Assembly (NCBI GenBank): GCA_965285935.1
Contig: OZ260663.1
Span: 77,252,001 to 77,316,000, forward strand
Length of the DNA stretch: 64,000 nucleotides
Source of the DNA: Ophelia neglecta
Taxonomy: Eukaryota
Reading direction: 5' to 3'
Part shown: positions 1 to 64,000 of the stretch, piece by piece
Numbering within the stretch: position 1 is the first letter of the stretch
Layout: each line of letters starts with the position of its first letter
Made by a program: the position numbers and the translations under genes
The notes under the pieces: model-generated
The model's database searches: none
What the model was told of the DNA's origin: nothing
The model's input: the letters and a program-made list of their open reading frames with translations, nothing else

Positions 1-200
1 CCACAGGGCCTGCCGACCACAGTCGAGACGATATATACAAAAAGAGTAATATCTTCGAATTCTCGCCTGATTGATAATTTAAAAAAAAGAACAAAGCCAG
101 GGCTATTATGCTTATACCAGAAGCCAAACAAATGTGAAAACCATTTAAGTTCGCCTACGTAACTTCATGATTATATTGGTTAACATTTTCCTTACAACAG

Positions 201-3200
201 ATTCATTCCGGGTTTGTGGGAGTTTGACAACGGTTTTTTCAATACTTCACCTAAAGAAGCATTGTCCATGGACCCTCAACAGTACCACGTCATGGAGGTA
301 ACTTTGTCGTTAGAAATATCTAAATTGCTTACCAATTATTCTTTGTACAACGCCTACCTCGCATTTATATTCCTAGGTGTTTTCTTTAAAATAAAATCAT
401 ACTGATATGTAGTAAATCTAATCGCCTAGCTATATACCTGATATTTTTTTAATATAATATATGTATTTTTGCACTATAGGTGACCCAAGAAGCCATGCAT
501 GACGCCGGTATGACATCTGCCAATATCCCCGTGAACACCGGGGTGTACATGAGTATGAAAATGGGTGAGCAGACCCTGGTGTGTGCCGAGAACCCCAACA
601 TCTTAAACCCATACATCCTCACAGGCGGCGCTCACACAGTCACAGCAAACAGGTAGGCAAACTACGAGAGCTAAAGGCTTCAATGTTTGAACACTCGTCA
701 GATAAATTTGATGACGCCACGGAGTTCGATGTATTAACTTTTTAAAGGATGGGAGTAGCGACAATGGGGGCTTAAGCTTTTAAATTAGACCAATGATTTC
801 ATGGTTCGTTTTAATATTTAAATTTCAAGAATCAGATTTCTTCTTTTGTCCGATTCCTATATTAACAAATGTAAATTAAGGAATTAAGGTTAAACTCACT
901 GCCGGTTAAAAAGGGACAAAAGCTTAAATGGTCTGTTTTTTTAACTGTTGTTTTCTTTTCCAGAGTGAACTTCTTTTACGATATAAGCGGCCCCAGTATG
1001 GGCGTGGAGGGCGCCTGCGGGGCAGCCGTTCACAGTATCCATTTCGGGGTGTGGGCTCTATGGAACAAAGAGTGCGATGCGATGATCGTGGGAGGCGTTA
1101 ACCACGTGTTGTCGCCACATTTCAGTGTCCAGCAGTGCGATCTCGGCTTTCTCAGCCCCAGTGGAAACTGCTCGCCCTTCGACGCCAATTCTGACGGCAG
1201 GGTGCGCGCCGAAGGTTGTGGAGTCATCATTCTTAAGACACTCGACGACGCCATCAAGTAAGAATAAAGAAATGCAACAACAAGAGGCTCTCATTACTAA
1301 ATAGTCTACCTGTATTCAAAATTATAAGTGCGGCTGGGCTTTCGCGAATTATTTTTAGCCCTCATTTGATGTTAAAATATTATATCGCTCTACCTTTTTA
1401 CATGGTTTTAAACATTTTAAACTATAATTCAATTGTTCCAGAAACAATGATCATGTATATGCCTGCATTCGGGCTTCTGCGCTTGGTTACCACGGAAAGC
1501 AGATGAACCTCCAGGACCACACATCTGAAGGCATTAACAATGTTATCTCGCCGCTTTATGATCGTTTCGGCATTAAACCAGACGACATCGACTACGTTGA
1601 GTGCAATGCCACAGGTAAGCATGGATTTATTTAGCCACTACATATATGTCGCTCACGCTAGAAATGTATCTCAAAGGCTACAATTTATAATTATGAGGAC
1701 AAAGTGTAACTGGAAGCAAAATGTATAGTTTTCTTCATTGCTATGGGTCTTGACAATCTGACGAGTATTCAATTGAATGGGAACCTAACGGTCAATATTT
1801 ACCCTTGTGTTTAGTATCTATTATCTGCAAATCACTTTTAAAAACACTCGTGGCTCCAAATGGCAATATTCTTCCATCAACTTCACGTGACCTCTTGCTG
1901 TTTTTCTCCCAGGGAACACCAAAGAGGACTTCCCGGAGTTCGAAGCAGTCGACTTGTTACACAAGGAAAGAAAGAACGCTGTCCGGGTTGGCTCAGTGAA
2001 AGGCAACGTCGGACATCAAGAGAATGCCTCAGGTATACTAATTTTCTATCAGATGCATTAGTCGCACTTTCTTTGTCAACAGAAATATGAATATAGCAGT
2101 AATAACAAGAAGATGACATGGCGTAAATTGCATGTGTCACCACCATACCAAGTTTAAACTACATTCTCATTGCAATATATCCTTGCATAATTGTTTCTTT
2201 AAAAAGAACCGTTTATTCCATCAATAGGAATGATGCAGACAATAAAGTGTGCCTTGATGTTGGACCATGAGGAGTTCTATAGCCAGAAGAACTTCAGTAA
2301 GAAGCATACTACGATAGAGGACCAAGGATGGCGACTTCAGGTACAAGATCAGTATGAGAAATACGACAAGGAGAAAAATATGATGGTGGCAGTCAACACG
2401 ACAGCCTTCACTGGACAGGTAGGATTGTGATTTGGCAACAATAAACTTATTTAATTTCTCCTCAAAAAAAATCTAGCTCATATTAGTCAATGATCCCATT
2501 TTGTAGATTATTAAACAGTTCTTATTCACACATTTGATGTAAAGTTTGCTGTTTGTTATAAAGGTGTGCCATTTAGTGTTGGAAAGTTACCGACCCCAGA
2601 TCGAGGCTCTGGTAATGAAGGATCTTGCTGGTTGGACATTCGGTGGAAACGATAGTGGCATCATGATTCCCATCACCATTACTGCTAAGACAAAGAACGC
2701 CCTGAAGGACCTGGCCAGGAAGTGGCTGGACTTCGAACATGAAAATGATGCAATGAGTATCGCTGGATGGCTGTCTACCAGAAGAGACCATTACGTCAAT
2801 GTAAGGATCAACCATTTCTGTGATATTTAGCTATGTTGTTGAAGATGTGTATACCCCCGACATCAATTGCTTTAGTTTTAGCATGAAGTGAAATGCCTCA
2901 CGAGTTTGAAAAAGAAGCGGTTTTAAATCTTTTACTTATTTACAGCGTTTGTGTGTAACTGCTAGATCATCCGATCACTTCCGGGAGTGTTTACGCAAAT
3001 ACATTGAAGGGACACCTTGTGATGACGTAACCGAAGGGGCAGCCCCAAACAAGTTTGAAGCACCAAAAATATGTTTTGTTTTCCCCGGCCAGGGACAACA
3101 GTGGTGGAATATGGGCCGCGAACTGTACGCTACCGAGCCGCTCTACAGGGACATAGTTGACAGGTTAGACTAACCATTGTGCCACTCAAGAACACAGCTA

Positions 3201-6200
3201 TTGGCTATTCAGATCAATTAATCACTTGAATATGTCTGAAATTTACTCATTCTATTTATATCATTACAGATGTGACGTCATATGGGAGGCGAACAGCGGC
3301 TACTCCTTCAAGAGGAAGGACGGCTTGTTTGTCGCCGACCCTGCTGGCTTGGATCCAGAAAGAATCGAAGAAATTATCGTCTGCCAGCCCGCCATTGTCT
3401 CTCACCAAATCGGCTTGGCTACCCTACTTATGCACTGGGGTGTAATACCAGATATTGTACTTGGCCACAGTCTTGGAGAGGTTAGTATTGCTTGAAAGTT
3501 TATTTTTTACTGTTTTGCCTAAAATTATAGTTATAAACTTTCCGAGTGTGAAATCAGCATGACAATTAAGACAACCAGTATTTATAACTGATTCTGAAAC
3601 TGTGCCTATAGATTCCTTTTTTCTATATAGGTAGCAACAGCATACATGGCCGGAACAATGACCTTGGAGGAGGCAATAACAAGTATCCACATCCGAGCGA
3701 CCTCCCAGAGCAAACTTACTGGCTCGGGCCATATGGCAGCGGCTAGGTAAGTTGCGTAAGCGTCTTCAGTATCTGCCTTTGAATAACACATTGCTCCCAG
3801 CAACCAGCGACCGTATACTGATACGGTTGTACTTTTCAAAACCTCTGGTTACACGTGTTGTGTCTTTGTTTCAGATATGGCCCAGAAGCAGCTGAAAAAA
3901 TGTGCGCTGGTTATGATGATGTATTCGTTGCCTGCTACAACTCCACAGAAAACGTCACTATTGCTGGTGCCAGACCAATCATGCGGCAGTTGGCTGAAGA
4001 ACAACCCACAAAATTAAAAATTATTCGCGTTCAGGCCGCTTTCCACACTGTGCTGGTTAATCCCGTGAAAGATGAATTTTATGAAAGAATGCAGGGTAAA
4101 TACACACCAAAGCCATGCAAAGATGAGCCCATTATGTACTCAACCGTCGTCAAAGACAAGCACAAGGGACCATGCGACCCTGATTATTGGTGGAACAATA
4201 TCTCCTGCCCAGTATTCTTTGTCCAGGCCAATAAGGCGCTCTTCCGAGATTATGGAGACAATGTTGTCTTTGTCGAGATAGCTTCAGCCGCCACATTAAT
4301 GTCTTCCATTCGACAGACCGCAAAAACATGCGGAGTCAGCCCCAAGGGGTACGTGGCCTGTGGCCTGAGGGGTAAGGATGACCGTTTTGCAGCCCTAAAG
4401 GGAGTGAGTCAGCTGTACGCCATGGGCTTCGATATCAACTGGGCCAACGTAACCAAAAATTGCTCCAGATACACACGTCTGCCAAAATACCCGTTTCAGA
4501 GTGTGCACTATCGTTTAGAGGCATCCCAGTTTACCAACCGACGACTAGGGCGAGAAGACAAATCTTATGTTGGCAGAAACGGCGAGATATCCTGCAATAT
4601 GCACCCCTTCCTTGCTGACTACTTGCTGGAAGACAAGGCACGTCTGCCCTCTTCTGGATCACTGGAGTACTTGGCTGAGCTGGTAGCTGATAGGGTGGTA
4701 TTGAAAGATATCACCATTCATGACAACCCTGTAATGATGACTGCGAAAGAAAACATCATCTGCGATTTCCTCAGTTTGTGGGTGGATAGCAAGATAACAG
4801 GAGACGAAGTGGCACTGAGGAGGAGGGACGACCTATCCCGCATTGCAACTGCCTATATCACCAGTGGGGGAAATGAAAATATCCCAGCGTCATTTGACTT
4901 ACAGGCAACTCGCAGTCGCTGTTCCACAAGCTTGGATGCCGACGAATTCTACAAGAACTTGGCAGTCAATGGGTTGTCCTATGGTGAAAGCTTTAAGATC
5001 ATGAACAATATCAACCTTGGAAGCGATGAAGCCATTACAAGCCTCAAACCAGAAGAGAATAAATATGAACGATTGAAGACGGTGTCCCTTGATGGTTGTT
5101 TCCAGCTGGCGATGGCTTCCTTTGGCTCCGGATCTCCTGCCCTGGTGAAAAGAATCAAGTACCTTGAAATGCTTGTCGATCGCCTACCAATGAAGCAAGA
5201 CCTGAATGCAGTGGCGATTCTAGTTGACTGGACGCCTTCTGCATTCATAGCAGATCTCTACTTGACTGACGAGGAAGGCGGTGTTCTTGTTGCACTCAAG
5301 GGCGTCTGTTTCGAAATTTCTAAATCCAATGTCACAAATGGAAATCTATTGGGAGATCTTTACACAACAAAGCTTGAAAAGGTTGGCATTGCCAACAAAG
5401 AAGTTCCCAAGACTCTGCAGGTGATTACATCTGGTGAATACACAACACTCGTCAACGAGCTGAAGTCAAACATTAGTGGGGCTGTTAGCACATCGCTGAA
5501 AGAGCTGAAGTCTGTAAACGAGGAGAGGCTTCAAGGTGCGACTTTGCTTTATATTTGGAGTCCAAAGCCATCTAAGAACCGGCGGGTATCCAGAAATGAG
5601 GCCAATGTTAGGGAAGGAGAACTTGATCAGTTGATAGAAGTAATTGAGTACTGTCAGATGGCGGCTCGTAAGGCTGACTTCACTCTTTGGGTGGTATCAA
5701 TCAGCGACGCCCCGACTACTGCTGACGCTATGGCCACTGGCTACCTCAGGAGCGTAACGAGCTCTCTGTCTCTACGACTCAATCAACTCAGTCTAACTAA
5801 ACCTGACTCAGGGGCCATTATCAAGGCGATCTGTACTGACTCAAACGCAACCGAGTACATTGGCGGCACTTCTGGCCTGAGCAACCCCATTGTACGACAC
5901 TTCACCACGGCCTCGCCGGCTCCTACTGGCGCATGGGATCTCAGCTTGGGATCTTCATCGACAAATAACGGATATGATCACAACGAAGCCAACTTTTGTA
6001 AAATGGACAGGGATTGGCTTAATAAAAGAAGGGGGATACATGAAAAATATGTCAAGGAAGAAGTTAAGAAGAGCACGGTCAAAAATCAAATATCCAGAGT
6101 ATATAAGGCCAAGGAGATACGGCCATTGAAATCAGGATACGCAAGGATCGCCATCCAAGCAATTGGTACAACAGATGGTGTCATTCAGTGCGCAGGTATT

Positions 6201-8351
6201 GTAACCGACGTTGGGTCAGATATGAAACAGTTCAAGACAGGTGACGAGGTAATAGCCTTACGAGCCAATACATTGACATCCTCTCTGGTGTCCAGCGAGA
6301 GAAATCTCGTTGCCAAGCCTTCAAAGTTGTCCTGGGCCGAGGCAAGCTGTTTTGGTCTTACATATGGCACGGCCTACCACACCCTAGTAGATATGGCTGA
6401 GATCCAGGATGGCGACACTGTCTTTGTCCACCCCACTGATAACGCTCTGGGACAGGCTGTTGTACAGATCGCTAGGTTAATGGGTGCCAAAGTGATTTGT
6501 TCTGGCAATGCCAGTGATCTAATCAGTAAGAACGGTATTGTAACGGTGGTAAATCCCAACTCAATCACATTGACCCGAGACATTCTTCAGCACACGGGGG
6601 GACGCGGCGTGGACATTGTGGTGGACACCTCGGGCGCCTCTATGAGCCAGGAGCTGATGGGCTGTGTAGCCGAGGATGGCAAGATCTGTCTCATTACGCT
6701 CAGCGGCACTAAACTTGCAGACTTCACAGTGTCTGACAGTATTACTACCATAGTTGTAGACGGCAGTGATCTGCTGAACAGAAACCGAGAATGCCTTAAA
6801 GAAAGTTTGAAAGAGGTGTCAAAGCTGGTTTCTTCTGCTGAAACGGGATCTGCCCAGTTGGCAGAAACCTCCTTAGCGAACATGAAGACCCCATTATCAA
6901 ATACAATTCAGGTGACTACAGTGCCTGAAGGGTTTGTTCCCAATAAGGTGGAGTATGGTAATCTGGGTCTTCTAGAAGATGCCACATACGTTGTAACATG
7001 TAGTAGTAATTTGCTCTCCCAGGCTCTGGTTGGCTGGCTTTCAGAGCGAGGCGCCAGACACCTGGCTCTTATCTCGGATGGTTCCGGCACTGCTCTTCGT
7101 CACCGCCTTCTTGTCGCTGGTCTGAAGTCCGCTGGAGTCAAGGTTTACGAGAAAGATGCTGACCTTACCAAACCCGACGAAGTCAAACAGTTCATGAGGT
7201 ATTTGGAAACAGAAGGAGCTCCTTGCATAAAAGGCATTTTCTACGTCGGCCTTCCCAGCCCAATTGATACACATCTCCGACAAGCGTCAGACACCGTCAA
7301 CGGTGCTACAAACTTGCACAACGAACTGCAATCCAGGAATGTCGTCCTTGATCATTTTGTTGTATTCTCTGATGCCGATGCTATGGTAGGATGTGCCAAG
7401 TCAACCGATGCCGTTGCAGCCGCCTGTGCCATGGACAGCTTTATTACTGAGATAAAGAATGCTGGTCTTCCCGGTCTGTCCCTGAAGATAGGTGCCATCC
7501 TAGGATCCAGGCGAGGAACATTCAGCACACCACTACCCGTTGATAACTACCTCTCAACCTTAGACGTCCTCCTTCAGGATCCCAGTGTCCCCGCCACTGT
7601 ATGTGCAGCCCAAATGGTAAGTTGAAATTTATTTCTCCACTCGATATTTCAGAAAGGCTTCATTTGATTTTTTGTTTTGCCTCAAACTAATACTTCAACT
7701 TTATTAAGGTAGTTATCATTTTAGCAATAATCTAATATTTATAATATTTCTTATTCATTCCAGTATTGGACTGCCGCAGTGCAAAATAATGCCAGAAATA
7801 AACATTCATTCGAGCACTTCGTTGAAACATCTTACCCAGCTAAAGGTAAGGGCGCTTTTTGTTACATATTTCCTATTGTATTCATGGTTTGCATAAGTGA
7901 CCTCTCAAGATTTAGACACATCGGAATTAAAATGTTCTGTTTTCACGTATCCTAGCCTGAATAATATAATTTTTGGTATTTTATAACGTACTGACTGACC
8001 TCTTCGTGAGGAGGGTTCCTCTTCTTTTGGGGTAAAGTGGCTTGTTCTGTACTGATGATTCGTTTGGCTGACATTGTGTTTACACTTTCAGCATTAGACA
8101 TTATGGGAGAGGAAATAGCAGACCAGGTTATCGACTACCTGCTGATGCAGACCGGATGGTCTGCTGACTATTTTGACTACTTTGAGAAGATCCCCATGAC
8201 CGAGTACGGTGTAGAATGCTACCTGCTTAGAGAGATGAACGTCTGGCTACAGAAGAGGTACAATGTGGCCGTGACACGCGATGACCTAGAATCGGGTCTC
8301 ACGGCGGAAGGCCTGGTAGAACGCATTCAAAAAGCATGCGGTGTCTTGTAG
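201..8351 (+). CDS. Type I polyketide synthase / FAS-like megasynthase (KS-AT-DH-ER-KR-ACP), 13 exons in window, 5'-incomplete; most domains appear catalytically degenerate
   Basis: Exons with GT-AG ends and consistent phase: 201-297, 480-652, 964-1257, 1442-1614, 1913-2032, 2228-2418, 2564-2800, 2946-3163, 3270-3480, 3631-3746, 3875-7616, 7764-7845, 8092-8351 (~1970 aa, TAG at 8349-8351). Motifs: FDNGFF..MDPQQ, ANRVNFFYDISGPS, EGACG, PFDA..RAEG, GSVKGNVGH (KS); VFPGQGQQW, GHSLGE, AFH (AT); LPKYPFQ linker; LDGCFQ (DH); TGGRGVDIVVD (ER); WLSERGARHL (KR); C-terminal ACP-like helical domain. Confidence 0.93.
3875..7616 (+). CDS. 3.7-kb exon of the PKS encoding the AT C-terminal half, DH-like, KR structural, ER-like and KR-like domains
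   Basis: Core of ORF 3855..7625; acceptor ttcag at 3870-3874, donor GTAAGT at 7617; uninterrupted frame with PKS domain motifs in canonical order. Confidence 0.92.
8092..8351 (+). CDS. Terminal PKS exon encoding an ACP-like domain lacking the phosphopantetheine serine
   Basis: IPMTEYGVECYLLREMNVWLQKRYNV aligns by eye to ACP consensus PLxxxGxDSLxxxELxxWLxxxF; acceptor tttcag ending 8091; in phase with exon 7764-7845. Confidence 0.8.
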
Positions 8352-8459
8352 ACCTATAATCTATTGTCACTTTCGTAAATGCAGTTACCGAATTATTGAA
8401 TTCAATGAAGTATAATGATAATTTCAGTTCAGAAAGAAAGTTAGAAAGTTTGATTTGAA

Positions 8460-8566
8460 AATAAATATCATTTGTAAGTTAATTTATTGAAGATTTCAAA
8501 GTTAATTTATTGAATATGTCAAAGTTATATTTTTATTGTCAATTCATATAATTTATTATCAATAAA
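8460..8566 (+). promoter_or_regulatory. Candidate polyadenylation signals of the PKS gene
   Basis: AATAAA at 8460-8465 and 8561-8566, 110-210 bp after the stop, in AT-rich UTR-like sequence. Confidence 0.45.
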
Positions 8567-11270
8567 AACGCAATGACGAATAACATGTTATCTTGATTTA
8601 ATTACCCCCCCCCCCCCCCCGCTGGAAAAATTGCAGAACATACTTATACAAAACAAAAGTGATATTTTACTGTAAACTACATTCTCGTTTATTGCTAACT
8701 GAAAGTAAGCAAAATTAACGATTAATCATAAAGTAGCAAATCTAACTGTTACAGGCTGGAATGTGAAAGATGGTACTTTAAACTTTAAAACCTTTTTTTT
8801 TCGATAATGAATAGCGAAAACAGTTTTATACTTATATATTAATGTAAAAATTATCTTTTGCATAATAGAGCATGATTTTTATACTTATGAATTCTTATAA
8901 GGACGACCATTGTGTTCATACCTTATATATAAACAAAGTAAATTTTAATTTTGTTAGAACTGTACTAGAATTTCAGGAAACAGAATTTTGGTCTAAAAGT
9001 AAAAGAGGGTGATTGTTCCAAACTGCTCTTTTTCAGGCATCATAACCCATCCCACTCTCCCTAACTTCTCCACCAAATAAAGAAAACAGCGGGGCCACTC
9101 AGCTGGCTTGTACCTAATGCGTGTTTGGGCACGTAGGGGTGTTTTTGGTCACTTTTCGCCTCTAGAAATAATGGTTAATTGTAAAATGTACCCCGAAATG
9201 ATGAGATACCCATGAGTAGGGTAGAAATTGGGAATACATGTGTCCTTTTGCCACAAACGGAACGTACGAGGTGACCATTGCCTACTTTATCTATCAGCAT
9301 GCACCATGCAAGTAATCCCGTAGGAGGACAACCAGGACGCTTCTTTGGTGCCCCTGTTTTAAAATGGTTCTTTTCCAAATGAATAAATAAAAAAGATTTA
9401 TGCACACGCATATATCTAATATTAAATATTATTTACAATAATCATTAATCGCTAAAATAGAAATTAAGTTATTTATGTAACATGATTGGCCTTCCATCAA
9501 CAGGCAGCGAATAACATCAGCAATAAGCAGGTAGCGGTATGTTGCGGGCTTGAGGGAGTAGTGTAGTCCAGTCCGATGAGAGACTACGATGACGACACCT
9601 CTAGTACTATAGAGTGTCTTATGAGCGAGTTGTACATAATGATACATCTATGTTGGGCAATACACCAACATCTCACCGCATTTCAAACAATTCTTCATTC
9701 AAGCGGGGAAGCACCAAATTATTTTGATTAGAAGCCAAGGTTTGATAGTTACTTGACAACCCATTGATCTGCCTGTATAGAATATGCTTAGTATTTGATA
9801 AATAATTAAATAATAGTCGTTTAAACAACAACTGGTTAGCAGTATCGACCATTTCTTCCTACCATACTGCGATTCTGTTGTATTCCTAATTGAAATACAA
9901 ACAAACAACATGATTAAATAATTGATGGGAGTTTATGTTTCGCCACGGTAATTGCACTGTTCTGTATGTACGCATGGTTCACAGAGGTAACTTTCCGGCC
10001 AGATATAATCATAATATGACATACCTAGTGGACATCTTCCGCAGATTTCTGTTAATATTTTATGGCTTGACCATGCAGTAAGCATTAAGATTACTCCTGT
10101 CGAAGAAAAATGCAGCAGCAATAACCAAACACCATGTACGCACCATGCAGTAAACAACACGGCGTGTACACAATATCGTGGCCATATTTTGGGAGATTGA
10201 GAGGTATTATTCCATTTTTATTGTTCACTTTATATTAGTATGAATGTTTAATGTTTGTGATAAACGTCCCTTCTAACTCTTGAGAGTTGGTCAAATGAAT
10301 CATTCCCCCGAGCTCAAAACCCGCGCCCTCTCAGGCGGGATTCCTACACTTACGTTACACATGATAATATAATGTATGTTTCTTTATTTTTTGATTATTT
10401 GTAGTTTCTCCGAGTAGAAATAGTCGGTACTTATAAAAACATATGGTACCATCCAGATATGTATCTTAAAACTATCTACTGAATGTAGCCGGGCGCAGTC
10501 AATTTAATATTAAGTTATTCGTGCGGGTCGAATGGTATTATATGACAGTTGAAATTTAGAGACGTCATTTTCTTGGAAGCCTCAGCTAGGTAGACTAAAA
10601 TGTTTAAACACATCAATGCAACTTGTAATGTTGGCATAAAATGTCTACCGTCATACTTTTATCGAAGCCACCATCTACAGATAGGAGTTACGGTAATTTA
10701 AGCTTGTAGGCTCCTGCCAGCAACACACATGAGTTATCCATTATAATATAAACCCACGGATTGCTTAATTCTTCAGCGTATATAAATCATTGGTTCTTAA
10801 GAAAAGCACGCATGCGCGAAGATACAATATAAAGCTTATAATGTGGTATTCGTTCGGCTGCACGTGTAAAACGTACTGCCAAGGAAGGATTAACTTGACA
10901 TTTTGATTCCTTAGATTAGTTTTTCTTTTTGCCGGTTGATTACTGAACCTGATCCAAAGCTAGTTGTTATTTGTTATACAACTCGTTATTATATTAGCAC
11001 CAATAAAAAAACAATCGAGGCACATGGAGCAAGAACAAGACTATAATTTATTACTTCCGTGAATTTCAGAAAATTAATCCATTGTGTTGGAACACAATTT
11101 AATCCCTGACTAACATGTAGAGGCGGCCATGTAGCGGTATGGCACTGTGCCCGCTGTCGGATTTGTGTCTTCTACTATTATAGCAGCATGTAGGCCTATG
11201 TGACTTAAATAATAAGAAATTGCTCCCAAGAAGAAGCACAGCCTTGTTGCGGGCTGAACTAAGCTAAAAC

Positions 11271-14200
11271 ATGGGGTGTTGTCCAGGAGGTACAAAACAC
11301 ACAGCAAGGGTCGCGCCTCTGGTAAATATTACTCTACGTACTAGTATTTAGTCTTTCCTGTGTCCTGAAAGTGAAATTTTAATTAAATTTAACTAGTATG
11401 GTCTTCAAACTACCTGCACAAAATTCGCTAGCAATATTTACATTATCATAAAGGCCGGACAAATTACTAATAATCGGTGGGTAGAGAACATATCTTAAAT
11501 TTGTTTGTTTTCAAAGACAAAATTTAAATTGACGCTCAAATCTCAGGAGAAGGCAGAAGTGGTTGGTTTGTCTAAGAACCGAGGATGTACCGACGTATTA
11601 TGTTTGTTTGTCATATTCCCGGCCTTCTTGTTCGGAATGGTAAGATTTTCAATTTAATTTGTTGTAAAAAATAATGATAATACTAAAACATCATGACGTC
11701 ATTGACATGTATCTAAAACTACTTGATTTTAAAAACGGATCTAAAGCGGCGAATAACATTAATTAATTGATAAGCAATTTAATTCACTAATTGTTTTATT
11801 CAACTCATCATTAGTGAGGGATATTAATCACAACTTAAAACGCTAGGAAACTTCCTTCGGCTTTTTTAAAAATGTAACTGATTTGTTGACAGGGATACAC
11901 TTTCTACCTCTCCTGGGGGTCGGGGGACCCTTTCGTCCTTCTGTACGGGCGGGACAGCTGGGGTAACACCTGTAACAAGGCTAATACCCCCATACCAAAT
12001 GTACCTCTGTCTGGACAAGACATGTCTGGAAAAACGTAGGCCTAAGTCTATATTAATTGCAATACATTTCTATGGTCATATTGTATTTAATCGGTTAATA
12101 CGACTTCCTTGTACAACAGTGATGTAACATATTTCAAATGTATTGATTTTCCTCTTACTGCAGGTGTGTATGAAATATAACTGTCAATTAATCGTGTTAT
12201 TCAGAGAGAATTTTGAGTAATCATATTTTCATTAAACTGGTTTGCATGCGACATTTATTCTCGAATGTCGATTCCATCTGAATTATGCGCAAAAAAACGC
12301 AGATTTCATTATCAGAACAATAAAAGATCATGTGATCAATTAGGGTAAAAAAGATGCATTTAATCATCTAAATTATTTCGTCTCATTTTATCATTCCAGA
12401 AAATCCTATTATTTCAACGCCGCAGCGCTGGTTGACCAAGCTGGTATTGTTAAATCTGACCACCTATGCGTGGAGCGCTGTCCGCCGCAGAGCCTCAGCA
12501 CGGTCTCTGAGTTACAGAGTTTCTATGGGAACACCTCCATCAGTTACTGTCAATATGGCGTGGATGTGGCCAACTTCACGGATGGGGGGAAATGTCCGCC
12601 ATTGCCAATAGATGAGCAGTGTGTTTTCTTTACATGACATGACGATTTTTAACAACTTAAAGCTTTTAAAGAGATATATGGATGGTTTTGACAAGTTTTA
12701 AACGCACATAATTTGATATGAAAATAATGCCTATGCTATCTTCTTGCAAACTTGTCTGTCGAGCACCTTCGCTTTTGCAAATTATCTTGATTTTCTTTTA
12801 TATAACTATTCCATATATGCGAGGGGGGGGGGGGGTCACTATTTTTTTCTCGAATCAAAGGGGGGGGGGGTCATTCATTAAAATGTACAAATCTGTTGCA
12901 TGTTTTCGCACGGCGTGCAAAGCGAATGTGCGCTCACCAAATCATGTTATCTAACAATCATTCATTCGTATCGCAGAATCTAGCAGGCTGTTTAGTCAAT
13001 TATGGCACCGAGTGAACCGTATGATAAGTCTGTACATAAGTTTGAATGACTAGTTTAACACATATCCCATCTTTATAGTAAATCCCTCATGCTCTCTGGC
13101 GCCTTAACCAATGCAACAAAAGACAGGAAAAAATGTATTGAGCACTAATAGGAAGTCCAATTCAAGGAATCATGTGATGAACTTGAATTTGACCTTGAAT
13201 CTTATTATTTAGATCAATCGAGATTATTGACATTTTTACTGCGAGACGAAATCCTGCATAGTGCAAGATAGGCGTGTCCTACTTATTGTTCACTATTGGG
13301 CAAACATATAAAAGGTATTTGATGTAATTTTAATTTGACCTTGACCTGATTATAAGGAACAAATTCGGTCATGGTCCCACTTTCAAGGCCAATTTAAGAT
13401 TACTGAATACCCCTCCGTCAAGTAATGGCATAATGGTGCAGATTTGGTATAACAAAAGTATTGACCTTAAATAACGCTGAATACATGGTCAAGGAGTCTG
13501 TTGGTGATTTTCAGTTGACATTGGTATCATTTTCAACATAAAAGGTCAATTGAATGCAGAACACGCAATTGTTTGGGGGGGGGGGCATCAATTGAAATTC
13601 AAGTGCGTCAAATTTTTACCCAGACCTCCCCCCCCCCCCCCTCCTCCTGTTGATTGGGCCCTTATGTTTTCAGTTATGATGTGATAAATCGATGCATTCC
13701 TAAGACTTTGATCAGTACAACCAGCGGTCTTGCCGGGAAAGCTGCCAGCGCTGTTGTTGACAAAATTCAACCCAATTGTCACAAAGAGGGAGACTTTTTC
13801 AATGTAAATAGAAAACATTATATTGAACAGTTAAGATTTAAAAATATTTTTTATTCCTTTGAAACATTTGAAATATGTTTTCAGTGCCACCTATATTACA
13901 AAACGTTTATAAGAACTAGACCGTATACAGTGTAAAAATGCACGATGGTGCTGCTAGACTGTCTAATCTATTCCACAGGTTGCCGCCAGCGATATTGAAG
14001 TGGTTTGGAAGGAAATCTTGTACCTCGTGGCTATCGCAGTTGGTCAGTTTGGATTACTGTAACGTAGTATTTTTCAGCAATGGGAAATGTTTGCCAACAG
14101 GAAATTGTCGTAATATTTGCTCTTGCTGGACAAATCGTGTACATGTTTAACGCGAATATTCAAGTTCATGGAAGGTTGCCCTTCAAGGTCATTTGACAGT

Positions 14201-17200
14201 AAAGATCAATCCGCGAACATTGCCTGTGTCAAATTATGGCAAAATATGAAATAGCAAACATTTCCTATTGCGATCAGTTCCTCGGCCAGGGTAGGCCTAT
14301 TTGTTTAGCGTTAACTCAACGTACTACGACACAAATAAGTCTTTAAATCGATATATGACTGGCCAACTCTAAACAAGCGCAGGATATAGATCTAATTATT
14401 TAACACTTAAATTATTAATTCTTTATGTCGCGAGTAATTAGTGTCGTATATTTATTATTTATAATTTGTCTTTGATCTTCTGCCCTGTAGGAGTAGCATT
14501 CATTCTGACGCTGTTGATGGGTGTGTTTGCCACCGTCATCATTTGGACCTTGTTGATAGGGATGGTGCTGGGATGCCTGGCCGCAATGGGAATATGCTGG
14601 TCAGCGCTACAAATTGCAATATAACTCAGCCTCAATCTTCGAGTTAAAATCAAGCAATGATCTCAATCCGTCTGTACATATAATTTTCATTGATAGAGGC
14701 GGCTAAGGTATACACAGGAGCCTTTTATTATATTACTATCGGATCAAAGTGTCCTTTGTAGATCACAGGCATGCAACGTGTGCCATTTATTTGTTGAACA
14801 GTTCAATCCATCAACTTCACACTTTGACAACGTTCCTTACGTGTACTAAACAAAAGGGTGCATTTTATGGGTTTTCATAAACATACAAAAGCCATTTAGT
14901 ATTATATATCGGGGTATTTTGTTATTGTGTCAGGTGGAACTGGTATTCTTTTAACTCTATTCCTGAGATGGACAAAACCGATTCAGACAAGAAAAAAACT
15001 AAAGAATGGCTTATCATAGCAAGTGTGGTGACTGTAGTGGCGGTAAGGCAAACTCTTTTAGGGTCAAATGATCTGTATAACGTTAGAACGAAAGGTGAAG
15101 TCATAGAGAACACAGGTATAGTGAGAGTATTTTCACGGCATGAAAACGAAATAATTTTGCCCGAAACTGACGGTAAAATGCCTATATTAACAAGAACAAA
15201 ATTACTTTTTCTTGTTTCACAAACTACACATCACAACTTGACATGTATATGATATTCATTCTCTTTTCGACGAAAGTTCTCTTTAAATTAGCAACTTTCT
15301 CTTTTACGAAAGGTTGTGATTCTGCTAATTATCCTGGTGCTTAGAAAAAGAATCAAGTTAGTGGCTCAGTTGTTTCGAGAAGCGGCCAAAGCTATGCGCC
15401 ACATGCCTCTGTTACTTTTTCAACCTCTGTGGGTAAGCATAGACTTTAATTACATCCCAAGCCCGTACATACATAGACTAGATGTTCTAGACAGTCCTGG
15501 GCAAAGATGGCATCAAAACAAGTTTATGCCAATTAGTGAATTCTTATTTTTTCCCGTGAGAATTCTAAAATACAATGGCCTTTTTCACAATATTTGTCAA
15601 ATAATTGTATACTTAACAATATGTTCTTATTGCAGAGTTTGATAGCTCTTGTTGTCATATTAGCAGGCGTGCTATTCATATTTTCTTATGTTATAACTGC
15701 AGGTTAGTCCCAGAATTATTTTTAACTATTTGAAGGTAACACGCTAGGAAACCATTCATTTTTGATTTTTGTTATCGATAACACTGTTTATTCATGATGA
15801 TGTACTAACTCAAACAGGAGACCCAACTCTTGATCCTGGCACTGGTTATGTCGAATTCAAACCGAGTCAAGTATTATTCGTGAGTACATCTAATTTGTTT
15901 CTCATTTGCTCAGGGTAAATTAATATAAGCCAAGCAATTTCTTTTGTCGGTGAAGACAAACACACATTGTCCTGCACAGTATACAAACTAAAAGTTGATA
16001 AATCAACAAATTTTGCTTATTGTTAAAAATTGATTGCAAGGATTTGAATTTGTTTGCAGTATATGAGATGGTATTATATTCTTGGCATTCTCTGGTGGAT
16101 CCAATTTGTATTCGCCTGTGAACAAATGGTCATCGCCGCTGCAGTAGTAATATGGTTCTTCAGGAGGTATGGGCAATACATCAAGTCTTTAAGCCTATTT
16201 CGTTTTATGCAGGAATCTTCCTGTTTGACCGTAGAATTACTGTTAGTTATTTATCGTCATAATTATATTAGATGGAACGTGTAATACACCACAGCCTTTA
16301 AATAAACGTTGTAGCACACTGGTTAATAAACTTATCTTAATCTGTATCACAATACTTGTTCTTGGCACTGCTAAAGCTTAAATGTTACCATTCCTGATCA
16401 TATGAGTATTTTGTTTGAAAGGAGTAAGTTGAATGTTGCTTGAATCATGGCAGGGACAAGTCTAAGCTGGGCTGGCCAATCCTGAGGGCACACAAGACGG
16501 TGATCAGGTATCATCTCGGCACTGTGCTCTTCGGCTCCTTTATTATCGCCCTCGTACAGCTGGCAAGACTCATCCTCGAATATGTAGAAAGAACGTAAGT
16601 CAGACAACATCTAGCCTATTTTAAACGAAACACCATTATGGACTACTTGATGAAATGACACGTGTACCAATAATACCGCTATTAATTCTAGACAAATGTT
16701 TTACTTAAACCAAACAACTTTCTTATACACACTTTTAAAGTTTTGACAAATAGAAAGGTGCAGTCTTTGTGGCTGTTACTATATTGATGGTCAGATTATT
16801 TGCAACAGATACGTGTAGTTTTGTTTTAGCGTGGTTATCACTGCCAGGCACCTTGAATTAATATCTACAATTGGTCCAGTAAAAATCATCCTTCTCATTC
16901 AAGATTGAAGATGAAGTCCAATAAATGTACTGCCTGCCTTATTAAATGCCTGAAGTGCTGTTTATGGTGCTTCGAGAAACTCCTAAAATTCATCAACACC
17001 AACGCCTACATCATGACAGGTATAGAGGCCTATTTTATTAACTTGCATGATATTGTTAAGATGAACAGTTGAAAAGAAAAACGTCTTCAGGAAAAAAAGA
17101 CACTGAAGATCCGTCATTTCGTAACAACCAAGACTTTAGATAGACTTAAATCGATTAGCACCCCAAGCGCCTGCCTCTCCAGGCCTCACTACCTCTAATT

Positions 17201-19456
17201 GAATATAATTGACGTTGGTTTTATCTTCTCAAAGCCACAATTAATCCCAACTGCAAATTTAACACTCTCTCAACAAAATTTAAAAAAGACGGGACAATGC
17301 CTTTTCTGTACGAGATCGGGTACCTTACGAGGGGAGATGTCGTAGTTGACAAAAATTGTATTTGCTACTTCGATATTGGTGTCACCTTTACTACAGTAGA
17401 CTATCTACCCGTGAGGCAGCGGTCGTGCGCACACGCTATGTAAGCGCAATTGCAAAATCCACCAGGTAGATCAGGAAAATTAAACTTTTCACCGGTTTTA
17501 ATTTGCATTTGATATTGATAAAGCACACCAAGAGAAGGTCGATAGTTTATAGGTATTTATAACTTACCCTTGTAATGGCCAACCTTTCCGAGATTTATGC
17601 CCGAACGACACCGTAAACAGTGACCAGGACTTACCTCTCTTATTTCCACACTGAGGTTCTACAGAAGCTAAAAGTGCAAAGCAGCATTTTTCCTGATTAC
17701 ACCTATCTAAGTATTTCGTGTATATTTTGTATTTTTATTATTATTATTATCAAAACGGGGCACTTTTTCCCTTCAAGCCACTAGTGTTATTTTGATTTAT
17801 TTTCTTTTAAATATCTATCCATAGCCATACATGGCCATAATTTCTGCCGGGCAGCCTTCGCGGCCTTGGCAGTGATTATAAGTAACGTGCTGAGGGTGGC
17901 CACCATCAACTCTGTTGGCACGTTTATCCTCTTCCTGGGAAAGTGTGGCGTTGTCGCCATCACCGTGGTCATTGGACACGAGTTCTTTATTAAGGTAGAA
18001 ATAACGTGGTTCTTTGAGTTAACTTTGTTTCAATTTTGTGTATAACTTTGCAAAACTGGCAAGGATTGGCATTGGTTAAGGCCACTCTCTGTCTGTCATG
18101 GACTAAAACTTGCCAGATATCTTTAATTTTTGATAACTACATGAAATATTATATTAGTATATGAGCATCATCGTACTGACCGAAAATTGACAGCGACCCC
18201 TCGTGGTCAATGTGTTAATTTTCAGAATGATTGGAAAAACTCGGCGACGAAATTTGATTATGATTTGATATTTTTGCTGACAGGACCACGATGATATTTG
18301 TTACCAGTTCGTCCCTTTGATAGTGGTCGGGGTGTTGGCCTACTTAGTGGGTGACTGTTTTTTAACAACGTACAGTGTAAGTCAAAGTTACATCTTAAAA
18401 TCCCTAATATTGTTGGCAAGTACTGAACCACGTATGAATGTGGAAACTTTTAAGAAAGTCATAAATGCCATTAATTATATGATGTGTGCTTATCATGTAA
18501 GAATCTATAGTTATGTGTAGTCAATTCCTTCTTTGACTAGTGTTGGTTTTACATTCTAATTTGGCCACGCTTGTTAAAGATCTGACTCCACAGACTTCAC
18601 AAACCGCTGCAGTGTATTCCGTGCGGTGTATTGTGGGTAATAAACTGGTGTTGACACCTGTTGGGTAGTAGATTATTTTAAAGTTGTTGTTGCCTATTAT
18701 GAGACTAACTAACTGACAGGAAGAGAAATACAAAGTATTTTACTGCTTTTTGCTTTATGGACTAGACTTGAGTGACCTAAACTGACACCTAGCAGCTTTG
18801 TGGCAGTGGTAGTGTTGTTAAGCACTTCAAACAGTATTTTACATCCACCCCATAGGCCTAGACTAAAATTAAGCATATTATAGGCCGACTATCTACAGTC
18901 ACGCTCGAAACAACAAAATACATAAGCTGTTACATCTTTGACCTTGGTCCTGACCCTATGATAGATATATTTGCATATTAAAGGACCATGGAGCTGATTG
19001 GACCTTGAGTGTTGGCTAATACTTCCCGTTACATAAAAACATTCGCAAGCTCGCCCACGTCTTTTTACTACTTCGACTACCGTTTCTAACTGACAGAAAG
19101 ACTTCCTAGCAACACTGTTTTAAGCCTTAGATAAAAATCATTTAATACTACTCGTTTCAGATGGCAATCGACACAATTTTCATGTGTTTCTGCGAGGACT
19201 GCTCAGCCAATAATGGTGTAGACAGGCCTTATTACATGAGCCGGGACCTTATGGTATTTCGCTTTAAATGAAGAAATTGCTTATCAAATTATCAAATTAA
19301 ACATAAATGTAAAGCATCAATAGTTATATTATTAAATGCATTTTTTGCTTACAGGAATTTGTTGACAATTCCCGCGAGGCCCTGGCTGCTGACGACGCTA
19401 GGGGAAAAAAGGCCCAAATAGCCCCGACAGGGAAGGACTCGCTACAGCATGTATAA
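11271..19456 (+). CDS. SLC44A1: Choline transporter-like protein 1 (CTL1/SLC44 family), 18 coding exons, ~662 aa, complete
   Basis: Exons 11271-11321, 11547-11639, 11893-12035, 12400-12618, 13674-13803, 13979-14042, 14491-14599, 14934-15042, 15313-15432, 15636-15702, 15818-15879, 16060-16166, 16454-16594, 16904-17019, 17825-17994, 18284-18376, 19161-19253, 19355-19456 (1989 nt, in frame). Family motifs: N-terminal MGCC, RGCTD, YGRDSWGNTC, LRKRIKLV..FREAAKA..P, RYHLGT..FGSFII, CCLWCFEK..KFINTNAYI..AIHGHNFC, NVLRVATINSVG.F.LFLGK, AIDTIFMCFCED..N..RPYYMS. Confidence 0.93.
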
Positions 19457-19987
19457 ATGAACAGTTTGTCCAACGCCTGTGTAGAACAGAGGCCGGTTGT
19501 AGGACGTGCACGGGATATTATAATTACCGTGGAGCTTTACATAACGGTAAAATGGCGCTGCTGGACGGGCCAATGCGGAAGTTAGCTATTAGAGCTGGTT
19601 GCAATCGGTGGATTAGATTAAATATTATGATCTGACGGGGGATTGACCACATTTATTTATTAAAGTAGTAGATATTGCAATACCTTTAGCTTCTAGTTAC
19701 TCACATTCCGCCTCTACTGTTTCCACGCTGTAGAACTCATTTGACATGCGCATGCTTACAATCTTGATAATTTTGACAGACATTCGAAAACTTTTCTTTT
19801 TCTTAAGTGCACGATAACTGCTAGTTTAATAATTATAGTATTTTGATTGTCGTTGTTTTATTTAGGCTACCGTCAAGCGCATCTGACCTGATCTCATTTT
19901 GTATCAGACGATGCAAAAAGATATTTTATTATCTTTAACATTATTATTATCAATGTTATATAGGTCTTTTGTTTCTTCGCCACGTGA

Positions 19988-20060
19988 AATAAAGCAGCTT
20001 CGTTTTACATGATACTTTGTCCAAAGTCTTTATCCGCTTACGGTAATCTATTGCAATAAA
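19988..20060 (+). promoter_or_regulatory. Candidate polyadenylation signals of the CTL1-like gene
   Basis: AATAAA at 19988-19993 and 20055-20060 downstream of the stop at 19456. Confidence 0.35.
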
Positions 20061-23000
20061 TGACCCCCGCGCACTACTACTACTGCATGGGGCCACTATT
20101 GCTATTTGTTTCCGCTCACAAATATTTCAGTGTATTCTGTACAAACACGGGCTGGTGATGGATGTTAGATTTGCCATCCTCTGGTGAACTCGAGTCAAAC
20201 TTAAGTTTTAAATATCCAGCCCATCTATGATATCATTATAAACCTGGCGATGCCTTTTAAAGCAATTTGCGAAATAGTATTTTTTTTTTATATATAAATA
20301 AACGACCTTGGAATTGGAAACACTACACCGGAATGAGCAGTTACTTGTTATTCGCATTCACTGTTGAACTAGTATCCTTCAGGGTGATTACAATCGCATT
20401 CAAAATAGCTAGGAAAGAACAGATATCAAATGATATAAAACGAGTCAAGCGTTACCCTTAATTGCCCCAAATGCCTTACTATTGAACAGACAGGATTTAG
20501 AAAAAGAAAGAGATGTAAGTCTTCACATAAATATACTACAGCACTTAATACAGCTATACATACAGTTGTTGTAACACGCGTGGTGACGCTTCAGATTTAT
20601 TGGTTTATTAATGTATCTTATCAAACATTTAGAAGTTATTGCCTGACTGTTCATTTGATTTCCTGAATAATTTTTTTAAATGCATAAAAAAAACTTCACT
20701 TATTTCGTTTTATAACTAAGAATTGCTCTCTTTAACTATAAAATAAGAAATGATAATTTGCTTTAAGTAGATATATAAAGTCGTTTTACGGAAACAAACA
20801 TATGCGAGAGAATGTAACCCCCCCCCCCCCATCCCCACTACACCCACACACACACACGCCCATTCCCTCCCCCAATCTGGTCTTAATGGAACTTAAATAC
20901 TACTCTATGCTATTGTAGATTTTGAGACCGACCTGTATAATAACCGAATGGGGTGTTGTTTACTTTGACTCAAGTACATGAAATAATTATAGTCCAAGCA
21001 GTGACTTAGTTTGTGACTTAACCTAACAGGAATATTTTCTTCCTATTAAAGCATCTATTACTATACAAGAAACCGATCTCTATTTGTGATAAATATCTAG
21101 TGGGAAAAGACTGGAGTTGCTTTCCAAAGGAATTTGTTTTGACATGTTGACAAATCGTCGACAAATGAAATACGGCAGTTATTTCCGTGGCCGATATGTC
21201 AATTTATATTTATTCTTTGGAAATCCTGCAATGAATAAAGACACGGTTTATCATACCTTTAGAAGAGCAATTTGTATTGGCAAAAATAGTTGTCGACTGT
21301 GCAAGAGGCAATCTTTGTTTGCTTTAGGTGGTATATGTATATATGAGGCGTGCTACTATAATGGAGAAGGTATAATGCTGAGCACATACTAAAAAATATG
21401 CCGAAGTTTGCGTTAACAAACTTTATTTCAATACAAATGTCCAAGATATATTTGTTAAACTAATCCAATCACACACATACACTGTTCTTATAGAGTTTTG
21501 ATTTCATTTTCATACAGTATATTTTAAAAAGATAAAAGTTCTTAGTTTAAGTCCACAGTTTTATCATTTCAGTATCCGAAGTGCAGACGACATTGACACT
21601 GTAGCAGTGCATGAATAAACAGACCAATCCATGGTATCATAATCAATTATTGCGCAAAATTTGATAATGAAATATGGAAGAAAAATAATATCTAAAATAC
21701 TCAGAAAGAGAAATGTGGCCGTTTTACACAAGGATAAGGCTATAAAACATTGAATCGTGAACACTGTAAAATAACAAGAGTAGAAAAAAATGTCATTCAA
21801 AACTTTTTACAATTCCAATTCATTATAAGTGCATCGCACATCACATAGGTCATGCGCAGTGACCTCGTTTCGTTTATTGCTCACTTACTAACGACTACCG
21901 GTATCGTAACTATCAATACACTATTTATATCAAAATGTATAGGCATGCTTTCATCACCTTTACATGTCGGAGTGATATCCTTTTACTGTGCTTGGAGAAC
22001 ATCAAGCAGGCTAGCATTTGATGCTTACAAGAAAACTACTGATTAATTTCGCTTCGATTTGCAGAGATCAGCTAATTAAGCCTCCAGCTCTCTTTCTCTT
22101 GGAAAAACGTTGCTATGCCCCGCGCCGTAGCCATGTTTCTTCATCATTTACATGCCTGCGGCTTCGAGTGTAAAACTCTTTAAACAAATTACAAATGCCA
22201 GTCTGTTAGGAAATGGGTCATCCTTATCGGGAAGGGAGGAAACGCTTGCGTTTCAGTGACGACTGAAGTAATGAAACAAAAAGATAGCTTCAGCTGTCTG
22301 TAAATTACACGCTTTTTCGAGACAATTTTCATTAACCGTCCATAATTAGCGTGTTCCTCCGAAGTCTAATTTAACAAGCATTAATTGGACATTTCAAGTA
22401 CTGCTAACCGAAGACGGTAGGAAGCCTGAGTGTTAAGAATCAGATGGCACAGGCATGTGCCTATTTCAAGAAAATCCTTCCCTTAAATATAATGCCCTAT
22501 AACTGGTTCTTCTTTCATGTTTCTTTGATTATTCAAATCTTGTTTATTTAAGCATAAATCAATCAGTAAAACCACAGTCTAGAAGGCGAACTTCTCAAAC
22601 AAGACGACTGTTCAAGATTAACGACGAGTTCCTTGGCACCCACGAAGTCTACCACTGAATTCTGTTCACTTAACCCAAGGTGCGTGAACACTGGCTACTG
22701 ACACTTTAACTATATCTGTCCTTCTGAAGTGGCCTAGTTATATACACAACACACACACAGATATCACATACCTGAGTACATTACACAATCATGTAGTATT
22801 TTGTCTCAAAACGAAAGCTGTCACTATGCACATATACTTTGGAAAAAGGGATAATACCCATAGCAATTGATACTTTCTCTTTCTGACTTACTGTGTATAT
22901 GCCTTCGAGATGGGTCAGCATTCAAAAAGTTGTTCTTCGGACAAGTTGAGCGTTGTTACCATACAGACATAATTGTATGACCTATAAATACAAATCAGCC

Positions 23001-23612
23001 ATCGACACAGGACTATGTAAACGTCATGGGCTTTAATAGAAAATTAGAGCACACTCATTTAGAACGCTCCAACACTGAACAATGGTATGAGTGTAACTTA
23101 GAAAATGTAGAGAAGTAGTACGCCAAAGAAAAACAACAACATACAATAAAAAAGCTCCTTCGTCAATCGGCACCTTAATAAGGGCTTTTATTATTAGAGT
23201 TTGCCCAACATAATCTAACCAGCGAAATGTTAATCATATCAAATAATGATAATCTTGGCTTGACTTCACATTTGTCCCAAAAAAGTGAAATCGTTATAAA
23301 AAGTATGATGGAGCCGTTGTAAAGTTTTAGACATGAGTGATAATATAACAAAACTACTGTGATCATTAGGTAACCAAACCATGTACAAGTAATAAGATTT
23401 GTTGAGCACCACGAGGACACCTGAAGCAGTCTGCCTGGATTTCGATATGGGCCTGGCCACAGGGGCAGGTTAGGGAGAGTCAGAAGACACAGACCTCTCC
23501 TTTTACACAAGGGATCTGTGGCCCCAACCCTCAATTATAGAAATTTGCTAGTTCTTCAGAGGGTGTTAGAAGAGAAAGATATCGATGTACCCTCTCATGA
23601 CCTCTCCCGCTG

Positions 23613-23891
23613 CTGACCCGCTCTGAAGTTCGGAGGCTACCTGATCAGCGTTTCGCCCCTGACTCGGTCTGAAGTTCGGAGGCTACCTGATCAGCGTTTC
23701 GCCCCTGACCCGCCCTGAAGTTCGGAGGCTACCTGATCAGCGTTTCGCCCCTGACCCGCTCTGACGTTCGGAGGCTACCTGATCAGCGTTTCGCCCCTGA
23801 CTCGCTCTGAAGTTCGGAGGCTACCTGATCAGCGTTTCGCCCCTGACTCGCTCTGAAGTTCGGAGGCTACCTGATCAGCGTTTCGCCCCTG
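23613..23891. repeat. Minisatellite, 6 near-identical copies of a 46-bp unit
   Basis: Unit CTGACYCGCTCTGAAGTTCGGAGGCTACCTGATCAGCGTTTCGCCC starting at 23613, 23659, 23705, 23751, 23797, 23843; only 0-2 substitutions per copy. Confidence 0.97.
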
Positions 23892-23938
23892 CTGCTGCCA
23901 TCAAGCTTAAGCTGCTCCCGGTGTCCTCGCTCTAATTG

Positions 23939-24390
23939 TCACGATCTCCGGTTGTCCATCGTGTAGTCGTCATCCAGGCCCACCACAGCTGCCGGTTTAT
24001 GACGCAGAGGTAAAGTACTCCTGGGCAGCGTTCCCTTGGAGTCAAGCTCGAAATACTGCGGGTCTGCCCTATTTCTGCGCAGGGGGCGCGGCGTCTCGTA
24101 TATATGCGCCTGTGTGAACTCTTCTTCCGGTGAAAACTCATCTACTTGAGTCAATTCCATAGAATCACATCCAAATATGGGGCTTGTGGGTTCTGGGTCC
24201 TCAATATGGCCATCGAACAGGGTATCATCAAAGAGATTACCAGGAGGGGGCGCCATTGGCCACATCTCCCTCACATAGGCATAGTCGTCTTCCTTTGACT
24301 TGTCCTTCCAATGGTCCTTCTCCTTGTCACGTTCCTTGGAGTTCTGATCCGAAGTGGATGATTTATGCGGGCCTTTCAATGTGCCAGTTT
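23939..24390 (-). CDS. Receptor last exon: cytoplasmic tail with Tyr motifs (DYAYV, HIYETP, QYFELD)
   Basis: Part of ORF 23939..24448; acceptor cttcag immediately before 24390, phase 1. Confidence 0.8.
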
Positions 24391-27300
24391 CTGAAGCAAG
24401 TGCAAATTGAGCGGAAATCAATACAACTGCCTCGAAATAGAACTGCATACCAAACGAAAGTGACAGGAGAGACCGTTGTCAACGTACTAAATAAGGTTAT
24501 GGCAGCCGACATTGTGATGTCCGGCATAAAGCCAGGAGCGATGAGTTATATCAAAAAAGAATTGACTAACGTGTTTTCTTGTCATCAAAACACTAGTTTG
24601 AGAGGCGTTTCCACATTATACCTTCATATTAACCCAGTTTAATGACTAGCTGTGCACATAGGCCTAATACCTATAGGCATTATGTTATAGTAATTAGGTA
24701 TAAATGTTCAGTATAAAGAGAGTGTATTAATAGCCGACCTGATATGTAGGTTGAGAGGCGTTGTTGATGAAACTCGTCATGATCTCCTTTGGCACTGCCA
24801 CTACGGATACTACTGCCGTCGTCACGGCGTTGCTGCAGTTCAGTGAACCGAGCCTTCTCCAAACGGCGGGACCGTTTCACCTTCTGCCTGATAAAAAAAG
24901 GACAAAACTTTGAAAACAGAGGGGTGTAATTTATTGTTAACGAATAAAACTTATTTCCATTGACTGAAAGAAGCTAGCCATTTCTTAAATTGTCTTCCGC
25001 CTTCCCGAGAAAAAAGTGTACCCGATGGCTTTTTTCATTATCTTCTTTGAGAAAGAAAATCTAGTTCCGGTTCGAATTGAACTTGGCTACAGTGCGAACT
25101 CTACTGAAGAAATAATGTAAGTACAACTTCATTTATAAGGAGACAACTGGCAGGAAAAATTGCTGGCCAAATCCCAAAAAAGGAATTGCTCAGAGTCTAA
25201 AGGCAAAGAGAAATGCAGATGTTTGGTGATCAGTTTAAGTCATGAATATGTAAAGAGAAACCCGTTCGCCAAGTGATCTTCGTGTAGCTGGCAGGTGTGG
25301 TAGTCTTTTGTTCCGGTCTTTGCCTGTTTTCTTCAGCACTTAAGTTTACATGTGCCTGGTGCCAGAAAAATGGCTTTCACGACTCTGTGCTTGATATTTG
25401 AGCTAGCGAAATGCATCAAGTGTATGCTTCAATTTAATTCAATTGTTAAATTAGAGGAGGACTGAATGCCCAGAGTTTTTTTGTCTCCACTAATATCGAT
25501 TATCAATAGGCCGAAAAAATAGGACCAAATACAAGATACAATAATAGATTTTAGTTTGTTCAATGAAAATTTCCTTGGCGAAAGTAATACCGAAATGAAC
25601 TTCTTGTTCAGACAGAAACTAGAGTGCAGGTGTTTGGACAATGTCTGAGGTGTATGTAAAAAAGCCATTAATAACTCTAATTTATTAGGGTCAACTCTAA
25701 TTAAAAATATTTATTGTAGTCCGATTTATAGGTTCCTACTACCTGACTAGATAAAATGTTGAGAGTTAAGAACAGCTGTGCTTTGAGTAGATGTCGGATA
25801 TGTAAAATGACTGGCTTGTCCGGTTATTTGATTTGATTTGATTTGATTTCTTTATTCCTCCTTAGTAGGAGAGTTACAAATGAACAAAATTAATACGTTA
25901 CTATGTACAATAATTCACACATGACATAAAACAAAAGACAATTAAATTTAAGTATATTGTTGTACATTCGACACCGTTTATACATGTACAACCCATTTAT
26001 CATATATCACATATTGAAGGCCCATCACACTCAATTTGTACCCTCAACTACTGCCAATGTCTTATGCATTGACAAGCTTGTTCTTACGAGCTTGGTATAA
26101 ACTATAAATCTGAGAGGCGACAGCGCTGGCTGACTCCCCATCTCCCGCCAGGAGCCATTGCATAATGTCTGGGAAGGACCTGGTGTGGCTAGGGATCAAC
26201 CCGCGAATACCACTCCTGTCTACCTCCAACACAGGACACACTAACAGGAAATGCTTTGCATCTTCTACTTCAGAGCGACATAGTCTACAGAGCCTTGCAC
26301 CCCGTGGGATGTTCTCATATCGTCCCCTTGTCACTTCCAGATCCGAGTCCTCCAAAACCAGTTTCACCATGACTCGACACGCTGATAGCGCCGCGGGAAA
26401 TTTCAAAGACAATTTCCACCATCTGCTCATTTCCAATGAACCCCCTATCTTCCAAAACGTCTTTGCGCCAGGAAACACAAGGCAGGCTGCTCCGAGGTGT
26501 TGTCCCGTAGCGTAGGCAATGGCATGCTTCACTTGCCGTTTCCACTGCAATTTGGAGGGGATCGCACCTCGATAAATGGAGTCGTGTAGCAGATGGGACA
26601 GCCGAAACTTATGGCATGTGTCGATCATCGATGAAATCGGACCCGAACTGGATGGTTTAGCTTGTCCCAAATCATCTTCTATTACCCTGTATGTAACCAT
26701 GGTTCGTAATTGGGAACCAGGAGCGGCGCTCAACACACTATGTAGCAAGATTAACCGAAGGTAATCCAGCTCACACTCCAGTGGCCACCATCCTAGTGTA
26801 GCATAGCTTAGCGGCCCAGCTATATTTGCGGAGATACGCTGAAACCGTTTCCCGGCCTGTTTGTGAGCTCTCTCCAATCTATCAGTGTCGACCGAGCGAA
26901 GTTTAACCAGCTCAAGTCCGTACAGAAGACTCGGCATGACAATACTCTTGTAAAGTTTACTGGCCACCGCTGGCTGGACACCGTGGGCTGTGCTCCCGAC
27001 ACCAAACATAGCGTTTGTCTTCCTTCTCGCAGCAGACACTCTCGTCTCTATTACCTCACTGACGTAAGCGGGCGACGGAGACAGGGGAATACCAACGTGA
27101 CCACACCCTTGCGAGGGATTGACTTCCTGGTCACCTATCCGTAACGGGCGGTGGACGTTGGTTCTCTCTGCGGGAGGATGAAAAACCATATATACAGATT
27201 TACTGGGATTAAAGGAGAATCTCCAGCGTCGACTATATTCCAGGGTCGCATCCATCAACTTCTGTAGGTTGTTCAAAAACAAGGCCATGAGGGTTATGTC

Positions 27301-30300
27301 ATCTGCGTACGTCGGATTGCTGCAGGATGAGTGGAGGATTTGTGTCCCAACGTGCATCGCCTCCAAGGAGTTCAGCAGCTCGGCGCTGTAGACCTGATAT
27401 AGTCTTGGCGAGAACTTGCCTCCCTGGAACACCCCTTGCTTGATATCAAACCACTCCGATAGCATGGGCCCGATTCGTACCGCACATCTAAAGTTCATGT
27501 ACCAGAGCCGGAGCAGCCTCCACAGTTTCGCATTGATGCCCTTCTGGAAAAGTTTGAAAAACAACCCGTCAATCCAGACCCTATCGAAGGCCTTCCGAGT
27601 GTCTAACGATACAGCGTGCACGGAGCTTCCGCGGTCGTTATTGTAGGCTATGACCTCACGTACCAACAAAGACGCGTGTTTACTGGAGCATCCCTTAAAG
27701 GCGGCAACCTGTAGTCTCCCGAGGCGGTCGTTAGAAAGGAGCCAATCGTCACATCTGGCAAGCAAGGCGCCTTCGAACAGCTTGCAGAAAATAGTTAACA
27801 GTGTAATTTTCCTGTAGCTGTCCTTCTTGGTGGCATCTTTTCCTCCCCCTTTAAAAAAGGGTATGGCAATGCCTCTACGGAATGAGTCCGGAATGTATTC
27901 GTGCCTCACAATGCTGTTTAAAAGCACCGTTAATGCCACCGCGGTCAGTTTCCCACCGTAGTGGACGTGTTCAGGATCCACTTGATCGTGGCCCCCAGCC
28001 TTGTTGCACTTGACTTCTCTCATCAGGTGCATGGTCTCCTCTGGAGTGTATGGCTGAGTGAGAAATGGGCAAGTGTTGTACAATGACTGTTTTTCCATCT
28101 GGACTACATCACGCTCGACCCTGGCTTTAAACGCGCTATCGAACTCCTGGTCATTCGAGGGTGTGGCTAAGTCTTTAAAATACCTCCTCCACTCCTCACA
28201 CACTCCTTCCGCCGATACGATCCGTTCACCTACGTCCGAGTGTATAGGGTTTACTCGCGGTCCTTGAGGAGCTTTTCTTCGTTTGTTTACCAAAAACCAG
28301 AAGTACCTTTGGTCAACCTCATGTGATTCACACAAAGTTACTTGTTCATTGTGCTCATACTGGAACTCAGCTTGCCTTCTTTCCCGCCGGTACAGTCGCT
28401 TAGCTTCTTTGTACTCACGGTAAAGGGTGTTGTTCACATCTCGAGGTCTACCGGCAGCGTCCCACTCCCATTTCTTCCCGATGTTTTTGCGTTTAGCCTC
28501 CTTTAATGTCTGACTCCAATAAGGCTTAAGGTAGGGCTTGTAGCTTGATCGGGGCAAGTTTCTCTCGGACACGCCGCACATCACTCTCGCTAGGTCCTCG
28601 GCAAAGCTAGATATTGTTAAGGGAGCAATGACAAGCTCGTGCAAATTGCCTGAAAATGAGTAATCGCTGTAGCTATGAAGCATGTCGGCTATCTCTTGCT
28701 GTAGTGGTTCCGTGTATAAGTGGTTAACAGTCTCAGGGGTCATCTTGTGCCATCGTGTTTTCGGCTGACTGGTTAGGTGACGATTGACATGGGTGAGGCT
28801 ATTAATTGACAAAGACATTTGCAAGGGCAAGTGGTCCGAACTGTTTTCAACACAATTATTAACAACACACATGGATTGAATCATTTGTACCATAGAATTA
28901 GAAATTACACAGTGGTCGATATATGACATTCTGCCAACGCTGTTACAAAAGGTGTAAGTTGGCCCTGAACATAACTCAGTTAAATCTGCTATAGACAGTG
29001 ACAGCTCGTTACATAAATTTCGCAGAGCGTTACCATTTTTGTTTGTTGTTCCCCAACCCCTAGGACCACATTCCGGGCCGAGATGAGCATTAAAGTCCCC
29101 CATCAATACAACAGGTCCCTTCTCACGGTAACGACAAGTGATTTCATATAATTCATCAAATACATCATCAGAATTGCTGATTTTACAACTGTCATACGGC
29201 ACATACACACATATAATATAAATAGCTTGTTTCCCACAACTCACACGTACACCAACCAGCCTATCTGAGAAGGTATCAATCACAGTTGATCATATGCCTA
29301 TCCTAGTTAAAAGCAATAAGCAGAAATAACATCTGGATGCATGGTAACTCCTTTGAGAAGTGTATAGGTGATAGATTGAAGAGAGAAGGAGCGTTTTCGT
29401 GTGATCCAGTAACTAAGCTTGTAGCACTTTTCTCCTGCTTTATCAAATAAACCAAATACGATTAAAAGGTACCTCCTTACATCTTAATGCGATAGCTTAC
29501 AATTCGGAGAAAGTAATGTATCTTGCTGAAGTACTGGCTGGCCTTACACAAGACTCCCAATTCAGCACCGTGCTTATAGTAAGGCCAATATTGTCACCAC
29601 GCCAGCAAATGATTGTGTTTTCTGGATTATATGGAATGTCATAAAAGGATTTCTGGACATTTAACGCATGCGCATTACTGTGAATTTGCTCGTCACTGAT
29701 AATCTGCAAGACAACTAGGCCGCCGCATAAATGCAAAAAAACAGAGTGCTAGCCAATCAGAGCCGTGTTAGACGCTATAGGCCTATAGCGAATTTATAAA
29801 TGTAAAAACATAACCTCATGTAAGCCTACACAGAGATAAAAAGGCATATTAAAAATATTCGTAGCTGCGATACATTCCTGATGAAGCACATTAGTACCCG
29901 ATGCCATTATAAAAGGCCTAGCTAAGAACGGAAAATTTCGAGAATCTGACGAGTGAGTTTAAAAGCGATGGGGAAGGGAGAGGCATAATTATAAATTTGT
30001 CAGAGTGTCCAACGCTTCTGTTTTCTTTTTCATACATTAGTAAGTCTATGTTCTAAGCGTGGTAGCTTCCGCGATGATAGAGGGACGCGCGACAATGCAT
30101 CGAACTTGATATAGCCTATCAATGCAGTGAAAGGTTCGAGTCCGCTATAAACTGGCAGTATCTTTTCTCAGTTTTAAACACTTAATATGTATGTCGAATG
30201 ATTAACAAAAATTCCCGCGGGCAGGTGCCGTTATGGGATGTTGTTGTTCTGATATGTCCCGTTCGTAGCTAGCTACAGGCCTCTTATAATGGCATATATC

Positions 30301-33300
30301 CTAATAGGCTTCGTCAGGAATATATCACGGCTGAGACACAGTACAAAACTGCACTTTCAAATTTCTTTAGGTATACATACATATTGAATATCATGTTCTT
30401 TCGTTTACCGAATTACATTGCTTATTTTCCTTGCCCCTTGCTACTCAAATCCAAAGATCAGGTGATCAGTAGGCATGCATGTCTACCTGCTCCATGCATG
30501 GATGGACACACGAAGGCCTACGTTCGCAGCGAGGTGTCATAAAAAACCTTTTTAATACAGTAGATCTGTTATTACTTATGTTAGACTGGTAGCATTTCAA
30601 ACGCTGACACTAAGTTTGTGCTTGTAGAATTTACAATTTTCGCCGTCGTCTTTACTAGTTCAGTCGTACAGTGATCTAGGCCTATGTCATGAACTTTGAC
30701 CTCGGTCTAGCCCAGCTCTGATTGGCAAGCACGTCTCGCTCTGAACAAATATGCATTGACGGAGTGAAGTGGTGATTTCACAGATTATCCGTGACGAGCA
30801 GATTCGCAGTAAATTGGAGTCGCCTTGATACCTTCTCCATGCATTTAGGCATTCATGGGTGTGATCATGTCGTCGACATTCTTACCAGAAAAAAAACCTT
30901 CGGATTAATTGGAAAACTAAATTGTCGGAAAGATTTGCAATATAATTTATGTATTATGTATTACAAAAAAGTGGCCTCGTTGTCGATCCCTCGAGCGAGT
31001 AATCTTAAACTCCTCAATAAAAAGGATGGGTTCCGGTAAAATTATAGTTTACTGATTTGGAGATAATTCCTAGCTACACCCCTACGTCTATCGTTCTTAC
31101 GATTCAGACTTTCACACACACCGGAGCAAGGGTTTGCGCCCCGTAGTAAATGACCACCCCCTGAAAGGCATGGACGAACCTAAAAAGATGCTTGACCTGC
31201 TTACGGATTAAATGAAACAGCCCATTCAATAATTAGGTGGGTGTGAACCTATTACTCATACCAACCGAAAACAAAATAACCAACAAATTATTTGGGCGGG
31301 TGATGAGAATTAAAAATGAACTCACCATTCAGCACATATGAGGGCTACCAGTAGTATGATGAATCCGAAAATTCCAGCCAGGCCTCCGATGATAACAACT
31401 GACACACCTGCGGAAAAAAACTCATTAACTATTGGACGATTTATGGATTGCTCTGTTTCCTTTTACTTAACGAGCGAAATTCTAGAACAATTATAACACT
31501 TCTTTGACAGGGTAATCTATTAAAGATCACATCCTTGGCAGTGTAACACTGCAAAAATTATACCTAATTTCCCAGCTCTATTTCAAAAACATTCAGTCAT
31601 ATGTAAACTTACATATAGGCGTGTACCGTTAACATTAGAAGCGAATGAATATTTTAGTGTAAATGTGTCCAAGTTGGAAGTATGTTTCAATGTTTTGACA
31701 AGTGAAAAGGTCACAATGCCCGTCATAAGACAGTGATGAAATAAAGTCTGCTTCCTGGGATTAATAAACCCGGAAAGTATCATCTATCGGAAGTCATTGT
31801 GGTCTGACATATTAACCGGTTGATAGGTAACATCCGTCACCGCCGGATGAGGTAGTTAACAGCTGCCATTACCATATACATGATGAACCATCTTGCTGCA
31901 ATTATTATATCATGATAAATTGTACTGCTCCTAGGCCAAGCCCTACAGCTAATGCATAATTAATACATATAATGGTGGGGGTTTACTAGATATCAACTCA
32001 TGACTCCAAATAATTACATAACACTCTGCCTCTATCATCGTACCGCAGCGACTGTTGTGAGGGTTCTTATTAACGTTTGGGATCAGTAGGACATTGAGTG
32101 TTGATTTCGACCTATATCTAAATGCAATGAAGATGTCTTGTGGTTAGAGCTTCAAGTTGTGTCACATGTCTATGTAAAAGCATGCCAATATCGGTTAGAG
32201 TTACAGCCTCTTAGTGTGCTTGAAAGCGACTTTGCGGTTATTAAATTGTGCACTTTTTAGGTCCGATTACATGGTTTTGGGTGTTTACCGACTTCCGTAC
32301 GTCGTCCTCAAATTAAGCCTACTTCGGCTGAAGTGGATTTTAATGTGCTAGTGGGAACCTCTATCTTCACGCCTCGATAGACGTTTTCTGTTGAAGGATA
32401 TCTCGTAGGATCTCGAACCTTTTTTGTTAGTCCTTAATGACTAAATGTTGACAAGTTCTAAAGCTTTTAAATCATAATTTGCTGACTTGCAATGCTTAGT
32501 TTTAATGCTTATGATGGTATATGCAAACAAGAATAATGAGACGATAAAACTTTGTATTATGGTTAAAAACTATTAAGATAACTACTATCAAAAGATAATA
32601 ACCCACTTCACTGATATGAGAAATGTAGTATTTCCAATTTTATGCAAACTCATTCATCGACTACTTCCATAGATATTGATCTTTGGGACGCTGTCAATAA
32701 AATGACCTTTATTGGATAGTCGTAACCAAAGTAGTATTGTCATTTCTAAAAAGCAGATACCTATTATATCAAAACAGGCACATTACTTTTCTCCTACGGC
32801 GTTCATAAGGCCATTTGACTAAATGCTTGGTAAAATGCTATTATAACGATTTCGTCATCGGCAAAGGTTATACAAAATATGGTGTCCCTAACAATTGCCA
32901 ATGAGTGATTGGTGTAAAGAAAAGGAGACGTAGCCAATTGTATGAAACTTGTGCATCAAATTTGCCATTGAAAAAAAACCTGATTGAGTTATTTCATAGT
33001 TATAAATCACCAACAAATTTCATAAGGTAATAATTTATGAACAAAGTGAACCCATTTGTTTCTGAACGTTCCCGCCTTAGCCGTAAGGTAGATTACGTAT
33101 ATGTAGTTTACATATCGGCTATATGCGTGGACAAGAAAACCTGCCAATGGCTTCGGCACTACATTTTCTTTTACTTCCGGACTCCGGTCTTTAATAAAAG
33201 ACACACGTGTTTCACCATGTGACCTACTTTAGTTGCCAAGCTGGAGGAGATTGGAATTCTGACATGTCAGTGCTGTGCCACATTAAGTAAAACCCCATGG

Positions 33301-36300
33301 TGTGCTAAATGTCCTCTCAGATAAGCCTCCTCAAGGCGGCTTTCGCCAAATAATGTCACCAGGTGTTTCCGGGTCTTCCCGCCAATCCATTTGCAGACGA
33401 CAGCAATAGGTCAGATTGTGCCTCATGCTGTATCAGGCGGGTGGCTGTATGTCAGCTCTCAACAGATAGGGGTACAAGTCAACTAGGGTAACCCTGCAAG
33501 ACAGTGACATACTCGGGAAAGTCAGAATGCGAGATCACCTATCAGGACATTGCCTGCCCGTGGTACACTGACAGTACTCCTGTGATGACCACATTGTCTG
33601 AGTAATCCCATCTCCGCTTGTTACTACACAATCATGCATAGTGCTCGTGAGCACCATTTCCTGCTGGTCGGACACCTTTCATGCCATACCCAATACGTTC
33701 CAAGTTTTGGGACATTCATTAACACATTTTTTCAGGAAGCAAGCGTCAGGAAGTTAGATCGATCTACCTACTGTAAGGAAGTGATATGGATCCCCACAGC
33801 AACATGGCTCCCGACGAGTTCACCTCTGCCCCTGGAGAAACACAAAGACATTTCTTTATCTGATCAGAAGTATATAGTAGATAGGACCTTTCAATCTTAT
33901 AAAGATTATAATTTAGACACTTAAGAATATTACTACTTACATTGAATCAGATTTGTTTGTTCTTACATGCAGTGGAATAAGCACACTGTATTGGACCTAT
34001 TGTAAAACACAATAAATGTCCAGCCCTTGTCGAAAGTAGGCTCTCCATTTGCTCAATAGTCTAATCAATTGCCGGGCCGTATTACCACAGCTCCAACACG
34101 GGGATGTACATTCTGTCTGTTTACTGGCACCGAAGCCCTTTGCGTCCAAACCCATTATTTACTGCGGTGATAAGTCTAAGTACAAGACACAGTTTTTATT
34201 GCCCTGGGGAGAAGTGGTGGAGCCCCAAGGGGATACATCTCACACATGCAGGATAACCTAATTATAACACAGGTCATAGAATGTCAGCAGAATAGCTTTT
34301 AGGACTGTTTATAACTACAAAGATGTTAGACAAGCTTCCCATGGATCGGTCCCTTGATCTGGCCATGTATATATAAAACAACTTATTTAAAAGCGGAAGA
34401 AGCGCTACAAGTGCATGTACGCCCCCCCCCCCCCCCCCAACCAATTGTAATACCACCTTTTCATGAGGGTGGTTCCAGAAATTGTCCTTTTGGGGGAGGC
34501 AACTTTTTTCCGACTCCCCCCCCCCCCTCTTCAAAACAAACTGTTTCAAAGAACCACCATACCCAGGATACAATTTCTTTTAAAAGTCCACCTCCCCGAC
34601 ATGCTCCCCCCCCCCCTCCCAAGAGCTGGTCCTACATTTCCGGAAGCAAATTATCCAGACACCCAACCCAAAGGAATGCTTTTAGGGGAAAGCCGCACCC
34701 TATACAAAAGACAATATATTTCCCCGTTTGAAGGTACAGTTCCCTTACTGTAATAAACGTACATAGCCAAAACCAAACCGACCGAGTCGGCAATGGTTAC
34801 CATCAATAGATCATAGGATTAAGGTAGCCATTGCCGGTTTGACCCTTATTTATTGCCCGTTTGCCTATGCTGCGCTGTCGGGTTTGCGTATTGCCACTTT
34901 GGTTGTGGCCGGGTGCGCTTGTTTCCGGTTTGACTGAAAAGCCATCAATTTTCCCCGTGTCACTAGACCTACAACATGGCCATCGTTGTACTGAATGTCA
35001 CGTGTATCCCCTTCTACTAAAGACGTCATTTTGACTTAACTTGAACTTAAAGATTTTTATTTTACCCCCCCCCCACCCCCCCCATACCCTGGACAGGGAA
35101 GTCGTTGCCACCACACCCTTCTCCACCCCCACCCCCCTGTTTAACATTTTGCAGACATAAATTAATAATAATAATAAGCCAGTGCATCAGATTGAGCGCA
35201 GAAGAGCCTGGGGGATGAAATATATTTCATTTATATTCAGCTACATTGTTATATTTTTAAGTTATACTTTCTCATTAATAAATTATGCATAGGTATTTGA
35301 TTTCATAGGATAGTTAGCGGCGGAGCATTTGAGAGTGGTAGGCGTAATGAGAAAAAAAAGTTCTGCACCCTCTCAAAGAATACAAAAATACCGACGACAG
35401 TGAGTTGCATTAGGAGTATCAGGGAAATATACGATTTTATTCTTAATACGGGGAATATGATGAATAAATAATACTGGGCACTTGATTACCTCTGACGTGT
35501 GCCGAGCAGTTGAGGAGGGCTCCGACCCACTGGGTTCCCTCACAGTACATGGGCCATGACCAGTCCGAGTGGTTACATCCCATGATCACCCCATTCGAGC
35601 TGCGCTCAACCCAGCCATGAGCAGGTGGCTTCGGACGAGGACAGCCGATAGCTGGAACATAAAAAATGTTAATGTAAGAGATGGTGTTACGAAATAGAGT
35701 CAGACGTGATGTTTGACCTGATTGTTATAAACAGCGCTCCATTGAACCATCCTAATATGGTTGCATCACTAGTTGCAGGGCTGGACGATTATTTTCGAAC
35801 ATCTTTAAATGCAAAAACAAGTTTTCTGAAGAAGAATAGACATTTTTTCTTCTTCAGAAGTTGAGAATAAAAACGTTTTTCTCTCTCCACATACGGCTGG
35901 CAATCTTTTTTCCTCACATATCATCTAGCACAACCCCCCCCCTCCCCCCCCCACATACACACACAGACCACTCTAACGGTGCGTCCCTTACGCAAATGGG
36001 ATGATGCTCGGGTCATGCCTCTGAGCTGGCATGCACAAGCGTTATACATGACTCTTTTTGATATCGCGTTAAGCAAGCAGATGAAAGGATAGTATGTTTC
36101 TATTGATTAGTCTTGACAATGATCGATATTATTACTATATAGCGACTATATAGCCGGAAATACAAGAAGTACCCTAGTAAAAAGTACTCAAGATCCCCTC
36201 GGGACCGAGTGAACAAGCCCGAAACCCGAAATTTACCATAATTAATATCGATGACATGATCACGCCAAACTGACACGGAGATGGATGGCCCCATTCCAGC

Positions 36301-39300
36301 TGTCTAACCACTGTTCAGAGGGTATCACATCTCGACAGTGTCATCAAAAGGCTCGCATATCTGCTGCAGCAGACGATGGACCTGTTTGGCACACAGGAGC
36401 CCTGGTTAGACACAGCCATATCGACCAGTGAGCTATCACTGAGCCGGGTGGCTGGGATAAACAGAACTACTACAACCACCCTTATCTCTGGTAAGTGGTG
36501 CAGCTTGCTTTGCTGGGCGCCTTAACCTACTTTAGCTATTACTCCGAATTTTCCTCCACGTTTTTTCTAGTAGATAAAAAAAAACTGTCAGACGACAATT
36601 ATCTTCCATTATGAATATGTAGTCTCAACAGGCTGAAAAAATTGTAAGTATTTTTGCAGATGCACGTGTTCAGTCACAATAAAGCATGAATGGTTCACTT
36701 TACTAGTTAACATTTTATTGTACTATCGCGAAGACTTAAACCCCTTTGCCCTTTATTATGCAAGGTACCCTCTTCGGTAATGTGTTTATTAAGACAATTT
36801 AATCTGTAATCTGTTGTATGCCAAATCTATGAGAGAGCATAGGCCGCCATAGGTTCTCCTTGGGCATAGTTCATCTCTGTTCTACGCTGACAATTGAGTT
36901 GTTTGCTTTGTGCTCTGACTGGAATCATAGACAAAACTATTTGAACACTTCTCATTGCACATGAAATCAATTGTGTGTTTTCATTTTTATATTTGCATTA
37001 CACATTTATTTACTGTTTTGGAGCTAGGGATTTGTGTATGTGGGCCCGAGACTGCAGGTTCCAGGTGATTTTTGGCCGATTTAATGGAATATTCTTGATA
37101 AGTGAATTTACTTTGTCTGCTGGGTATGCACTCCCATTGTTTTACATTTGAAGCGTAGTATCTAATGATCCCCTCCTCTAACCGTTGAGAAGGCTAGGGA
37201 GAGATTATATCAACCGGTAACACCGCTTAAACCATTTCATGCGTTGCACATTAGTACCCAAATTTCAATTGGGCAAGTAAGGCGGATTCTTTTAATTTCG
37301 AAAAGCGTATTTAGTCGGAAAAACATCTCTTGCATTGTTTTTGTGCTGGGTATTTAAACGTGGTTTATGACTACATACAACTGAGTTTTCTTAGAAGGCT
37401 TCTTATGCACGCAGACAGCTTACCCGTCTTAAGAAAGAGCAGGTATCTACCGAAGCAGTCTACTTTTATATGTGTTTTATTCAGTGGGCTCAGCTGTTGA
37501 TGCCCTGGCGTAGCCATTAAAACATACCCTGGACCTTCCAGCTCAAGGTACTGCTCCCATGGGGCTACCTTGGGTATAGGATGTGTTGCAATTTATCTGC
37601 TCAAAATAAACAGGATTTGCTGACTGAAGACGATTGCATTATGGGACCTCTTTTACCAGTTGATACCAGAGGAAGTGATTTCAGCCTTTCTTACAATCTC
37701 TGTGTTTTTCTGATCGATGGTGTTTTGGTGAAGATCATCAATCTTGTGAAAAACATACCAAGTACATCAGAGAAAAATAGTGCAAGGCTTTCTAAATACG
37801 AAACTAATCTTAGATTAGTCGCGGACTTTTTCCCCAAGCTAACCAATCAATGTCCGTCCTTAACAAGAAATCCTGATCCTGAATATTGTAGCCAGCTTGA
37901 GATCTACAAATCAGCTTGAAGTGCAGTTACAAATTAGTTCAGTACTCTCACAATGATTGTTTTCTATGCATTGTAAAACCTGTCTTCCAAGGAGGTGTTT
38001 TAAGTATAATTAATTGATTCAATTAAAGCAACCTTGTGTATAAGGCCTCTGAGACCTGAAGTAGACAATCTCTGGCCATGAACTTCAAATACAAATTTGG
38101 AATGCGATTGAAATATCCTTTCATCAGCTCTCGGAGGTCTCCATGACAAGTAAACTACTCTGTCGGAGAAGGCTGCTTGGTGTATAGGTTGTCCGATCAA
38201 GTTACACCGTTGGACAATTTTTGAATATGATTGCCGACTGGGAATGCTATTGTTCAGAAGTGTAAGTTGTCGACAGTGAGCCGTTGACGCTGTATAAACC
38301 TAACAGAGTTTGTTTGTAGGAGTGTAGTAAGGATCAATTTTCTTATTAAGACTACTACTACTTACAAGTCAGACAGGTCAATAACATAAATCAGGACGCT
38401 CACACTATTTAAACTGCATATTTCAAAAAACGTGTTAGGAACTGAAAGGCCGAACGTGTAAGAAAAAGTTCTGTCCTAATTATTGCAATTACAATGAAAC
38501 CGTAGTTTGTTATGAGGAGCAACTGTAGTATATTAACAATTGACCACTCTGGTTAGATGAGTTTCTCATCAAGATAACCCCTTCAGAGGGGTTATCCTTT
38601 TGAGGTGTGTTTCTTTTGTATGGATTACCCCTTTAGAGGGGCAAATTAACCCCTTTCCCCTTAAGCTTGCCTGTAAACGTGGCTGCCTTGAGATCCAAAG
38701 GTCTCCAGTCCAAATCCCGCTGGGACATCCGGCGGTTACATATAAAGTACATCAATGCTGCAGGGAGTGCAGCTTGCGCTGCTGCAGGTGCCCCCTGAGC
38801 GAGCTCAATGTCACAGTATAGGAGATTACTCACACCATCATGCACACTAAAGTAAGGGCTGGCAAACATTTTATCAATCTCACTCTCATATCATTCTCAT
38901 TTCTCAGTATATAAATGAACCAAAAAAATCCAAGCAATTTGGATCTAATTGAATTATTCATACAGTTGGTTTCAGCCTACAAAAAAAAAAAATCGGACGT
39001 TGACAACCTCCGTCGTTCTCGGCTGGTTGCTTCATAATTAACAAATCAAAGTTATCTCAAATGGAAGTAAAGAGATTTACATGTTTATTGAGTGTTGCTT
39101 ATAATAACCATTATAAAGTACTTTGAAAAATATCTGTCTACCTGATCGCATTACAATGCCAAGGAAATTTGAGACGAAATGAGCTCAGATGAACTAGCTT
39201 ATATGCATACTCCCTATTCTTTAACCAAAGGCAAATTTTCGGACGATTTATACTGTAACATTCTGTAGAAACCAGAGCCCCCCCCCCCCCCCCCCCCCCG

Positions 39301-42300
39301 CTTGATGGCGGTAAAAACGCTTATGTCTCAGTATTTGAGGCTACACAGACGCACGCCGCGGCGGAAGAAGGTTAGCCGAGGGTCATGGATCTACATCTGA
39401 GCATGTAGGAAATCTAGCAGCGATACTTGTGATACAGTGATGCTTTATAAAGGCTTCTGCTTCTATTTTTTACAAACCACTCGTACCCCTGCTTACTGAC
39501 CTAGGGTTATAAAGAATAAAAACTGGCACTTTCTAAAACAGTGATGAATATCCCACCAATTTATCCAATTATAATACACGCCTGGACGGCTTATAGAATC
39601 CTACTAAAGGATTCCATCGAGCTTAAGGAAAGTCAATATACGATCGATAATTCTCGCTCGAACTGCTCGGGTGTAGGGCCTACTGTGGTTGCCACTTTCT
39701 TAAGAGTCATGGGTAAAACCCCCATCTCATTGTGGCAGAGTTAGCCCGTACAGGGGCGGTGCAATGGACACAAAAGTTATAGGAAACACAGATAAAATAT
39801 GTGCAAACATCGCACAAATGTTAGTTTGTTGATATTTGAAATGCAATCTACTCAATTTTTCTAGCAAAAAAAATGAAAAGTTGTCAAACTTTTCATGCTC
39901 TTAACACGAGGAAGCCAAGAGTCCGGGGTAATCGCTCATAATAAAGCAGCCATGCCTGTTAACTCTTAATACCTTTAGACGCAATAAAGTACTGTTATGA
40001 CTTTGTGTGATCTAACCGCTCATCCAAGGACTAGGATCTATGTTCATCTGCTTCATACTGATATAACATCGTACGATGCACGTGTTCAGTTCCAATAAAA
40101 GCGTGACTAATTCACTTACATAGTAAACACTACCAGTTAATTACCCTTTTCCTCTTTAGTACGCCGGGACCTTCTAAATCTCACTTTGGTCTGGGGTCTA
40201 TTGGGCCAATTGCATCTCAAGTCCTAAAATTATGCCAAATTATAGACAATCAAACGCCAGGTTAGACTCTCCTGGGGTATATTTCATCTCTAACGTAACT
40301 TGACCACCGACTCGTTCGTTTTGTGCTCTGACTCGCATCATGAAAACTGATGAGAACATCTCATTGCAATCGATATCAATTTAGGTTTTCATTTTTATTT
40401 GCAATTTTATTTTATGCTTAGGAGCTGGGGATGGATGTATGTGAGCCTGTGGATTCTGATTCATGATGGTTTCGGACTGAATTGATATCCACTCCCGTTG
40501 TTATAAGTACAAGTTGTATGTTACATAAGCCTACTTTTTTGTAATCTTAAACGTTACTATATGGAGTTCATTCGGTTCCTCCTTTCTGCGCCTCACCCCT
40601 GAATCGCTGGCGTTATTTTAGTCTATCATTGAACTATGTTTATGTAATATATCAATTTTTCAGGTGTCTCCTTTCCGGTTTGACATTCACAGTTTAAAAA
40701 CTACAATTAAGCCCATCCTTAGTTACGAATTCACCTGCCGCCTGTATCTCGTTACGGCCACCAACGGCTAAAATGGCGGGAGTAAAATTAAAATGGCAGG
40801 CGCTGGATCGGACAAACATAGAAAAGACAAACCAGCTAATATAATTTGCAGATTGCGGATCTAAGAGCCTGTTATGGTGGCGGGGAGCGGAGGTGTGAGA
40901 GATTAAGCATGATTAAAGACGACACCCGTGTTCCCCAGATAATCTCCTGGCCGCGACAGCAGACACAAGAAACAAAAACTTGCATCTTTCGAACAAATCA
41001 TCTAATCTGATATCCTTATTGCAAATGTTCATAGACTACTAGCACTTTTCTTATAAGGAAGAATTCTTTCATTTGAAATTTGATGCACTGTGTGCAATTC
41101 AAAATTATAAACCCGTGTTACATTTGGCTCATGGCATTACTGGGAACTATTTCTTTGGTTAAGGTAGGTAATGCGCCACTCTCTCTTCTGCATGGCTCTT
41201 TACACTGGTTATACCAACTCATCATATAAGAGAATCCCCCAATATACATAATGTTGGCCAGATGCGATTCAATTTTGTCATTAATTTTCCCTGGTAGCCA
41301 TCCTATTATCAAGAGGCATCAACATTTTAAGCATATTATCCGACCATAATCAAGGTAGAAGGAGTGTACCATCGGGATGGCATCACGTCTTGTGTCCGCA
41401 AAAACTCATCTTTGCTCCCAGGGACAAGACGCTGCTGCCGTGAAGCTTGACATTTTCACTGTGATTGGCGAGAAGACAGCCCCAGGCAATGAGAGGTTTG
41501 TAACAGACTGATTACTCCGCTCGATGTCTGGCCTGTAGCCACCTGAGATATGCCCAGGACAGACAAAGCAGGCACACGGTCCCATTAAAGGCTTTTCTGG
41601 TTGGTCTCACAATGCAATAACAGCCATACGACCCGTCTGTAAACGCACACAAACTGACAAGGAATTACCAAAGAATGGAAAACAACAATGTTAATAGGAG
41701 TTGATTCTAATGCAACACCATCCCTACGTGGATTGTAACATAATATGGTATATAGACTTAGCTATTGTGTGAGGAAACACAACAACAAAGAAATAAATTA
41801 TGTACGCATAGAGTGACAAGACTTGTTGTTGTTCATTCCGCCCCATGGCTCGAATGATAGTTTATGAAGAGTTGCTCATAAGAGAAAACGGAAGCATGGC
41901 GCACAAGGGAAAACCATGTTAACTTGCCACCTTACTGCTCTTGTTGGTGAAGATTTATCACGCAAAATATTGTCTGCTTTTCTCGTAATGGTTTTAAGAA
42001 CGATAAAGAATGTTTTTTAAGAACAGGCTACTGTGTTGATTCAAACATGTTAATAGACTGCAGCCGGAGAGAGTTCTCTAAAAGCAAGCATATAGAATGA
42101 GCTTAACGAAAGAGAGAGGAAAGTTTATTCCTATTGGTGCATTAATGAATTAACACATAAACTGTATTAACATATCAACCACTTGCACTCGGGGAGGAAA
42201 ATATTTTTAATTCAATGTTCGTCAATTATACTGCCAGTGATTATGCCCCGTGCTTTTACAACAATATCATAAAAATGACGGTTCTGTTATTAAGCAGTTA

Positions 42301-45300
42301 CCAAGGATGCCATTAATGTCTTAAAAGTAAAGAGCAGCGTACCGAATCTAATGGTTGTCCTAGATTATTCGAAACAAATCCTTTCAATCCCTGATCAATC
42401 TGACTCTTCTGGCACAAGGCATTTACCCTGCCAGGCAATCCGCTTCAAGGCTATCCAGTAGACCTGAAGACGACTACCAATAACCCTGCCCATGTTGTTG
42501 TGAGCAGTCACATTAGCCTAAAACGTGCATTTAATTCGAATCCTAGGCTACATTTTATAATAGGACTACTGGGAGGGTATACTTCTATTTGTTGTTAATC
42601 AGGGGTTTCAGAATTCTTGTAACATTTTTTACATACGCATAGTTTCGCTCACAAATTGCGTTTCAAGAAGTTGATTTATCACATCAAGATTGACCGACCT
42701 TGTATTCAACAGTGGAATGTTTAAATGATGGTGCGCCCCTGCGAGTGCTCGGCCCGGCCGGCATGAATCCCTCTGCTGTCTTTGAAGGCGAAATGTGATA
42801 CGGCCGGGCATATTAAAGTCTGTCCATCTAGGAACAACGATATTATGTGTTCGTGGCCAGGGTACTTTACAGCGAAAGTGATACGACCGACAATGGCCTC
42901 ATAGATTATGTATGTCCTTTGATGCCAATTATCTAGGTAGGCCTATTGCTGATCGATGGGCTTCTACTGCTAGAAGAGATGGAGAGAGTTTAGGGCCCCG
43001 CTTCACCCCCGGATGTGTTATTATGGTAAGAAGTAGCCATTGAGGTAAAGCCCCGAAGCCGACGCTGGCCAGAGCAAACGACGGGTCGTATATCAAGGAA
43101 CATGTTCTTCTAAATCCAGCACTAAACCAGGAAAAATAATAAGTGCCTTTCGCTGGAAACAGTTCACGGTAGCAGAGGCTCACCCAGCTTTTGCTGAGCA
43201 GGGGGTGGGGGGGGGGGGATCTAAATATGAATTTGGCGGAGTCATTTTTGACGATGCGTGTAATCTATATATATATACTGTATATCCAGTCCAACCACTA
43301 CGAACCACTATCAAACCACTACGAATAAAACCACACACACGAATCTCAATCTAACCACTACGAACAAATTAATAACTACGAGTCACTATCTAATCCCTAC
43401 GAACAAAATAATAACTACATCTGACCAATACGAACAAAATAATAACTGCGAGTCACTATCTAATCACTTCGAACAAAATAAAGTTGACAACTGAAACGCC
43501 AGAAATAAATAGGACATTAGCCACCAATGGGTTCACGTGACCCACATTTCGAGTTACAGCAATCGGCACCAAAGTCGGCTGACAGCCGTGTGCGGACCGT
43601 TTAAAAACTGCAACTTTTGTCTTCCTTTTTTCCCCGCTATCTGTCGATTCTTCAGTGGCCATTTTGCACACTATTCCAGTTCATTCAACTATTCTACGCC
43701 AAGACACAACTTTATCCAGACGACTGGACACAAATTGACAATATACGAGCGGCCTTTCTCGATCAGGATCAGTCGATTTTTATGCGGGCAAACTCCAAAA
43801 TGCTGCGACATAGAACTGGGGAAAAGTCTGTTACATGAAGGCTGACTGGCGAACATCTGTAGCTTCGTCTCCTTTTTTTGGGTGGGAGGGGGGGGGGGGA
43901 GTTTCCGTCCTATTTTCCAGGGGACGATCAGCCACCCGTTGGCATCAGTTCTGCGAGGATAGGGGCTGGGATCGGGGAGGAGGGAAATCAGCAATGTGTA
44001 TTAGTGGAAGTGGAGAAGGGACGGTAATGAGGAAATATCCATATGGTGGCGGTGGTGGTGGGGGGGGGGGGGGGGTCGGCGATCATTTAGATCCGATATA
44101 CATTATATATTTGAACGAGAGTCGACATTAACATAATCAGCTGTTGCAAAAGGGAAGTGCCGGTGTTGAGAAGGGGGTGCTAGTTTTGCAGTTTATTACT
44201 ATATAAATAGTCCCAAACCTTCCTTTTTATCCTGTCTTTTTTTAAATCACTATTTCACTGGTGTCCCTGCTAGATCTAGTTTAATCATATGCACATGACT
44301 GACACATATGGAATGTCTATTTAACGTTATGACTAATTTATGTACCAATCTTAGCTACACTGACGCTGTGAATACCAGAAAAAAAACTGTTCCGCTTCGA
44401 AGCCAGCCTGTTTTTAGAAATAAAATGGTGGTAAATATGAATTGGGTAACTTAATTTGCTTTTGAGTTATGGTGCCAAACTAGTGGAATATCATGAGTCC
44501 TTTGATCAGGTGAACACAGCCATTCCGCTCCCATTTCTCTACCACTGCTGTGAATGGAACAACTAGCTGCTACAACAGGCGTTGAGTCAAGGCCGGCACT
44601 TCAAGGTTAGGTGTGGCCATTCATTCCCTTGATGGGTAATAGAAACCGAGTGGAATAGAAATGGATAAAGCTACTGCTGGTGGTGTGGTGTTTCATTGCC
44701 CAGCGGGAATCTGTGAATTTCTATTATGAGTCGTGTTTGGTCCAATGTCTCAAAAAATAGTTGGAACTCACCAAAGAAGTCAGTTTTAAGTAAACCACGT
44801 TTCACAATATGGTTCAAACATTTTCTATAGACAATGAAATGCGTATCGCTGATACATATTGTATATAATTAATTATGAGAAATAGCAACACTATACAGTA
44901 TACTGCATTAAATGGGAATCCTTGGGTTCCTGAACTTTGCCTGCATGGCCATGGAATCACATAATAGTGCCATGACCCAAATAAATTGTGAAAGTTATTA
45001 GGAAAAATGACCTAGGTCAACTCGAATTCTGTCCTAGATATTTAAGTAGGTCAACCTGAATGACGTGGAGGTCACATGCCAGGCTACATTCACGCCACAT
45101 TGAATCGAAATGTATCGAGTAGTTTTGGAACTGCGTTATTCACAGACAGACACGCACCCAAATAAACACACAGACACGAGGGACACAATAAGAGTGTGAC
45201 TTTGATAATACTCGGATGTATCGCAATAATAAATACACAGTAGTAGTTTTATAAGTAAAACCTTTTCGAAAAGTAAGTTGCTTAACCTTATGCCCAAGGA

Positions 45301-48300
45301 CTAGGGGCAGAACCAGGATATTTAAAGGAACGTAGGAGATAGGTCATTTTCCTCCCAAAACTGCCGGATGGGTTCACTTAAGTGGTAAAGTTGGTATTCT
45401 AGAATGAGTTGGTGATAATAGAGGAAGTGCATGAGTTTCTGGTTCTGATTTTGTCGGAGATAATTTATTGCCATTTATTACACTAAGATCAAGTGAGCAA
45501 CTTGTAAAACAAATCGCTATCGAATTGATCGCAGCTCTGGCATAGCGAGGCTTGGCTGCCTTCAATCTCTGCCAGCCAAGATCGACCCGCCACTCTTGGT
45601 TTTTGTGCGAAATGTCTATATAAAAAAATTCTTTTTAAAAGCTTGATCGTTGATATGGGTCCCAAAGGATATGTAAATAGCGATCTTCAGTATTGTGGTC
45701 TTTTGTTAGACAAATATCAATGGTGACAATTGGGAAAAAATTCTAAATTGATTGGAAGCTATTCGAGCGAGGCATAGGTACTCTCACTCTTACTTAATAA
45801 TATCCCGTTCACCATCTCGTTCAACAAACTATAATATTGCCAATTGCGAAAGACCTGAAAGTTTGAAAAATTGTCAGAATCTGTTACCCTGTTCCCTGTC
45901 ATCCTTAGTGACAAAATGTAACACTTTGAAAAATGGATTAGTTAAGCCACTTTAAATTGTTTCAAACAGTCAGAACACCTATCGGTACATGAAAAAAATA
46001 AAATGAGAGGTCTGCATCATCAAATAAAGAGAACAATGAAACCAGATCGACAATCAGTCATTGACCACATTAGCTGCTACACTGGTGAAAACATAGGAAC
46101 TTTGTGAATTTGACCTTGACAAAATAATCTCAATGTCATTGCATTTTAGGCATTCTTATCACCAGAAACCTCATGTACCAACTATTAATTACCATCATTG
46201 TTACGGTTTGGGTGGCTTATTTCTAAAAAGCATAACAGTTGACAGGTAGGACTACTAGGAAAGCTATTGTTGGGTGTCAAACATGATCATTCTATTTATT
46301 CTAAATAATTAGTTCGTAAAAGAGGTTTTTTTGCTTACGGACTCCAATAGTCTTATAGCCTCGATCGAACAGAATCCTAGCTTGTTTGAGGTTTTTGCGT
46401 TAAAATAACTACCTGTTTCCGCATACTTAATAAGTGTTATTGATCTGTTGGAGTGTATGAAAAAATATTGCAGATTATTCTGCAATTTTTTGGGTGAAAG
46501 AAAATATAGTTTTAAACACTATAGCAATTACTTGTATTTCCACTCGACCGATCCATACTTTCACTGTTGTAATGCGGTCAATGAGGCATTCGGTATTTCT
46601 CTGCAGTCAGAATAATGTCGATGATGCATTCGACATTATCGTGCGACGAGAACGCCGCTACCGCACAATATAGCCGAATGCGGCATTGACAGCTTTTCAG
46701 AGTGGTTCATTTTCATTATCAACCCAACCGACCTGACCAACACGTTTGTCCCCTTACTTTAAACGAGAGCGCCCGCCCGATCTTTTCCCCATAACACACA
46801 AAGGAGACCGATAAAAGTTTAGAGGGGAAGGAAATTGCATAAGATACTTAATACAGCAGTGAACGTCGTTTGGACAATGGAACCCTCGGTTATTGGCCAA
46901 ACGACACTAAATTTCAAGCGAACCCAGGAACACTTGGCTCGACAGGCCGAGAAAGCAATATTCAAAATGCGTGGCTTGCAGAGAAAACTCTATCAGTCCC
47001 CTACAGACATACTAGCAGACTTTGAAACGCTTGTAGTACCTATTCTTACGTACGGAAGCGAGGTGTGGGGCTTCCATCATGCACGGGACGTAGAAGCTGT
47101 GTATAATAAGTTCTATAAAGGGACGTTGGGTGTGAAAGCTTGTACTCCTACCTTCATGTGGGTATTGGAGTGTGGTGCGCTGCCATTTAGAGCAAAACTA
47201 GAGTTAAGAATGTTGTCATTTTGGGCAGGTCTTTGCGACCCTAGTAGATGTACAGAGAAACTTGCCACTAAGGTGTTAAAGGAAATGTCAAAGGAAAGTT
47301 ACAGTAATTGGGCATGTTATGTCAGAGACTTGTTGTATTCACTGGATTTACACCAATACTGGAACAGTCAAATTGTGTCAAACAAAAAGAAATTTATGTA
47401 TGTGGTAAAAAACAAATTATTTAATAAAGTTGAAAATGAGTATAAATTGAAATTAGAAGAAAGTAGCAAAGCTAGATTGTATAAAAACCTTGTGCCTAAA
47501 CCTAGTTTAAAACACTGTAACTGGTACTTTAATAACATCGACAGAAGACACATTGTTACTATAACGCGGTTTAGACTCCGCAATCACAGATTGGCGGTAG
47601 AGAGTGGAGACTGGTTTGGTTTAGACATGAGTGAGAGAATTTGTTTTACTTGTGGTGTCCTCGAGGACGAAATTCATTTTGTGTTTGATTGTATAAGGTA
47701 CGCTCATTTCAGAAACAAATATATACTACCAAAGTATCTAGTAATGCAGGATAAGCTTGAGGCACTGGTAAAACTGCTGAATAGTCAAGAACGGAGGGAG
47801 TTAGATAATCTAGGACTGTACCTTACGAAAGCCTTGAAGCTACATAAGGAATATGCTGAACAATTTTTATTAATCACTGACAATGAGATATTTAATTAAC
47901 TAATGCATTACTTTAGGTTTCATTATGTTTAACTTTTGTAGGGTGAGGTTTCAATGTATTGTCGCTAATGTATTTGCACTGTAATATTTATCAGTCGCAT
48001 GTTTTTCTGATCGGCCAATGTAGGCAACGTATTTTGTATAGAGCACAATGCCTTAATAAACTATTGAAATTGAATTGAAATTGAACTAAATTGTTTTATC
48101 AATTCAGGCCGCAAAATGAAATATTAATGGCTGGGCCTGTTTGCAGCGTTTGGCCCTTCAATAAGCAATTTACCCTCGGGAGTTATGCATGCAAACACAG
48201 CCAAGGATCGCCGGAAATCTCGCAAGTCGCATAAAAATGCAAACCATTATAAAGGGAGATGAATATGAGGAGCATAAGAAAGCCGATAAATGTTTTGATT

Positions 48301-51300
48301 GTGAAGACGTTAGGCAAGAAATGACATTGAGGCCTTACTGGCCTTTGTCCCTCTTATGACCTGTAATAGACTATTGTTTATATGTAGACTTTCATTGTCT
48401 CACACACACCTTGCAATAGCCGATTACTTTATGTGGTGGACGGACTATCATTGACTCATCCTTTCTCTCTTATGGTTCATGTTTCATCGCATTCATCTTC
48501 CTTTTTAATTACACGTATGTTCTTAGCAGCAGCCTTAGTGAGGGTCACCCTGTTCATTTCATGTCTGTAAAGCTTATTGTGATTGTCTGTTGTATGTATA
48601 TACTCGTGAATGGATAAAAGAAAGATATTTCTGATTCTGATTCTGATTCTGGACTTATTGATTGAGAAACCGCATAACAGACCAACTCGCCTTGTCACTG
48701 GAAACTGGTTTGTCGCATTAAATTACATAATATAGAAACATTCACCCCAGTGTGTCGGGAATACCTACCAACCACCATGTTTAGTATTGTGTTCTATATA
48801 TTTATTATAGAAGGGTGGTCCGATCCGGGTACCCACGCATGTAACCTTAAGCCACGCATGTCGGACGAAAAAAGACCTACTAAGGTGTGACTGGCCGGGC
48901 GGGAGGGAGGGGGGGGGGCATAAAACATAACACCTTCTTATGGAGGAAGGGCACGAAATTGCTATAATTGCTATATAGCAATCGCCGGTGAGGACGTTTT
49001 CAGATTCCTCAGGCTTACATTTGTCATATATGGCCACTTTAGCAATAATTTTTCACTGATGCCTACTGCCACTCACAGATCTTGCCACTTTCTACCACTG
49101 GTTCTTTTTCACCATCATTTTACTACCACTGGCAGTCATATTTTGCCACGATATTGACTTTTATTCATGAAACTATATTTTGCGTCAAGATTTTTATTAC
49201 AAGTTTTTATAAACTTTTATTTACATACACTGCTCTCAGAGGTGTACGATCCGCTACTTTCTAGGACTGAAATTGGCATAGTATGTAATCAAACCTGTGG
49301 ATGGAGAGCACTCAAGGGTATATTGGTATGATCATGGAGATGTTACAGGGGAGGGGGATTAACCCCAAACTCCTTGATGGTAAATCTAAATTTCAGCAAT
49401 ACATTGTGAATTAAAATTCAAGCAAGACAACTGACATTTATTGCCTATAAAACCTAGATGGGTTAAATAGCACTATACATACATGGAAAAACATTCAAAT
49501 AGAAATAAACAAAATTAATTTCCCGCGAAAACGGATTTTTCACCAATTTTTGAACATTGAAATTAAGCTCTAATCTACTAGGCATACAGTGTATATGCCA
49601 CACTAAATACAAATCAGACATATGTCCAAGTTTCCATGGCCTGTTACTACACACACGTGGCATTTTACAGAGTTGGCATGGTGACATTTTGTAATTTTAT
49701 GGCAAAACCAAATGTTCTTCGTCAATAGTCAGCACAGCTCTTTTTATTAACCAAACATTGCAGCCCTCTTTGGTGACAGTTTATATAGTGAAAACGTGCT
49801 TCAGTGTCTATGGCGTCGGTGAGCAGGTGTGCCTTGTACACACATCATGAAAAAAAATCTCCTCTTCAAATTAATTCCTTGCTTTGGATTAATTTTACTG
49901 TTGCGTTCTTCGATTCTAGCTAAAATAGAATCCCAATAGTTTGTTCTTTCATTTATAATAAAAAAAAATATCGACAACTCTGGCAAAATGCTAACAAAAA
50001 ATTCACCATAGATAATGGGTTTTAATCCAAGTGTTAATCCAATTCGAATAGCGAGTGAATATGATTTAAATCCAGTAATCCAGTGTTGACTGCCTGATCG
50101 ATTTTCGACTTAAGATCGTGCGAGTGGTGATGTGTAGCGAACGCATTGAATGGCGTCACCATAATGAAAAAGGCAGCTCCATTGTGTACGGCGTTATGTT
50201 GCTCTATTGACCTTATGTTAGTGCTTTGTTGCAGCTATAAATTACGATAAATGCGAGGCTTAGACACATCCCTGGGGTCTGCCATTGAGCAGAGAAAAGA
50301 GTGCACAGCAAAGTGAGAACGTGCTGGTAGAAATATCCATGCTCTTATCAACGAACAGAACAACCAATACAGTTATGAGCCGAACCTCGTGGTGGGCCTT
50401 CTAACTCATATTAGTCTCACGTCGTTCCGCCTCACTCTCAACTGTATAATCCCGGTATGGGTATTAGGTCGACCGGGTAAATCACAGGAAAGCTTTTCGA
50501 CGCCAAACAAGATGATTAATTTAGTTCAGGGCAAAAGAATGTAGTAAGCACAGTCACTAAAAGAAGAAATAAAAGCAGATAAAAAAGCCTTGAAATGTCA
50601 AGTAAAGAACCATACAGTTATGTTCTACTCATTCCGGCGTTGAAGTGGCTTATCAAAACCGAGGACCCCTCTGAGGAAGTGGCATAAAACAAAAATAATA
50701 AGCCAGAAAAAAGACGTAAACAAAACACGAATCGCATTAGGCTAATTACTTAGGGATCCAGTGCCCTGCAGACGACAAAACTAACCTCAGTAAAAATAAC
50801 CTTGCCTTTTGTTGCCTTAAATAATGCCTATATGGGTGTTATGCTAGCATTTTCAGATACAATATATTCATAACCTTGAAGAGTTGAATGGCTCTCCGTA
50901 CATGATATTTGATACCGTGTCGTTTATTGGAGAAAATAGTGAAATAGTAAGGTGTCACATTTTATAGGCTCGGTCGATACCACGCAGAATGTCTTTGGAA
51001 GAGTAATTGTCTGTCGAAAACCAGGCTAGGAGAGCAAGCACAGGGAATTTATCTTACAAAAATGTAAGGCTTTAGCTGAAAGGGAGTCCTTGACATCGGC
51101 TGCCCATTTCACCGGAAGGACCCCATTTCACACGTCATCACTGGAGGCTCGAGTTATACGCCTGGTCGGAAATGCTCATAATGAAAAATGGTCTGACCGA
51201 ACTGTATTACACCAAACACGGAAACAAGCCAGTATTATTTCATGCGGTTTTAAGACTGCACACAATGACGTCACTAGAAGCAATGGACGCATCTAAAGGC

Positions 51301-54300
51301 AAATATATATATATACCGATATATATAACATGTCCCCTATTCATGGGCCTGCATGCCCGTAAGTAAAGTATATTAGGTCAAGCAATATCCACCGGTAGCA
51401 TCGAAAGTCCCGCATACATCCAATTAATTTGGAACTCTTAAATATTCAAGTTCTGAAGCAACCATCCAGGCCGCAAGCACGTGTCACATTAGTCACCAGT
51501 CTCTATCCGAATCGTCCAAACAACATGTGCTAGGGTAAGCATGCTGAACAAGTCGGATGCGGAAAGGGATGTAGTAGATTTGAAGACATGTTCCGGACAA
51601 ATTGTAAATGGCTTTCTTTAACTAGAGTTTGTGATCATTTGCTGGTGAAAAACGGAGATAAGCAGCGGGAAGCCATCGATTTAGACTGCCACGTGAGTGA
51701 CGTCAAAGGGCTCAGCTTTAACCCCGGTTTACACAGAGGATTAAAGACACAGTATATATGGGTTAAGACTAAAGCAACAATAATGCCATGGCTCTCCATA
51801 TTGCAAAAATAAGATTGTGGATAATCGAAACTGTGGGCTTAGACTATAGGCAAGTTAATCAAGTTTATTTTCTCGCCGGTGCCGGTCTGAGGGTTTATTG
51901 AACCTGTTGGATGAAGGACATGCTTCCTTGAGGTATTTCAATCCAGACACTGCAGGAAATTAAAACAGCTGTCCAATTACTCCTTTGTCATAATTGAGCA
52001 AAGCTAAGTTAGACTTGCCTGGTAATATAAATGTTGCTCCAGTACTGGTAAATATTTATTGGCTAGACACATCCCCCCCCCTCACCTTTTGAGTTAAGGC
52101 GGCAATACAGAGTTAGTGGGTTTTGGTCCACAAGCACATGGTGCCTGTGGTTAGGGATATGCGATTCTGGTTTTGGTTCTTATTGGATCAACCACAATAA
52201 AGGTTCTAAGTCATGTTTTATGACTGTGATGAAGGAGGCGGGGACTATAGACAGCACGTTGGCGGGTTACTCTGCTCGTTGTCTTTCTTCAAAAGTAGCA
52301 GCTCACAGATAGGCCTATACTTGGTCCCAGAAACTGTGATTGGTGAAGGCGCTTTGCACCTATCAACCCTCTCTGAGTCAAATGGCATTGAAATAAATAA
52401 TAAAAATAAACTTAGAAATAATTACATTAGGTCAGAATCTCGAAGTTGGAGGGACAGTCACAAAAGTATGCATATGTGATAATTTGTGTTGGGCGGAGAA
52501 CCGGACTATGATTTACACAATGGACTCGTATGTCCGCTGCTCAACGAGTTGGGAGAGAAATTTATTCCTCGATATTTCTGGTTATCACCGTCTCCTGAGA
52601 AACTAATATCACTGTTTCTGTCAGACACTTCTATTAATACTAACTAAGTTCATTTTTAAAGTGCACCAAACACATTTAAGTTATTAACAAGATCAATCCG
52701 TGTAAGACCTGTGAGACAAATTGAATGTGTTATCCATTGAAAGTGTGTTACACGAAAGCATTCAATTATTAATGCGATAATCCCATATAAGATGTTTGGG
52801 CCAAATTTGTATGTTATTCATTTGAAATTGTGCAACATAAAATCGTTAAAATTATCATTATGAACACCGTGTGTAAGAGCTGTTAGTCTTATGGAATCTG
52901 TAATTAATTGAAAGTCTGTATGTACTATAGTGAAAGCTTAAAACCTTGTATACCAGGTTATAGCAATAAAACAATTTGGTTTAAAATTTGATTTGGTTAA
53001 TGCTGCTAGCCGCCAAAATGAATATATGACTGTGCTTTACTATAGACCGTCACGTTTTTTTATCCGAGAACCTATACTCTTCCTCCAATTCCGTGTTGCT
53101 TTATTCTGGCTGTGATAAACCCGCGGTCCAGTTGTACTAAATACCACCCAAAGGGGTTCACGACACGGGCAATATCGATTGTTAGACGGGGGCAAAACTC
53201 AAGGGGGCCAAGATGAAAGGGCGGAATGGTCAATTATGGACAAAATATCCCTGTAGGCATAACGCTGATAGATTAAATATTTTCAGTACGTACATGTCTT
53301 TTCTCGTAGGAAGAGTAATAACTGAAGATTGATCACGACAAACGCTGGAGGGAAATATTCCAAAACGGGACATGTTCTCTTTGTATGCTCATTTTCTCGA
53401 CCGTAGAGATTTACATGCATGTATATAAACGTAAGCACCAGCTTATCTGAAAAAAACATGCATTCCTAAAGTTTAACAAGTAAATAATAAGATTTACCTG
53501 AGTATTTCAGCAAGAAATAATACTCCTTTTCCGTCTCGACATTCCTGCGAGTAATAATCCTAATTTCTATCGAGTGAGACCGAGAGGTGTAAACAGTCCG
53601 CTCTCTGACACTGCCGCCACAGATTTTTTTGCTGCCATTTGCGCGGGACTTTTCCGTGATGATGGCGTACTGGTAACATATTTTTGAGTCGAGGATGTCG
53701 TGTCTGATGCCGGCTGTTGGTGTAGTGAAGTCGAAGAGGGTGACGTTGATCCGCTGCCCCCTCTGAACGGTAATCCTCCAGGGACATTTCAGGGAGCCAT
53801 AGTCGTCTCTCTCCGTGATCACATTGGCCAGGTAGCCCGAGGAGGAGGACAGCTGGATGTACTGGGGTTTTTCAGGATCACATGGCTTATTTCGAGGCAT
53901 CTCAGCTGAAAACGAAATACAATTCATGTCACGGTCGATACAGTAGATGATCTCATATATTATGATCTAACCGGAAAAAGAGAAGAGCGAGCCTGGCATA
54001 AACGATTCAACTATGTGCAAGAAGCAGAATAAGAGAAACAGGCCCGTATTCAGAACGAGTTGCGAATTCCGTACGCCCTCAATCTAAATGAATAAAATGT
54101 TCGTAATTCGTTTAAGTATGTGACCTAGTCGATAACACAAGGGAAGAGAGCCCAAAGTACCTGCTACGAAACGAAATTAAGGCAAAAGGAATCAATTTAA
54201 TACCAATGTTTTGTTGATTTATAAAGCAAAGGAAAATGGCCGTAGTAGATATATACATATAGTTATACATTTTTCATATATAGGCCTAGAGGATATATTT

Positions 54301-57300
54301 TGTTATTAAATAGCTCTTACTTTGATATTTTCATCGGCCACAACATCAGATAACCTATAATCTACTTGTTTTCTATTGGTAGTCCATGTAATCATTGAAA
54401 ATGGATTTCAGCTTAAAATGAGTTTATTCTCAGACATTGTACACCATGGTAAAGACAATTATGTCAGCGAACGAATACTGCACATACTGCAAAAAAACTC
54501 AGGGTATCACCTCTAAATCAGTGGCGATGATTCCGCTGTGTCCCTCGTCCGGATTACCACAGTCGTTTGTCATCATGCTTCATCTGAGCAGACGATGGGA
54601 CCAAGGCTATGCCTAAAGGTAGCTACAGAATGATGGAATATCACGGCTTGATTACTTATTTGCTTTTCAATTAGTTCTTTGGATGAATGCACGATTTCAT
54701 TCACTGATCAGCAATTGTTCCCGTGCGTTGGTCGAATGCTTATTAGCTTTTAGATTGGAGTTTTTACATAATATTACGAGGTTAGCATTGTAACCATTAA
54801 TTAAGGCCCAAATTTGGAATATTGAAACTTTTATAATGACCCTAGTTTTTAGCAATCCATTCCTATTCCGACGTCGACAATGACGGGAGACGGTTTACGG
54901 TTTCCGGAACCCATTAATCTCGCAGGAGTTGATTTACAATTTGCCTTCCTTTTTTTGACATAGCATATTCCACCATAGTGTACTCTTTGTCTCATATTTA
55001 CTCGGCTTTTTGGTTACAGACAAGCAAACATTTCTCTCATACATTCACATCTACTATCGGCACCCTTTTCTAATACTTTCAATGCTTAAACATCTGTTTC
55101 ATCGATGACTATAAATACTAGATTCACAAAATGGTCTTCCTGTGAAATAAATTTCTTTTTTTTTGCTATACTCTCTTTAAAGCATGTCTAGGCCTATGAC
55201 ACTTAGATATTTACATTTGTCTACCAAAGCTAGCAGTGGCTTCTTGTACCTCTGTTTTATTGTACCGAATGAAAACATGTTAAACATGGCCTATATACAT
55301 GAATACCAGATGGAAGCCACGCGAACGAAACAAGGAGCCGAGGTTTTCTAATGTCGAGGGTCAAAATAAGACTATATTTGACGTGGATGCCTCTTGACTG
55401 ATAGGTATAAGTTGAACATTGAAACACAACTGATTTGTAAATCGCTCCTTCCTTTTTTTTCTAGCTCCGTAAAATATCTGGTCATACGTAAATAAAACAT
55501 TACCATATAAACATTCCAATTCCTCTACCTTTAAAGCTTTTCCGGATGTTTCCACACCCGCTGATGCTGTTGGAGTTTAGCTCCACAAACATGGTAATTA
55601 AAAGATTATACGAAATTGTATCTGTATAATTTGATTATGCCTATTAACAGCGGCCCTGAAAATTGCGTCTGGACAGTGATGGCAGGGATAGACGTACGAC
55701 TCAAGAGATTAAGGCCAGAGTCGATCGATTTAAATCAAAATTTAGATAGATCCTCGGTAAAGTCGCGATATCAAGTACATTGACAGTAAATGTCAACCAA
55801 GCAGGTACAAATTGCAGCAAATATGAGGCAAAGAAAAGAAATATAAAACGTACGACAGGCTAATTACATGTATATATGAATAAAACCTGTCCCACTTTTC
55901 ACCCTGTCCAGGTATTAAACGAGAATGGCTTTTTTTTCCAGGTTACTTTTCAAAATTGATTCTGTTTTCTTCCTTAGTTGAATTTTATACACTATAGTGC
56001 TTTGCAGATTGAAATGCATGTTGTCTATATGCCTATGTGACAATAGCTATCACTTTTGTTGTTTATATTTATTTGTATTTCAACACCTTTTGTTAATTAC
56101 TGCCAAGTATTTGTCAGGCCAATTAGCCTGATTGCTAATTGTTTTTCTTGAAGTTGTCTACTTTTTTAATTGAATGCCTGTTTCTAAAAAATATATCGTT
56201 GTGGGTCCCCGAAGCGATGAAGTTTGTCAGGAAAATGATGATACATTACAGTTAAGAATACACATTAATATTCTTCTATAATTCCTTGTATTTATATATA
56301 ATTATTGCAATGTATTGATAATTCATGTATATAGCCACACACTGTTGAGCATAACGCCTCAACAGTCTCCTGTTGCATCATCACTTATTAACTTTCTGTT
56401 TAGATGTAATGTCATTGAGGTCTTACTCCGAAAAGACGAGAACGGGAGTAACATGTAAGAAGATCTAGAGGCGTTCTTGGTAAATATGAAGAAAAATGAA
56501 AAAAAATAATTCATTCATAAGAGGTGACAATTAAATGTGTGCACATCTATACTTTCATTAATTGAACAAACATGAGCACTTTTTAATCCTTAAGTTGTTG
56601 TGGGTATTGTTTTATCATCATTCATATACTAGGGGAATTTATCACTAGTTAATTACTGGCAACAACGTTTCTGTCAGGCGTATTAGTCTTAGTCTCATTG
56701 TTTTTCTGATGTCGTCTGCTTGTTAAATTTAATGGGTGTCTCTACGAAATATATTCATGTGCTTCCCCAATGCGATGAAGTTTGACAGGATTATTTTTCA
56801 ATTATCATTATACGGCGAGGCAAGCCATTACGATTTGGTGGCACAAGACAGTCTGAAAAAACCCAATGTCACTTCTAATCGTCTGTTAATGAGAAACCTC
56901 CCGTGGAGAAAGCCACCGGTCATTAAACCTAATCATTGAGAAATAAATGGAAAACCGTTTTCGTTTTAGGAGATACGTGAAAAATATTCATGAACCCAAT
57001 TGGGTCTAAAGCCTCCCTAGACATAGGACGGAGGGCATTGATGGAAAAAATGCCTATAATATGGCCATGAGTGGCTTCAGTGCTACAATGGTCCCCAATA
57101 TGGGCGAGTATTCTCTTTGGCAGCTGGGGGGGGAAGGAATATTCCCCATTTTTCTTCTGAAGTTGCAATGTGTTCTGCATGTTAAAGGAGATACCATTTT
57201 TCAAGTCAGCCGAACTGAAGGTTTATAGGCCTACTGTTCTTTTCTACTTTTCAAGACCTGCTCCTGCTTTGTCGACGATGAGATCTGCCCACCCCAACCT

Positions 57301-58849
57301 CCCGTCCCACTCCCAACCCTACCATCGCTTCCCTTGTCGGCGATCAGACCCCTTCCCCTTCCCTCCCCCGACACTGGTTAGTCGCCAAGGTGCAGGGTAT
57401 TGGCGCTAAAGACGAATATGGTTTAGCTTACTCTGTCTTTAGACCACGTGTCAACAAGACAATCAGAGACATCTCCACTCGGAATTATTTGGCCAAAGTA
57501 AGCAAATAACGAAGCCCGCCTCCTGGACCAAGGGCGCCATCTCATTAGGCACACAAGCTGAATTTATCGGTAGAAATGATGTGAGGGCGGAATGTGGCGG
57601 TAAATTGTAGTCAACGAGCTTTGTGACGACGGATATGCTGGTGAATATTGTTTCAATCAGAAAAATAGAGCAGAGCAATTGTAATTTAATAACAGAGGGT
57701 AACGACTGGGTTCTCCCCCAAAATAAATTCAACAATGTTTTGTTTTGTTGTACATCCTACATGCATTGTCATTCATAAACAAAGTCAATGTATAATGTCA
57801 AAATAACGCCCTGAACAAAACACGATTTCCACATTATAAGGTTAGTAAGAAGTGTAATGTATTTATATCTCAGGTTTTCACACGTGTTTTTTATTATTAT
57901 TTTGTTTAATAATAATAAGGCCTTAGTTCTTTTTGATTCACTGGCCTCACTTCTGGGCCCAATCCCACCTCCCACCCTAGTACCGCCCCAAACCGTGTAG
58001 TGCCGCTGTAAGTTACATGGACCCATGCTAGCAGCGGTTCCAATTTATTTGTAAGGCACCTGGTTAATTAGGTAAATTCCGAAAATAAGATGAAAAATCT
58101 GCGTCTGTCATTTCATATTCAAGGTCAAAAAATTGGAATGTTATTTATTTATTGTTTTTGATATAAAGTGATCAGCTCTTTTACCACGCATTAGTGATGA
58201 ATCCTGAATAAGACACTTCCGGTGATTGAATGGTGCGTTCAATTTGGCACTTGAGGGGGGTGAGGGGGCACGAACAAGGCCCTTCAACTGGTGATAGAAT
58301 ACTTGTCGAAGCTCAATCATTAACTTAGTAAATCTCACAGTTGAAGATCAAAATAACAGCCAGAGACTTTAAAGCCATTAAATCCATGAAGTCAATAGGC
58401 ATACAGCCTTACTCTCAAATTAAACTCCTTGAGTTTTGTTCGGGCGTATTTTCCCCCCATTTAACAACTTAGGCATATAATCCTAACGGGTTTCATAATG
58501 GTTTTAAAGAAGGAAAATTACAGTATTTCCTACGGCTTTGGATGTTATGCTGACTCACCTTTTATGCAGGTGTAATTGACCTGGAAGTAAGACTTGAAGT
58601 CAACTGGGCAGTTTGTTTCCGCCTTGTCGAAGACAGCATCCGGTATGTTTATGTTACATCTCCGCTTTCCAGAACAGCGCCTGTCTGTGTGGTCCATAAC
58701 GTCACCGCTACAACCCACGTGACCGTAATCCGTCCGCACACATCGTCCAATGCGCATGCGTCCATAAAGGGCGCTATTTATGAATATCACTCGGTCCTTT
58801 TCTCCACATTCGGCACGAAACGTCTCGGTTTGGCAGAGTTCCTGGTCAT
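23939..58849 (-). CDS. Single-pass membrane receptor: SUEL/galactose-binding-lectin-like + CUB + sushi(CCP)-like + TM + tyrosine-motif cytoplasmic tail; 7 exons found, signal-peptide exon not located
   Basis: Minus-strand exons 58849-58559, 53905-53498, 35651-35490, 33831-33772, 31407-31326, 24887-24739, 24390-23939; all GT-AG with compatible phases (1,1,1,1,2,1), ~533 aa. Additional small exons in the large introns cannot be excluded. Confidence 0.8.
24739..24887 (-). CDS. Receptor juxtamembrane exon (basic stop-transfer QKVKRSRR...)
   Basis: Acceptor tttttttatcag, donor GTCGGC; phase 2 start completes the Trp codon from the TM exon. Confidence 0.78.
25826..29290 (-). mobile_element. 5'-truncated non-LTR retrotransposon (LINE; APE endonuclease-RT-CCHC, RTEX/L2-CR1-like), inserted in a receptor intron in sense orientation
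   Basis: ORF 26062..29283 plus 3' UTR ending in AATAAA (plus-strand tttatt 25851-25856) and an (AAATC)n tail (25826-25849); no TSD evident. Confidence 0.92.
26062..29283 (-). CDS. LINE ORF2: partial APE endonuclease, reverse transcriptase, C-terminal CCHC zinc knuckle (1073 aa, no true start)
   Basis: VYVP, GDFNAH, YIDH, SDHLP (endonuclease); KAGGHD, YRKITLL, LDTRKAFDRV, GVFQGG..SP, YADD (RT); CRLC..EDAKHFLLVC (zinc finger). N-terminal endonuclease motifs are absent and an in-frame TGA lies 3 codons upstream. Confidence 0.93.
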   Translation of the reverse strand: MIDTFSDRLVGVRVSCGKQAIYIICVYVPYDSCKISNSDDVFDELYEITCRYREKGPVVLMGDFNAHLGPECGPRGWGTTNKNGNALRNLCNELSLSIADLTELCSGPTYTFCNSVGRMSYIDHCVISNSMVQMIQSMCVVNNCVENSSDHLPLQMSLSINSLTHVNRHLTSQPKTRWHKMTPETVNHLYTEPLQQEIADMLHSYSDYSFSGNLHELVIAPLTISSFAEDLARVMCGVSERNLPRSSYKPYLKPYWSQTLKEAKRKNIGKKWEWDAAGRPRDVNNTLYREYKEAKRLYRRERRQAEFQYEHNEQVTLCESHEVDQRYFWFLVNKRRKAPQGPRVNPIHSDVGERIVSAEGVCEEWRRYFKDLATPSNDQEFDSAFKARVERDVVQMEKQSLYNTCPFLTQPYTPEETMHLMREVKCNKAGGHDQVDPEHVHYGGKLTAVALTVLLNSIVRHEYIPDSFRRGIAIPFFKGGGKDATKKDSYRKITLLTIFCKLFEGALLARCDDWLLSNDRLGRLQVAAFKGCSSKHASLLVREVIAYNNDRGSSVHAVSLDTRKAFDRVWIDGLFFKLFQKGINAKLWRLLRLWYMNFRCAVRIGPMLSEWFDIKQGVFQGGKFSPRLYQVYSAELLNSLEAMHVGTQILHSSCSNPTYADDITLMALFLNNLQKLMDATLEYSRRWRFSFNPSKSVYMVFHPPAERTNVHRPLRIGDQEVNPSQGCGHVGIPLSPSPAYVSEVIETRVSAARRKTNAMFGVGSTAHGVQPAVASKLYKSIVMPSLLYGLELVKLRSVDTDRLERAHKQAGKRFQRISANIAGPLSYATLGWWPLECELDYLRLILLHSVLSAAPGSQLRTMVTYRVIEDDLGQAKPSSSGPISSMIDTCHKFRLSHLLHDSIYRGAIPSKLQWKRQVKHAIAYATGQHLGAACLVFPGAKTFWKIGGSLEMSRWWKLSLKFPAALSACRVMVKLVLEDSDLEVTRGRYENIPRGARLCRLCRSEVEDAKHFLLVCPVLEVDRSGIRGLIPSHTRSFPDIMQWLLAGDGESASAVASQIYSLYQARKNKLVNA
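29863..30332. mobile_element. Diverged MITE-like element with ~70-bp imperfect terminal inverted repeats
   Basis: agctgcgatacattcctgatgaagcacattag..atgccattataaaaggcct (29863-29930) matches the reverse complement of 30260-30332 (agccgtgatatattcctgacgaagcctattagg..atgccattataagaggcct). Confidence 0.7.
31326..31407 (-). CDS. Receptor transmembrane exon (VSVVIIGGLAGIFGFIILLVALIC)
   Basis: Acceptor ttttttccgcag, donor GTGAGT; about 24 hydrophobic residues; below the ORF-track size cutoff. Confidence 0.85.
33772..33831 (-). CDS. Receptor 60-bp stalk exon (AEVNSSGAMLLWGSISLPY)
   Basis: Acceptor tttgtgtttctccag, donor GTAGGT; phase 1-1, frame preserving. Confidence 0.65.
35490..35651 (-). CDS. Receptor sushi/CCP-like exon (IGCPRPKPPAHGWVER..GCNH..CEGTQWVGALLNCS)
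   Basis: Four Cys plus a Trp in CCP-like spacing; acceptor ttttttatgttccag, donor GTAATC; phase 1-1. Confidence 0.85.
36657..37140. repeat. Copy 1 of a diverged ~450-bp direct repeat (copy 2 at ~40075-40500)
   Basis: Colinear shared blocks tgcacgtgttcagt..caataaa, tgccaaat, ttcatctct, ttgtgctctgact, tctcattgca, ttttcattttta, ggagct.ggga. Confidence 0.75.
40075..40500. repeat. Copy 2 of the diverged ~450-bp direct repeat
   Basis: Same ordered blocks as 36657-37140. Confidence 0.75.
43292..43482. repeat. Degenerate minisatellite built on (aa)ccactacgaac(aaaataataact) units
   Basis: Repeated ccactacgaac / cgagtcactatctaatc / gaacaaaataa motifs. Confidence 0.75.
46835..48085 (+). mobile_element. 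Heavily 5'-truncated LINE (post-RT part of ORF2 with CCHC finger, 3' UTR and tail), antisense within a receptor intron
   Basis: ORF 46835..47899 with VVPILTYGSEVWG, RFRLRNHRLAVESG, ERICFTCGVLEDEIHFVFDC; AATAAA at 48055-48060 followed by an (A)ATTGA repeat tail 48063-48085; the first ~20 codons are probably flanking DNA. Confidence 0.88.
53498..53905 (-). CDS. Receptor CUB-domain exon
   Basis: SSSSGYLAN..CPWRITVQRGQRINVTLFDF..C..ICGG..VYTSRSHSIEIRI..FLLKY; acceptor ttttcag, donor GTAAAT; phase 1-1. Confidence 0.9.
56010..56790. repeat. Diverged local tandem duplication (~56010-56232 vs ~56530-56790)
   Basis: Shared colinear blocks gttaattactg, tgtcaggc, attgtttttct, aaatatat, cccc..gcgatgaagtttg.cagga at ~558-bp offset. 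Confidence 0.7.
58559..58849 (-). CDS. Receptor SUEL-type (galactose/rhamnose-binding) lectin-like exon
   Basis: ELCQTETFRAEC..VIFINSALYGRM..GRC..GC..RCSGKRRC.I......C....SYFQVNYTC: 8 Cys plus the A-x-YGR motif; acceptor ctctag, donor GTGAGT. Confidence 0.88.
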
Positions 58850-59955
58850 CTAGAGGGGGTGAAAATGTGTTTAATAATTCAACAACACAGATGTAATCGT
58901 GTTTTATGCGTTACGGGTAGAATTTGTATGGGTTTGGGCTACGCATTAACCCTCAATTGAATTAGTAATCATATTTGCTTGCAACTCGGTACCTTTTTAT
59001 TCTAGCACATCAATCAATGTGTTTGATACAAGTATGGTCAATGGGTGGTTGGACAGGGGTCAGAGAAAATGGCTCGCATTAGGGAAATGGGAGTTTCTTT
59101 CATCTAATCATATGTAGGACACGCCAGGCACGAATCGAATTTAGCAGACGATATGAGCCGAGCGATCTGCTGCCGCCGAAGGAGATGGCTGATGATTGAG
59201 TTAGTCGTTCAAACACACTATATGACAGGCTAGGCTGGCATGGCATGAAAGTCTGATCTATAATTCTACAATTTTCGTTGCCAAATTATTTGAATGTCAA
59301 TACCCAAAGGACCATAGTTCTAACAGAATATTCAAATGGGCACGTTGTTTAACTAGAAGCAAACTGGATACCTAATACTAATTTAACAATGAATCAAATC
59401 ATTAAATAAGTACCATATGATCTATCGGCTTGAATCACATGTTAACGCGGCAATAGATGATAGAAATATTCAGGCAGTGTTCAACTTCACGCTGATGGTA
59501 AAGAAAAGTAACTGGCAGAATTGTGCCCTGTATGACCCGAGCTGTAGTCACACAGGCTCGCCAATAGGAAATGAGCCAGTTAGCCATTGCTGTCAAAAGA
59601 TCTGTTAGGCCGGGACTTAATTTGACAGGGTCTGATTGGGAGTTGGGCCAATTGCTCTGCCAGGTTGAGCAAAACTAATCCATGTGTTCGAGGGTCACTG
59701 GCGAGGTTTGCCTTGTCGAGATAAATTGAGGACAGCGAAAAAGTACCTAAACCTACCCACTGACGTGTTTCATTCGCAAGTTTCGTTTATTTATAACATG
59801 CCCAAAAGGGACCTACCCTTAGATACATGTTGACGGGGGGGGGGGTAAAAGTTTTGGAAAAAGGTGTTTCTTGGCCACAAATCGATAAATTTAAAATCTT
59901 TTGTTTAACCCCTGGTAAAATAGGAGTTTCAGAAAAGTTTCCGATGGTATGTAAC

Positions 59956-59993
59956 AATGAATGAATGAATGAATGAATGAATGAATGAATGAA
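59956..59993. repeat. (GAAT)n microsatellite
   Basis: About 9 perfect tetranucleotide copies. Confidence 0.95.
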
Positions 59994-60447
59994 AGTTAGA
60001 ACAAAAAGAACCGAAACAGAATTTATTCGGAGCCACCAGTATATTCATCTCTGGAGACACTAATCGATAAAGAATATCATAAAATTGCACAAGTTGCTTG
60101 TTTTGATCTATGTCAGCCATCTAATATGTTCCAGTAAACATTATTTCGGACATGACAACTCTGTGAAACAAACTGATCTGTTTTTCTAGTTATGTTGATT
60201 TGTCGTCATAAGCAGTTCCTGCGGGCATGTGATAGGGCCTATCGCTTTAGGGCAGGTTAGTGACCATATAATTGGAGTAAACTTTCAACTATGTTTTAAA
60301 TGAGTTTCAACGGGCGTTTACAAGACACCTTTTGATTGGTGGGTTTGATCGACTAGCCGAAGAGAAACGAAGCGCAGGAAATTCTCCCACAGTCCCCGGA
60401 GTTTGACTCGCATTGGTCAGTTTCTCAAATACGTCACTGGTCAAAAG

Positions 60448-60598
60448 CACAGGGCCTTTTTAAAACTGAAAATCAGAGTTGACTGTCCCATATATACCTC
60501 CTATATACTATATAAAACGTTATTTTTATATAGTATAGGCCTATAGGAGGTATATATGGGACGGTCAACTCTAATTTTCAGTTTTAAAAGGCCCTGTG
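60448..60598. mobile_element. 151-bp palindromic MITE with 8-bp target site duplication (hAT-like)
   Basis: Arms CACAGGGCCTTTT(T)AAAACTGAAAATYAGAGTTGACYGTCCCATATATACCTCCTATA are near-perfect reverse complements; flanked by GTCAAAAG at 60440-60447 and 60599-60606. Confidence 0.92.
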
Positions 60599-63500
60599 GT
60601 CAAAAGCCCCTAGGAATCGGGGTTACAAATCACGATATCTGTCGAAGCACTTCATTCCAGGGACAGGTGACGATGAATTGTTTATCTCTTAATTTCGAAC
60701 TTTAGAAAGACGATAATTCCGTGTTTAAATTTATATCACAAGTATACGAGTTTCCCCCTGTGATTGTATTGAATTATGTATATTTAAGCCCCTCCCTCCC
60801 CCCTAGTAAAAATAAACCATGCATGATCTAATGCTGCAAGAAATTTTCGTCATTTATATTTTTTTGTGAATCCTTGGTATTTGTGAAAATCAATAACATA
60901 TATTCAGCAATTTTTTCACAGTATTTTACAGTAAAAAAATAGTTTTAGTTAATTTAATAAATTTGTTTTGTTTGTTACTGGGACAAAAAATGTACATCCT
61001 TCTGTTCCCAGTCTAAAATAATTGTTTGCTAAAAATATATAACCCCACCCCCATTTCTCACATACTAAGAATATAATATTATTAAATTTTAAACATTGCC
61101 ACATAGGCCTATATAATAATGAGCGTGCCACACATATTAGAAATTTGCATGACTAGTAGATAAATTGAGATGTAGATCTGGTTGTTTTATCAGCATGCAT
61201 GTGCCGGCGTTTATCAATGTCGGACGGTATAGAACCTGAATGCCCAGCGGGCTATGAGGATCGGTCTGGAGATTGAACGCCCAGCGGGCGGGCTATTAGG
61301 ATCAACTGAACACGGGCAAACCACTACCTCTCTAGACTTGCTTAGCAATCGCCGAAAGCGTTGTGAGGGAAATCTTATGGTACCGAAATGAACCAAACAT
61401 CACGTGTATTGACATTAACTTGCAAAAGCAATGCCTGTTTTCTTGATCAAATATAAAGGGCTCGTGAACAGATGGAAAAACTCAAAACGAATAAAAAAGC
61501 TAAAAGTCCTTTCTTTACATGGGTTTGAACCAATTTGTCACTGCCAGATGTTAAGTAACGTGACCAAGAAAGGTCAAGGCGTAAGCCACACAAACGTCTC
61601 TGTCAAAGCTTTAAGCCAAAGAAATCGAACAGTCCGTGTTTACTAAGGTTGGCATGCAAAACATTAACACGGCCTAATAAAGAGGACGGTTATCGACAAA
61701 GGCGGATCTTCAGGGACGATAGGACCCCACCTATAGCTCTGCCCCTGACGAAAGTTTAAAGATCATTTCTAGTTGGAGGGGGACCGCTCTCTGGGAGAAC
61801 CTCCCCTTGACAGATGACCACTCTCCCTATAAGATCCTATAGATTCGCCAGTGATCAACAAATTCAAACAGACATTTCTTCACAGGCAGTCCTCGGCAGC
61901 TAATAGAATGACTAAGAGATGGCCGTCTGCATCTGACATTACATTCTCTACAGGAGAATTATTTTCAAAAAGCTCCAATAGCCTCAAAGCAATTTACTTT
62001 CTTGGCATTTCTCTGAAAAGAACACGCCTGACAATGACTTGGTTCTAAAATATTTACTCGTGCAGTGCAATACAGTTGGCACTTTACTATACATGTTATG
62101 CAGCGATTTTCTTTCTAAATAAACTACCTAAGCCTCATAAAAATAACGCCGAGGCTAAGTCTGGGGGATATATGGAGCTTAATCAGGCTCCTTATTAACA
62201 GCCTGCTCTGCATGATTTGCATGCCAAGCAATACAACAGTATAAAGAATATGTCAATAAATCAACTTTGCAATCTTTTACCCGGCATTCATGGGAGAGCC
62301 CAAGGAAGGAGCACCGGATGTTGATGGCGCGTGTGAAGACAATGGCTGACCTTTGAAGAATTGATGGTGGTATTGTCGACAAAGTCCGCCTGCTCTGAAT
62401 GTGACAAGACGACGTTTTGAATAACAAATCCGCCACCAATAGGGGCGTAGAAAGCTTTTCCTTGCTCAGGCAAAAATCGACTTACTTTTTCCCAGACATC
62501 GATTGAGGGTGCCTTTTTACCATTGATTAATGGGGTACAGGTCGGCCAATATGACAAAGTCAACATAAAGGCTACGAGTCGAGGGAAAACCAATAAGTAA
62601 ACACAGTCTGTACAGGAGAACAATAGATCGGCTTTACCTGAGTATGAGAGAGAATGCTCATTACAAACTACGTGTGTTTTATAGAGCGAGGGTCGAACTG
62701 TGTTGATCAAGGTAAAGATATCACGTCATCAATCAGATATTATCGGATATCAAAGGACTCGCCACCAACCATGAAAGCCCTCATGATTGAGTTGTGATTC
62801 AATGTGCTCTCATTCAGAGCAACTGTCATTGTGCTGAAGGTGTTATGGGTAAGAAACACGACAGCAGTAAACTGGTCTTCAAAAGACCGCGGTGAAATGT
62901 GACCCAATAGCATAAGTGGTGACGGGTATGCGAGTGAATGATTTCCCCGTCATCAGGCGCTATTACTCCCCGAAGACAGCCTTCTTGCATCGCAATGAAC
63001 TACAATTATTCAAAAATCACCAGGGAACTGTATATAGGCTCAGCAGGGTTGTTGTATAACACATCATCTGGTGTATAAGTCGCTAGAAGCAGTACTGTTG
63101 TATTCAGGGAAGCTCGGAATATAGATTAATCAAGCTACAATATTACATGAGTAATAAATACCTTTTTAATGATGGTTATTCGTAACAATATTGTTAATAT
63201 AATTATTACTCATATGTTGTACTTATTGTCTTTATTGTTTATATATTATTTTGAATTGAAAAAATAGAATAGGTTCCTTTCAAAAGCATTTCCGTTACAA
63301 ATCAAATGCATTTCTCTAAACTTTACTAATAAGTGTAGATGCTTATTGTCTCTTTGGCTACATGGACATGTAAGTGGCGGGCATGTATGCTAATAAGGCA
63401 AGGTCCTGGGAGAGCTAATACTTAGCCTCCATCAAGAGCCATGACTCGTAGGCAGGGACAAAACACAACAAGCAGGCAGACGAATGGATTCTGTATGACA

Positions 63501-64000
63501 GAAGAATACAAGGACATCAGTGTGAATCTCCTTGCCGGAGGCTCTTGATGATGGAAGAACATCTCCACGATACTACAAACGGTACAAAACTAGGTAATAC
63601 GAAGAATCAGAACGGATACAGCAAGCTATCTTGTTGAAATTGGGTACTTATAATCATATGACAAAAATATTATATTCATCCATTTTCTGTACAATTTAAT
63701 TTCGTTTTTACAATAGAATTTTCCCCACCTTGCGTATATATTTCGGTGGTACATGGATCTTATTTGTATTGCAGCCTGTTCTTAAAGCATACACAGGAGT
63801 TAATTGCTGTCTTGGTGTAGAATCCCTCGAGGCGAGGCGTTTGGTCAGCCATTCTGCTCGTCCTTCCAATGTCCACTCTTGGTCATTGCTTGGCCACAGA
63901 CCTGACCAGATGTGACTCTGGCCTCTTAAAAGCATTAATTGCCGTTGGAAAGCATCGAGTGGTATCCATCACTAGCATGCAGGGAGCTACAAGATCTATA

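Follow-up and report, generated by a model that had tools for sequence, protein, structure and literature searches.

The unusual ketosynthase (KS) at the beginning of the window, the stretch of 64,000 nucleotides from Ophelia neglecta that was analysed, is likely the visible corner of a two-gene animal polyketide synthase (PKS). Judged by the motifs of both genes, gene A, which encodes this KS, is probably the malonyl-loading half of a non-reducing iterative PKS that is split between A and its sister gene B. Over the three essential functions the two are reciprocal, A having an intact acyltransferase (AT) with KS and ACP lost, and B an intact KS and ACP with the AT lost. A working set of KS, AT and ACP is found in neither chain, only in both together, and for SpPks1 these three domains are described as necessary and sufficient in the available text of PMC11414698. 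As A keeps exactly the AT that B has lost, we think that the two likely form one split enzyme.

Gene A is an intact type I PKS gene of 15 exons that encodes 2040 amino acids. Its spliced frame contains a single, terminal stop codon, and each of the 14 modelled introns has GT-AG boundaries. The first two exons are located a short way upstream of the window (L017:9247-9292 and L017:9788-9950), and the remaining 13 coding exons are found within it, with the following features:

201..8351, plus strand: gene A, in the order KS0-like - AT - DH° - ER° - KR° - ACP°, no TE (Pfam; GT-AG introns and open frame)
201-297, 480-652, 964-1257, 1442-1614, 1913-2032, 2228-2418, 2564-2800, plus strand: coding exons 1-7 in the window
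2946-3163, 3270-3480, 3631-3746, 3875-7616, 7764-7845, 8092-8351, plus strand: coding exons 8-13 in the window
201..2418 (start in the two upstream exons), plus strand: ketosynthase, non-condensing by motif
549..566, plus strand: MSMKMG(E) at the position of the pocket-entry motif GM(L)MD, with conserved Gly->Ser, Gly->Lys and Asp->Glu
TGC 1016-1018, plus strand: active-site Cys of the KS, retained, in GVEGACGAA aligned to DTAC
AAT 1605-1607, plus strand: first catalytic His of the KS changed to Asn (VECNATGNTKEDFPE), in YVECNATGN
AAA 1999-2001 and CAT 2014-2016, plus strand: conserved Lys and second His of the KS, both retained, in GSVKGNVGHQE
2395..2415, plus strand: NTTAFTG for N(S/T)FGFGG, second Phe and last Gly retained
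3072..4430 (ends approximate), plus strand: acyltransferase, full length, 313 aa
4548..5390, plus strand: dehydratase-like domain (DH), catalytic His->Tyr (ADYLL, Tyr 4620-4622)
6120..6900 (ends approximate), plus strand: enoylreductase-like domain (ER), NADPH-binding glycine motif absent (PTDNALG at 6432)
6981..7499, plus strand: ketoreductase-like domain (KR), Gly motif (TCSSNL at 6996), catalytic Lys and Tyr all lost
8092..8351, plus strand: ACP-like last exon, GVEC for GVDS, with Cys 8217-8219 at the phosphopantetheine serine

By motif, five of the six catalytic centres of gene A are lost, the AT being the exception, and the altered KS is thus one of several degenerate domains. Pfam detected KS, AT, DH, ER and KR; a PP-binding match to the ACP-like exon was looked for and none was obtained, and the window holds no second ACP exon for this gene. 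The pseudo-MT region ahead of the ER is missing (286 versus 505-630 residues). In the AT the motifs FPGQGQQW, GHSLG (Ser codon 3469-3471), the Arg and AFHT (His 4044-4046) are intact, and 75 of 91 family-conserved columns are retained; as the other 16 deviate, including the Arg of NIRxPV, we only infer that this AT is active.

The triad itself was described correctly in the earlier note. The Cys in EGACGAA is retained and lies in a clean GT-AG exon, the second His is likewise kept, and NSFGFGG indeed reads NTTAFTG. The Asn that replaces the first His is encoded within exon 1442-1614 and not at its edge. Past the 1614/1913 junction the register is unbroken, and because Asp and Glu beyond it are in register (GNTKEDFPE versus GTPVGDPLE) there is no indel. 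The earlier note had named different splicing at 1614/1913 as a way in which a His might be restored, but neither flanking intron contains an EAHG-like or HGT motif in any frame. Of 25 related PKSs that were aligned, only A lacks His in this column. The losses in its KS concentrate in its own active-site loops, namely the pocket-entry GxGxxD, the DTAC context, the TxPS loop, HGTGTPVGDP and the FG of FGFGG. The GM(L)MD motif, given in the consulted part of PMC11414698 as the pocket-entry motif of echinoderm PKSs, is unmatched in both paralogues (KMGE in A, GIID in B).

Such extensive loss raises the question whether A is a decaying duplicate, a pseudogene in progress, or whether the Asn is an artefact of assembly or splicing. 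Five of six catalytic centres are gone and A is the longest branch of its clade, as would be expected of a pseudogene. For the variants, contigs of one other sample were used (three runs, DNA-like, introns covered), which gave 194 difference rows, 40 of them listed. Among these 40 rows, 18 variants are exonic and 16 of them synonymous, against 21% expected (p=2e-9), and one of the two others becomes synonymous once the neighbouring change in its codon is taken into account. Indel and joint rows are intronic in 13 of 13 cases (12 indels and one joint row, about 9 independent events), introns making up 27% of the span. Gene A, KS included, is under purifying selection; the direction is clear, for one sample and a partial list. 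As all 8 of the listed variant codons within the KS are synonymous, this domain is not mere dead weight. Moreover, the divergence of A and B predates the radiation of B and is far too old for an unconstrained frame to have stayed open over 2040 codons with 14 GT-AG introns, and the introns beside the Asn hold no alternative His exon. The open frame, the synonymous excess and the restriction of indels to introns led us to reject the pseudogene reading, and together with the artefact reading we regard it as highly improbable.

The earlier note had further proposed a KS0-like acyl relay rather than a dead domain, and this proposal stands in part. Its premise, that loss of the HGTGT His is the hallmark of a KS0, agrees with the definition by loss of the HGTG His in the accessible passages of PMC7327777. 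Of 1158 KS matches in the fetched proteins, 1132 were complete at four marker columns, and 38 of these full KS domains, A not counted, have the Cys and the second His without the first. The first His is replaced in them by Gln (16), Ala (13), Asn (4), Ser (3), Glu (1) and Cys (1), a tally in which the alignment register may slip in some cases. With Asn in 4 of 38 natural domains, the Cys-Asn-His combination exists in nature, and the KS0-like signature of A is a real one. It is the relay function that fits less well, as A is a single-module enzyme that has lost the serine of its own ACP and whose active-site loops are eroded. It retains 17 of 38 consensus positions in these loops, whereas the 38 KS0s retain a median of 74% and a minimum of 55%; the consensus is mostly bacterial and the animal baseline, gene B, reaches only 28 of 38, so that part of the deficit is animal background. 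Among the residues missing in A are Pro284 (present in 97% of the KS0s), Gly126 (92%), Ala184 (92%) and Gly416 (84%).

Like A, the KS0 domains of bacterial and algal trans-AT PKSs keep the Cys, the Lys and the second His and lack the first His. Unlike A, they are set in multimodular lines between working ACPs, whereas A is single-module with an intact AT in cis, a dead ACP (GVEC in place of a working downstream carrier) and more strongly eroded loops. Nor does A descend from bacterial trans-AT KSs, as it nests within animal PKSs against 6 bacterial and fungal outgroups, in a tree built without KS0 sequences. By motif the KS of A is of the non-condensing type, and by context and descent it lies outside the trans-AT KS0 class.

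It could nevertheless act as a KS0-type transacylase, in which the Cys takes an acyl chain, either a starter or the finished chain from the ACP of B, for hand-off or release. The domain has retained the Cys, Lys and second His, the Asp and Glu that follow the first His position and, in the GFGG loop, the second Phe; the Asn has its natural counterparts in the 4 of 38 domains, and the listed KS codons vary only synonymously. This PKS family is also without a TE, so that the release step is unfilled. On the other side, A itself lacks a functional ACP, its loop score is below that of all 38 KS0s (on the mostly bacterial consensus), its pocket-entry motif reads SMKMGE, and no orthologue was found that would show the Cys to be conserved. 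We consider a working KS0 transacylase rather unlikely, and acyl transfer by the Cys as such, from what the residues suggest, still unlikely, although this reading is compatible with a PKS split between A and B.

Gene B was found as the best match of the Cys exon of A within its own genome, on the same contig and the opposite strand at a distance of 1.28 Mb:

G000:C5:75.968-75.976 Mb, minus strand: gene B, paralogue of A

Its KS is intact (DTAC, EAHGTGTP, FGHLE, NTFGFGG), and so is its ACP (GVDS, PP-binding E 3e-9). As with A, the motifs of DH, ER and KR mark these domains as dead. In the AT the catalytic Ser is changed to Gly (GVGLG) and about 79 residues are deleted, including the His of AFH, which leaves 228 instead of 313 aa; by position we take the deleted segment to be the small ferredoxin-like subdomain. 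A search with B returned orthologues in six proteins (P0272-P0277) of 48-73% identity, including one from the annelid Paralvinella palmiformis (KAK2166793.1); these relatives, with Owenia P0320, make an annelid host of the window likely. In all six the KS triad is intact, the AT serine is replaced by Gly and the deletion of about 79 residues recurs, and the ACP is intact in both members of the clade in which it is present, B and P0273 (on a 7.6-kb contig). Judged from these sequences, the AT lesion of the B clade is old and fixed, and the clade, being without an AT of its own, would therefore need one from elsewhere.

The KS of the B clade is preceded by an N-terminal motif, G(M/V)LKI.D..G.(F), which is present in the B exon G000:C5:75975697-75975604 (L019) and in P0273 and P0275, and absent from A and the outgroups shown; it is possibly a docking element. 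An AlphaFold model of the KS-AT part of B, built from 7 sequences, had a mean pLDDT of 48, with the KS below 50, and was not used, and a fold search with this low-confidence model returned KS-AT didomains only. A repeat of 82-94% identity occurs upstream of A (L017:3-2302) and, in opposite orientation, about 9-11 kb upstream of B; it is probably a common genomic repeat.

Phylogenetically, A is sister to the whole B clade, with an SH-aLRT value of 84 in a quick 31-row tree that included 6 microbial outgroups, and with 100/99 in a tree of 18 rows and 1467 columns, for which seven near-redundant or partial rows of the 25 were omitted. The clade of A and B is kept at 95/96 when the KS and AT columns are removed and a mixture model is applied, and the other long row, P0363, is not attracted to it. 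The placement of A is not without risk, since its branch is long. Next outside comes P0291, in which one gene carries an intact KS, an intact AT and a degenerate KR. A and B have in common the His->Tyr exchange in the DH, which is also found in 5 of the 6 B orthologues, a dead KR and three intron positions, two exact and one approximate. Eleven introns of A, all between the KS and the middle of the AT (window 201-3875 and L017:9951 onward), are absent from B; they are likely gains in A, because P0291, P0276 and P0277 are single long frames that run uninterrupted up to the intron common to A and B.

With A as sister to the entire B clade, the duplication would be older than the spread of B, which predicts A orthologues in all carriers of B. 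Several searches for these returned none. The best match in a protein search for longer relatives was a crinoid PKS, and a search for near relatives gave nothing at E<=1e-40, being insensitive enough to miss P0275-P0277 (E 1e-69 to 1e-81). When the Cys exon was used against 50%-representatives, multimodular proteins dominated the output; in JGI metagenomes 10 loci were matched, at only 24-27% identity, and the ESM Atlas gave only generic AT-DH clusters. The KS-AT part of A is split into short exons, which bears on the sensitivity of such searches. The missing A orthologue is the main gap, and the pair of A and B has so far been seen in one genome only. A complete copy of the lineage was not found in this genome either, as searches with the DH of A and the ACP of B return A and B only.

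Other PKS and AT genes are present. About 12 PKS genes of another lineage, with an exon of about 2250 codons, lie at 16.9-17.5, 85.8-86.0, 90.4, 93.9 and 95.9 Mb of G000:C7 (L036-L042). Five of these were examined: their AT, DH and KR appear intact by motif, with GLSVG in one AT; none of the 5 has the G.DS carrier pattern, and four carry a long C-terminal region. Four FAS-like genes with intact EAHGTG, two of them near-identical, are located at C8:48.76, C8:72.53, C8:76.95 and C5:22.82 Mb of the same assembly, and a mitochondrial-type KAS and a FabD-like AT at C12:3.66 and C5:0.79 Mb. P0363, which clusters with a PKS of Holothuria leucospilota, has lost the DH His (E-Y) and the ER and KR motifs and keeps KS, AT and ACP in one chain; as it falls outside the A/B clade, this is likely a parallel loss.

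The reciprocity of A and B extends to their family-conserved columns. In A the AT is better kept than the KS (75/91 versus 100/154, Fisher p=0.003), and in the B clade the KS is better kept than the AT (118/154 versus 45/91, p=2e-5). In the proposed mechanism, the AT of A would load malonyl in trans onto the ACP of B, and the KS of B would carry out the condensation. Because DH, ER and KR are dead in both, the predicted product is an unreduced poly-beta-ketone, which would cyclise to an aromatic polyketide as in SpPks1 and CrPKS. The Cys-Asn-His KS of A would be kept mainly as dimer partner of the KS of B, in a heterodimer with one working chamber in which it resembles a chain length factor (CLF); a looser version would be trans loading between two homodimers. 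In human FAS, according to the available part of PMC12058525, the KS and MAT with which the ACP cooperates can belong to either monomer, so that a one-chamber heterodimer of A and B is geometrically plausible. Tyr147 and Thr150, taken to be ancestral, retained in A and lost in the B clade, map by their offset from the Cys to the FabF-type helix-loop-helix, which in FabF lies over the substrate sites of the two monomers (bioRxiv 10.64898/2026.05.19.726425, in the section consulted); being two positions, they give only a hint of a heterodimer. We tentatively suggest, as a possible arrangement, an obligate heterodimeric PKS megasynthase in an annelid lineage, in which, after an ancient duplication, one subunit contributes only KS and ACP and the other only the AT, and in which the KS of A might complete the acyl pocket of B in the manner of a CLF and may use its Cys for holding or releasing the chain.

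Some observations speak against a split pair. No A orthologue was found, yet a B orthologue of 73% identity comes from the same collection; the two genes are far apart; other ATs, those of the C7 PKSs, the FAS-like genes and the FabD-like gene, could serve B; and a purely structural role of the KS leaves the retained Cys, Lys and second His unexplained, 65% of its conserved columns being kept anyway. The same observations, the other ATs, the non-adjacent genes and six B orthologues without an A orthologue alongside, would also be expected if A and B had degenerated independently. B would then obtain malonyl from FAS, from another PKS or by self-loading, and A would be a free-standing acyltransferase or acyl hydrolase that serves other carriers, or a non-enzymatic scaffold. 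This leaves unexplained why the one domain that A has kept is the one that B has lost, and why A maintains a 2040-aa frame with a constrained KS. We consider independent degeneration quite improbable and prefer the split enzyme.

The remainder of the window contains an uninterrupted frame of 1075 aa with endonuclease and reverse transcriptase, a LINE-type element, at 26062-29289 on the minus strand. One membrane-protein gene on the minus strand likely comprises the exons 58545-58910, 53466-53966 and 23939-24478, which encode a SUEL lectin domain, a CUB domain and what may be a cytoplasmic tail. No Pfam match was obtained for a frame of 358 aa at 46823-47899 on the plus strand; on visual inspection it looks like the C-terminal portion of a LINE protein.

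In descriptions of animal PKSs and FAS, the enzyme is a homodimer encoded by a single gene. If the split holds true, A and B would be a fixed pair of complementary pseudo-enzymes, repeating in nature what the classic complementation experiments did with FAS, and would constitute an iterative trans-AT system that occurs naturally in an animal. Either gene, annotated or expressed alone, would be scored as dead, and surveys based on the KS only, such as PMC10764717, are unable to reveal such a pair; motif look-ups in 17 of the 18 supplementary files of that study gave no KS of the A or B type, though trimmed alignments can break motifs. The pair would also be a candidate source of polychaete aromatic pigments. 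Polychaetes have anthraquinones of unknown origin, among them aloe-emodin in Tomopteris (PMC4208949), and hallachrome is listed as a further one (PMC13474988). As CrPKS was reportedly expressed in yeast, co-expression of A and B in the same manner makes an animal origin of these anthraquinones directly testable.

Among known systems, the nearest named full-length matches of A and B are echinoderm, amphioxus and annelid PKSs. The literature searched, which was largely without subscription papers, the original SpPks1 paper among them, and had bioRxiv papers without supplements, held no split or AT-less animal PKS. Three fungal cases considered as precedents (PMC6431248, PMC11731387, PMC9787815) are not analogous in the passages concerned. 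SpPks1 and CrPKS, by their description in the accessible text of PMC11414698 and not by alignment, resemble A and B in the order KS-AT-DH-(cMT)-ER-KR-ACP, the missing TE and a KR without Tyr, the cMT being absent in A. They differ in having all three working domains on one chain that forms a homodimer, whereas here these are divided over two genes. Trans-AT PKSs are alike in that B, too, is a synthase without a functional AT and has to be loaded by a separate protein chain, but the known ones are modular with small stand-alone ATs, whereas here there is a single module, the likely donor is a full-length paralogous pseudo-PKS of 2040 aa, and B retains the large AT subdomain. For iterative trans-AT PKSs there was little convincing evidence as of 2015, according to the section seen of PMC4661987.

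KS/CLF heterodimers, as in type II PKS and in the anammox pair amxFabF2/amxFabFmut, likewise combine an active KS with a paralogue from the same genome whose triad is broken. The available text of bioRxiv 10.64898/2026.05.19.726425 reports that inactive KS paralogues form heterodimers of this type, with His->Asn occurring in amxFabFmut; there the partners are small dissociated proteins from adjacent genes, the Cys is lost and binding has been demonstrated. Gene A, in contrast, encodes a megasynthase, has kept the Cys and lies 1.28 Mb from B, and its pairing with B is putative. The same geometry as proposed for A and B is met in the engineered mutant complementation in animal FAS by Rangan, Joshi and Smith in 2001, in which the ACP was reportedly served by KS and MAT of either subunit, but those were laboratory point mutants of one gene and not a naturally fixed gene pair.

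What the first reader, a model, noticed from the sequence alone, without database searches (positions are those of the whole stretch)
201..8351. Intact, spliced animal PKS in which every domain except the acyltransferase has lost key catalytic residues (pseudo-enzyme megasynthase)
Seen: ~1970 codons over 13 exons with no stop or frameshift and canonical splice sites, yet KS HGTGT reads NATGN, the DH His is Tyr, the ER and KR Gly-rich NADPH motifs are gone, the KR Tyr is absent and the ACP GxDS reads GVEC. The AT keeps GHSLG, its Arg and AFH. Established: these residues are required for chain extension, dehydration, reduction and phosphopantetheinylation in type I PKS/FAS. Inference: targeted loss at many active sites without frame damage suggests selection for fold rather than catalysis. 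Possible roles are a trans-acting AT on a megasynthase scaffold, a non-catalytic heterodimer partner of an active paralogue (conceptually like the KS/CLF pair of type II PKS), or a regulator. I do not recognise such an arrangement as described for animal PKSs, but cannot verify novelty without a search.
Basis: partly seen in the sequence, partly recalled or inferred. Interest (0 to 1): 0.9.

Follow-up and report, generated by a model that had tools for sequence, protein, structure and literature searches.

The report
Acyltransferase-only half of split PKS
This intact animal polyketide-synthase gene keeps only its acyltransferase active, while a sister gene 1.3 Mb away keeps only the ketosynthase and carrier domain, so the two paralogues look like two halves of one enzyme.

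Summary
Window 201-8351 holds 13 GT-AG exons (1,971 codons). Two more exons just upstream supply the ATG, giving a 2,043-aa KS-AT-DH-ER-KR-ACP-like protein with no stop. The KS reads Cys-Asn-His, the DH His is Tyr, both NADPH motifs and the KR Tyr are gone, and the ACP Ser is Cys. All AT residues are kept.

This is not recent decay. The gene belongs to a small annelid family, here called type A (11 sequences), that shares these losses and always keeps the AT. Within-species variants are 21 synonymous to 1 nonsynonymous. The predicted DH-ER-KR fold is confident.

The same chromosome carries a sister paralogue, type B or PAR1. Its KS triad and ACP Ser are intact, but its AT is dead (Ser to Gly plus a deletion of about 85 aa). 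This holds in all 7 type B sequences. A and B are sister clades, and both occur in three datasets.

Best reading (0.58): after duplication each copy lost different domains. A supplies the AT, and B supplies the KS and ACP, either as a heterodimer or with A acting in trans.

No RNA data exist for this organism, and binding and product are untested. I found no description of such a pair.

The parts
201..297 (+). Exon 3 of 15 (first exon inside the window). Encodes the KS N-terminal part.
   Evidence: Matches Pfam PF00109. tblastn to P0001 and P0004. GT-AG borders.
480..652 (+). Exon 4, KS.
964..1257 (+). Exon 5, KS. Holds the active-site Cys, which is kept (motif at 1010-1027).
   Evidence: PF00109 at 2e-25. 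Alignment to PDB KS chains places the Cys under the canonical Cys. Coordinates.
1442..1614 (+). Exon 6, KS C-terminal part. It ends in the degenerate HGTGT motif, where His1 is Asn (codon 1605-1607).
1913..2032 (+). Exon 7, KS. The second His is kept (motif at 2005-2019).
2228..2418 (+). Exon 8, end of the KS.
2564..2800 (+). Exon 9, KS-AT linker.
   Evidence: One synonymous variant.
2946..3163 (+). Exon 10, start of the AT. The GQG motif is kept (3084-3101).
   Evidence: PF00698..
3270..3480 (+). Exon 11, AT. The GHSLGE motif with the nucleophile Ser is kept (3463-3480).
   Evidence: PF00698..
3631..3746 (+). Exon 12, AT. The carboxylate-binding Arg is kept (motif at 3691-3708).
3875..7616 (+). 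Exon 13, 1,247 codons. Contents in order:
- End of the AT, with the AFH His kept (4035-4049).
- DH with its His replaced by Tyr (4620-4622).
- psiKR-like linker.
- ER without GGVG (6426-6458).
- KR without the Gly-rich motif (6990-7025) and without Lys or Tyr (7296-7424).
   Evidence: Pfam KR, ADH_zinc_N, PS-DH and Acyl_transf_1. Motifs. AlphaFold model with pLDDT 83.5 matches the MAS and FAS modifying regions.
7764..7845 (+). Exon 14, a short linker exon.
   Evidence: Similar to the Capitella P0004 C-terminal linker, and the splice fits the frame. PAR1 has an equivalent small exon.
8092..8351 (+). Exon 15, a carrier-protein-like domain in which the phosphopantetheine Ser is Cys (GVEC at 8205-8222). 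The stop codon is at 8349-8351.
   Evidence: A profile of 7 type A C-termini hits only ACP and PCP chains in the PDB. Pfam PP-binding matches 3 of the 7 members. No member has the Ser.

Best explanation
The gene encodes the 'type A' member of a pair of paralogous animal type I PKSs that appear to have divided the catalytic work after a duplication.

Type A, the window gene, keeps a complete acyltransferase. Its other domains survive only as folded, non-catalytic scaffold:
- the KS lacks the decarboxylation His;
- the DH lacks its His;
- the ER and KR lack NADPH sites;
- the carrier domain lacks the Ser.

Type B is PAR1, at G000:C5:75,968,276-75,975,664 on the minus strand, 1.28 Mb away. It keeps a canonical KS Cys-His-His triad and a carrier domain with the Ser. 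Its AT has lost the Ser and His and about 85 residues.

Inferred mechanism: the AT of A loads malonyl (extender) units onto the holo-ACP of B, and the KS of B does the condensations. The two could work in either of two ways:
- As an A:B heterodimer joined through the two KS domains. The KS of A would then play a CLF-like structural role.
- With A acting as a trans-AT on a B dimer.

Because DH, ER and KR look inactive in both proteins, the product is expected to be an unreduced (aromatic or pyrone-type) polyketide. It may be sulfated, given the sulfotransferase gene conserved next to B.

Shown here: the motifs, the phylogeny, co-occurrence of the two types, purifying selection, and fold retention. 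Inferred: the functional coupling, the mode of association, and the product.
For: Reciprocal active-site pattern:
- All 11 type A sequences keep the AT Gln, His-Ser, Arg and His.
- 8 of 10 type A sequences lack KS His1, and 4 of 10 lack the KS Cys.
- All 7 type B sequences keep the KS Cys-His-His triad.
- All 7 type B sequences lack the AT Ser and His, and share a deletion that removes the AFH His.
- The Pfam AT match in PAR1 covers only positions 2-116 of 319.

Carrier domain:
- The Ser is absent in 7 of 7 type A C-termini, which read C, I, L, I, N, Y and R.
- The Ser is present in 4 of 4 type B carrier domains.

Phylogeny and distribution:
- A and B are each monophyletic (support 100) and are sisters (support 97), nested inside animal PKSs.
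- Both lack the DH His, so that loss came before the duplication.
- Both types occur together in this genome, in Paralvinella palmiformis and in sample ERZ25069296.

Selection and fold:
- Variants in the window gene are 21 synonymous to 1 nonsynonymous, against 421 synonymous and 1,481 nonsynonymous sites.
- dN/dS is below 0.3 in the dead domains of subclade A2.
- The modifying-region model has pLDDT 83.5 and matches 5bp4 at E=1e-59.

Feasibility from the literature:
- In animal FAS the ACP can use the KS and MAT of either subunit. Dimers inactivated at the ACP and the KS on opposite subunits stay partly active (Rangan 2001, as cited in PMC12058525).
- KS domains that lack the HGTGT His are treated as non-elongating KS0 domains (PMC4661987).
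Against: - There is no RNA evidence for this gene. The only public runs that hold it are DNA.
- A and B are 1.28 Mb apart and are not clustered.
- Each pattern is a trait of a whole clade. The reciprocity therefore rests on a few evolutionary events, not on 18 independent observations.
- No type B protein was found for Capitella, or for several samples that hold only one type. Those searches were incomplete.
- Two type A members (P0001, P0162) still have KS His1, so the KS loss is not uniform.
- B could instead be loaded by another transferase, such as the FAS MAT or the mitochondrial MCAT.
Confidence: 0.58

Rival explanations
1. Type A works on its own. It would be a stand-alone acyltransferase, or an acyl-CoA hydrolase or transacylase, carried on a megasynthase scaffold. 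It would serve some other carrier or acceptor, such as FAS, the many FAS-like genes on contig C7, or a small molecule. Type B would be loaded by a different transferase or by ACP self-malonylation. The complementarity with B would then be coincidental.
For: - The AT is the only fully conserved catalytic site in all 11 type A sequences.
- The genome holds many other KS-containing loci that could be clients.
- A and B are not adjacent.
- Several datasets show only one of the two types.
Against: - This does not explain why about 1,500 residues of dead KS, DH, ER, KR and ACP-like sequence stay under purifying selection and are predicted to fold.
- It does not explain why the sister paralogue lost exactly the AT.
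- Discrete ATs are normally small proteins (from my own knowledge).
Confidence: 0.2
2. The KS of type A is not dead. Its Cys-Asn-His site would carry out a non-decarboxylative step, such as starter or chain transfer or gate-keeping, as in a KS0 domain. Type A would then contribute two activities, not one.
For: - The window protein keeps the Cys and the second His. Asn can still hydrogen-bond.
- KS0 domains that keep the Cys are thought to pass chains on (PMC4661987).
- P0001 and P0162 even keep His1.
Against: - The Cys is replaced by Ser or Asp in 4 of 10 family members.
- Capitella P0004 has lost all three triad residues.
- No KS chemistry is therefore conserved across the family.
Confidence: 0.12
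3. The gene is an unexpressed or decaying copy, that is, a pseudogene in the making.
For: - Many active-site losses.
- No RNA run is available to show a transcript.
- Type A diverges faster than type B between two related genomes: 33-62% identity against 52-65%.
Against: - The gene has 15 exons with intact GT-AG borders and 2,043 codons without a stop.
- The same losses are shared by relatives as distant as Capitella and Paralvinella, so they are old. All of those genes are still open.
- Variants run 21 synonymous to 1 nonsynonymous.
- dN/dS is well below 1.
Confidence: 0.04
4. The protein is a non-enzymatic regulator or structural protein, and its conserved AT motifs serve only for ligand (malonyl-CoA) sensing.
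For: Pseudoenzymes often become regulators (from my own knowledge). The AT pocket is the only conserved site.
Against: The full catalytic set (oxyanion Gln, the His-Ser pair, Arg and His) is invariant in 11 of 11 sequences. That is more than ligand binding would need. The matching hole in type B points to catalysis.
Confidence: 0.06

Closest known systems
Animal type I iterative PKSs of the 'polyketide synthase 1' clade (relatives here: Ptychodera P0068, Anneissia P0099, Owenia P0065)
   Same: Same domain order, KS-AT-DH-ER-KR-ACP. The window protein nests within this animal clade in the KS-AT tree. Identity is about 25-31%.
   Different: Those proteins keep every catalytic motif. The window protein keeps only the AT set, plus the KS Cys and second His.
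Trans-AT PKS systems of bacteria and algae
   Same: One synthase has no working AT, only a remnant after the KS (type B here). A separate protein supplies the AT activity (type A here). PMC4661987 describes displacement of AT domains in trans in algae.
   Different: Here the AT donor is a full-length degenerate paralogue of the synthase itself, not a small discrete AT. The system is in an animal and arose by duplication and reciprocal loss. The coupling is inferred, not shown.
KS/CLF (KS-alpha/KS-beta) heterodimer of type II PKS
   Same: A pair of paralogous KS folds in which one partner has lost condensation residues. That partner would act structurally beside the active one.
   Different: Here the two KS folds sit inside 2,000-aa megasynthases. 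The window KS still has its Cys. Heterodimer formation is untested.
Non-elongating KS0 domains
   Same: The HGTGT His is lost while the Cys is retained (PMC4661987).
   Different: KS0 domains sit in modular assembly lines and hand chains on. Here the Cys is not conserved across the family.
Engineered FAS heterodimers used for mutant complementation (Rangan, Joshi and Smith 2001, as cited in PMC12058525)
   Same: Two subunits, each inactivated in different domains, together give an active synthase. The ACP can reach the KS and MAT of either subunit.
   Different: Those are laboratory mutants of a single gene. This would be a natural version, fixed in evolution and encoded by two genes.
Structural pseudo-domains of FAS and PKS (psi-MT, psi-KR)
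   Same: Catalytically dead domains are kept because they hold the architecture together (PMC10764717).
   Different: In those cases one or two pseudo-domains sit in an otherwise active enzyme. Here five of six domains are of that kind.

Membership tests
Type I PKS/FAS megasynthase (by homology) | Domain order KS-AT-DH-ER-KR-ACP, recognisable by profile searches | tested here: met
   Pfam finds ketoacyl-synt, Acyl_transf_1, PS-DH, ADH_zinc_N and KR. The carrier-like C-terminus is detected by a family profile. The model matches DH-ER-KR modifying regions.
Catalytically competent type I PKS | KS Cys-His-His triad | tested here: not met
   The triad reads Cys-Asn-His.
Catalytically competent type I PKS | Carrier domain with the phosphopantetheine Ser (GxDS) | tested here: not met
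   The motif reads GVEC. The Ser is absent in 7 of 7 family members.
Catalytically competent type I PKS | AT with GQG, GHSxG, Arg and the xAFH His | tested here: met
   All are present, and invariant in 11 of 11 type A sequences.
Reducing PKS (active DH, ER, KR) | DH HxxxGxxxxP His; ER and KR Gly-rich NADPH motifs; KR Lys-Ser-Tyr | tested here: not met
   The DH has Tyr for His. The ER GGVG and the KR GGxGxxG motifs are absent. No Lys or Tyr sits at the KR positions.
Animal PKS clade (as opposed to AFPK or FAS) | The KS-AT region groups with animal PKSs in a tree | tested here: met
   A+B nest among animal PKS sequences, with bacterial PKSs as outgroup. No FAS or AFPK sequences were in the tree, so exclusion from AFPK rests only on the best hits.
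Trans-AT system (functional analogy) | A partner synthase that lacks a working AT | tested here: met
   PAR1 and 6 orthologues have the AT Ser replaced by Gly, the His lost, and an ~85-aa deletion.
Trans-AT system (functional analogy) | The AT protein acylates the partner's ACP | not testable with these tools
   This needs biochemistry.
KS/CLF-like heterodimer | Physical heterodimer of the two KS folds | not testable with these tools
Pseudogene | Stops, frameshifts, broken splice sites, or neutral evolution | tested here: not met
   The frame is open and the splice sites are GT-AG. Variants are 21 synonymous to 1 nonsynonymous.

The most novel reading that the evidence does not exclude
Annelids carry an obligate heterodimeric type I PKS made of two paralogous megasynthases that underwent reciprocal domain death: A keeps the AT, and B keeps the KS and ACP. 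This would be a natural counterpart of the classic FAS mutant-complementation heterodimers. In it, the ACP of one subunit must use the AT of the other on every cycle.
Probability: 0.3. Interest if true: 0.88.

Novelty: new variant of a known kind. Interest (0 to 1): 0.78.

Why it matters
Type I PKSs and FASs are textbook homodimers in which each chain carries a full set of active sites. A conserved natural pair with the active sites split between two full-length paralogues would matter in four ways:
- It would be a clear case of subfunctionalisation at the level of domains within one enzyme.
- It would give a natural system for asking which subunit's AT and KS an ACP uses. Until now that question has been approached only with engineered FAS mutants.
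- It would show that animals evolved a trans-AT-like arrangement independently of bacteria and algae.
- It would point to an uncharacterised, probably unreduced and possibly sulfated, polyketide in annelids.

It is also a practical warning for genome mining. Either gene scored alone looks non-functional, yet the pair has the minimal KS, AT and ACP set.

Tried and rejected
- RNA evidence. The look-up of sequencing runs found only three runs from one sample. When laid on 2500-8400 they proved to be genomic DNA contigs, with introns covered and no joints. Expression and splicing of the window gene are therefore untested. The runs were useful only for their variants.
- Complex prediction. It gives no verdict and no evidence either way.
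- PDB sequence searches with the two small KS exons. One returned spurious polyubiquitin repeat hits and the other returned nothing. I took these motifs from alignments instead.
- dN/dS between the window gene and its nearest relative (L023) was not attempted. The proteins are only 33-62% identical, so synonymous sites are saturated. I used subclade A2 instead. There dS is also saturated in many domains, so those ratios are rough upper-range estimates.
- A search for a Capitella type B protein, or for more type B fragments, found only one further unnamed fragment.
- The search of earlier findings returned only this same finding.
- No second PKS lies in window 8400-64000.
- The flanks upstream of the gene (L002, L003) hold no long ORF.
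- Literature searches found no description of this family or of reciprocal-loss megasynthase pairs. The library searched is incomplete.
- Handling of the spliced model. The joined protein was built only inside scripts, from the stored files, for local alignment and trees. It was never sent to a search or fold tool. Those searches were run exon by exon, by reference.


Full report
**1. What is in the window**

The window is G000:C5:77,252,001-77,316,000. Six-frame reading, Pfam and tblastn with the nearest homologues show one plus-strand gene. Junction enumeration left one GT-AG solution per intron that keeps the frame open and matches the homologues.

The window holds 13 exons, from 201-297 through 8092-8351. 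They total 5,914 nt, or 1,971 codons.

The gene starts outside the window. Two further exons lie at L003:9238-9292 (with the ATG) and L003:9788-9950. The full model has 15 exons and 2,043 codons, with no stop and no frameshift.

I assembled the joined protein only inside scripts, for local alignment. All database, family and fold searches were made exon by exon, by reference.

**2. The motifs**

I aligned the model with canonical bacterial and animal PKSs.

| Domain | State in the window protein |
|---|---|
| KS | Cys kept (also aligned to solved KS chains); first His is Asn (HGTGT reads NATGN); second His kept |
| AT | GQG, GHSLGE, Arg and AFH His all kept |
| DH | HxxxGxxxxP reads YxxxDxxxxP |
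| ER | GGVG gone, plus a deletion of about 22 aa |
| KR | Gly-rich turn gone; no Lys or Tyr at the catalytic positions |
| C-terminal exon | Carrier-protein homologue; the Ser is Cys |

The carrier-protein assignment rests on two results. A profile of seven family C-termini hits only ACP and PCP chains in the PDB. Pfam PP-binding matches 3 of the 7.

The only nuance is that the KS is partly, not wholly, stripped.

**3. It is an old family, not recent decay**

Database searches found a small family, here called type A. Its members are:
- Capitella teleta P0004;
- Paralvinella palmiformis P0003, P0006 and P0306;
- unnamed ENA and Logan sequences P0001, P0002, P0005, P0007, P0161 and P0162;
- locus L023.

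The motif states across the family:

| Feature | Type A sequences |
|---|---|
| All AT catalytic residues | kept in 11 of 11 |
| DH His | absent in 11 of 11 (Tyr, Cys or Val) |
| ER GGVG | absent in all |
| KS His1 | absent in 8 of 10 |
| KS Cys | absent in 4 of 10 |
| Carrier Ser | absent in 7 of 7 (C, I, L, I, N, Y, R) |

The losses therefore predate the split of these annelid lineages, and every gene is still open.

**4. Selection and fold**

No RNA run exists for this organism. The three public runs that hold the gene are DNA contigs from one sample. Their differences from the assembly are still informative. Of the 40 variants listed, 18 lie in introns. Of the 22 in exons 2564-4994, 21 are synonymous and 1 is nonsynonymous. 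The sites available were 421 synonymous and 1,481 nonsynonymous. That indicates strong purifying selection, at least over the linker, the AT and the first part of the DH. A further 52 variants were not printed.

For the dead domains I used three loci of subclade A2 (L014, L016, L024). Synonymous sites are saturated or nearly so. Where a ratio can be computed, it is about 0.12 for DH, 0.06-0.24 for ER, 0.17-0.18 for KR and 0.06-0.17 for AT. These are rough values, but far from 1.

An AlphaFold model of residues 900-1930 (DH-psiKR-ER-KR), built with a 32-row alignment, has mean pLDDT 83.5 and pTM 0.76. It is poorly predicted only in a lineage-specific insert. It matches the whole modifying region of a MAS-like PKS (5bp4, E=1e-59) and of human FAS (TM 0.62). 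The fold appears to be kept while the chemistry is not.

**5. The complementary paralogue**

A Pfam KS scan of the whole assembly gave many KS loci. The one closest to the window gene is on the same contig, 1.28 Mb upstream on the minus strand. I call it PAR1.

PAR1's main exon is L004:911-7384, an open frame of 2,157 codons that contains KS, AT, DH, ER and KR. It also has a short 5' exon, a small linker exon and a final exon at L004:276-503. Its last two introns sit where introns 13 and 14 of the window gene sit.

PAR1 has the opposite pattern to the window gene:
- The KS triad is fully canonical.
- The carrier exon has GVDS, with the Ser.
- In the AT, GHSLG reads GVGLG and the GQG motif is lost.
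- About 85 residues of the AT, including the AFH His, are deleted.
- Pfam matches only positions 2-116 of the 319-position AT profile.

PAR1 belongs to a conserved family, type B: P0041-P0046, including Paralvinella P0044. All 7 type B sequences keep the KS triad, and all 7 share the dead and shortened AT. All 4 type B carrier domains seen have the Ser. Type B also lacks the DH His, the ER motif and the KR Tyr, but most members keep the KR Gly-rich turn.

**6. Relationship and co-occurrence**

I built a maximum-likelihood tree of the KS-AT region from 32 sequences. A is monophyletic (support 100), B is monophyletic (100), and A+B form a clade (97) nested among animal PKSs. The nearest other clade still has KS, AT, DH His and ACP Ser intact, but its ER is already degenerate.

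The likely order of events is:
1. ER decay.
2. Loss of the DH His in the A+B ancestor.
3. Duplication.
4. Reciprocal loss: the AT in B, and KS His1, KR and the ACP Ser in A.

Both types occur together in three datasets:
- this genome;
- Paralvinella palmiformis, with three A genes and one B gene;
- sample ERZ25069296, with A at L023 and B at L019.

Between this genome and that sample, B is 52-65% identical and A only 33-62%. That fits weaker constraint on A.

**7. How it most likely works**

Neither protein alone has the minimal KS, AT and holo-ACP set. Together they have exactly one working copy of each. The most economical reading is that A supplies the acyltransferase to B.

This could take two forms:
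- An A:B heterodimer joined through the KS domains, with A's KS acting like a chain-length-factor partner.
- A working in trans on a B dimer.

Published work on animal FAS supports the first form as geometrically feasible. The ACP can use the KS and MAT of either subunit, and dimers inactivated at the ACP and the KS on opposite subunits retain partial activity. KS domains that lack the HGTGT His are treated in the literature as non-elongating.

With DH, ER and KR inactive in both partners, an unreduced polyketide is expected.

A sulfotransferase gene (PF00685) lies head-to-head with type B in two places. In this genome it is at L013:5185-5796, about 7.5 kb from PAR1. In the related sample it lies within 3 kb. 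The product may therefore be sulfated. This is a lead only.

**8. What is not shown**

- Expression of the window gene.
- Any physical or kinetic link between A and B.
- The product.

The reciprocity is made of a few clade-level events, so the sequence counts must not be read as independent trials. Capitella and some samples show only one type, but the searches there were incomplete. B could be loaded by another transferase. The rivals I keep are a stand-alone transferase role for A (0.2), residual non-canonical KS chemistry (0.12) and a sensing or regulatory role (0.06). Pseudogene status is largely excluded (0.04).

**9. Comparison with what is known**

By homology the protein is an animal type I PKS, but it fails the tests for a catalytically competent one. 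It works most like the AT donor of a trans-AT system and like the silent partner of a KS/CLF pair. It is not a member of either family in the sense of descent.

I found no paper describing this annelid family, or any natural pair of full-length megasynthase paralogues with reciprocal domain loss. The library searched is incomplete.

I rate it a new variant of a known kind, with interest 0.78.

Noticed in passing
G000:C5:75,968,276-75,975,664 (L004, minus strand), 1.28 Mb upstream of the window: Paralogue PAR1 (type B). It has a 2,157-codon main exon with no introns from KS to KR, plus a 5' exon, a small exon and an ACP exon. The KS and the ACP Ser are intact and the AT is dead. The window gene, by contrast, has 10 introns within KS-AT.
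   Followed up: yes
L013:5185-5796 (+) = G000:C5:75,983,185-75,983,796; also L019:1-276 (-): A sulfotransferase (PF00685, 9e-58) lies head-to-head with the type B PKS gene. The same arrangement is seen in the related sample ERZ25069296. This is conserved microsynteny and hints at a sulfated product.
   Followed up: partly
G000 contig C7 (about 16.8-17.5 Mb, 85.76-86.04 Mb, 90.4, 93.9 and 95.9 Mb); also C8:48.76 Mb, C8:72.5 Mb, C8:76.95 Mb, C5:22.83 Mb, C12:3.66 Mb: There are many further KS-containing loci. On C7 they form tandem arrays of multi-exon genes, probably an expanded FAS/PKS-like family. I did not characterise them.
   Followed up: no
window 26062-29283 (-): A 1,073-aa open frame with an endonuclease and a reverse transcriptase (PF14529, PF00078). 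This is a LINE-type retrotransposon, and it sits in the GC-rich patch of the window.
   Followed up: partly
window 53466-53927 (-): An ORF with a weak CUB-domain match (E=5e-4). It is probably an exon of an unrelated gene.
   Followed up: no
window 46835-47899 (+): A 354-aa open frame with no Pfam match.
   Followed up: no
window 3758-3863 (intron 12 of the gene): One run's contig shows 14 single-base differences plus a 1-base deletion within about 105 bases. This is a strongly diverged haplotype in the intron, and it contrasts with the almost purely synonymous changes in the exons.
   Followed up: partly
L023:1811-4915 (-): In the related sample's type A gene, an intron carries an LTR-retrotransposon remnant (RVT_2, rve, gag_pre-integrs). 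A second copy of the first coding exon lies downstream at L023:17552-17710, so a tandem copy is possible.
   Followed up: no
L015 (Logan contig of SRR26183964): The type B protein P0042 is encoded contiguously across positions that are introns in three genomic type B loci. This contig is therefore probably a spliced transcript, which would be indirect evidence that type B is expressed in that species. The contig ends in an Illumina adapter.
   Followed up: partly
protein residues 1376-1421 (window about 5952-6089): A lineage-specific, Lys/Asn-rich insert lies between the psiKR-like part and the ER. It is absent from all relatives and is predicted to be disordered (pLDDT 32-37).
   Followed up: no
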